Positions 1 to 56,529 of a DNA stretch of 56,529 nt are shown in pieces. Position 1 is the stretch's first letter; every line of letters starts with the position of its first letter. Where the stretch lies: positions 1-56,529 of the forward strand of contig MQRK01201683.1 in assembly GCA_001938485.1 (NCBI GenBank), read 5' to 3'. Below the pieces are notes generated by a model. That model saw only the letters and a list, made by a program, of their open reading frames with translations. It was not told where the DNA came from and did not search any database. Source of the stretch: Girardia tigrina (taxonomy: Eukaryota). A program made the translations under genes and the position numbers.

Positions 1-795
1 TCACCGGGTGGCATCAATTCATGGTGGATAATTCCTCTGTGATTCCACCAAATGCACAAAAGAACTTTTTTCCCATGGAGATTAGGCTTAGGTGTGTGTG
101 TAGGGGATGCACCTACTGACAACCATTGTTTTTTCATACAGGGATTCTCATAGAGAACCCATTTCTCATCTCCTGTGACAATTCGATGCAGGAATGGGTC
201 TGTGAGATTCCGATTTAAAAGAATTCCGCAAATCGATGATCGTTGAGATTTGTTAACATTGGTGAGTTTGTGGGGAACCCATTTTCCCGCTCTCTGAACT
301 TTTCCAATAACTTTAAGATGACGCTGAACTGTAGACCAGGGAGCTCCCAATCTGCACGATATTTCCTCAATGGATTGAGTTGGATCCTCCTCCACTATAG
401 CCAATAATTGTTTCTCATCGAAATGTGACGGTCGGCCATTTTTGGAATCATCTTCTAAATTTTCCTTGCCTCCCTTGAATTTGGCAAACCATCGCTGACA
501 TTTGCGCACAGTCAGAGATTTCGGATATACTTTATTTATGCCATAGGTGGCCTCTGTTGACTTTAAACCGCGGTCAAATTGAAAAAGTATACAATGACGC
601 AAATGTGACTCATCCAATTTGTCTATTACCTCAATAAAATCATATGACATTTTATCTAAAAATAGGTACAAATCAAAGTTAATACACTAACTGAAATTAA
701 TAAATAAAAATGGTAGAGTCAAAATAATGTAGGCGGCAGTTAAACGATTTAGAAAAATATATCAAAAAAACGACATAACATTTGGGTACCCCTAA
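1..795 (-). mobile_element. Decayed mariner DNA transposon, 5' part (runs off window start)
   Basis: Minus-strand translation of 1-90 gives PNLHGKKVLLCIWWNHRGIIHHELMPPG (mariner DDD domain). TIR-like end TTAGGGGTACCCAAATGTTATGTCG at 771-795, flanked by TA (796-797). Confidence 0.85.
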
Positions 796-1254
796 TAATA
801 AATAATGTACCAAGTTTGAGACTTTTATCCCATTTTTATAAATTTTACTGTACAATGTTTATATTCTGACGATGAAATCAATTATTTTTGAACAGCTTGG
901 AAAGAATGAAGAAATTCAAAACGAAATGTATTTTTTCAGTGTGTGATTGTTTTGCATTGACCCAATGTGTTATTATACTAATATTATTATACTGGTGTGC
1001 TGTTAGTTGTCATCTTTATCATATGTCTCCGTTACCTTGTAAAGTACGGAACGAGAAAGAAAACATATTGTTTTCTCAAATGACAATTGACAGCTACTAA
1101 TGGTTGGTTTGCGAGAATGGAAATGATTGCATTTAGTACATTATTTAATAATTTTAAGAAAAAGTGAAATAAAATTATTGTAATATAATAATTGGATAAA
1201 TTTTATTTATTTTTGGAAAGTTTCCATATAGTGTACTATCTTAGTGCATTTTGT

Positions 1255-1292
1255 GACCTGCTGATGAGATACTTATTATCTCAAAACATGTC
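1255..1292 (+). ncRNA. Degenerate minimal hammerhead ribozyme-like motif (Penelope pLTR type)
   Basis: CTGATGA, a GAT/ATC stem, then AAAAC-ATGT-C. The G of GAAA is lost and stem I is not evident; the palindromic ACATGT stem III is retained. Confidence 0.4.
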
Positions 1293-1336
1293 CTCTTATT
1301 TTTAACCCTTTTATATATATTTTACAGTACAATGTA

Positions 1337-1338
<2 letters not shown>

Positions 1339-1375
<37 letters not shown>
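1339..1375. repeat. (TA)n microsatellite
   Basis: Seen directly. Similar tracts at 37030-37064, 42475-42498 and 53732-53751. Confidence 0.95.
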
Positions 1376-1378
<3 letters not shown>

Positions 1379-1505
1379 CATATTTTTGTTAATTAATTGT
1401 TAAAAGTTGTTCTAATAAAAAAAATCCAGTAAAGCGGAAACTCCACACAAATTTTTAAAAAAATATTGATTGAATTTGAAATACCATTTGATTTAATTTA
1501 TTAAC

Positions 1506-1836
1506 ATGAGCAACGCGAACACTCCATACCTAAAACAACTTAAAATCAAAACCGGTAATGTTAAAAGAAGTGTTAAAGAACATAAAATGTATGAATGTGA
1601 AATAGACAGACAAAACGAAAAGATTCGAGAAACGGTTGTAGAAAACCAAGACGCATTGCAAAATGTTGGAAGACTTGCAGCAAATGGTACCTGATTTTAA
1701 GACAAAATTGACGAATTCCATCTTCGATTTGGAGTACATTATCCAGGATTCCGAGTTTCATTTAGCGGAGAAGACGGAATTGGATAGAATCTATGTTTAC
1801 TACAATAAAGTAATTGGTGAATGTTTTGTACCTTAA
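1506..1836 (+). pseudogene. TBCA: Tubulin-specific chaperone A-like pseudogene, intronless and frameshifted
   Basis: LKQLKIKTGNVKRSVKEHKMYECE resembles TBCA RQIKIKTGVVKRLVKEKVMYEKE. After a frameshift near 1660 it continues MLEDLQQMVPDFKTKLTNSIFDLEYII (cf. ILQESRMMIPDCQRRL). Confidence 0.85.
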
Positions 1837-3962
1837 TCGATCCCAGACGACAATAGAGAACAAGAAACGATCCTCGGAAGGGCCAAAATTAATGATTGAT
1901 TGAAAAATCCATAACAATTATTACAAACTTTATTATATACTAAAACCTAGAGATAACTATTTCTTCATGTGATTTTTTTGTTAGTGAACTTGTAACTTTA
2001 ACATTACAGAGACCTCTTGTAGAACTCAGATCAATGTTTATTATTGTACGGACCTCAAAACTTCTCCCAGCTCTTTCCTTATCTAAAACTTATACTAAAA
2101 CAATTGATATACTAAAAAATTATAAATAAATAAGACATCTATTCCAAATATATAAATATAATAATATTTTTATTAAACATTTTAGATAATTATTCAGTTA
2201 AAAGTTGATTTATTAAAGGAAATACCTCAAAATTTATAAGAATAAACAAAAAAAATTTTATTTCATTAATTTTCAAGTGGATTTTGCTTAAGAAAGTCTT
2301 TAATGAATGTAAAACTTAATTGAGTCTTTCGTCCAAACATTTTATCTCCTTTTTATTGGAAACTCACAAGCGTAAACATTAGAAGATAGAGACTCCAGAA
2401 TAAATCTTATTCAATTATTTAATATAGAACAAAAATTGTTTACGTCACAAAATAAATAATTAAAACTAAGAAAATCGCTTTTGTGTTTAAAGGTTACAAC
2501 AAAATCTAATTATAAAGGGACAAAATTCAGAATAAATAATTTCAGCCGAAAGATTTGATAAATTTTGCCGATCGTTCGTCGCTCTTGAAAAATATAAAAA
2601 TATATTTCTTTTTTACTGTCTATAAAAATATAATAAAATTATAAACAGTCAATTAAAAATTATCTTTTTTAAAATTAGACAATTAAATTCCAATTGTGGG
2701 CTTGATAACTCTTCTTTATTTTACTTTAACGTTTCTAATATCATTTGTAGATTGCTTGGAAACTCTTGTTATCATTTATATTTGTTTGTTGGTGATTGAA
2801 GTCTTGTACATCGTTCCTGTTCCCCATCATTAGGATCACAGTTTTTTGGTTCCTTATGTCGTACACGGCATTCGTTGCGACGATTCGGCACAGCTTGGAA
2901 CACTTTAGTCTAGAAACCAACTATAGTTTTCCAGGGACACCACTTGGAGGTATGTTTTGACTGACTCGCGCAGATTGCCGAAGCAACTGATAACCATTTT
3001 TTAAGTTTAAAATCAGTTCCAGTAATGCAATCCACACCTCTGATTTTATTATGAAAAGAACTAATTCGTTTAAATCCGCAAAGTGATTCATCCAATTGTT
3101 GAGGATTTCTGTTATTGATATATTCTTATAAAAAAACAAATAATATAAAATCTTTATTTATATTTATATAAATTTACAAAATAAATAACACAGAAAGTTT
3201 TATTACAACGTTAAGGCCCCTGGCCGATTTTATACTTACTGAGAACATTTTGCAGTTACTCAGTTTTAATAAAGAATTTATATATTTTCTCGATTGTACT
3301 ATATATTTCCAATATAGCTGTTTTTATTTATTGCGCCATATATTTTCAATATAGCAGTTTGTTCTTTCTTTAGAATTAAATAGATATATTTTCAATATCT
3401 AATAAAAAATATGTGTATTTTATAAAATTTTTTCACTTTTTATAGTACTTCTCCTCATTGATTTTTACCGATTAAAGGTCAGTTCATTTTGATGCAAATA
3501 CAAAATTACGTAGCTTTACTTCTGACCATCGTATTTCATGACGCTGGCATTTACAAATAACACAGCCTACGTCGATAAATAATAAATCACCTTTATTTCC
3601 ATTTAAGGACAAATTATTTAAAACTTTTTGTACTTTTTAATTAATTTTTAATTAATTTCTTAAATAATTAATAATAACTAACTTTTAAATTATTTAAATT
3701 ATTTTAATTCTTTATCATTTCTTGACTTTTATCTTTCCTCTGATATCTTGATTTTATTATTTTATTTAGCTGTTTATATAAAAATAAGATTTTACTTTTA
3801 TTAAACATAAGTATTCCACCTATGAAAACATAAATATTTATCATTATTATTTATTTACAAAATACACTAACTATAGATTTTAAAATATAACCTCAACACA
3901 GTTATACTAAAGTATTTTGATATAAGATGTAAGTAATGCAATGGTCATGTGACTGAATTTAT

Positions 3963-4051
3963 TAAATCACTGAACTAAGAACATGAAAAAGAGTAACGAA
4001 ACGTCTGCTTATAAAATTTGAAATTATTATTTAATGTTTATGTTTTATTTA
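3963..4051 (+). repeat. Left copy of ~89-bp direct repeat flanking the H2B/RTE cassette
   Basis: TAAATCACTGAACTAAGAACATG...TGTTTTATTTA recurs at 4778-4867 with about 4 differences. Confidence 0.95.
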
Positions 4052-4083
4052 AGTTTTATTTTTACTGTCGAATCACAAATTGT

Positions 4084-4099
4084 GGCCCTAAAGAGGGCC
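4084..4099 (-). promoter_or_regulatory. Replication-dependent histone 3' stem-loop
   Basis: Minus strand reads GGCCCT-CTTT-AGGGCC followed by ACA (6-bp stem, 4-nt loop), directly 3' of the H2B coding remnant. Confidence 0.92.
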
Positions 4100-4597
4100 G
4101 TATATTTTTCTCGGTTTGCGGCGTTCTTAGCCAACTCTCCCGGTAGTGGCAGTTTTACTCCCGTCTGGATCTCTCTGCTCGTGATCGTCGACTTTTTGTT
4201 GTAATGCGCCAATCGACTGGCCTCATTTTCAATCCGCTCAAACACATCGTTCACAAAACCGTTTTTTGATCAACATGGGTTTGTCGGAGATGCCAGTGTC
4301 TGGGTGCACCTGTCGCAGGAAGAATTCTATCATTTGTCTTTCTTCTTCGGTTTTCGATTCGGGAATTGATTGAGATATTAGAGATTCTTGGATTTTCTTC
4401 AATAATTTTGATTTTAATGTCGTTCGAGCCGACTTTGCCGATATCAAAGAAGAAGCAGTGCATCGCGTACTCTGATAATTGACAAATCTCTTGTCGAATA
4501 TCGTTACTATATTCTTCGGTTTTATGTTCTTGTTTTTGACTTTAGATTTCTCTAAAATTCTCGGATTCGATTTCGGTGCATGAGATTCACTTTTCAT
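4100..4597 (-). pseudogene. H2B: Histone H2B pseudogene with long N-terminal extension; frameshifted, C-terminus deleted
   Basis: LRQVHPDTGIS and [42 protein letters not shown] lie in two frames. The terminal VSEGTKAVTKYT helix is absent. Confidence 0.92.
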
Positions 4598-4683
4598 TTA
4601 TTTTATTTTCAATAACAATAAAAAAATCGATATTCGAATAATTTTTGTTTGCAACAAAAATTCTCACAATAAAAGCTCCCTGT

Positions 4684-4772
4684 CTTTCTATTTGACCTCA
4701 GCCGTTCGGCCATGGATGTACCCCATTATAAACAAGCCTTCGCCACAACTCTCTATTTGTAGCTTCTTTTCT
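4684..4772 (-). mobile_element. 5'-truncated 3' end of the RTE LINE family found at 29096-30798
   Basis: Reverse complement AGAAAAGAAGCTACAAATAGAGAGTTGTGGCGAAGGCTTGTTTATAATGGGGTACATCCATGGCCGAACGGCTGAGGTCAAA aligns to 30703-30785. Confidence 0.9.
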
Positions 4773-4777
4773 TTATA

Positions 4778-4867
4778 TAAATCACTGAACTAAGAACATG
4801 AAAAAAGAGTAACGAAACGTTTGCTTATAAAATTTGAAATTATTGTTTAATTTTTATGTTTTATTTA
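4778..4867 (+). repeat. Right copy of ~89-bp direct repeat
   Basis: Matches 3963-4051. Confidence 0.95.
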
Positions 4868-5768
4868 TATATTTTTTTACTTCTAGTTATTATAATAGAA
4901 ACAAAGTTATGATTAACATAATTTGCAATATATAAAAACTAAAAGTATAAATTATATAATTCGTAATTGAAACAAAAGATTAGATCTAAAAAATTTATAG
5001 TATAAAAATTAATTGAAGATAATGTATTTTTATTTTATAAATTAAAATTAATTATAAATTATTTCAATACTAAATAATAACTTATTCCTTATATTCTGAA
5101 AAAGTAAAATATTATTAATGTAATAATTTTAAAATAAACCCAAATTAAAATTAATAATATACAAAACAGTATTTTTAAAAGTAATTTTTATGTCTTTAAA
5201 ATATGTAATCTATTTTTAATAAAATAAATTTATATTTTATTTGGTTTATTTTGATTTTTAAAAAAAACTAAAAAAATTAAGAAATATTATAACAATAAAT
5301 TAGAATTAGTTTGAAAAGAAATTTTACATTTTATTTGAGTATGTAAAAGTATTAAAATATTATTAAATCTGTTTAAAAAGCTCCAATGGAAGATCTCTTG
5401 AGAATCATACGATACGTTTCCTTTATTTTCTTGGCAAACCTCTTATTTCTATTAAAGGGTCTCAATTTTGAATGAAGAATTTTTAATTACAATTCATTTT
5501 CTAAAGATTTTATTTATTTAATAGAATATTACTTACATCAGACAATTTGTGCATTATTATATTCTAATAAATTTCCATTTAATGTTAAATAAATTTTTCT
5601 AAATATATTTAATAAATATAATAGATACTAATAAACAAAATACATATATAATAATTAATAACATGAAAAATCATTTGATAGTTTTAACAGTGAACAACAA
5701 AAAAATAATCTGAATAACCATTTATTATTTCACTAAAATTCACCGCGTGTTTCGTTCTATTTCGTTAT

Positions 5769-6169
5769 TATTAAGAACATTAATTGGGTTTTCTTTACAT
5801 TTATTATTATCACAATTTGAATTGCCACTAGAACAATTCTCCGTAAAACTTGCGTAGCTCGTCATCGTTCTTGATTGGTAATCTTTCATAATATTCTTTA
5901 ACGTCTTATTATTCAAACAAATTTAAATTACAATTTAATTATTACAAAAATAATTTATACTTTAAATTTAAAATATTTTCTATTTATTTTAAGAAAATAT
6001 TATTTATGAAATATTAGTTTAATTTGAAAGTGATTATTTAAATTTTAATAATTGATTGAACATCCCGACGTTTTAAAATATTAATCTACCATCTGGGTGG
6101 GAGAAACACAATCCTAAAACAACATACCAACCAACGCACAATAAACACCATTCAAAAATATTCCTTACA
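5769..6169 (-). mobile_element. Solo-LTR-like element, TG...TA family (copy A)
   Basis: Perfect 5-bp TSD GTTAT (5764-5768 / 6170-6174). Minus strand starts TGTAAGGAA and ends TTAATA. Close relative of 23932-24391. Confidence 0.85.
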
Positions 6170-6399
6170 GTTATAATTTCGTTAAATTTTCAGTTAGTTA
6201 ATACACAATCAACTGTTGAGGTATATATAATTTTCAATGAAGTTGCCTTAAAAAATTTTTGTGAGACTTTATTCAAAATAATTGAAAGAGACCAAATTAA
6301 GAATTCTCAGCCTAGTTAAATAATTAATTTACCTGTAGATAAAAAGTGGAGGATAAAATGTAGTTGTATATTAAGATTAAAAATTCTTTCAAACTTTAT

Positions 6400-6760
6400 T
6401 CTGAAGAATTCAAACATGTAAAGAATTTTATTCTTCAATCAATAAATAATCTTTTAATTTTAAAAATTATGTCTGAGTCATTTAAAGTTGAAAATGTGTT
6501 TAGTAATAAATCACGTACACATTTGAGTTTGTGTTCTAACGTTTTTTATGGGTATACATGTAATGGATACAATGTCACATGTATTGGAGAGACTTCCTGT
6601 TACTCTGAAAATGATTCCAAGAACAAGCTTGTTGAAGGATTAAGAGTTATATTGCTTATCATAGGAAAATTTGTGCATATAAATTGAGTATAAATGATTT
6701 TAAAATACTGGTCAAGCACTTAAAAAATTAGAGGGTGTGCTGTGAAGTTTTTCAAATAAT
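6400..6760 (+). mobile_element. Penelope-like element relic (GIY-YIG region)
   Basis: KVENVFSNKSRTHLSLCSNVFYGYTCNGYNVTCIGETS parallels the better-preserved copy at 12464-12730. Confidence 0.7.
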
Positions 6761-6791
6761 ATCTGGATGAAAACCGCGTCTCTATACTAGA

Positions 6792-7094
6792 CTTTTTTTA
6801 CTTAAATTGTTGACTAATAATTTGCGTAAATCGTCTGACACGATTCCGTTGACGATGTCCGTACAACATTTCGCCGCGTTATCCATTGATGTAAATTGAT
6901 GAAAATTTACTAATTTGATTTCTGAGACGAGTTTTTTTAGATTTCATTCTTTTAATAAATTAAGGAAATCGTCGGTCGATTTGCAATTTTTCGTGAGTAA
7001 TAAAGCATAATCGAGTGCTTGTTCGATGAGAATAAAAATTTTACCCCTTTTTTTAATATTATAGAAAACACGATTTATTGGAGTTATTTACCAT
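6792..7094 (-). pseudogene. NOP56: NOP56-like 5' gene fragment (N-terminal NOP5NT domain) with in-frame stop
   Basis: My translation: KIFILIEQALDYALLLTKNCKSTDDFLNLLKE*NLKKLVSEIKLVNFHQFTSMDNAAKCCTDIVNGIVSDDLRKLLVNNLSKK, versus NOP56 HVLFEHAVGYALL...VRLVAFCPF...VSEGVVHEDLRLLLETHLPSKK. ATG at 7094-7092 is followed by a ~45-nt GT..AG intron. TGA at 6946-6944. Not in the ORF track. Confidence 0.75.
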
Positions 7095-8351
7095 CAGAAA
7101 GAAATCGAGATCGTTTTTAACAAATTTTATTTTTATTTAAAAAACTTGAATAAACTTTTTTTTATTTTTACGAAAATTGTGATTAAATTTCATCGAACAA
7201 AGACACTCTTACACATAAATATTATACACACTCAAACATCCAATCAAATTTCCTTATTTTTCATTTTTATTGGACAGACAGACACATTTAATCACATTTA
7301 AACACACATACGATCTATCAACACATTTACATTTACACACATACATGATTACATAATTTACAATTATGTCATGATTTGATGACTAATAATCACCAAATAA
7401 ATTCCCAAATTAAAATAAATAAAAAAACCAAATTGAAAAAAGATCCACCAAAAAAAGACGAAACAGAAAACCAATAATTAAAATATTGCGCCAAAATGAA
7501 CCAATATATATCTGTCACAAAATTGATAAAAATACACTTAAATCGATTTCACGACAATAACACAACCAAATAAATTTTATTTCAACAAAATGATCGAACA
7601 CTTCTTTTTGATAATTAATAACTCGATGTATTGGTTCTCTCCTTTCATTATTTAAGTTAATTACTTTTCTTAATTATTTAATTTTATATTATTTTTAATT
7701 ATTTAATTTCATTATTTTTATTAATTATAATTTTTTTATAATTTATTTATGTATTTTTCCTAAAATGGCAAAATGTTCGGTTAAAGTAACAAATTTTCCG
7801 TTCCAATATCTTTTAATACTAAAATCAATGTTCAAATGACACTCTCAACCAATTTGTTAAGAGTTTTAGATTAATTTAATGAAATAGATTATATATTCAC
7901 CCATTTCACATATATAAGCAGGTTTAAAGTTAATAATAAGTGATCTAATGGGGACTGTAAAACCTTCGAATTATATTATCATAAAATATATTTTGAAATG
8001 GTGTTCCTTTTGTTATTTATTATATTTTTTTATTAAAAATAGTAACTTAATTTATTTTAACATGAATATGTTATAATTGAGATTATAAGATGAGTTATGT
8101 CAGGTTGTATTCGAAAGTAGTTCAATTTTTAATTTTTTAACAAACAAAATTCGAAAAAAATTTTTACTTTCTTTAAAAATTTTCACAATCGTTTCGCCGA
8201 TTTATATATTTAAACTTAATGTCAAAACTTAAACATTTCTTCTTTCAAATTTTAAAAATTACATTTCAACAAACTCTTATTTTTTAGAAATTTAAATTTT
8301 GAAAATTGCATTTTAAAAAATTAATTTAAAAAAATTCTTTTACAATAATTT

Positions 8352-9188
8352 TTGTGGATGGCCTTGATCGACTACCGCAGGGTAAAATCCCGATCGGAGC
8401 GGCCGTCTTCGCCCGCACAACCACCAACACGAGGATCGAACTTGAATCTTCAGATTCCGTCAAAACGGGAAACTCGTAAACATGTTCAACAGTGTTTTCG
8501 GCTGATATCGTCCGTCTCCACGAATCCTCTTCGTACCACTTCCGGCAAGATCATCGTCAAAATCTCATCGATTCCAATCTGGATACGCAGGCAATCAATT
8601 TATCGATCTTTCTTCTTCGCTGACCACCGATCGATGACGACAACAAATACTCGAACGATCGGCGATAATTGCCGATCATCTGGTTGATCTTGGCGACGAC
8701 CGATCGATGCAACTCGCTGACACAGTGCACTTTGTCTCGGCTGGATCAACGAACACGAGCACATCGATCGACAAATCGATCTTGTTCGAGTGGCGCATAG
8801 AATCGACCGGGGTGAAAGTGACAATCGGAGTCGTGTGGTTGTCGGACCGGCGCCAGTCACTGTAAGAGAACACAGCGTCCATGGCAACCGGGTCGCTGAT
8901 TGTTGCCGATTGGCGGCCAAGTTTCCCGATTAACTGATCGATCGTCCAATCGCAATTGATTCGATTACTGAAATAAATCGATTTCTTCATCGATAGTTCT
9001 TTGATTCGAAATACGAGTTCGTTTGGGTGAACGAAAATATGATTTTTGCCACTAGAATTTTGATTGTCGTTATCGTTATTGATTTTGTTGTCGTTATTGA
9101 CGAGTTCGAATGAATGGAAACTCATTCGACCAGTTATTCTCAACGGAATGTCGGATCGATTGTGTGACTCGATAAACACCAAATTCAT
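8352..9188 (-). pseudogene. UFSP2: UFSP2-like N-terminal region, multiply frameshifted; catalytic domain not found
   Basis: NELVFRI, TPIV..., LSIDVLVFVDPAET, then in shifted frames ILTMILP and SRKTLLNMFTSFPF*R. These follow the order of UFSP2 NALVFRI, TPII, LPVDAVISVAPEET, LVTISYP, YRKELHDLFNLPHDR. Confidence 0.6.
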
Positions 9189-9936
9189 GGGGAAATTGTG
9201 ATAATCTATTGAAATTGGAAATTATCAAACGATTCAGTTGTCAGACCAAAAGAATAATTAGTTTTCAAAAAAATGTATTTATTTATCTACAATTATTAAA
9301 ACAAATCAGTATTAAAAAATTATTGAATCACAAATTGTTTTTTTTAGTCCGATGACGGGAAACCACTTTTTTTTAGGAAAAATTTTCTCAGTTTTGTTGG
9401 AATGTTGTTAAGTTCGAATTTCGACTTGCCATCATAAATTTATAAATAAGAAATATAGGATTTTATGTATATATATTTAATATTTATAAATACTGATAAA
9501 AATTTGTGTCACTACAATAATAATTACAGTAATAATAATAATAATTACAATAATAATTACTGTAATTTACAGTAATAATTTAAAATTAGAATTCTTAATT
9601 TATAGATTTTTTGTTTTAAAAAATTTATATTTTAAGTTTTAAAATATTTAAATCTCGAACAGTGAAACGAAAATTTACTAATGCACTGTATTCTTAAAAT
9701 ACCAAATACAAAAATACGAGTAAAATGTTTTATCAACAATACCAAATTTGAAAACATTATAAAAGTTCAATAAGTTGTTTAAAGTGCAAAACAAATTTTA
9801 ATTTTTTCTTCTTGTTCAAAAATAGTTTGTCCTTATGGATTTTACGGTGCTGATTTCACATCTATAGTCGTAATTGCCCTATCACATACCATTGCAGAGG
9901 AACTTTTATTTCCAAGATTCTAATCATATATAATTA

Positions 9937-10108
9937 TTGGGTTGACCAAAAAGTCATTGCGTTTTTTACTAAAATATTGATTATCAAAAAATGACATGGA
10001 TGCACAAATATTTTTACACGATATACTGTCCATTATTTTCAATCACTTTCTTCCACCTTTCCGTTAGCTTCATTATTCCTGATTCATAGAAACCTTTGCT
10101 TTTTTGAT
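9937..10108 (-). mobile_element. Mariner 3'-end fragment with TIR
   Basis: TA|TTGGGTTGACCAAAAAGTCATTGCG TIR; minus strand KGFYESGIMKLTERWKKVIENNGQYI. Confidence 0.85.
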
Positions 10109-10109
10109 A

Positions 10110-10900
10110 AGCTGAAAGGTAAGATCAAAGAGATTGTACGCAGTTGTGAATTATGCCAAAAATATAAAATATATACGACCAAGACAAAAGAGAACACGAT
10201 AAAATTAAAAGCTGTCGAGGTTTTTAAATGTATTCATGTGGATATTTGTGGACCGTTGAAAGAGACTTCTGGGATAAATAAATATATTCTAGGCATCATT
10301 GATCAGTTCAGTAAATACATTACGTTATTAGCAATATCGAAACAAGATAATAAAAGTAATAATGTGGAATTGGATACTGAAATTTGGTTCTCCCAAGGCG
10401 ATGAATTGCGGTAAGGTTTTTGAATCAAAAATGATGAAAGAGTTCGCAGAGAAACAGTATTTTGAAATTAGATTCTTCAGACCATATCATCATAACACAA
10501 ACGGACAAATTGAACGACAATTCCGTACTGTGAGAGAAATGATAAATGCAACATTGCATGAAAGAAGAAGTTCAGACTTGGCAGAGATTCTACCGGAGAT
10601 CAAGTTCTTATTAATTGCAACTATTGGGATGAGTCCAGCTGAAATCATTTTCGGAAGACGCATTAGCAGGGAGAAATGGGATGGATAAAATAGCAAAACA
10701 TTTCAATATGAGCGGAACCAGGAGCCTATCACGTGAAGACAATTCTTCCCAGGAGATGAGGTTTTGGTAAAAGTAGAATCTAGAACAAAGATATGACGAA
10801 GAAGATACGAGAAGGAGATATGATGGGCCATATAAAGTCATTCGAAAAGTACATGATATAAGATATGTTCTGGAAGATATGTCTTGTAAAACATGTGAAA
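10110..10900 (+). mobile_element. Gypsy/Ty3 LTR retrotransposon integrase relic
   Basis: CELCQK, IHVDICGPL, IIDQFSKY, PYHHNTNGQIERQFRT, SPAEIIFGR and YDGPYKV (GPY/F) across broken frames. Confidence 0.9.
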
Positions 10901-10994
10901 GTAAATAATTTAAATAAATAATAAATAATTTAAATAATTTATTAAATTTAAAAATTGTATGTGGAGAAAATTAAAGAATTCTTTCGTGAGGGGG

Positions 10995-11231
10995 TGTAAG
11001 AGAGTGTTGTTGTTAATTTTTTTCATTTTCGGAAATAATAATTTTGGTTTTTTAAAAATTTCGAATTATAATCGAAATTAAAAAAAATAATAGAAAATAG
11101 AATTAAGAAAAAGAAAATAAAAAAAGGAAAATTTGTTTAAATAACAAATTTAACCTGTTGTAGTGTTGAATAAATTTTGCAAGTCTTAATTTCATTTTGA
11201 TTTAGAATGGAAGTTAATTCCCAACCTAACA
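10995..11231 (+). mobile_element. Probable 3' LTR of the Gypsy relic (canonical TG...CA)
   Basis: A purine tract GAGGGGG directly precedes TGTAAG; AATAAA near 11169; candidate end CCTAACA. Confidence 0.6.
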
Positions 11232-11711
11232 ATAACCTTTTTATTTTGTTTTAATAATTACTATAAAGTATTTTGTGGAAAAGATATTCAAACATGAAAT
11301 AGTCAGTAAATAACTATCTTGCGTTCATTTTGTTAAAATTTCTTCAAGAAACGTCAGACAGTAAGCTTTAGTTTTAGAATCAGCAAAAAAGCATATCAGA
11401 TTTTTTCCGTTTTGGCTTATGAAATTAGCTATTCAAAGGAGGTTACTTGCAATAACAGTTGTATATTCATGACAAAATCAGACGAATCTACGTTTTTATC
11501 ATTATTTTCTGAATTATTTCATTTTTAAGAAATATTAGAATTAAAGTATAGACAACTTAACCCATGTATGTAGCCAGAGGAAAGCACGAAATAAAATATA
11601 TTTTGAAAATTATACGGATATTTCTTCCTGACCTTAGAGGACTTGCTTATGGCTTCAATTAGACTGACTGTTTCGTTACTTGAATGTTGAAATTCATTTA
11701 AAATTTTAGTC

Positions 11712-12068
11712 TTTAATAAGCATTTTAGTTTTTAATTTACAATTACATTTTTAAATTAATTTAATAATAGTTAAATCCTCAGTGAAGCTTTTATTCATAA
11801 ACATCGTTCTTGATTGAAATGAAAAAAGTGTCTTTTTAATTTTTCTTATTTGAACACAATTATTTAGTTTTAAAATTAATAAATCACTTTACAAATTTTA
11901 ATTTACTTTAGAAATATAATATCAGAAATTGAGATTTAAAATTTTGAGCGAACCATAAGAATTATAAAACTCTTAAAAATATCAATAGACTTTCGTGTAG
12001 GAGAGACGCAATACCAAAAACCACATACCTCATACAACACGCACTGCACCATTCAAAATATTCCTTGA
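11712..12068 (-). mobile_element. Degraded TG...TA family solo LTR (copy B)
   Basis: GTAGGAGAGACGCAATACC...CCATTCAAAATATTCCT at 11997-12065 matches the family core. Ends and TSD are unclear. Confidence 0.6.
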
Positions 12069-12439
12069 AATTGATATGAACTCTTTCACGACTTCCAAAC
12101 GAATATGTTTTTCTACCTTAATCATACAGATATTGTAGGTGTGGTCAAGCTATTCTCCGTATAACGGTAAGGAAGCCGATTAGTCAGTGAATTGATTTAT
12201 GGGATTCCTTAAAATCGTTATATATGTTTGAATAAACAAAATAACTTTCAAATTAGAATAATTATATATAATAAATAACAAACAGAAAAAAGAGTGATGA
12301 AATAGAGTTGAGACAGTTGGAAATAATTAAAAAGGTAAAATATTATTAATTTTTAGTTGTTAAACCAGAATTTTAATTAAAGATCAGAAATGAAAATGAT
12401 GAACATGATGAAAATAATTTATTAAATTTAAAAATTGTA

Positions 12440-12930
12440 TCTAGATCATGTAAGATAGGAAGTTTGTTTAGTAGTAAATCTATCACTCAAACTAGGTTAT
12501 GTTACACTTTAGTTTATCAATATAAATGTAATGGGTGTGACGCCATATACATCGGCGAGACCTGTCGTCATCTCTGTAAACGGATTCAGGAACATAATCG
12601 CAGGGAAAGTGATAACAATATTGCTCAGCATAAGAAGAACTGCTTGAATAGTAAAGTTGATGTAAGTAATTTTGAGATTTTGTGTTCACAATTTGATAAT
12701 TACTGGGAGAGGGTGATGAGGGAAGCATAGTTGAACAAATCTTTTGATCCTAAAATCAATGTCCAAACACCATCCTCTTCAACTTTATTGAACGTATTTT
12801 CATGATTTAAATGACATAATGATTACATAAACATTGCTTTGATATATAAACGCGAGTATATCATTGTTAATTCAGTCTGATGATGACGGTTGATCCGTCG
12901 AAATTATTAACAATACATTTTGACGAAAAT
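12440..12930 (+). mobile_element. 5'-truncated Penelope-like element: GIY-YIG endonuclease C-terminus plus pLTR
   Basis: LVYQYKCNGCDAIYIGETCRHLCKRIQEH...NFEIL...ERVMREA, followed ~150 bp later by a hammerhead motif. Confidence 0.9.
12871..12920 (+). ncRNA. Hammerhead ribozyme of Penelope pLTR (stems I and III imperfect)
   Basis: CTGATGA-T-GACGG-TTGAT-CCGTC-GAAA: intact core and perfect 5-bp stem II. Confidence 0.75.
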
Positions 12931-14419
12931 TTTTTGTTTTTTAAAAATTCCTTGTCGTCATTTTTTAATTATTTATATTAAATTGTTATTTTTTCATATT
13001 AAGTACGAAATTGTTCATATTAAATGCATAATTTTTAATATTAAATACATATTTTTTAATATTAAATACATATTTTTTGATATTAAATATTAACATCAAT
13101 TTGAATTAAACAATTTTTTAAAAAAATTGCCGGGTCCTGAATTTGGTAAAATGAATTATGTAATCAATTCATGTAATTGCTTTGTAATTAAATACTTTTT
13201 AATGAATTGGTTGAGATTGTCGCTTGAAAATTTATTTTAGGATTGTGAATCCTAACTAATAAAGCTTCACACGCAACTCTCTCCCAATAATTTGCAAAAT
13301 TTCAACACAGATTTTAAAATTATTTATCTCAAAACTACCTTTACATTTCTTTCTATGTTCAGCAATTTTAGTATAACCATAAGTTCGACCGTGTTATTGG
13401 ATTCGTTTGCTAAGATGACGAGACGTCTCTCCAATGTATGTGGCATCACACCCATTTCACGAATGGAGTAACAGATTTTTTACTAAACAAACTTTCAACT
13501 TTGTATGTTTGAGAAACAATCCTTAATCCTAGTAAATTATTTGGATAACATCATTTGAAAGAGTTTTTAAATTTCTTAAATTCTTCGGAAATTTTATGGT
13601 CTTATTCATATAAATAGAAAGATGTATAGTGTTTTACAATTTTACTTTAGAGACATCACCAAACATCCCTAAAAAGTTGTCATCCAATGACGACCCTTCC
13701 TGTTTCAACAAGAATCATTTTTAACAAATAAAACCTATATATTAAAATTAAAATTCCTAAAATAATAAACCACAAAAACCTGTCATTGAATATTATAATT
13801 ATTATAATTAAAATGATAATTATATGATAAACAACACTCAATTTTAATATAAACTCGGAAAGAAATATTAATTTTGTGTTATTTTTTATTAATGAAAACA
13901 AATTATATCGTAAATAAATTTATTCATAAATTCGATTTCGTTAATTTTCAGAGAAACCCTAAAAGAAAAATTAAAAGGGAAAATTCTGTTAGAAGTTCTC
14001 TTTGTATCATAATTGGATAATGCCATTTCGTTGAAGAAGAAAGTTCAATTAATAAAAGCATTAAAGTCGCATTAGTTTTATTGAATTGGAAATTTTGCAT
14101 TTTAAATCGATATATAACAGAAATTATTCACAACATTCAAACAAAAAAAGAAATTCCTTTTCCAATTGGATATTATTAATCTTTGATAACCCGTTTCTTT
14201 CCTTTTCACCTTCCTTCAATTACCATTATTCTATTTTACATGGCGAGTTTGATAAGTATCCCACATGACAAAAAAATAATTCCAAAAAGGGTCATTTTTA
14301 TAACGCAACAAGCTATAATGAGTCAGCATGTAGGCATCATTTTTCAACATGATTTCCATTTCGCTCAACACATTTGGGTTAACGAATAATCAACTGAGAA
14401 AACACCCTTTTGAAATATT

Positions 14420-15433
14420 TCGGGGCATGCGGTAATATACCTAGCCTAATTCACACTAACCTTCAAACTGTCCTTTGATTCAAACTGGATTCCTCTCAAA
14501 TGCTAAAAAGAAGTGAAATTGATCAATGCCAAAAATTGACTGAACGGAAAATTATCCTCAAGCACTAGTTCAACACCTTCAATTGTGGCCCGAGAAATGT
14601 CTGCTGTGTGCACTGGCGCATTGTCATGAGGTTTACGGGGGTTTCTATAAGTTAGATGTAATAGGTAGTGTTAATGGTGATGCCTTTATCTGCGAATTCC
14701 ATGAGAATAACACCTTTGTGATTTAAGAAAATGGAAAAAAACACTGAACGTCCATGACTTGTCCATGTTCGCATCTTCAAAGATGACTTCTATTCAGATA
14801 GTTTCCACTCTGCAGTCTCACGCTTTGTTTCCTGCGAATACATACTGAGAGGGGTTTCGTGATCCGCAATTACATTTGTCAGGAAAGTCTTCCCATACTA
14901 GTCCTGCAGGTTCAAGTTTTTCATTCAAGAGTGGGGTCACAAATCTGGATCACAGTTTTCTGATACCCATGGATTTCAATTTTGCTTGGATTGTACCAAT
15001 ACTGATGTTCAGCTTCCTTGACAGCATTTTCATCGTAATTCGACTCTCTTCTTGTATTTTCTTCTCCAATTTTTCATCAACTGTGTCAAAAATGTTTTGT
15101 GGTGACCTGATTTTTCCTGATTAAAAACGAAGTTCCGACCATCTTCAAACTTTCTGACAGTTGTCATGTAAGTAAGTTGACTGCGAAAGATGGTGGATAT
15201 CACTGCAAGTCATTTTCTGCAACACAAAGACCTTGATAAAGATGTGATATTCGACTTCTGAAATAATCGCACGGACGACAAATTCAATATGTTGCAATAA
15301 AAGTTTTAATGCGTTTTATAAAATAAAATAATTACTGAAATTAAAGTCAATATAAATTTATTTATTCACACAAAAAAACTAAAATTTGCTATTACATTTT
15401 TACCTTAGATCGGGTACTTATTGAACGCATCAC
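14420..15433 (-). mobile_element. Heavily decayed mariner
   Basis: Minus strand HDNAPVHTA near 14600-14630, further transposase-like fragments, and TIR-like CGGGTACTTATTGAACG at 15411. Confidence 0.75.
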
Positions 15434-16242
15434 AAATTTTTGTAAAAGAAGTCTTCACAACACATTTTTCCAGGAAATAAAATATTTTGTTTTAATTTTT
15501 ACTGATTAATTAAAACAAATCATTCATTATTAACTATTTAATTTAGTTAATTTACAACAATTTATAAATTGACAATTGTTTTACTTAGTCAGTTTTCTTG
15601 AAATAAAATATTATTTAAATTTGTAAATTAAAACAATTTTTTGAAATAAAAAACATTTTACATTACAAATACAAAATATATAGGATTTTTCTTATTTTGT
15701 CTTTTAATTATTTTTTTTTATATTTCTGGCAATCGAATAAGTTCTTTTCGTTTGGCAAAGGTCAAAATTTAGATTCATCATATTTCACTACTGATAAGTT
15801 TCAATGCGGATGAAATTTTTTTAATAACAACAAAATTAATTCATTAAAAATATATATTTATTGACAATAAATTTAGACGGACCAACTGTATTCTTCAGGT
15901 TCTTAATTAATAATTTAATTAACTTTTATATAATTGCAAAAATAATGATTATGTAATCGATTTCATGAAATCACGCTAATCAATAATTGTCAATAAGTTG
16001 GTTGAGACTACCGATTTAAAATGTAACTCTCTCCCAATAACTATCGAAATTTGGAGACAGTGTCGTGTTAAGCATTGTTAATTAGGTCAGGTTGTTCTAA
16101 ATTCAATCTCAGTGCAAAGGTAAGTATTAATAAATCACAAAATATAACAAATATATTTTTAAATAAATTTAATTTCTTTAAATCAAATGGTAATTCAGTA
16201 ATTAAACATAAATAACACCATTTTAATTTTAAATTTTTATTT

Positions 16243-16280
16243 GAAAACATGTTTCGCTACGTTTGTCGCATCTTCAGTTT
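16243..16280 (-). ncRNA. Minimal type I hammerhead ribozyme
   Basis: Minus strand AAA-CTGAAGA-T-GCGAC-AAAC-GTAGC-GAA-ACATGT-T-TTC; palindromic stem III, one stem II mismatch. Confidence 0.8.
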
Positions 16281-16560
16281 TGTATTTAATTAGAAATTTA
16301 TTGTTTATATAGAAAGATGACCATTACATCACAATGTGTTTCGTCAAAATACTCTAATATGATTTGACGAATCACTTTGCACATGTAGACTAGGTTTACA
16401 AAACTTTATCAAGAGCGCTTCAGTAATTGTTATAAAGTTTTGTAATCCTAGTTTAAATGTACACAGTGATTTGTCCAATCATATTAGAGTATTTTGACGT
16501 AACACATTGTGACGTAATGGCCATCTTTCTATATAAACAATAACTTTCTAATTAAATACA

Positions 16561-16598
16561 GAAATGAAGATACCACAAAAGTGACGAAACATGTTTTC
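16561..16598 (+). ncRNA. Mutated minimal hammerhead (mirror copy)
   Basis: GAA-aTGAAGA-T-ACCAC-AAAA-GTGAC-GAA-ACATGT-T-TTC; core C3 is mutated to A. Confidence 0.65.
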
Positions 16599-17816
16599 GA
16601 ATAAAAATTTAAAATTAAAATGGTGTTATTTGTGTTTAAATATATTTTTAATTAATTTTTTTTATTAAAAATTAATTTTAAAATTTATTATAGTTTTGTG
16701 CATATAAATAAAATAAGTTTCATTTTTTTCTTTTACAAGCAAATATTAAATAATAAAAATTTATTATAATTATTAAATTCAATAAAGAAAAATTCATTTA
16801 TGTTTTGAAAGAGTAAAAAAATAACTAATTGAGTCATTTATTTTTGATATTTTAGGATCTAATTTTCAAATCGATTTTTTTGGATCAACATTAATGAATT
16901 TGGGATTGATTATCCAATTTATTTTTCCCCAAACATTTTAAGAAAAAAAATTGAAATAATTTAATAAATGAGAATTTTCTTTTTATGAATTTATTTTAAA
17001 TAAAAAATATTTTCATTTCGATATCCTTCAGATCACTTTTAGACGTTTTAAAATTTTAAAAATATGTTGAAAGAGACGAAAAAAAGAAAAATGTTTCCGC
17101 TTTTTTTAACAAAATAAAAAATTTAGAAAATAATAATTTAATTTAATTAATTTATTTAATTAATTTGATTTAATTAATTTGATTAAATTAAAATTAATTT
17201 ATATTAATTTAAATTAAATTTTACGATTTTATCTAAATAACAAAAATATTTTCATTTTGATATTTTTCAGTTCAATTTTAAACGCTTAAACATCTAAAAA
17301 TATGTTTTAAGAGACAACAAAAGAAAAAAATTCCACTTTTTTTGAAAAAAAAATTTTGAAGAAAAAAAACAATGTTAAAAATAAAACGGTGAAAAAATAT
17401 CGAATTTCAATTAAACTAATATTGAAATATTAATTAGTTAATTATTTTTCCTAAACAAAGAATTTTTATTTTTATAATTGTTACGTTAATTTAAAATAAA
17501 ACATTAGTTAAAAAACTATTTTAAAAATGCAAAGGTTTAAATTTACCATTCGAAAATATTTATAATTTTATTAATAATGTATAAGTTTATTTAATGATAA
17601 TTATTGTTGTTTTAACGGTTTCAATACGACTTTTATTCTTAACCATCAGAAAGTCGAATAGTAAGTTATTGAACGGAGGAACAATCTCTTGATAACATAT
17701 GGGATTAGAGGTACGCAGTGTGACGGTAGCATGATCATCCCGTGACCGAAATAGTAAATGACGGAATCGGCTGAATAAATCTCCTGGTAAACGCATTTGT
17801 AAAGTTCAGTCTTGTC

Positions 17817-18065
17817 TTGAAAACTCTTCAGATTAAAAGATACTGTAGGCCCGAAACGATTAAATTAAAAAATTTTGAAATAATTAATAATAAATATGAT
17901 AAAAAAAGCACCAGGAATAGAAATGTTTTGTTTCAAAGGATTACTTTGTATTTTATGAAAAGTTTCCATTCACATTTTGAACGTCAGTTCTGTGAGTCAT
18001 TACTGATCAGACACTCAAACCATTCATGTATTAACATTCAGAATGGACAATGTAAAATCGCCTTA
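17817..18065 (+). mobile_element. Possible Penelope-like GIY-YIG C-terminal relic
   Basis: NFEII...FERQFCESLLIRHSNHSCINIQ resembles the R..ESL.I.....LN tail of PLE endonucleases. Confidence 0.45.
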
Positions 18066-18284
18066 AAATATTTATCTATTTATTTTAATATAGGTTCTAA
18101 AATTTTCTTTTAATAATAGTATAATCAAAACATTTCTGATCCTTTCTCCTCAAAAGAAGTTTTTAAAAAAACTATTTATAATTATTTTTTAGAATAATGA
18201 ATGAAAGTAAATCACTGCAATAATCGTTCAAAGATTCACTTCATGTTTCATTCTAAATAGAATGCCTTCAGGGGCCATGGTGAG

Positions 18285-18735
18285 TTTTAGCAACATCACA
18301 ATTTGAGTGTAAATATCTATTAACAACACAAACATTTTTACTAGTCATTTCTGCTGGAATCGTCATTCTTGATTAATTTGTATTTTGTTTCGATATTCAA
18401 ATCTTAAAATTAAATAATGGGACAAGATTAATATTAACTTTAAACTTCTCAAAATTTTATTGAATAAAAATTCATTAAGTAATTTTTAAAATAAACATTA
18501 GTTTTTTAAAGTATATTAAATTCAATAAATTAAAATCGTTTACTAAAAATATTATTAAAAATTATAATTATAAAACTTTTAATTAATTAGTATTTAAAAA
18601 TAAATCTCATTAAATTAATTTCATTAGATTCAAATAATCAATCAATAAACATATCAATCCCATCTGAGTAGGAGAGTCACCAATCAGAACAGTATACAAA
18701 CAACAAACTTACAACATGCCGAAGTTTCCCTCGCA
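18285..18735 (-). mobile_element. TG...TA family solo LTR (copy C)
   Basis: Perfect TSD GTGAG (18280-18284 / 18736-18740). Reverse complement aligns end to end with 39486-39907. Confidence 0.88.
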
Positions 18736-19627
18736 GTGAGAATAAAAGGTTTATGAAGATTTCGCGAAGGAGATGTTTATAGATTTTGAACAGAGATAGA
18801 TTTCAGCCTTTGTTGTTAAATAATAAATTTATGATATAATTAACTTGATAAAATTTAATTTATAGTTTTAAATAAAATCTTAATAAAAAATTTATCATTC
18901 CTGATTGAAAATAATTTTTTGATAAATTAAAAAAATTAAATTACAAAAAATAATTTATAAGAGCTTTGAGCTTAGAATATGTTTTTTATTTGAATCTTGA
19001 AAGTTCTATTTGTTTTCACAATAATCTGTAATTACCAAAAAAAATAATTAATTTGATTTAAATTAATATATAATATTTAAATTTATTTGATTTAAAATCA
19101 TTGTAAATTTTAAATAATTTGATATATTTTATAATAAATTCTTAAATAAAGGAAACAAACTAATAATTTAATATAGTTAGAATATATTCAATATGTTCCG
19201 CAATTTTTTAACAAGAATTAGCGATTACATACAGAAATGTATGTATTACATATGTATTACATATGTAAATGTATTACATACAGAAATGACCCCACCCATT
19301 GGCGGTCAGATTTTATTGCGTAATTACATAAAACTTTGTTATATATATTTTGTATTTTGTATTTAAATATAGTTTTATTTAACCGATGTCTTTTAGTTCT
19401 TTTACTAATATAATATGTCTATTTTAATTTTATGTATTACTGAAATGATTTCGTTTTCTTCTTCATCAGTTAATTCTTTTGTCCTTGACGTTTGTGCTTC
19501 TGAATTAATATAGCCAGCTTCTATCCAGCCATTTTAAATAGCATATTCTTTAACATCATTTTAAGCCCAACTAGACATAAAAAACAAATTAAATTTTAGT
19601 TTTTAAATTTAATATATAAAGTTACTA

Positions 19628-20987
19628 TGAGGGGTGTCCTAAAAGTTCACGGACTGAGAGAATATGGTGTGGTCATGTATGTACGTGATTGTAACGCGTG
19701 GTATGTGTACGATGACATGACGAGGGAACCAACAAATTGTAATTGAGGTGAACTCTCATTGGCTGCCCGTCGACATGTGTGTGACATACGAATGTATTAA
19801 TTTGTCATTTTTCTCTATTGTAGTTAGTATTGAAGAGGCAGTGAAATCTCAACGAGCAATCATCTATTTCCTCTGGTAGGAAGACATAACCACTGCAGAT
19901 ATTATACACCGTTTACACTGCGTCCTTGGTGATGCCTCTATGGGAAGAACGGCTGTCTTTAAGTGGGTGCAACGATTCCAGTCAGGGCGTCAATCATTGG
20001 AGGATTATGAACGCAGTGGGTGACCAACAACGTCCGGATGTCGAGAAAATGTGAAAGTTATCGAGGAAGTCATTCTTGGTGACAGATTTCTAACTATCCG
20101 TGAGATAGCAGCTATTACTGACGTTTCTAAAAGTCAGGTGCACCGCATCATGTCAGAGGAGCTGCATATGAGGAAACTGACTACCAGGTGTGTGCCGCGC
20201 CTCCTCAACAGCGACCAGAAAGCTAATCAACAGTCTGCTTGTCAAGAACTGCTGCAACTGGTTCATGATCTCGGTGAGGCGTTCTGGTCACGGATTGTGA
20301 CAATGGACAAAACGTGGCTCCCGTTTTATCTTCCTGAAACCCAGGAGCAGTCCCGAAAATGGGGCCGCCCAGGTGACAGACCCCTCTTAAAGGCGAAGAC
20401 CGTCCCTTCAGCCATGAAAGTAATGGTTACAGTCTTTTGAGACTGTAATGGGATAATTCACATTGATTACCTGCCAAAGAGGGTCACCATCAACAGCGCA
20501 TACTACACGAACCTTCTCGACAAAGATCTGCGCAAAGCTCTCGAGAACAAACGGCTGGGAAAGTTGTCATCCATACCATTATTGCAACAGGAAAACGCAC
20601 GTCCCCATACAGCGAAGTTGACTGTCAGTACCGTGCAACGATTGGACTGGACACTTTTTCCTCACCTCCCATATTCACCGGACCTCGCGCCGACTGATTA
20701 TCACCTTTTCTCGGCATTGAAGAAACCACTTCGAGGACATCATTTCGCGAATTTAGATGAAATGAAAACAACAGTCAGTGCGTGGATTGCTGAGACACCG
20801 CGTATTTTCTTCGATAATGGTATTAGGAAGTTGACACAGAGATGGGAAAAGTGTGTGAAACTGAATGGTGATTATATTGAAAAGTTTGATAGTGATTCTG
20901 ATGAGGATTGATCATTTTTGTTAACTGGAATAAACTTTTTTAATTTGTTTTTACTTATCAGTTCGCGAACTTTTGGGACACTCCTCG
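19628..20987 (+). mobile_element. Full-length but inactivated mariner transposon
   Basis: ~30-bp TIRs (TGAGGGGTGTCCTAAAAGTTCACGGACTGA / TCAGTTCGCGAACTTTTGGGACACTCCTCG), 5' TA. Transposase motifs CVPRLL, IVTMDKTW, QENARPH and YSPDLAPTDYHLF are interrupted by stops. Confidence 0.95.
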
Positions 20988-22485
20988 TCTATCAGAAAAT
21001 ATTTTTAAATAATGGCAAATTATTGGGGTTTGGTAAATAAAGAATTTTGACTGTATTTTTGAAGGGGTCAGGTTCACAATCATAGAGTCACAATTGCGAT
21101 GTACACAGAGCAGAAACTATATAAGTAAACTTCACACCTCAACTATGAACGCTTAGATTTCTTATATGAGCGTCAAATTTTAAAGGTTTTTAATCACAAC
21201 GACAGACTATTAAACATAACATAAATCTTTACACAATCTTAATAAACATAGAGAACACTGATTTATGTATAAATTTTCTACTAAAAAAAAGTATTCGGAA
21301 GTTGTTTAGAAATCTTGTTCCGACCAAAAGAGTTTTAAATCAGCCAGACCTTTCTTTGGAAAACATTGATAAACTAAAGAAATTAAAGATAAATTTATTT
21401 ATTTCTAACTAAAATTCGTAAGCAAAGCAATTGATAAAATAATGCCAAAATTATATTTTTGGAATTATTGTATCGTTAAATTCGGTTTATTTATTAAATC
21501 TTATAAATCTTGTAAGATTTCAGTAAATTACCTCAAATCTGTCTCAATATTAAGAAAATAATAAAATTATTTAGTATTATTATTATTATTATTAAAAGCT
21601 TTAGTAATTGTTGTAGTAGTAGTACAAAAATTAATAATAGCAGTAATAATAATAAAATTTTTCTTCATTTAATTTAATATTTGTTTATTTATATATGTTC
21701 GTTCTGTATAAATTGAGTTTAATAATTTATATTCTGCAAAATATTAAAAGTAAATTTTAATGAAAAGTTAATTATGTTTATTCATTCATTAAAAACATTA
21801 TTGATTTTTTAAATCAATATTTAATTAGATAATTAATTAAAACAGATGTTTGATAAGTAGCAAAGATTAAGTCTATTTATGATGAATATTTATTCATAAA
21901 TATAATTATTGTATTAACTTTTAAAGATTATAAAATATTTTATAATCTACTCATAATTCATTACAAACTTTTAATAATTGAATGACTATAATTAATTAAC
22001 TATAGAAAATAAGTTTAATAATATTAATTAAAATAATATAATAATAAGATTTTTTTCTAAATATTTGTTGAATTTTTGGAATGAAATTTGTCGTGCTTGG
22101 AAATATCAAATTATATAATTTAAAAAAATACTCACGAAAATATTTAATGTATTTATTTTAGAAATTATTAATAAACAATATAAAATTGAAAATTAAAATT
22201 AATGTAATAATATAATTTTATAAACATAATAAAAACATTTTTGTAAAACTACAAAAATACTAAAACAATATTAGTCACAAACACCTGAAAGAGTGTTAGC
22301 GCTAAAGTGTAATGGATTGTTGTTTGTACGTTGTCTCACCCTAAAATAATTATTAATCGATAAATAATTAAATTCAAATAGTACAACAAAACGCATCGTC
22401 TTTAAAATATATTCTTTTAATATCATATTTCCCTTGGTCAACCATCGTCCGCAGATTACTGAACAAATTTTGATTTTACCTATAT

Positions 22486-23612
22486 ACTTCTTGTCCGAAA
22501 AGTATTGGGACTATTCAAGTTAAACAAAAGTGAATAAAATATGTTAACTATTTATTTATATCCTTTAAAGTATTCCCTTATAGAAGCAAAGACGTTTAAT
22601 AATATTGTTTTAAATTTTCACAGTTGTAAAAAGAGTTCCACGTAAGTTATGGAAAATAAGAGAAGACATATGAAGCTTTTACAGGCAATTTAGGTTTTTA
22701 AAGGACGACGATGGTGGAATGTCTTGCAAAAGGTCTCGAACAATCATTGATGTGTATGTTAGAATAATATTGTGGTGCAGAATCCAACTTTTATTTCCCC
22801 ATATTTCTGGTCCTTTATACGTATAGCCTTATGTAATCGGTGTAAAATAATATTCCTCATTTATTCACCAAGGTGGTCAAAATTCTGATACATTATACTA
22901 TGATAATAATTGATTGAATGTGGCATGGTTTATCTGGATAGCGCAATTTTGCTGATCCTTTCAATATTTCTTGACAATTATTTTCACGCAACACTCATCA
23001 TCTGCCATGATACATTTCATGAAACGGGAATCCTTTTTAGCATTTAAAATTAATTCCTTTTTAGCATTTAAAATTAATTCCTTGGTGACAGCCGCACAAC
23101 GTTAGTTTTGCATGAAAATAAGTGTTCCCTGAACACGCACCGCTGAAATACGTTGAGTTCTCAATCGTTCAATCAAAATGGAATGTACACTTATTTTTCC
23201 AATGCCCATACCCAAAACTTATTCAGCAATTGTATTGAACAATTTTCTTTGTCTATCTAACATGATGACGGTTTGTCAAAACGTGGCTCGTTTTAAAAGT
23301 CCATACAACCACCCTTTGAGGACTTGTGCTATTCAACAAAACGTGAGTGGGGGTGGAAAAGCCTTTTAAACACTTTTACTTTATCATCGGATTAATTTCT
23401 TTCAGAACACAAGATTTAATGTATTTGTATTCCACATTGCAAAAATCGCAGTGATAACCAAATACGCAAAGAAAAAATGACTAATTATTCTGTGGTCAAT
23501 TAATTAGTCATATATAGCTAAAACATTATTTATAACAACTTAGCAACAAGCACACCTGCATCTATTTGGTGGGAAACATGATATGAAATAAGTCTCGATA
23601 CTTTTCAGGTAT
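22486..23612 (-). mobile_element. Heavily decayed mariner
   Basis: Inverted ends CCGAAAAGTATTGGGACT / AGTCTCGATACTTTTCAG; minus-strand HTH-like MGIGKISVHSILIERL. Confidence 0.7.
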
Positions 23613-23931
23613 AAAATATTCAACAGACTTCCATTAATCCGAACTAATGAATAGTGAGACTTTTCGGAGTATCAAATGTTCGGTTTATCAATATTCGTTG
23701 TTTAGGAAGATAGACGCGAAAATAATGTCTCGAAGTTTACCTGTTTTCATAATTAAGTCTTTCGCGCATTCTGTGTTAATCAATCAACGAGTATTTTTGT
23801 AAAAATAGATATTCCTATTTATTTAACTTGCTTCAATTGCAAAAACTACGCGTAAAATTGTGTCAGAAGAATTACATTTCCATTACCATAAATGTTTTTG
23901 TAAAATTCAAAGCTAAATAAACGTTTATAAT

Positions 23932-24391
23932 TATTAAGAACATTAATTGAGTTTCCATTACATTTATTATTATCACAATTTGAATTGTCACTACAACAAT
24001 TCTCTGTAAAACTTGCGTAGCTCGTCATCGTTCTTGATTGGTAATCTTTATTAATATTCTTTAACGTCTTATTATTCAAACAAATTTAAAATACAATTTA
24101 ATCATTACAAAAATAATTGATACTTTAAATAATAATTTAATTATTACAAAAATTATTTATAATTGAAATTTAAAATAATTTTTATTTATTTTAAGAAATT
24201 ATTATTAAAATATTATTTATGAAATATTAGTTTAATTTGAAAGTGATTATTTAAATTTTAATAATTGATTAAACAACCCGACGTTTTAAAATATTTAAAA
24301 TATCAATCTTCCATCTGGGTGCGAGAAACACAATCCTAAAACAACATACCAAACAACACACAATAAACACCATTCAAAAATATTCCTCACA
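23932..24391 (-). mobile_element. TG...TA family solo LTR (copy D)
   Basis: TSD ATAAT/GTAAT (4 of 5); TGTGAGGAA...TTAATA; near-copy of 5769-6169 with small internal duplications. Confidence 0.85.
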
Positions 24392-25874
24392 GTAATATTA
24401 TTTTATTGTATTAAAAAAATTATCTGATCATTTTCTGATCATAAAGTTATAAATTAATAAAATGACGTATCGAATATTTATTTTTAACGGTGAAACGATT
24501 TCTTAAAACTCTAATACTGGAATAATTGGTACCGATCCACAGAAGTCGTTCCGAAATTTTTTTGCAAAGGTAAAACGATATCTTGACGATTTAATACCGA
24601 AATAATTTGTATCTAGCTCAACAAATCATACTGCATATTTATTACCAACTGTGAAATAATAACTTATTGCTCTAATTCTGAAATATTTGAATTTTGGTGC
24701 AAAATATTAACTGTCCGTTGAGATTTGTCCAACACTACTTTAATTAATTAATCGGTTGAAATATAATTAACAAAATTTTGTATTTGTTCTGACATTTACG
24801 TACAAAGTAACTTATTTATTTTGTTTTCATCTCATAAACAACTTTTTTTATCGTGATCTGTTAACTCTTTACTCTTTATGTTTTGAGTTTGTTATATCTA
24901 ATGTAACGTTACTATATGCTTCTAAACTTTATATTTTTTATTCTTCATTGTTTAGCAAAGGATTTAGACTATAAACTTACTAAATTTAAGTCCTTTTCTA
25001 TGACTATCCGTAATTTAATTGTTAATTTAATTGTCAAAAGTGGGTTTACAGATTTATATAATTCACTCACATTTGTCAATTCACTTTTATAATAATATTT
25101 ATACGTATTTAACAAGACATGAAAAATTACAGGCAAATAATAATTTTGTATTTAATTTTTCATTTATTTTAATTAAAAATGAAAGAAATATTTTAAAATT
25201 GCGTCTTCTAATTTTTAAAAAACAACTGCCATTGTTTTTTTTCAAATTTATCAGTAAATATTTTATAACTTTGAAATTATTTGACAAATAATAAAATCAT
25301 ATTTCTTTAATATTTTTTCAAATTTATTTCAAAATTACATTTTAATTCGTCGTTAAGAAATATATTAAAATAACTATTTTAAGAATAATTTTAAAGAAAG
25401 TTTTGTTATAACATAAACATTTGTGACAAAACACTTATAAACTGAAAACGACAGAGAAAGAGATTGGTATAATCCATTCTCTCGTCACACTCTTACTTGC
25501 TTCAATGAAGCACTTTTAGATCTAAAGTGTTGACATCATGGAATCTCAATTGTAACTATCTCATGTCCCGAAGGGCATCTTCCAGGCGTTTTACAACACT
25601 CGACTAGCTTTCGAAAGACTAAACTGAATCAGCTGAAAATATACTTTCTAGAAAGTTATTTGTTTAGTATGTATAATAATTTCCCTTCGTCTCCGATATA
25701 AAACTTGCTTTACGGAAGAATAATCATTTGAGTTAACTCAATGAATTTCATTGCTTAATTTGTAACTGAAATGTTGCCTTGATCCTTCATTGCTGCTTTT
25801 AAATTTCTGAACCTTTCTGAAGAACCTTTCCGAGTAACAGTGAACACCACATCTAATGTCATTGAAGTGATATT

Positions 25875-25950
25875 CCTAATGTTTGTGTGTTTGAATGTGT
25901 GTGTTGATTTGAGATTGTGTCACTCCTACCCAGATGGATGATTAATATTT
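25875..25950 (+). mobile_element. Fragment of TG...TA family LTR core (copy E)
   Basis: GATTGTGTCACTCCTACCCAGATGG core motif in + orientation; ends not resolvable. Confidence 0.55.
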
Positions 25951-26404
25951 TCATTATTATTATCAGTAACTAATTAGATTTAAATAAAAACTAAGTGTTT
26001 AAATGTATTTTTAATTTAATTTTAAAATCATTTTAAAACGTTAAGGATTTGAATAATTTTATTTTAATTTTTTTAACAAATACATCGTGCTTTAAAACGA
26101 GTGCCTTGTTTAATCTTTTTATTTCAGATTTATTACATGCTTCGCTGTTAACATTTTGATCTGAGGATCATATTGATTTAATTATCTTACAGTTCAATAT
26201 TTTCTTTTCCTATGATCCATCATTAGAAAATTAACAATTTAATATGGAGCTTCACAACAGTAGCATTTGCTTTTCCTGTAGAATTAAGCATATTATTATT
26301 CATCTTCTCTTTATCATATTTTTGAGAACTCTGATTGTTTTTTCGATAAAGTCTTTGTTATGGTTTTTTTTCTTGTTCTTAGTCTCCGTGCTTTCAATCG
26401 AATA

Positions 26405-27740
26405 CAGTCGAAATAGTGTAATCTAGATCTCTGGGGATCGTAATAATTTATCCAGATTTGACAAATTCCGGTTTATAAGAATTATTTGGAATCATTCTCA
26501 AATCATAATTTTCACAAAGTGCAATAAACAACGTAAAACAGTGACCACAATATTACTGTATTCATTCATATGTTATTGCATATTATTCCCTCATGTGAAA
26601 GAGTTCAGTTATTTTTTCATTCCTTTTATTAGCTTACTTTATATATTTATAGGTATGTATATATATATAGATATAAACCTATTTTCAAGGTTTAATTTTA
26701 ATCAATTTTCTTCAAACTTTGCACACTTACTCATTCTCGATGACAATAAATAATAATTTGAAAATTTGATCGAAAAAACTTTTTAAGGTCCCAAAAAGCA
26801 AAAAAATGGAAAATTCTGAGTTTCTGAACAATATTAATTGAAAAAGATCTACTTATAAATTATAAGTAAATTAATAAATTAAAATATATATAATTAACGT
26901 AATAGTAATTTTCCCTTCTACAAAAGAACAAAAAAATTCTCTTGGTCAAATAGAGTTTTGCCAGCAAAAAAATGGATATAAAATTTTTTTGATATACTAG
27001 TTGGTTGTCTGTTTGTCATCTGCAATTGGAGCAATAAATCTTCATCCAGATTTTCTACAGCATGGAGATGATATTCACTAAAAGAAGAGTGAGTCACCAA
27101 GAAGCACTGTGCTGTTTACAATGCTTCAAGTGTTTCCTGATGAGTGGTAAAAGTTAATTCCTCAGAATCACCATACTCCTTTTCCTGATCATTCAACACG
27201 TCTGTTGGTGTCGAGTTACCAAATTTCCATATCTCCATGTCGGATAATCCTGCAGTAATTGTCAGACTGAAGTCTTTATTAAGTAAAACTTAAAATGCAC
27301 TTCCGCTGACATTGACATAAATTTACGTAATCCTTTTGTTTCATTGACAAATTTAAACAAAATATTCTGTAAGCATTTCTTCAATTTTTATTTTTGTTTT
27401 TTCCAGTTTTGAAATTGTTGGATTTTTTAATTTTAAAATTTATCAGATGTTTTTATTTTTTGAATTTTATAAGTTTTCTATTTTTGGATTTTTAAATGTT
27501 GTTTTTTTCAATTTTTAAAAATATATAGAGAAAAAGTTACTTTTCTGAAATACATTTTCAGAATAACGTTGTTCTAAAATTAAAAAAATCCGGATTATAC
27601 AAATTAATTTCTTTTCTTTTACTTGAAAATTCAGCATTTTAATTATATGGAGTTAATCTAATTTTTAATCGGGACTTAATATTTTATCCGGATTACACGA
27701 TTTTCCGGATTAGACACATCGGATTAAGTGATTTCGACTG
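26405..27740. mobile_element. Non-autonomous pogo/Tigger-like element
   Basis: TA|CAGTCGAAAT...ATTTCGACTG|TA termini; subterminal CCGGATTA repeats; decayed coding-like remnants on the minus strand. Confidence 0.75.
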
Positions 27741-30011
27741 TATTCTCGTTCATTAGTTTTTCTTTTTTAAGACGCCACTGTTTTGCAGACCCATTCAGTT
27801 GGTTTTTGATTCTTCCTTGATCAGGTCGATTACTTTTTCTATTGTTTTCTGTTTAAATAAAAAATAATTATTGACATTTTTCAATAAGGTGAACCTTTCA
27901 AAAAAGGCTTTGATCATTATGCCTTTCCAAAAACTTTCTATGTAGAAAATTTTTGAGTTTTGCTTACATGTTTTTACGTGCTCTTCAATTGTGGTAGGAC
28001 TTACAAAATGTTTTTAATAAACAAAAATTTTGACTTCCTTCGCAGCGAATAGAAATTTTTCAAAGAAACTACTTTTTCCTGCTCGTGAAATATTGTTATA
28101 GTTTCCGTAATTTAGAAATAAAATTTAATAATCAATATATAAAATTATTTAAAAAAAATATGAATACTTTTATTTTAAATATTTCATTTAATATGCAAGT
28201 AATGACGGCTAGTCAAGTCTAATTCTAATGGGCATCCCAAATGATGTGGAATTGCATCAGCCAAAAAGATCTCTCACAAGGAAGTCAATGTTCTAAATAA
28301 TATTGACATTATTATTGTATTTAGAAATTAATCCCTTGGTAACGAAAATAAGATTAACCCCTAGTATTTGAAAATGTTTTGTCTCCTTGATATCGAATTT
28401 TTATATAACTCGGAGATGAAAATCTACATAAAACAAACGTCCACAAGATTAAAATATTTTTTGTTAGAGATTTGACAGCTATCATAAAATCCAATGAAAT
28501 ATTTGTACTATAATCAGAGGGTTATAATTTAACTTTTATGAATAATTTTTTTTATTCCTTGAAAGAAAGTTCACAAACACAATCGTAAAATTTGTTTCAA
28601 TATTGAATAATTAGTATTTTATTTGGATCACTTTCCTAAATTGTGTTTGAGAAATATTAAAAATTCATACGTTTTTTTATAAATAAAAAAAATAAAACTT
28701 TATATTAATAAAATAATATAATAAATATATACAATTCAAAGGTTAGTAAAACAAGCACAATACAACACCGGGCATAAAAAATATTGGCACAGTGAGGCAT
28801 AGGTTCAAAGTTTTATTGTTTTACGTAGTCTAACTAAAATTTTATTGGGACAGATTTTGAATCCTAAATTTAATTTGATTGTCCTCTGTGCACTCTTACA
28901 TTGACATATTTTCGTTAATTTATGTATGTTTTATCGAATTACTAGTAAAAATACCATAAAGCTGAATCAAATATCTCAAAATTACTAACAAATGGAACAC
29001 AAAGTTAACAGTTAGCATCCTTTATTTCAGTTTACCTATAATCAAAAGATAATTCATCAATCTATCATCTATTATTTCATCAGTAAACATTGATGTTGAA
29101 AGTGTTACAAAGAAGAATCACTGCGAAAGTGGAGCAAGTTCTTAGCGAGATGCAGGCAGGCTTCAGAAGAGACCGCAGCACTACGGAGCAGATAACCAAC
29201 TTAAGACTAATTTGTGAGAAAACAAGAGACCATAAACGAATAATTTGTCATAACTTTATAAATTTCAAAAAAGCTTTTGACAGCGTGTGGCACGAAGCAT
29301 TATGGTACACAATGAATAAATACAACATAGGAAAACATATCATGAATATTATTAAGAGCCTTTACGAAGATGAAAAGACAAAAGTGTTGACAAGTGAGCA
29401 ATTTAGCGACTGGTTTAAATTATCAGTAGGAGTAAGACAACGTTGCATTCTTTCACCAACACTGTTCAACCTTTTTCTTGAGAGAATTGTTATGGAAGCA
29501 ATAGAAGATCTAGACGATGTTGGAATAAGCTGCGGAGGAACAAGAATAACCAACCTATGATTTGCTGATGGCATAGACCTAATCGGCAAAGATGAGGCAG
29601 AGATTCAGGAACTCATGAACAGATTTACACAGTGTCAAAAAATTTCGGAATGGAAATCAATAGACAAAAAAGCAAAGTAATGGTTTCAGGAAATCATAAC
29701 AACGAGATTAAACTGGAGATTTTCATTGAAGAGGAGAAGCTGGAACAAGTAAGGAGTTTCAAATATTTAGGCTCTACTATCACAAAGAATGGGGGAGGCG
29801 AAGAAGAAATCAGAAGCCGGATTGGTATATCAACAAGCGCAATGATTAAGCTTAGCACAGTTTTTAACCTCAAAGAAATCCATCTCAAGAGCAGATTGAA
29901 GATCACTAAGGCTATTGTCTGGGCAACACTCCTCTATGGATGCGAGAGTTGGACAATAAATCAGAAGAGAATGGATAGGCTTAAAGCGTTTGAAATACAG
30001 TGCTACAGGAG

Positions 30012-30432
30012 TATTAACAACATCAATATGAGGTTTACAACATTTATTATTATCACAAGCGCATTCACTATTTGACATCTCTCTTGATCAATTTTTTTCT
30101 GAGTTCAAACTAATTATTTTCAATAAATGAAAATCTGTTAATANNNNNNNNNNNNNNNNNNNNNNNNNNNNNNNNNNNNNNNNNNNNNNNNNNNNNNNNN
30201 NNNNNNNNNNNNNNNNNNNNNNNNNNNNNNNNNNNNNNNNNNNNNNNNNNNNNNNNNNNNNNNNNNNNNNNNNNNNNNNNNNNNNNNNNNNNNNNNNNNN
30301 NNNNNNNNNNNNNNATTTTTAATTAGTAAGAATCAAAGAAAATATCAATCATCCATCTGTGTATGAGAGGCACAATCCGAATCAACATTCTACATGCACA
30401 ATATCAATACACAATTCAAAACATTCCTCACA
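30012..30432 (-). mobile_element. TG...TA family solo LTR (copy F) inserted in the RTE; contains an N gap
   Basis: Perfect TSD AGGAG (30007-30011 / 30433-30437). Removing it restores the RTE reading CYRRMLKITW. Confidence 0.9.
30144..30314. other. Assembly gap (others at 36678-37029 and 48044-48095)
   Basis: N runs. Confidence 1.
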
Positions 30433-31580
30433 AGGAGAATGCTAAAGATCACGTGGAAAGAAAAGAAGACAAATGACTCTGTTTGGAGGAGAGTGACAGA
30501 AGTACTAGGTAAAAGACCGGAATCAATAGAAGAGATCATCAAGAGAAGGAAGCTGAAATTCTACGGTCATCAAATAAGAAAACAAGCACTAGCAAAGGTT
30601 ATGATTGAGGGAAGAGTGGAAGGAGAAAGACGAAGAGGAAGACCAAAGAGGCAATGGATGGACGATTTAAAAGAATGGACTGGACTGAGTATGGAATGTC
30701 AGAGAAAAGAAGCTACAAATAGAAAGATGTGGCGAAGACTTGTTTATAATTTGGTGCACCCACGGCCCAACGGCTAAGGTCAAAAGAAGAAGAAGAAGAA
30801 ACATTGATGAATCACCAACTATACACAGAATAATACATTATGTCAAAGTAAAATAAATGTAATTATAAAACACGGAGCAGTAAGCCTTCAATTTTTTTCT
30901 TGCCAATGATAATCTCAATGGGCTCAGCACAGAGCCAGACTTAGAAAACGACCATTCTACAACGGAAAACACTGGAATATTCTATTGCCAAAAGGGTTTA
31001 GCTTAGAAGTCTATGTCAGTGTATTCAAGAATGACAATGAATCTTCACATACACTCTCTCGGGCAACTACATCAAGATATATTTGTCATTCATCTACCAC
31101 GAATCAGCAATGAATTTTTGAAGTCGCTCATTTCATAAGATAGGAAAAGCAGTTGTTTGTGTTCAAACATTTGAATACTTTGAAAAGGTTTATAGAAAGC
31201 TGTTTACTATCTTAAACATACTTGGACAGCTTTACTGCAGCATTCGTCATCGTGTTTATAGCGTATGGCAAATTATAACTGATTAACTATAGGTAATAAT
31301 TGTACATATAGATGGATTTATTCAGTCATTTGAAACAAATGTTAGGTTTTCCTGGGTTAACATCAAAATCTACGGCCCGCGGAAATCATGTATTTTGATG
31401 CCAAAATAGATTTTGACTAGTCACACTTGTTAATTTAATTATTATTATAAATGTTCTTTATAACGTTGACAAAATATCTTAATTAAATATCTGGGTTAAA
31501 TTTATATTTTTTTCATATTATTAATGTTAGACTTCAGTTATTTAATTATTATTAAAATGATAATTATTATTTTATTTTAG

Positions 31581-33924
31581 TTACCGTTTGGAAAATCACG
31601 ATCAATCTATGTTCACTTTGACTCAAGAATGGTCAGCTCATGATGCCACGGTCAACCATATCTTCGTAAAGCTTCTTCAAAATATCGATAGAGAAAATAC
31701 GTCAAGTTACATTTTCAATTTAATAGCGTCAGATAAAGGAAAGCCATCGCTTTCGGGGAAATTAACAATCGAAATTAAAATTCTTGATGCAAATGATAAT
31801 CCACCGATTTTTGAAAATTCAACATATATGGTCAGTATTAAAGAATCCGAAGTAGTCGGACATTTGTTGCTATTGCTCAAGGCTACAGATAAAGATTTTG
31901 GTGAAAATGGTAACGTTATGTATTATTTTTCGTCGGATGTAAGTCAAGAAATAAGGAAGAAGTTTCAAATTGATCCCGTCACCGGATGGCTGTCGATTTC
32001 TGAGGCTTTAGATTATGAAAAAGTAAAGTTCTACGCTTTCAACGTTTTAGCTCGAGATTCGGGATCTGATTCATTATTTTCAAAAGCACAAGTCAAAATT
32101 TCTATAATAGATTGTAATGACAACCCACCAAAAATATATTTAGAATATCTCACAGAATCAGGAAAGCGAAGTTTAACCGAAGGACCAATTTTATCTACTA
32201 AGGAATATGCAATTGTTCTGGTAAGCGATCCAGACTCAGGTGTTGGGAAACAAGTAAAGTGTGAACTAAAGGGTTCCCAGAAATTTGAGTTAACCCAATC
32301 TAATCTTCGCGAAGGATTAACAATGAAAATAAATTTAATATCACCTTTAGATTTTGAAGAAAAAAATATAGAAAGGTTTACAATAATGTGTCACGATCTT
32401 GGAGATCCTCAATTAACAAGCAGTCATGAAGAGGAAGTCACAGTTAATGATATTAATGATAACGCTCCAGTTTTTGAAAATCATTCCTATCATCACTCGG
32501 TCGACGAAAATAATCAAGCTGGAATGGTAGTATTAAAGGTACAAGCATTGGATAGGGATAGTGGCCTCAACGGCAAAATTGCCTATTCAATAGATCATCA
32601 AAGTACATCCTTCTTCTCAATAGATGTAAGTACTGGAGTTATTAGGTCAAAGATATCATTTGACCGAGAAAAGAGAAAGACGTACCAAATATCTGTTACT
32701 GCCAAAGATTTCGGAGAACCAATGCAATCAGGGTCCACTACGGTGTCAATAACAGTAACAGATTTGAACGATAATGTTCCTTGTTTTCAAGGCCTTAATG
32801 CTGATGGGTCATATATATTTGAAATAAAAGAAAATAAACCAACTCATACAATAATAGGTAAAATCATCGCTGAAGATCCTGACGAAGGTAACAATGGAAT
32901 TGTTTTATATTCCTTTATTTCCCCGTCGGTTTTGTTTTCCATTGATCCGAATCAGGGGATCATAAGAACTAATCAAAAACTCGATCGGGAAGTAATGTCC
33001 ATTCACGAACTGGTAGTGAGAGTAACAGACAAAGGTTCTATAAGACAAGAAAACAGTGTTTCTGTTACTGTCAGTGTCCTAGATGTTAATGATAATGAAC
33101 CAAGGATACTATTTCCCACACAAAAAAATAATTCTATATCAATCTCCTATTTAGATAATGCTGGAGTTTTGTTAGCGAAAATAGAAGCAGATGACAAAGA
33201 TGATGGTTTAAATAGTTTACTAGAGTATCAAATAATATCTGGGAATTCAAGAGATCCGAATCAAGAAAAGATGTTTTACATAGATCAAAAACATGGTGAT
33301 ATAATTCTATCTAGACCTCTTTCAAGACAAGATATGGGAGCATATGTCCTTAAGATAATGGTGTCTGACCAAGGTAATCCACCACTATCATCTTTTGTAA
33401 ACTTTGTCATAAAGGTAGATAATAGTGCTCAGAGACATACACATGTAAATAACCCTAAATACAATCAACAAGCTACATTCTCGGATAGATCAAAAGATGA
33501 TTCTTTTGGAACGACCGTCATACTCATCGTTTTTGTAGCACTCATATGTATCATTGTTCTAGTTTTACTGACATTGGCTGTAATATTTTGCGGAAAACGA
33601 GGACAGGCAGAACTTGGTGAAATACTTTTTAAGAGAACAGATGGTATGGAACATTCAACGAATTCCAGCTTTTGTTTTTGTCTTTCAAGATCTCGTAATA
33701 CAAGGAAATCAAGAATAAACTTTCCTAGGTATTCAGATATGTTGTATAATAACAATACAATTTTTGCAAAAACATATAAATCGTCAAGCGATCTCAATGA
33801 ATCTGGATTTAGGAAAGAAAATAATTTCGCTACCCTCTATAACCGGGACAAAGGGAACTCAGCCGGTTCGTTGATGATGGATAAAAACTCACAACTGAAA
33901 CCAACAGAATGTCAATCTTATCAG
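31581..33924 (+). CDS. Protocadherin, large internal exon (one partial plus five complete cadherin repeats, TM helix, start of cytoplasmic tail)
   Basis: Repeated DxNDNxP, DRE/LDYE and AxDxD motifs; TM TTVILIVFVALICIIVLVLLTLAVIF; acceptor ttttag at 31580 and likely donor CAG|gttgaa at 33924/33925. Confidence 0.95.
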
Positions 33925-34273
33925 GTTGAATATTTTATTATATATAAAAACTATATAAGTACAATGTTATTCGTACAAAGTAAAATTCGTAAGAAAATAC
34001 GCACCAAGAGAAATTGTATTAGAATATTAAGGACTCTTTTATTAACGTATAAAATGCACGTTTCAACAAAACGATATTTCTACTAATAGTCAATGGTAGT
34101 GGTAAACAGAATATATCATTTCCTAACACCAGTGTTAACTTTATTAGTTTAGACACTGCCTCTGGAATTTTTTAAAACGTACCCTGTGACAAAATTAGTG
34201 ATACAACCTTTTCAACATAAAAGCTTGATGTTGCCCAATAAACTTTGGGAGCACTCTTTTGCGTTCAATTTTC

Positions 34274-35166
34274 AGTACTTATTCCTTTTCCCCCACTACC
34301 TATTAAAAGTTTTCACTACCATACTTATTATCCAAAATATTTATTAATTTGTTCATTCTAGATGGTTCATACATGCAATGTCAGATAGTATGCAAGAACA
34401 TATGGTTTCTGAGGAATGTCGATAAGATATGAATCAAGTAAATTTCGATGAATTCCATATCGTTTCTTCATTTGTCGTTTTGCGTGACTTCATATCCCTC
34501 TTACTATATTTTTATGAGTACCTGTGTTTGGATCAACAAAATTCTCCTTGTGGTTCACTGTAAGGTGCTGGAAATTGCAGTCTGGTATTGTTGCGATGTT
34601 TGATTATCCACGTCAGCAATCTGTATCGAAAGTAGAACCAATTTTAATGCTTGTCGTGATAACCGCATAAGTGTGGCTTAATTGCGATTGTCAATAGCAT
34701 ACAGAAAGCATTCATGAGTTTCTCTGTATATTCCATCAACTATCAATTGTTATTTTCGTTGTCTTCCTCTATTATACTTGAGTTTGACAAACAATGATTC
34801 ATCTACTTCCACTGTTAATACGGGACCTACAATGGACAATGGTTGGTTTAGCAGTGACGTATCGACAATTGTTTCAAAGATTGACATTTGATGACCATTA
34901 GTGCTATTTCGTTTTTTATAGAGAATACCAATTTCTTGTAAATAATTAACAGCAGATTCCTTGCTATTTAAAAATGTGTGAGCTTAATGAGATTCATAAT
35001 GGTTAATGAAATGCAATAAACATTTTAGCTGTTTTATACTAGTCTGACTGTTATTCATGTTAATGTGAGTATGTGTAATGACTCATGGACACAGCTGAAT
35101 GTTATTCACAACAATAGGAGTATCTAATGACTAATGTATAATTATAGGGGAAAATGAATAAGTACC
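34274..35166 (-). mobile_element. Decayed Merlin (IS1016/ISXO2-like) DNA transposon, probably intronic
   Basis: Minus strand TVEVDESLFVKLKYNRGR...TDC*RG...HLTVNHKENFVDPNTGTH...LDSYL; TIRs AGTACTTATTCCTTTTCCCC / GGGGAAAATGAATAAGTACC. Not in the ORF track. Confidence 0.88.
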
Positions 35167-37029
35167 CAGCGTTTTGCTTCAAATACTCAAACATCTCACT
35201 TTTTGAAATATTTCTTTCAATGCAGCCTCAATTTCGATTTTCCCAAACTTCATAAATTAATTAGCCATCATTAACCGCTTTGACGATGACTTTGGCTCGA
35301 TCAAACCGCTTCACAACATCTACGTCTCCATGGAACTGTTTAAGCTTTTTGATTAACTCTCATTTAGGTCGAGTAGCTTGTAGTTTTGAATAAAACAAAA
35401 CAAATGCTTTTTGTTAAACAATTTCTTAAATTCAAACAATCGCGTCCCTTCTACCACAGATCTGAATATTCAAACAACAATTTAATTAGTTAATTTCCAT
35501 CAAATTTAATTCACAAAACCCGGTAATTTATTTGATTAATAAGGTTATTTCTTACATAAGTATTAACTTTTACAAAGTAAATATCGTATTATAGTTTGAT
35601 AAATATTCCATGGTCACATGTATAGGACACTAGTGAAACATACGGGATAAAAAATAAAATAATGTTATTATAAATTAAAATGATAAATCATGAAGTTTTT
35701 TTTAATCAAAAACATATTTAAATAAAATAAAATAATTATTTAAAAAATATTCGTTATATTTAAAGTCATTTAACAATCTCACTCTTCATCATTTCAATAG
35801 CACTTGAAATGTTGATTAATAAATTTGTAGATAAATTTTCCCCGAGTGGTGTTGGCTGCAAGAAACGCACAGCTCATTTCGCTTAATGGTTCTTCTAAAA
35901 GATATCTCTATTTTTTTCATCTTAAACAGGAAAACAGATCAAATAAAAATAGTAATTTCCAATTTGTAAAAATTATCCCACAGAGAAATTCTATACCTTA
36001 AACTTTAAAACAAAAATTTAATTTAAAGAATTTTGTTTATAAACAATCTCCAACAAAAAATCGAAGTTGTAAATAAATTTTTCTAAATATTTTATGCAAT
36101 TAAAATAAGAAAATAATTCCTTATATTCTCTAATTATCCATATTTTAGTGATTATATCTTGAGGGTATACAATGGAGACCAAAGGTTTAAAACTCTTTAA
36201 AAAACTGTTATTCTTTTCTGAATTTTAAGAATGAGAAGTTGACTAACAACATTTATTAGAATACATCAAAAATTTTTAAATCATATAAATTGCGTTAAAT
36301 CAATAGCGAGTTGAACCTCTGATGTTTGGAGTTACATGATGTGGAGTTGTCATAGTAAGGGAACTCACATATTGATTATAACTTTTTTGAGCAACATATT
36401 TTTGATAGTCCTCGTAACAGTCCGTTGTAGATCTTTCATTTATGGAAATCGCTCAAATAGAAAAATAACCCTAGTTTTAAATTATTACAATCATAATTTA
36501 AAATATATGTATTTTATTTGATTTATTTACATTAGTTTATATATATAATGACTCATTTATAATGACTCATTTTATAGATTATTCAATTTTAAAGAACTTT
36601 TTTGAAGTAAACATATACCCTAAAAAATTTTATTAGTCAATATACAATATACAGACCTTAAACTCCAATTTAACATCNNNNNNNNNNNNNNNNNNNNNNN
36701 NNNNNNNNNNNNNNNNNNNNNNNNNNNNNNNNNNNNNNNNNNNNNNNNNNNNNNNNNNNNNNNNNNNNNNNNNNNNNNNNNNNNNNNNNNNNNNNNNNNN
36801 NNNNNNNNNNNNNNNNNNNNNNNNNNNNNNNNNNNNNNNNNNNNNNNNNNNNNNNNNNNNNNNNNNNNNNNNNNNNNNNNNNNNNNNNNNNNNNNNNNNN
36901 NNNNNNNNNNNNNNNNNNNNNNNNNNNNNNNNNNNNNNNNNNNNNNNNNNNNNNNNNNNNNNNNNNNNNNNNNNNNNNNNNNNNNNNNNNNNNNNNNNNN
37001 NNNNNNNNNNNNNNNNNNNNNNNNNNNNN

Positions 37030-37067
<38 letters not shown>

Positions 37068-37094
37068 CACCCAGTTTAATAAAGGAAAATCAAC

Positions 37095-38240
37095 AAATTC
37101 TTAAAGCTGCTGCTTCTGATATCTTGATTTTTTTAGAGATTAATGATCATGCCATTATTAAACATAATCTTTGAGTTATCAACGAATTACCTTTAAATTT
37201 TTTGAAAGAAATTTGGTAACATGAGTTATGTTCCTGAAGAACGAAAAGGACGACAAACTCCAAGGCAGTGGTTAACTCCTCTTAAATCATTAATAATTTA
37301 GCGATTTCATTTAATGGAAAGCACTAACTAGGCCTACCTCTAAATGCTGCATTTAAAAGCTGTGATTGCATTAAATTCCTGCAGCATCTCGGTATTGCAT
37401 TCAGGTGATCACATAATAAGCATCATCCTACTGGACGGATAACTGTGTATCTTAGAGACTACAGTACCAGCATTGGCGTTCAGGGTAGTGAGTATTAGAC
37501 TCTGTATGGGTTAGAAACCTTAAAAAGACAATAAAGAGCCCACTGAAATTTTCGAACAGCTTTAGATTCAAGAATGTAAGCTTACGAGACACGAGTACGC
37601 TTCTGTTTCAGTCTGTAGCGGTCAAAAAGAACCAGCCATGATCCCTCGTACCGTGATTTTGTAGAGCTTTCGTTGTGTAAACACATTTATACAATGATTA
37701 TAGAGTTACCGAAATATCCCCACATCAGTTATATTACTGAACCGAAAGTCGAAAACCACCCTTGGAATCACTCCTAGGTCAGTCTTAGAGGTACCGTTGA
37801 GGGGCACTGACACATCATGCATCGTAATCAGGTTTGAAGATTCTGTAAATCTTTTATTCATGTTATTTTGTGAGGCACTAGTACAAGTGGTACTGCCGTG
37901 GGTTCGGTGATCGATCAATAAATATTGCTTTAACCATCCATCCGTTTTATACGTCTTGAAACAATTTTCCATAGGACATTGGAAATGTTTGTTACCATTC
38001 TGACGCGGCGGCTTCGTGATCATATAATAGTCCAGTAATATTTCGTCGCATACATATTCAGCATGTGGAACAATTTTGTGACACAAGTGACACAGATTAT
38101 GTCAGCCAGAGTCTCTATTCATATGATTACAAATTATTGAATAAATAATTCTTCTAATCAGATCAGGTCTGTAAATATTACCACTTCCTTTTATTCTTCT
38201 GAAGAAATTTCTACATTTGTCAAGTTCACAATGCGATTGA
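37095..38240 (-). mobile_element. Zinc-finger-containing relic, possibly the 5' region of a CRE/R2-group non-LTR retrotransposon
   Basis: C2H2-like FQCPMENCFKTYKTDGWLKQYLLIDH. Downstream broken LISKKIKISEAAALRI recalls the pre-RT motif of CRE elements. No RT domain visible. Confidence 0.4.
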
Positions 38241-38552
38241 TCAAAAATGATAAATTATACGAGCTTCTCAATATCCTGGAAAATTATAAAAACTTGTTAA
38301 AGATTATTAAGGAACCTATGCAACTGATTTAAAGATTATGATTTATAAATATTTTTCTACTCATTTTTTTGGTATTAAATGACGAGACTTTTTTTATAAG
38401 AGTTCTCTAAAACATGTAACTGTTTAATGCTTCAAAATTCGTTAGCAATTTTACGTGTAATTTATATAGATTAATTAAAAAAATATAATATATTTTTTTA
38501 ATATATTATATTTTATATTTTCAGTATAGTTTATGAATTTCTTCTAATTTAG

Positions 38553-38699
38553 ATGGCTAATTTACGGAATGAGTCGTCCCCGGACCGCAACCCAGACTCC
38601 AGGTATATATCATTTCAAGGAACGACAGACTCGAGGAATATTGAGGAGTATACAAATTTAATGAACTATAAAATTAATCAGTCTAATCATGAAAGTTAG
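38553..38699 (+). CDS. Candidate downstream protocadherin cytoplasmic exon
   Basis: ttctaatttag acceptor; phase-0 open frame MANLRNESSPDRNPDSRYISFQGTTDSRNIEEYTNLMNYKINQSNHES* is compatible with the 33924 donor. Confidence 0.45.
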   Translation: MANLRNESSPDRNPDSRYISFQGTTDSRNIEEYTNLMNYKINQSNHES

Positions 38700-39329
38700 T
38701 TTAACAAATTTGTGAATTAGTAAACATTTCGAGTAATTTTATACGATTTTAATGTCTTCGTTTCTAGGAAAAAATATTAGAATATAAATTATAAAATGAA
38801 TTTTTGTAAAAATATAATTTACAATTATATTGAGTATATTAAATAAGAAATCATTTCAATAAAAATATAATTAATAATTTCAATAAATTAAAACAAAATA
38901 AATTGAAAAACAATAATATTTTGCTAACATTAAAATTAAGATTTATATATAATTAATATACATTTAGATGTGGAATACAGAAAAAAAACATAAGCACTTA
39001 GTTAATACTTTAATTTATTTTCTTAAAGAGATGGCCGAAAGACAAAGTTATATATAATTATATAGCTTAAAGTACATTAGTTTTTGAGTAATATTTTGTT
39101 TCTTATAACAATAAAATAAAATAAACAGTAAAAACTAAATCAAAATCGCAAAGTTTTATTCTAATTGAAAAAAATATAGAGTATAAGAATCCTTTTGAGA
39201 CCTTTGCAATAAAAAAAATCTTAAGTAAGTCTTCAATTTTTAAGAACACTTTTCAGCTTTCATGATCTTCAGAAGAACAGATGTACCCAATACATATCAT
39301 ATATATTTTATACACGTCCAAAGAGCTCA

Positions 39330-40420
39330 GAAGAATGATAATTTTAAATGTGATATAGAATAAGAATGAAAGATTCAATAAAAATTGAATCCGATGAAAT
39401 AAAGTCAACAATTAACTGAGATCTATGGTGAAAAAGCCACCTCTTAATCTACAATTTACAAGTATATCAAGGAATTTAATGTGACTGTGGGGGAAAATTC
39501 GGAATGTTGTAAGTTTGTTGTTTGTATGCTGTTTAGATTTGTGACTCTCCTACTCAGATGGGATTGATATGTTTATTGATTGATTATTTGAATCTAATGA
39601 AATTAATTTAATGAGATTAATTTTTAATTAAAAGTTCTATAATTATAAATTATTAATAATATTTTTAGTAAACGAATATAACTAATTAAATTTAATATAT
39701 ATTAAAAATTACTTAGTGTCTATTTATCCAATAAAATTTTGAGAAATTAAAAGTTGATGTTAAACTTGTCCACTTAATTAATTTTAAGATTTGAATACAA
39801 AAACAAAAACTATATCAATCAAAGAAAGAGGCTCACTGATAATGGTTGTGAAGAATCTGTTTGTGTTGTTAATAAATGTTTACATTCAAATTGTGATGTT
39901 GTTAATAGTGACAAAATGAATGGACGCAATAAGGAGAAAGCGGGAGATCACGAGAAATCGACTGTGACAAATTCTAAAAACTAAAGAATATTGCACGAAA
40001 TGAACAGAATTTGACGAAGTAACAACTTAAAATCCCTGAAACTTCAGCTGTGAAACAGTGCATAACATGCTCTCCTCCTTGGGAGTAAGGAAGTTATGCT
40101 CTTGGTTTACTTCTTCCTTTCTCAACGCGGTCAGATGTGAGAAGCGACTTCAGTATTTTCTAGAGAACATAAACATTCATGCAGAAATGAATGCTTGATT
40201 TCTGAATAATATGACAGAGGACAAAACGCCATTATCCATCATTATCCTAGAAGACAGAAGATTGTCATAAGAATTGTAAAATCAAAGAAGAAGCTAGCTC
40301 TCGGAAATTACTTAGTGTATTCTCTCAGCGACAAGATGTGATTATGTCCATTTTTTGGATAAGCGTGGTGCTTTTCACACTAATTTTGTAGATAAAGTCA
40401 CCAAAATTAATAAAAATTAA
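39330..40420 (+). mobile_element. Decayed mariner interrupted by a solo LTR
   Basis: IYGEKA..STIYKYIKEF HTH-like fragment, IMTEDKT and FLDKRG fragments; boundaries approximate. Confidence 0.65.
39486..39907 (+). mobile_element. TG...TA family solo LTR (copy G)
   Basis: Perfect TSD GTGAC (39481-39485 / 39908-39912); TGTGGGGGAA...GTTGTTAATA; AATAAA at 39871. Confidence 0.9.
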
Positions 40421-41196
40421 TACGTGCTTGTTGTATAAGAACCAGATCAGAACACGTATTACAGTTTTAAAATCACTGTAATATATATGCACTGATACAA
40501 ATATATATTCATAGTATCATTTGGTCGTTATGTACTTAGAATTAAAGTTTTAGGAAAAAGTTCAAAAGATTATATATATATACATATATAATTGATTCAC
40601 GTGGCGCGTTAAAACGTCGAAAAAAAATGACATCATAAAAAAACATCGATAAAGATTTCTTAATAATAAATGAAACAAGCCATTTCTAAATTATATGTTT
40701 TTGGATTTCTTTTGGCTCGATTTATTAAAAAATTTACTAATTTTTCTTTTAACATCACATATTTCACCATTCGTCAACATAAGGAATTTTTGAAAACACG
40801 AGCTTTCTTCTAATTTAACTTTCTGCATAAAATAATGTATTTTTATTGAAATGAAAATGTACGTTAGAATGTTAATTGAAAAGGTAATTGTGTTAAAAAG
40901 AAAATGTAAAATAAAATGGAAATTTAATAAAATATGAAATTTTGTGTCATGAATACGGGAAATTCTGAATTCGAACCTAATAACGAGTAATTTAATTTTC
41001 TTTTTCGGTGATCATATAATAATTTAAATATATTTAGTAATTTTATTAATTTATTTATTCATTTATTCACTTAATCATTATTTAATAATACATCATTTCA
41101 TTTAATGTTTTATTTAAACTTTTTTTTCGATGTTTTAACTTAATACCATTGATTCTTTATAGTAAAAAACGAAGAAACATATTGTAAGTAACCAGT

Positions 41197-41247
41197 TATT
41201 ATTTCACAATTCATGAAGTTTCGTTCTTATGAAAACATCATTAGGTT
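41197..41247 (-). ncRNA. Degenerate hammerhead, inverted partner of 41552-41589
   Basis: Reverse complement ACCTAATGATGTTTTCATAAGAACGAAACTTCATGAATTGTGAAATAATA aligns to 41553-41604. Confidence 0.6.
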
Positions 41248-41551
41248 TATTATCCCTTAATAGAACAAATCTATAAAATTACCAAAATAAGACCACAAAG
41301 TAGTCTGTATCAAACACAGAATATTTGTCAAAATTTTGGTTGAATAGAAATAACTTTAAATATTAAAATTATTTATTTTAAGATAGTAATAATTTAATTA
41401 ATATTAAAACCAAATTATACAAATATATTTTTCTAAAAATATTTTTTTTAATAAATTTAAAGTATTTTTTAACTATAAAACAAAATTTTTAGTAATTAAA
41501 AATAAATAAATATAATCAAAATTAAATAATATTTTATTGCATCTTGGTGTC

Positions 41552-41589
41552 CACCTGATGATGTTTTGATAAAAACGAAAAATTTCGTG
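41552..41589 (+). ncRNA. Intact minimal type I hammerhead ribozyme
   Basis: CAC-CTGATGA-T-GTTTT-GATA-AAAAC-GAA-AAATTT-C-GTG: stem I CAC/GTG, 5-bp stem II, palindromic stem III, UUC cleavage triplet. Confidence 0.85.
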
Positions 41590-41604
41590 AACTGTTAAAT
41601 AATA

Positions 41605-42461
41605 TAGGGTTTTTCGATCTATTTTCCAATACTTGCTATAAATTTTCCATCGAAAGTCATGTAACCAGTTTTTTTTAATTTTCTTTAATTTTGCAATTAC
41701 AATTTTTCATGCATAAAAAAATCAAAAACCGTTTTAAAATAATTTTGATTTTATTGATTTTATGAAATGTTATTGATTTATTAATTTTTATTGATAAAAT
41801 TTGTATCATCAGAAAATTGATTGAGAATTAATTCTTTAAAAAGGTTAAAAAGGTTAATACGGAACGAGGTAATCAATTGTCAAATTTAGTTCTTTTCTTA
41901 CTTCTTTTAATCCAGAATAATGACAAACATTGAATTTTCAATGATCTTTTGTTGACAAACATTTTAATGTCTAACAACTGCAGCATTAAATTTTCATCAT
42001 TTAATGTTATGTCATGAATTTTATTAAAATTCATTGAATTTTATTCATGGCTACAAGAACAGAAATGTATCTAGTTCTTCTGCAGGAACATATCACAGGT
42101 TTTCTCATAAATTTTTATTATTTCTTGAACTGCCCACTAATTCAGCTTCAAAGCATCAGAAATTGCTTTGGTTGAATGGCCTTGAATAAATTTAATAGCA
42201 ATTTTCTCTTGGTCTCCCAGAGTAATTTTGCTGTTCCTTCTTTTATAATTTTTCATGTATAAAAAATCAAAAATCGTTTTAAAATAAATTTGATTTTATT
42301 GTTTTATTATTTTTTTATGGATTTTATTGATTAAAATTGTATCATTGGAAAAATGATTGCAAGAAAATATAAAAATACGGTTACATAACCTTTGTTGGAA
42401 AATTGATTGCGAAGATTAGAAAGATGATTGCAAGTATTGGAAAATAGATCGAAAAACCGCA
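41605..42461 (-). mobile_element. Tc1/IS630-like non-autonomous element
   Basis: Perfect 29-bp inverted repeat (41608-41636 / 42430-42458), TA on both flanks, minus-strand HTH-like relic (EKIAIKFIQGHSTKAISDALKLN), and an internal ~120-bp direct repeat. Confidence 0.75.
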
Positions 42462-43300
42462 TAAATAGTTACTGTATATATATATATATATATATATAGT
42501 TATAAGTAGTCATTGAAATAATAATTTATTAATATTTGTTTTAAATAATATTTATTACAACTAACGTAACAAAAGTAAATTAGAAGTAAATTTTATTAAT
42601 TTAAATTAAAATTTTAAATTACCAATGAAAATCATTTAAATTTTTTTCTTAAAAATGATTTTTTTTAAATTAAATTTTTCGATAATAAAATGACGGAGAC
42701 ATTTTTAATTAAAAAAAGAAAAACGTGTTTATTATAACTGTTGTTCTCTTAGCGAAATTTTAATTTTTTTTGACTTTTATCTAATTATAAAAACATTTAG
42801 AAATCTGAAACCAAACTAATTACATTTGTTTCTCTGTTATCCAAATTAATTAAATCTTTATTTTATAATTAGCCCATTTCATGTTCTTTTTTACTATTAC
42901 TATTGTATGAATTGTTTGTTTGATAAGGGGTAAAAATTTTAGTTTATTTCACTAAAAGAATAAACGAATGTACATAATACATTCAAAAAGTATCCAACTT
43001 GAGAACATGTCGTTTTTAATAGGAAAGGACGAGCATATGTAGTGTAGAAATGAGTTGATATACTATTAGTATTTGCGAGAATATATCAACTCATGTTTAT
43101 TTGTTATGCATATAAAAATAATATTATTAAATCAAAATTAATATGAATAAATTATATTATAGAAGATTATATTATAAATTATAATTATAGAAGATGTAAA
43201 TTAGGATCATTAAAAAAACAAATATTAAGGTCTTAAGGAGGAATTTAATGAATTAATGTTACTTTGGTGATCGGATTTGATCGTTATAGTTGATGTAGAT

Positions 43301-43686
43301 CTGTGTCGGACAACCTTTTTCGAGTTGCAGCGAACTAAGCTTAAAACGTTTTTTTCGCGGCGGGCCTGTGTGATTCTCCATTAGTTTCGAGAGAATTTAG
43401 AATACATAATATAAGAGTGTTTCTTAATAATGTTATATTAAAATTAGCTTGGGTAAAAAGTGAGTGAGATTCTCGCTAAGAATAAATTATAAGCACAGGA
43501 TTCTTGCGCCATAATAAATTATTTTTCACTGTCTTTTAACCAACTGTGTGTTTTACAATGATGATAAAATACGAATAATATTGCTGCAGCAATATTTGAA
43601 TGACTTGTTCAAAAACAAGTTCAATAACTTTAACAATTTTAAATATTTTACAAAAATGATCGCGGCGCACCGGTTGCCCGACTATC
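43301..43686. mobile_element. hAT-type MITE
   Basis: CTGTGTCGGACAACC ... GGTTGCCCGACT degenerate TIRs; CGCGGCG subterminal motifs. Confidence 0.55.
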
Positions 43687-43691
43687 TATAT

Positions 43692-46261
43692 TAGTGGTTC
43701 CTAACATTTTTATGTTGCTACCCCTGTAACCTGTTAGGAAAACGGATTTTACCCCAACTTAATAAAGCTATAAAAACACACAATGCAAGCGAATTTTAAT
43801 GTTTATTAATTACAAATGGTTATTGCCCAGCAGTTCGTCAGAAAACGGGATACCTTGTGAATAAATAGAAAAACACAAATTGCAAAACAGTATTACAATA
43901 TTACTTTTTTTTGTATTTTAAATATGAATTAAAAATATTCAGTGTGAAGGTTGGAATTGTTTTGAATTTACAAGTTTTTTATATTAGGTTTAGTGTCACT
44001 TAAAGCGCATCTCTAGTCATGTTCCACATTGAGCTTTGTTTTCAATGAAACTAAAGTTGAAAAACTACTCTCGCATCTATAAGTGGTGGCGAAGGGTATT
44101 AGCATTTTTAAAGCTCTGTTGGCTATAACAGAATATTCGGTACCTGCTTTAATCCAAAATGTGCAGAGATATTAATTTTGAAATTCTACTTTAAAACTAC
44201 TATTCTTGTGGAGTTCAAGAAATTCTACTTTGGCCGTTACATCCTCGTCTTTAAAAATGTCATCAACAGTAGAAAAGGGTCTTAATATCCAAGAATTGGA
44301 CTGACGATTATCCAAATCCGGAAAATATTGCTTCAGTGACTCTATTACTGTAGATAAATGTTGGGTCACGGCATTTCTAAATGTGATTTTGCTGACTTCG
44401 GTATTTGACAATTGCTCACAGAGTTGTGTAAACATCGACACATCGCCAGTTTGCACTCTGCGTTGGTAAAGTTCTAATTTACGTACAAAACCGGCAACTT
44501 TATCCTGCGCTGTCAAAATATTCGTCATATTTTCTTGCAAAGAAATATTAAGATTGTTGATTTCACTGAAAAAATCAGCAAGATACGCTAGTTTTTCAAC
44601 AAATGTTTTGTCTTTCATTTTTGACAGATACTCTTTTTCTTTTTGTGTTTTCTGTTTTTCAAAAAATAATCCTATTTCTTCACGGAGCTCGTAAGCCCTG
44701 TTCAAAACCCTGCCTCGTGATAAGCAACGTACCTCTGTGTGGTACAAAACAGAGTTAAATTTGGCACCAACTTCATCACATAAAACTTTAAATAATCTGG
44801 TGTTTGTTGCATTGCCATGAACATGGTTCAAAATTTTCACTATGTCATTCAACGTGCTTAGTAATTCTGGTGGAAGCGTCTTAACAGCCACAGCGTAGCG
44901 ATGAATGAGACAATGATAGGATAAAACTTGAGGAGCAACTTGTTTCACGAGTGCTTGAAATCCAGAGCCGACTCCCATCATGGAAGGCGCCCCGTCTGTA
45001 CAAATGCCGACCAGCTTTGACCAGTCCAGACCGTTTTCCTCAATAAACTGTTCCAGCGTTTCGAAAATGCCTTCTCCACGTGTAGTGGTGGATAAGTACT
45101 GACAGAACAGGTATTCCTCTTTTACACAGTCATCTTTAATATAACGTGTAAATGTCAGTAGATGTGAACACAAAACTAAATCTGTAGACTCATCTAATTG
45201 CAGTGCAAACATAGAACTTCTTTCATTTCATCAATAATGGTTGCCATAATATCGTCACTCAAGTCTGAAATGCGGCTTTGAACTGTAGTATTTGAAAGTG
45301 ATATTTGTTTGATCTTAGCCACATGTTTCTCGCCAATGAAGAGTGATACTGCATCACGCAAACAAGGTTTGATGAGATCCTCTCCTATAGTGTGCGGTTT
45401 TTTGTTCATAGCAATACGATAAGAAATTTGATATGAAGCTTGAAGATATGATTCATTTGCCTTTTGCATATTTCCTGTTGAATCAAATCGCACAGACTTC
45501 AGAAAACTCTCTTTTCTCTTAAAAAATCTATATCTTTATCTGCAAATTCTTTGTAAACTCTCTCGAAATGTTCTTTTAATTTGCTCGGCTTCATGCCCTC
45601 TGTATTAAGCACTTTATTACATAGAACACACTGAGGCTTTTCCACATTACCATTTAGAATATTCGTGAATCTCCATTGTAAAAATGCTTCTTTATTTGAG
45701 CGCTTTTTTGAGGTATTAGAACTCATGACCCCTATAATATTCGTAAAAAAAGTTATCTAAGGAAAAAATAAAATGTTAACTTTTACTTTTAAGAATATTG
45801 AGAAAAAACTAATTATAATTAATTATCATTGTTTGTTACTACTTACAGTCAAAAAAGTAAATAATATTGTAATTATTTCAAAACTGGTAGTTATACGTAA
45901 TGAGAGACAATTGAACTTGACTTGTTTAAATATGACTTTATATATGACTTTTTTAAATCTCAAACTACCAATACAGCCTGGTAGACTCGGTACTGAGTGA
46001 CGGTACATCGCGTGTGCGCATTGTGGAGCTCTAACGCGATAATGTGTCGGAATACATGCTAAACCACTCTCAGTTCAAACTGGTTTATACACGCAGTTTC
46101 GATAGCAATAGAGTATATGTCACATGAACCAAATGCGTTACTGTACTGTGTTTTTTTATTAAAAAGAAAGCATCACTAAAATTTAGTGGATGCCTTTTTA
46201 CCCCTAAAGAATTGCGTTTTTACACCCCTGGGTGTAATTATCCCAAGGTTAGGAACCTCTG
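43692..46261 (-). mobile_element. hAT Buster/Charlie-type transposon with frameshifted ZBED5/ZBED8/SCAND3-like transposase (~45726-43940)
   Basis: KPQCVLC...[46 protein letters not shown]; TIRs TAGTGGTTCCTAAC / GTTAGGAACCTCTG; both 8-bp flanks have TA at positions 4-5. Confidence 0.93.
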
Positions 46262-46990
46262 GTTTAGAAAGATGATAAGTAGTGAAAGCGTTATTAATAA
46301 TTGCCTCAAATACAATTCAAAATGTTTCATTAATCAAAGCCAAATAAGTGCTCTTAATAATTATTATTATAAAATCGTACCCAAAATAAAAATAGTGAGT
46401 AAGCCTTGTTAAAACGATTTATTATATCAGAATGCGTGGTAAAATTGAGTAAAAAGTAAAATTTTTAGTATTCCTAAAAAAGTAATTTCGACCACAAGCA
46501 AATTGAAGAATTAAAATTGACAGGCAAATTAATTTACTTTTTTTATGAAAATTTTAATTTTTTTAGTAAATCATCAAAAGTAAAAGAATAAATCAAAAAA
46601 AATAATCATTAATTGAAAAATAATCATTATGTTTATAAAAATTATTACAAAAAAATATTTTAATTATTTTAATATTTTTTACTGTCATTTATGACAATCA
46701 GAAAACCACATTATTTAATTAAATTAATCTAATTAAATTTTATAATAATATATTTTTTTGAAAAATAAATTTTATCATTAAAAAATTAGTTTTGTGAAAT
46801 CAATTTTTTACATGCTCAGTGTACAGTAAAAAATATTTAATTATATGAGGGGTTAATTTCAATTTGCATTTCACCTAAATAATTTATTTTTTTTTAATTT
46901 GAAAATTTTAAAAAAAGAAAATATATACAAAAGTTTAAAATTAAAATAAAGTAAATCATTAAATCTAATTACTTATGTAAAAATAAAATA

Positions 46991-49051
46991 ACGGATATCA
47001 CCAATTAGTATCACCAACCCGTATAGTATCACGACCCGAATTATATCCCCAATTTACAAAAATTTTAGTGATACTATTTAAATAGTATTTAAGTTTTTAA
47101 AAATTATTTGAAAAAAAATCATTAATTTTTAAAATCATTTAATTAAATTGTTTTAATATTAATAAATATTCCATTTTAAAAATTCTTATGATCGAACGAT
47201 CGTTTACAATCGCTTTCAAAAAAAGTAATCGAGTTTATGTTGCAAGGCAAAACGTGTTATGCTGCAAAACAGCATTTCGAAGTTAAAAACGGGGAAATAT
47301 ATGACTATTCTATGTTTCAACAGTGGTTTAGAAACAAAGACAAACTTGCTAATCAAAAACCATCTATGAAAAGAGCGTTGGGAGCAGGAAAGAAAACCAG
47401 TTTTGGAACTATAGAACAAATTATTTGCGATGAGATAATAGATCTTAGAATACGAAAAATGAAAGTATATTTCTGATATGACAGTAACATTGAGTGAAGA
47501 GTTTAATATTAAATTAAAAGCTGGAAATTTGATAACAGGGTTTATGAAGAGAAATGGATTTACACTTAGGCGAACTACCAATTTAACAACATTATCAGAC
47601 TCTGACATAATTTTACGTTCTGTTAATTATATGAAATATCTAAAAAATCGTTTCCTTATTTAAATATTAAACAGACTTTAATAATGGATGAAACTGCAGT
47701 ATTTTTCGAGGATGCCAGAACAAATACTGTGAATTTACTCGGAGCACGCAATGTAGTCATGAAATCAACTTGTTTTAACGGATAACATCAAATAGTAGGT
47801 GGACATGAAGTAGTAGGTGTAATGAAGTTTTCAAAAAATTTTCCACCTACTATTAAAATAGTAGGTGGAATCTAATAGTAGGTGTATCGTTTTTGTATAA
47901 TATTTGTAAATATTTTTGTATAAAATTTTTTTATTTGTATAATATTTTTGTAAAGTATTTGTCGGAATCCCAAAAAGAAACTGATCACAGTGATAGTGAA
48001 GAAATATTAACTGATGATGCTTTTATTATCTATGATGAATAAANNNNNNNNNNNNNNNNNNNNNNNNNNNNNNNNNNNNNNNNNNNNNNNNNNNNTCAAA
48101 ACAAAAGCACCAAATAGTAGGTGTAAACCAATATTGGGCGCCTTTTCAATTTTTTTTCCACCTACTATTAAAATAGTAGGTGTCCTACTATTTCATGTTA
48201 TCCGTTAGTTCAATGAGAGTAACATCACTGGTTTCTATTTGGGCAGATGGTAGGAAGATGTCCTTGGTAATCCATAAAGGAAAGGATGGAAGTCCTATTT
48301 GTAAACAAAATCGTATCTTGCATACTACTCAGTCGAAATCTTTGGTTAACCAAAAATTAATTATAATGTGGATCGACCATATGTTTCCTTTGATTGATTT
48401 AAGCAACGGTAAGTGTATTATTTGGGATTCGTGTCGAGTTCATTTAGGCCTACAAGTAAAAGAACATTGTATTAAGAGAAATGTTGAAATGATCGTGACC
48501 CCAGGGGGATTGACACCTTATCTACAAGCAGAAGATATAGGAATTTTTCGTTCCTTGAAATATTTGATGTATTTTCGTATTTATGAATGGAAGAACTCTG
48601 ATTCTGTTGTTTTTACCAAAAATGGTAATCCAAAACAACCATCGAAGGAATTGGTTAATTCATGGGTCGGAGAATCTTTGAAGGAATTGAAAACCGAAAC
48701 CATACAAAACTCAATAATATCATCAGGATTTAGTTCGAACCCTCACGATTGGCATATAGCAAAGCATGATGTGTATGGTAGAAAGTTTTGTGAGGCTTGG
48801 GCTGTTTCAAACCAGATTGAACAATTTCCCTACCAGTCTATTTCCGGGAAAGATGTAGATGATCAGGATGTAGACTGTTTAGATGATAATGATGATGTAG
48901 AATGTTTGGATGTCGTTAATGAATAAAGTATTATTGATATTTGTTTTCTTTTTTATTCATATTTTGATATTTTTGTTAATTGGAATTGAAAGCACCAAAT
49001 AGTATCACCAACTTAAAAAAGATTTTAGTGATACTATTCGGCGATATCCGT
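46991..49051 (+). mobile_element. pogo-like (CENP-B HTH plus DDE_1) transposon, inactivated
   Basis: TA|ACGGATATCACC...GGCGATATCCGT|TA; GFMKRNGFTLRRTT, MDETAV, IIWDSCRVH, PGGLTPYLQAEDIG. Confidence 0.92.
47778..48205. mobile_element. MITE nested in the pogo transposase gene
   Basis: TA|ACGGATAACATCAAATAGTAGG ... CCTACTATTTCATGTTATCCGT|TA; excision restores KSTCFSSMRVT. Confidence 0.88.
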
Positions 49052-52000
49052 TATGTTTATGTTAATACGGTTATTATATATTTTAAAATTAAAATAATTA
49101 GTTTTAAGATAAAATGTTGCAAAAATTTTTAGTTTTAATGTAAAAATTATTTTATTAATTTAACGTTTTAAAATTATTTAATTTTTTTAAATAAATCTGT
49201 GGTTGTTGGGTATGAGAACCAACACAGAGGCAGAACCAATGTTCTCCAGGTTAATTATAATGAAGAGGAGAACGTATAATTCGCACAGGACTGTGATTTA
49301 ATGATTTAGTGATGCAACGACCTTACTACATGATCAGTAATATTCAAAAGGTTGTCAAAAAATATATGGATTAAATTTCATTATTAAAAATAATAAATAT
49401 ATAATTAAATAAATTATTCGATTGTTTAATTATTTATAACAACAATTATTTACTGTTTTAATTGACAGTTCTACAAACTTGTTCTTCTTTAAATTTCAAT
49501 GAAAGAAAACGTGATAATTATTTGTTTATCATTATAAATATTTTATTTTTTGTCTATTTCAAATTTGTATAATATTGAAAAAAAATAAATTAAAATTAAA
49601 TGTAACAAATGTTTTTTTGTTTTCTGAAATTTAATTTGTATTTTAAATTAAGTTATGTTGTAAAACGTTTACGATTCAAACAAAATATTCTCAATTTTCA
49701 ATCGTTTTCTAATTGAATAAAAAATCTCTTCGTTCTCTTTCTTAAATTTAGGTCAATTTAATTCTTAAGTATTTTAATTTAATTTTTAGCTCTATTCTTG
49801 TAGTTTCAATGAGAAAGGAAGGCTCTAAATGAACAATTCGTGAGCTTCCTTTAAAACTTGGAACTTAACAAGATAGTCGTTAACAAATAAATAAATATAA
49901 ATTAAATTATTCTTTTTAATTAACTGATAAACCAAACGAAAGATTAGATTCACACAATGTAGAGTCAATAATATAGGACAGTTAAACGATTAAGGTAAAG
50001 GACCGAGACAGAAAGATAGTATTAACGTACTTCAGTACTCTAAATAGTGATAACGGGAAAACTGTCGACGAGGAAAAATGAAACAGTAAATGTTGTATCA
50101 AAACGATGGCGGGGTAAATGGGTCTCATTCATAGGATTGATGTTGAAAGGGCTTGACTTTGACTCTATGTCAATATAGATTCTGGGATTCGATTGAGCAT
50201 TTCTAAATCTGGAAAGGGAACAGAACCGATGGGTTGAAATTTAGTTGCACCAAGCATCTTTGTAAACGAATACGCACAATTCGTTACTGTTTGAGACAGA
50301 GCTCGGAAATTACAGTTATACGACTCGTAGTTCAGAAACTTCAGTCAAATATTTCTTGTATAATTATTAAAATTAATATTTTAATTTAAGCAAGTACTAT
50401 TGAAATATCGATCGCATGATAAATAAATATAAATAAATAATAATAGTATAATAAAAAAATAAATTTAAAATACGATCGAAATTATTACCAAATATTTTTT
50501 TTATAAATCAAATAAGGTTTTTTTCATTTAAAATTGAAATTTTTTATTTTAAAATAAAAAATCACAATTTAAAATTAAAAGTAACATAATATCTACATTT
50601 AGTGACATTTAAAATATTCCTTATAACAACTTAACTTAAATTTATTGTATTTTAGAATAATAAATTTTGTAATAATTAATTTCGGTCTTTTGGGATTCGG
50701 TCATTTGACACAAACCCTATAAAAATATAGGAATCGCATAATGGTTTTTATATTTTTCAATGATATTTATAATTTTGAAAGTTTCTGTCTTGTCTTCCTG
50801 GTGTTCTCGCCATGTTATTTTGCATTGACATTATCTTCCGTGAAGGACAGGCTCACTCTAAAAATTTTTGAAACAACTAATTGTTATAAAGAATTTTCTA
50901 AAACAAGGGAATATTTAAAATCAAAAGTTTTTTTAAGCAATTATAATGTAAAAATATATCTTAAATAAGTTGAAAAAGTTATTTTCTGAAATAATCGAAT
51001 TTTAATTGTAGAGTAAAAACTTAAAATGAAATTAATTGGGAAATAATGGATTTTTAAATAATTGATTTAAAAGAAATATATAAAGACAAGGATAATTATG
51101 TTTGTACTAATTTTAAAAGTTATTCTAAAAAATAAAATAATGAATTTTGTTGCCAGAGATGTAAATAAAAAAACAGATAATTTTAAATTTTTAAGTCAGT
51201 TTGGAATTCTGCAAATTAAAGATTTGACAAATACTTAATTCTAAACAGTTTCGTAAAAACATTAATTAAGACTTTTATCATTAATGTATCGTAATAATAA
51301 TAAAAATCTGTAAATTACTGTAAAATACTGTAAATTATTTTTTGTATTTAAATTTTATCTAAAACCAATTATATTTAAAATTGTAATATTTTTGTATTTA
51401 AAATAATTTTAGGTAATAAAAATTTTAAACTGAAATATTGATAATAAATAAAACGTTAAAATCTTTTATTAATTAAAAAAAAACGTTTTCATAAATAAAA
51501 GAAAATAACATTAAACTAATTCTAAAATAATAAAAAATCATTTTGTTAATTTAGTAAAAATATGACTACAATAAATTATGTTGGTTTTAATTTAAATTAA
51601 ATTGCAAAATAGTGGAATGTAAATTTTCAAAATAAATAGAATAAAAAAATTCAATTTTAAAATAACTTATCAGTATTTATAATTGCATATTTTTATATAA
51701 AAATCGGATCATAAAGAAAACCAAGAAAAGTTCCTCGACAAAAAATTGTTATCTGTGATAGAAATAAAATTTGGTGTTAATGAGTTATAATTTTGATCAA
51801 GAACCCAACATCTCCAATGATGTCTGAAGTCATATTTTCACAAAAATGTATTAATGAAAATTACACATAAATTGAAACAAATTTCTTCTCATTAATTTAA
51901 TCATTTCGCCAAAATCCATTGATTAAATTTTCATTAAAATTAAATTTCTACTTTTGTATAAATTTATTAAATTTTATCTACTAAAATTTACCTATGAAAT

Positions 52001-52416
52001 TCACTACGTTTGTTTACAAATATTTAACTTAACTTTCTTTTCAAAATAATTTTGTTCTGCATAAATTTTACCTGAATTATTGTTTTTTTAAATCAGTTTA
52101 ACTTCCTTATTTCTTATTGCTAAATTTTTAATTAAAAATTGTTATAAATTATTTGGAGAATTGAAAGTTTTAATTAACACTTATAACCAGAAACAAAAAA
52201 TCCAATAAATAATAGTTATTATAAATATATTTTTTTCTTAAAACATCATAAAGACTAAAAATTATTTTCAAAAATATTTTAATTCATTTTAGATACCTTA
52301 TTTATCATTAAATAAATCTTTACGATGTAATACACTATTCAAATATATTTAATCACTTTCAAATAAATTTAAAATATTTTGATTACAATATTATTATAGA
52401 TTTATTAATTTAAATA

Positions 52417-53163
52417 CAGGGCTGGCCATAAGTCGCTTTACCCAGTTTTAATAATAATAAACACAAAATTCAAAATAATAATTTCAAAACAAAAACTTGA
52501 AAACAATTAAATCTTATCTTCAAAGTGTTGTCCTTCATATTTAATACACAACTGGATTCTTCTCTGAACAGAGTGACAGATTCGTCGGCACAAGTCTTTA
52601 TCGTTGTTCAAGGCTGCAAATTCTGTAGTAATTCTTTCCTTCAACTCGGATATGGTTAGAACATTTTGTGAGTGAAGGCGTTCCTTCAGGATACCCCACA
52701 TTGAATAATCACAAGGTGTTAGGTCCGGCGATTGTGGAGGCCATTCAGGGGTTCCTCTCCTGCCGATCCACATCTCAAAAGTGTTATCCAAAAACGCGTA
52801 CATTTCTACCATAATGAGGGGGAGCACCGTCTTGCATCAAAACGTCGTTATCTGTGTCAAGCTGAGGTACTGCAAAATCACGCAGCATGTCGAGATATAG
52901 CTGAGAATTAACTGTTCCATCAAACAAGTATGGACCAAGCACACCAGTTGAACATATTCCTCCCCACACACAAATTCATGGAGAAAGATTGTCGTGCCAT
53001 GCCAATATTGCCAACAACAATGAACAAAATGAAATAATTTTAAAAATTTTTAAATAAATAATTATTAAAACAAAAAATTTTATCTGGTTTTTGTTTATAA
53101 ATCATTTAGAATTTTGTGTTTATTATTATTAAAACTGGGTAAAGCGACTTATGGTCACCCCTG
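52417..53163 (-). mobile_element. Internally deleted rosa/DD41D-like Tc1-mariner element
   Basis: ~55-bp TIRs with TA flanks; MQDGAPPHY...WIGRRG..WPPQSPDLTPCDYSMWG, with ~40 residues between the last two aspartates. Confidence 0.88.
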
Positions 53164-53239
53164 TATATTAATTTAATTTTAAAGTTGTCATTTACATTTT
53201 AAAATTTTCCATATAATTTGATAGTTCAAAACATTCAAA

Positions 53240-53320
53240 ATATAAATCTTCCACCTGGGTGGGAGAAAAACAATACCAAACACAACATACAACAAACTTC
53301 ATTCAAAAATATTCCTCACA
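53240..53320 (-). mobile_element. TG...TA family LTR, TG end only (copy H)
   Basis: CCACCTGGGTGGGAGA...CATTCAAAAATATTCCTCACA. Confidence 0.75.
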
Positions 53321-55780
53321 CAGATAATTTTACTTTTTTCTTTTGAAAAAAAAGTTAACAGCCGAGGAAATTTTTCATTCATGAAATTAAATGAAGTTAT
53401 AAAATGTCAAATCAGGCGAATAATGTATATGTTGTAGCAGATATACTATTCAATTTTTGTTGCCTCCTCGCTTCTATGGAAACTTAGATTGTCTTGATGG
53501 AAATGGATATTATTAGAAGTTAAACAAAGTATTCCTAAATTATGTTTTGGGCTTTTTAAGATAGTAAATTATTTCTTTTTTGTCCAAAGAAACTGAAACC
53601 ATAACTTTTAGAGCAGATTCCAAGTTCATAAGCATCGAACCAGATTGATTTTATTTCAGTTAAAAAAGGACTAGACTTTCTGGAGAAATTAACATTCTTT
53701 AAAAGTTTTGATCTATTGTTAGTATTAGCTGTATATATATATATATATATACCCTTAATTTCACAGTAAGAATATGAAATATTCGTTCATTTGAAATCTC
53801 TACACCCAATTTGTTTTTAGAGATCATTTATTGCTAATCTTGCATAACTATATTGTGTAATTCGACGATAGTCTTAGACTTTTGGTCAGTTTTTGGTCTT
53901 CTTTTCGGATATGTACCTTCTGACAATAAAGTTTAAATTACGTCGCCACCTTTTGTAAAATTTCTAATGATAGATAAAAGTTTCTGATTCCAAATGTTTC
54001 TCTAAAATAACTGAAAACAACAATGTAGTGAATTCATAAATTGATTTTTTTACTAAATACAAAAAAACAATTTCAAATCAAAAAAATATTTCTTTTCTTT
54101 TCAAATGCAAATTAATAAATTAAACAGAAAAAATTGCACCTGAATATAACTGCGAATTAAAATGAAAATATAAAAATTTTTATATAAAATTTATATACAA
54201 AGTGGTTTAAATAAACTCAAAAAATTGCAATTGAAATTTAAAAAAGAACTGATCAACAAGTTAATGGCGTGTAACAAATACAATTCTGATTATCGGCCTT
54301 AATATTTTTATTCATTTGGTTCTCATCGGGTTTTATATGAATGAAATAACGCATTCGATTACGATCTTCCGATCTGCTGTTAATGGGTTGACCGAATATG
54401 TGATTCAAGCCCTCATGCTCTACAGGCAAGATGGCTGCCTACCGGCTGTAGGCTACCGCTAAATTATCATGAGCCATCTCTTTCTGGTGAGTTTATCTGT
54501 TTGTTCCCAGCCAGATACAGGCTCTTGTGGATCCGGACAGGTGATCTGGCTCGTTCGCAACGATCCTAACTTGGCTCTCAATAATTTCGGAAGCCCTATC
54601 GACAATGCGCTCAACGGTAATCACGAAAATGGCTTCTTATTTGATCCCGAACAAAAATGCCACGACGATGGCTAGATTCCTGATTTTTTTAAATGCGCCT
54701 TTCACTTTCATCCATTTCGAAAATTTTACAAAACTAGCTTTATTCAATGCGACATTAAATGAATTCTTTTTGTCTTAACAATTAAAATTTTGAAATTGGT
54801 ACTCTTTACCATTAAGGTCGATTATTACCGGGTTTATTTTATTGGAACTAATGCGGGAATCAGTTCTACATTTCTGTTTTTGCATCTCTTTTGTATAATG
54901 TATCACATCTTTAAACAATTTAAAATTTCATTATCAGTTTCTATACTACAATAATTATTTTTTGAGTATATCTACGTTTATTTATGTATGTTTATTTGTT
55001 TTTTAGGAAATAAAATTTTACCCTATAATTACACATGAAAATAGTCGAACACACAAAATATTCTTCAATGATATTTATGATTTAATTGCTTATCAACTTA
55101 ATTATAAAAAATAATAATGAAAAATTCGAAATATATAAATAATCTGATATTCATCAATTCTCAATTCTGGAAACATTGAGATCTTTGAGAAGTTTCCTTG
55201 TTGATAAGGTTAGTCTGTCTTTTGGAAAAGTGAAGAAATTAAAGAAAATTTTTATCGCAGCGTGGCCGTTTAAGCGTCGTTGCAACGGTCCACCGCTGCA
55301 TTCATCCGTCCCCGCCTTATGTTTCCTAACTTTTTTTCTTAGTTTTCTCTCTTTGATCCTACTCCACGTGACCACCGTACGAAATCAAGCCTTGCGGCGC
55401 CGATCCGTCGAGCAAAGAATTACAAGATTCCGTGTCGCCATTTTTTATCTCTTAAAAAGTCAAAATATTGATTTAATTTCAAAACTCGTAATTTTATTGT
55501 CATCCCCGAACCAATATGGATTTTACTAAAATCAATTTTCCCTCTCAGTATCCACAGTAAATTATTCATTGTCGATGAAATCACATAGAAATTTCTTTCC
55601 TCTCAAGAATTCGATTTTTAAATATTGTTTTCATTGATCATTTCCATGAAGGTTTTAAAATTCCATTTGTCGACATGTTACTATCAATTTAAGTCTGAAA
55701 ATATTAACTTTGAAATTGACTGAATCTCGTGCAAAATTCATTGCTCAAATGAAAGTATTTCTGACAATAACCAAAATATT

Positions 55781-56275
55781 TATTGCAAAACCTTTATTTA
55801 AAAAACAAGACATTCACAATCCATTTAGAGTCATTAAGACTCTCAGAAGGTCTTTCATCGTTTGCCATAGTTCTAATTGGTTTTCTTATTTCTATTTTTA
55901 ATCATGATTATTCGATCAATTTTTCTAAATTATTTTTTAAAATATTTAACCTCTAAAAAATATTAATTAAAAATATTAATTTTTACCATTTTTTATAAAT
56001 CGCAAAATAATAAAAATGACATCAAATTATTAAAAATGCATTTAATTTAAATTTTACTAAAAATAATTAAACTTAATTTTAATTCTGAAATTAAAAATAT
56101 GAACTTGTCAAATGATTATTTTAATTATGTTCGAATAGTCAATCACTTTAAATTTAATAAAACAATACCAATTTCCATCTGGGTGGGGGAATCACCATTC
56201 TAATTTCAACATACTTAAATCAACATACATCATCCATACATTTACACATTCAAACAAATTAAAATATTCCTCACA
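55781..56275 (-). mobile_element. TG...TA family solo LTR (copy I)
   Basis: CCATCTGGGTGGGGGA core; TGTGAGGAA start; candidate far end GCAATA with TSD ATATT/ATAAT (4 of 5). Confidence 0.7.
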
Positions 56276-56424
56276 ATAATATTTTTTTGCGTTTAAACAG
56301 AAAATTTTTAAACAACTAATTTCTCATATATAATAATTTCCAAATTTTTTAGCATATAATTTTAAATAATTTTTACACTTAGTAGGGGGAAAATGGGCAT
56401 TCGGTCCAACCCCCCCCCCTGGCC

Positions 56425-56529
56425 GTAGCCATGGCAACGATATGGGTTATCGTGGTTACCATGACAACCGACCCGATTACCATAGCAACGGTCGCGGTTA
56501 CCATGGCAACGGTCGCGGTTACCATGGCA
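56425..56529. repeat. 21-bp GC-rich minisatellite of X-box-like palindromes (runs off window end)
   Basis: GTTACCATGGCAAC-like units at 56425, 56455, 56476, 56497 and 56518. Confidence 0.85.

What the first reader, a model, noticed from the sequence alone, without database searches (positions are those of the whole stretch)
16202..16639. 438-bp palindrome built from two back-to-back hammerhead ribozyme units
Seen: ~208-bp inverted arms with a 22-nt spacer and no ORF. Each arm has a minimal hammerhead pointing outward with palindromic stem III (ACATGT). Known: minimal hammerheads with palindromic stem III mark Penelope pLTRs and cleave as dimers, and PLE insertions often carry an inverted pLTR. 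Inference: a non-autonomous, MITE-looking retroelement. A transcript from either strand would carry one ribozyme at its 3' end and fold into a ~200-bp hairpin, a possible dsRNA/siRNA source or self-priming template. If it spreads as a unit, it may be an undescribed class of ribozyme-terminated fold-back element.
Basis: partly seen in the sequence, partly recalled or inferred. Interest (0 to 1): 0.72.

Follow-up and report, generated by a model that had tools for sequence, protein, structure and literature searches.

The report
One-off mirror-image Penelope retroelement scar
The palindrome is real but ordinary: it is two stumps of a very common Penelope-type jumping gene joined head to head, with a joint found nowhere else in the genome and both ribozyme copies mutated, so it is likely a dead, one-off insertion rather than a new mobile element.

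Summary
The palindrome is real: 211-nt arms, 90% complementary, 22 nt apart. It is not a unit of its own. Each arm is the 3' end of an abundant Penelope/Poseidon-type retroelement: last 21-28 codons of the GIY-YIG endonuclease, 3' UTR, minimal hammerhead. The intact 32-nt hammerhead occurs 1,111 times in the genome; this joint occurs once. The insertion spans 16163-16638, has a 13-bp target duplication and a ~40-nt tail on one arm only. The 'spacer' is just the longer arm's overhang. Across sister copies, 44 independent head-to-head joints all differ, and 25 of 25 two-ended insertions carry exactly one tail. The right hammerhead has lost core C3; the left has stem I and II mismatches; both would be buried in a 200-bp duplex. 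Inverted truncated copies, one-sided tails and opposite-strand hammerhead pairs are in print (PMC8557442, PMC3846280, PMC4209133). The scan noted this pattern before in at least 21 other genomes. What remains of interest is family-level support for both target ends priming on one RNA.

The parts
16150..16162 (.). Left copy of the 13-bp target-site duplication (AATATATTTTTAA)
   Evidence: Exact match to 16639-16651; longest match when the other 20 insertions' flanks were swapped in was 7 bp. Inner edge is blurred by up to ~7 nt because tail and target are both A/T-rich.
16163..16202 (-). PLE 'tail': 33-40 nt 3' extension present on the left arm only; it is the sequence that follows the pLTR at the start of the next unit's ORF
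   Evidence: Shared with many sister copies; the full-length unit L091 begins inside this sequence and reads on in the same frame.
16203..16430 (-). Left arm: 228-nt 5'-truncated 3' end of the Penelope-like element (reference L091 positions 2315-2542)
   Evidence: BLAST to L091; 13 of 228 positions differ from the column majority of 77 arms.
16344..16430 (-). Last 28 codons and stop of the GIY-YIG endonuclease frame in the left arm
   Evidence: tblastn with the 400-aa RT+EN frame of L040: 92.9% identity, E 2.7e-11; sister frames match Pfam RVT_1 and GIY-YIG.
16243..16280 (-). [quoted passage not shown]
   Evidence: Alignment of 75 arms; translation.
16431..16431 (.). Head-to-head joint (one extra base between the two truncated 5' ends)
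   Evidence: joint unique in the genome.
16432..16638 (+). Right arm: 207-nt 5'-truncated 3' end of the same element (reference 2336-2542), no tail
   Evidence: 12 of 207 positions differ from the column majority.
16432..16497 (+). Last 21 codons and stop of the endonuclease frame in the right arm
   Evidence: Translation, tblastn E 1.1e-6.
16561..16598 (+). Right minimal hammerhead, decayed: core C3 replaced by A (16564), two mismatches in stem II, start codon lost
   Evidence: C3A seen in 1 of 77 arms; contigs of run X1 read C at 16564 in 380,243 of 382,428 depth units.
16639..16651 (.). Right copy of the 13-bp target-site duplication

Best explanation
The palindrome is the 3' ends of two 5'-truncated copies of a high-copy Penelope/Poseidon-type retroelement, joined head to head between a 13-bp target duplication, and it was likely made in a single insertion event and has likely not moved since. 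Shown: both arms are element 3' ends; one tail; target duplication; unique joint; decayed hammerheads. Inferred mechanism: the element's RT-endonuclease protein made a staggered cut in A/T-rich DNA; both freed 3' ends primed reverse transcription on the element's RNA, one at each of two start sites about 33-40 nt apart (the downstream site gives the tail); both cDNAs stopped early (after about 270 and 207 nt) and were joined in the middle by end-joining repair. The hammerheads are passengers of the pLTR. Since then each arm has decayed about 6%; a read-through transcript would form a long hairpin in which neither ribozyme is predicted to fold.
For: Family: 2,189 first-look candidates, 40 scored; 36 of those 40 contigs match only one arm's length in one piece and run on into GIY-YIG and RT frames (Pfam RVT_1 E 1e-8 to 2e-12, GIY-YIG E 1e-4). 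L091 is a ~2.5-kb full unit with a DKG motif and no Cys motif in the RT-EN linker. Intact 32-nt hammerhead: 1,111 exact matches, control 0. Joint: 1 match at up to 2 mismatches; 3 of 40 scored contigs span the 101-nt joint region, the other two at 86-87% with different joints. Head-to-head joints: 41 in 59 loci (39 independent after merging L002=L005 and L056=L057) plus 5 in 20 further loci; all 44 have different breakpoint pairs, arm lengths about 25 nt to 2 kb. 22 of the 40 contigs show such a joint. One tail: 21 of 21 scorable independent two-ended insertions (L054 dropped because the contig ends 11 nt into its tail) and 4 of 4 more. Target duplications of 10 bp or more: 13 of 21 true pairs against 5 of 420 swapped pairs. 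The tail sits on the shorter arm in 9 of 25 (read), which plain snap-back copying of the first cDNA cannot give. Two arms of one insertion share a rare variant in 11 of 20 pairs against 123 of 2,906 between insertions (Fisher p 1.5e-10), pointing to one source template. Start codon to hammerhead cut is 26 nt, the same as in the anole Poseidon element, whose protein cuts and extends both DNA strands and starts at two RNA sites that bracket the tail (PMC11167929, parts 1-2 of 4 read).
Against: In this very copy the two arms share no rare variant (0 of 17), so 'one template' is shown for the family, not for this insertion. Shared variants could also come from gene conversion between arms. Asymmetric deletion at unstable palindrome centres could shorten a tailed arm after insertion and so mimic the 9 'tail on short arm' cases. 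No empty allele was seen, so the duplication is not confirmed by a pre-insertion site. Four independent fold-backs (window, L002/L005, L003, L032) have both breakpoints within reference 2315-2340; my queries selected for this, and a mild hotspot was not tested. Searches score only 40 candidates each; 122 loci were fetched from a family of over a thousand, and the samples favour long or similar arms. Arkhipova 2013 (passages read) argues for self-priming on an antisense template instead.
Confidence: 0.93

Rival explanations
1. A non-autonomous, MITE-like fold-back retroelement that is transcribed, processed by its terminal hammerhead and re-inserted as a 440-480-bp unit.
For: Compact inverted structure with a target duplication; a second fold-back of nearly the same size exists with the tail on the same arm (L002, breakpoints 2317/2340 against 2315/2336). 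PLE proteins can mobilise sequences lying between pLTRs in trans (PMC3846280, passage).
Against: Joint unique; L002's joint has different letters and shares only common or single recurrent variants with the window copy; the only repeated joints (L002=L005, L056=L057) also share flanks, so they are duplicated loci, not new insertions; 44 of 44 independent joints differ; hammerheads decayed and at stem II pairing probability 0.000 in the full transcript.
Confidence: 0.03
2. Same identity (one-off inverted PLE insertion), but the second arm arose by fold-back self-priming of the first cDNA or on an antisense template, not by a second target-primed start.
For: Here the tail is on the longer arm, as snap-back predicts (16 of 25 in the family); arms of one insertion share rare variants; proposed in print (PMC3846280, passage).
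Against: 9 of 25 insertions have the tail on the shorter arm; the tailless arm stops at the same base in all of them; the window's joint has no inverted microhomology.
Confidence: 0.25
3. Assembly or library fold-back artefact.
For: Fragmented assembly (255,254 contigs); no listed contig of runs X1 or X2 bridges the joint.
Against: Arms differ at 20 of 207 positions, unique DNA flanks both sides with a 13-bp duplication, only one arm has the tail, and the structure follows the same rules as dozens of sister insertions.
Confidence: 0.01
4. Two independent insertions that happened to land back to back.
For: No rare variant shared between the two arms; the region holds other PLE fragments.
Against: One duplication encloses both arms; the joint is 1 nt; both arms have the same age (5.7% and 5.8% from the majority).
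Confidence: 0.02

Closest known systems
Insertion architecture of endonuclease-bearing Penelope-like elements (Craig et al. 2021, PMC8557442; Arkhipova et al. 2013, PMC3846280; passages read)
   Same: 5'-truncated copy with an inverted 5'-truncated copy adjacent at its 5' end, head to head; 30-40-bp tail at one end only; short target duplication (8-10 bp in the rotifer examples); pLTR and tail overlapping the first ORF codons.
   Different: Here both copies are stumps of nearly equal length, so the insertion looks like a hairpin; duplication is 13 bp.
Poseidon element of Anolis carolinensis (Frangieh et al. 2024, PMC11167929; parts 1-2 of 4 read)
   Same: ORF starts at hammerhead stem II with the cut 26 nt after the start codon; tail lies between two start sites; A/T-rich targets; RT followed by C-terminal GIY-YIG.
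   Different: Ends map at +69 and +102 to +109 from the start codon here (main start 111-118 there). No direct sequence comparison or tree was made. The parts read do not explain inverted arms.
Minimal hammerheads of metazoan PLEs (Cervera and de la Pena 2014, PMC4209133; part 1 of 4 and passages read)
   Same: Short stem I, minimal palindromic stem III; that paper reports pairs 100-700 bp apart on opposite strands and relates them to truncated PLEs; monomers inactive and dimers weak in vitro.
   Different: Stem II here is 5 bp; both copies in this insertion are mutated.
Non-LTR retrozymes (bioRxiv 10.64898/2026.07.22.740005, abstract start and two passages seen) and MITEs (definition recalled)
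   Same: Small, non-coding-looking, hammerhead-bearing PLE derivative; inverted ends resemble a MITE.
   Different: Retrozymes are tandem head-to-tail repeats; MITEs are homogeneous multi-copy units with symmetrical ends. This is single-copy, head to head and asymmetrical.

Membership tests
EN+ Penelope-like element | Single ORF with RT followed by C-terminal GIY-YIG endonuclease | tested here: met
   L040 400-aa frame: RVT_1 E 1e-8 (above cut-off) and GIY-YIG 22.4 bits (cut-off 22.6); L007 GIY-YIG 22.9 bits, above cut-off. The window arms carry its last 21-28 codons.
EN+ Penelope-like element | Minimal hammerhead in the pLTR | tested here: met
   Core intact in 66 of 75 arms, whole motif intact in 49 of 75; decayed in the window's two arms. 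Sequence pattern only; Rfam gave no hit.
EN+ Penelope-like element | 30-40-nt tail at one end of inverted insertions | tested here: met
   25 of 25 scorable two-ended insertions, the window included.
EN+ Penelope-like element | Short target-site duplication | tested here: met
   13 bp exact in the window; median 10 bp against 4 bp in swapped controls.
EN+ Penelope-like element | Partial-tandem pLTR-ORF-pLTR arrangement | tested here: inconclusive
   L091 starts inside the tail sequence at a contig end and finishes with the pLTR, as a tandem would; the upstream pLTR is cut off. No intact ORF was seen.
Penelope/Poseidon clade | DKG motif and no extra zinc-finger-like motif in the RT-EN linker | tested here: met
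   Read by eye from translations of L091 and L040; the criteria are from PMC8557442 passages.
Penelope/Poseidon clade | Placement in an RT phylogeny with named members | not tested
   No reference PLE sequences were on hand; PDB search gave only weak bacterial RT matches.
MITE-like or non-autonomous unit | Many copies with the same internal joint at different sites | tested here: not met
   1 copy of the joint; 44 of 44 independent joints differ.
MITE-like or non-autonomous unit | Symmetrical terminal inverted repeats reaching both ends | tested here: not met
   Left end carries 33-40 extra nt.
Non-LTR retrozyme | Head-to-tail tandem monomers with hammerheads on one strand | tested here: not met
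   Two copies on opposite strands, head to head.
Active hammerhead ribozyme | Self-cleavage | not testable with these tools
   Folding only: isolated stem II -1.8 and -1.7 kcal/mol in the window arms against -8.4 in sister copy L040. C3 changes abolish cleavage in the anole element (C3G); C3A was not tested there.

The most novel reading that the evidence does not exclude
Penelope elements integrate by double target priming on one RNA: a protein dimer uses both cut DNA ends, one at each of the two RNA start sites, so every two-armed insertion gets exactly one tail, on either arm, and both arms carry the same template's variants. This palindrome is a minimal fossil of that reaction. The architecture is in print; I did not find this explicit mechanism in four literature searches, which miss most subscription journals, and other AI notes of this scan have proposed it for other genomes.
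Probability: 0.55. Interest if true: 0.45.

Novelty: new member of a known kind. Interest (0 to 1): 0.17.

Why it matters
As a locus it matters little: a decayed insertion of a known architecture. Practically, such stumps are easily mis-annotated as MITEs or new ribozyme elements. The family is useful as a natural experiment: over a thousand young copies, about half of those sampled two-armed, allow the open question of how Penelope elements build inverted ends and the tail to be tested by counting. The one-tail rule, the tail on either arm and the shared variants between arms favour priming from both target ends on one template.

Tried and rejected
Rfam scan of the window: no family at gathering score. 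Run search: no RNA holder listed; laying contigs of runs X1, X2, X3, X5 at 88% and X1, X2, X7, X12 at 98% gave short unitigs; none listed bridges the joint, no empty allele was listed (23 joints not shown), X7 and X12 laid nothing; none of this bears on expression. PDB sequence search: only weak bacterial RT hits. A gapped pattern in tail-to-tail orientation found 0; I had meant the head-to-head orientation, so it serves only as an orientation control. Lead from earlier scan notes that joints mark the hammerhead cut or the RNA start: among 96 element ends examined, none starts exactly at the cut (reference 2500); three short arms start at 2503-2507 in an A-run with A-rich partners, and breakpoints are spread along the ORF; not supported here. 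A first test on five common polymorphic columns was too weak to compare arms and was replaced by the rare-variant test. Look-up of earlier findings by sequence: nothing. Supplements of the papers were not read; figure S2 of PMC11167929 may bear on the tail and inversion model.

Full report
Observation. The window is A/T-rich animal-type DNA (GC 22-35%; a cadherin-repeat frame at 31564-34086) from a 1.43-Gb assembly. The inverted repeat is real: arms 16199-16409 and 16432-16642, 211 nt, 90% complementary, 22 nt apart, the longest of 635 inverted pairs in the window. Each arm has a hammerhead-like motif pointing outward with stem III ACATGT. Rfam has no hit at gathering score.

What the arms are. 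Searching the genome with the palindrome gave 2,189 first-look candidates, of which 40 were scored; 36 of these contigs match only positions about 1-232 in one piece. In those copies the sequence runs on past the 'spacer' into a GIY-YIG endonuclease frame and then reverse transcriptase, confirmed by Pfam. The window arms hold the last 28 and 21 codons of that frame. L091 is a full unit of about 2.5 kb with stops and frameshifts; it begins inside the sequence found just outside the left arm and ends exactly where both arms end. So each arm is a 5'-truncated 3' end: endonuclease end, 72 nt from the stop to a start codon, hammerhead, and the first 23 codons of the ORF, i.e. a pLTR. The start codon sits at hammerhead stem II, 26 nt before the cut, as reported for the anole Poseidon element. 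The intact 32-nt hammerhead occurs 1,111 times.

Boundaries. The left arm (16203-16430) continues outward into a 33-40-nt tail; the right arm (16432-16638) has none. An exact 13-bp duplication lies at 16150-16162 and 16639-16651. Swapping in the flanks of the other 20 insertions gave at most 7 bp for this locus; over all, 13 of 21 true pairs and 5 of 420 swapped pairs reached 10 bp (the control includes L040 and L079, which sit in the same repeated target). The insertion is therefore 476 bp and the 'spacer' is the longer arm's overhang plus one base.

Does it move as a unit? No. The 26-nt joint has one match with up to two mismatches. With the 101-nt joint region, 3 of 40 scored contigs span both sides, the two others at 86-87%. 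A gapped pattern found three contigs, two independent insertions, with other joints. In 59 loci there were 41 head-to-head joints, 39 independent; 20 further loci added 5. All 44 differ. The only repeated joints come with repeated flanks. Inversion is routine in this family: 22 of the 40 contigs show a joint (eight of the 40 were checked only in the short loci, and several end at contig ends). Four independent fold-backs have both breakpoints in reference 2315-2340, but my queries selected for that.

State of the ribozymes. Among 75 arms the core is intact in 66 and the whole motif in 49. The window's right copy has lost C3 (unique among 77 arms; contigs of public runs read C there) and two stem II pairs; the left has one mismatch each in stems I and II. 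The arms are 5.7% and 5.8% from the column majority against a median of 2.1%, among the four most decayed of 77. A transcript of the whole insertion folds at about -249 kcal/mol with stem II pairing probability 0.000 on both strands. Since the two motifs are on opposite strands, they cannot dimerise in cis. Minimal PLE hammerheads were inactive as monomers and weak as dimers in vitro (PMC4209133, passage), and cleavage was not needed for insertion in vitro.

How it formed. In 21 of 21 scorable independent two-ended insertions (24 loci; L005 and L057 dropped as duplicates, L054 because the contig ends in its tail) and 4 of 4 more, exactly one end has the tail. It is on the longer arm in 16 and the shorter in 9 (read). 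Arms of one insertion share a rare variant in 11 of 20 pairs against 123 of 2,906 between insertions, although the window's own arms share none. The anole protein cuts and extends both strands and starts at two RNA sites that bracket the tail. The simplest reading, which is inference, is that both target ends prime on one template, one at each site, and the two short cDNAs are joined by repair. Snap-back copying fits this copy but not the nine insertions with the tail on the shorter arm, unless later deletions reshaped them; gene conversion could also produce shared variants. I put double priming at about 0.55-0.65, snap-back or antisense self-priming at 0.25.

Comparison with what is known. 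Craig et al. describe the inverted 5'-truncated copy and the tail at one end (passages); Arkhipova et al. describe inverted pLTRs with 8-10-bp duplications, a 31-bp tail on one of them, and propose self-priming (passages); Cervera and de la Pena report minimal hammerhead pairs 100-700 bp apart on opposite strands (part 1 of 4). The 2026 retrozyme preprint was seen only as two passages. Four searches did not show a paper stating double priming for PLEs; the library lacks most subscription journals. After reaching this reading I found 119 earlier AI notes in at least 21 genomes with the same keywords, eight shown, all reading such palindromes as one-off PLE stumps; they are not independent evidence. 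Their lead that joints mark the ribozyme cut or RNA start was not borne out here.

Verdict. A real but ordinary, decayed, single-copy inverted insertion of a new family member of known Penelope-like elements. Interest 0.17.

Noticed in passing
window 12377-12908 (+) and 13150-13542 (-): Two fragments of other, more distant Penelope-like families: a GIY-YIG frame (Pfam E 2.8e-5; 40% to the studied family) followed by its own hammerhead-like motif at 12877-12908, and an opposite-strand fragment facing it tail to tail (72-74% alike).
   Followed up: partly
window 15920-16110: The palindrome's left neighbour is itself a high-copy repeat; its minus strand reads like a decayed endonuclease C-terminus and it matches an inverted pair in L069. 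PLE fragments seem to cluster here; another lies at 6367-6594.
   Followed up: partly
L040:1104-2556, L079:4150-5002, L080:1505: Insertions with different arm lengths sit in near-identical flanks, suggesting repeated insertion at one position of another repeat family.
   Followed up: no
L067:6517-6683, L083:1943-2006, L109:974-1041, L116:695-734, L099:3560-3600: Several joints contain a short filler from the element's 5' region (reference about 350-670); two start at 353 and 358. Possibly template jumps along the RNA.
   Followed up: no
L002/L005, L056/L057, L026/L027/L069, L028/L077/L081, L066/L087: Same insertion and flanks on different contigs: the assembly holds allelic or segmental duplicates; L005 has a further ~725-bp insertion in one arm.
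   Followed up: partly
window 31564-34086 (+): 840-aa single frame with five cadherin repeats and a membrane segment, protocadherin-like; the nearest clear host gene, 15 kb away.
   Followed up: no
window 20024-20911, 44172-45535, 48180-48926, 52407-53173, 29087-30777, 9995-10688: Other transposon remains: mariner-type transposase (Transposase_1), a hAT-like frame (no Pfam hit; label recalled), a DDE_1 frame, 73-nt inverted repeats around a transposase-like fragment, a LINE-type RT (RVT_1 E 1.5e-18) and an integrase-like fragment.
   Followed up: no
window 5767-6180, 23930-24402, 30012-30382, 53234-53331, 56158-56204: A dispersed repeat family with 85-96% alike copies, one next to the LINE-type RT fragment.
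   Followed up: no
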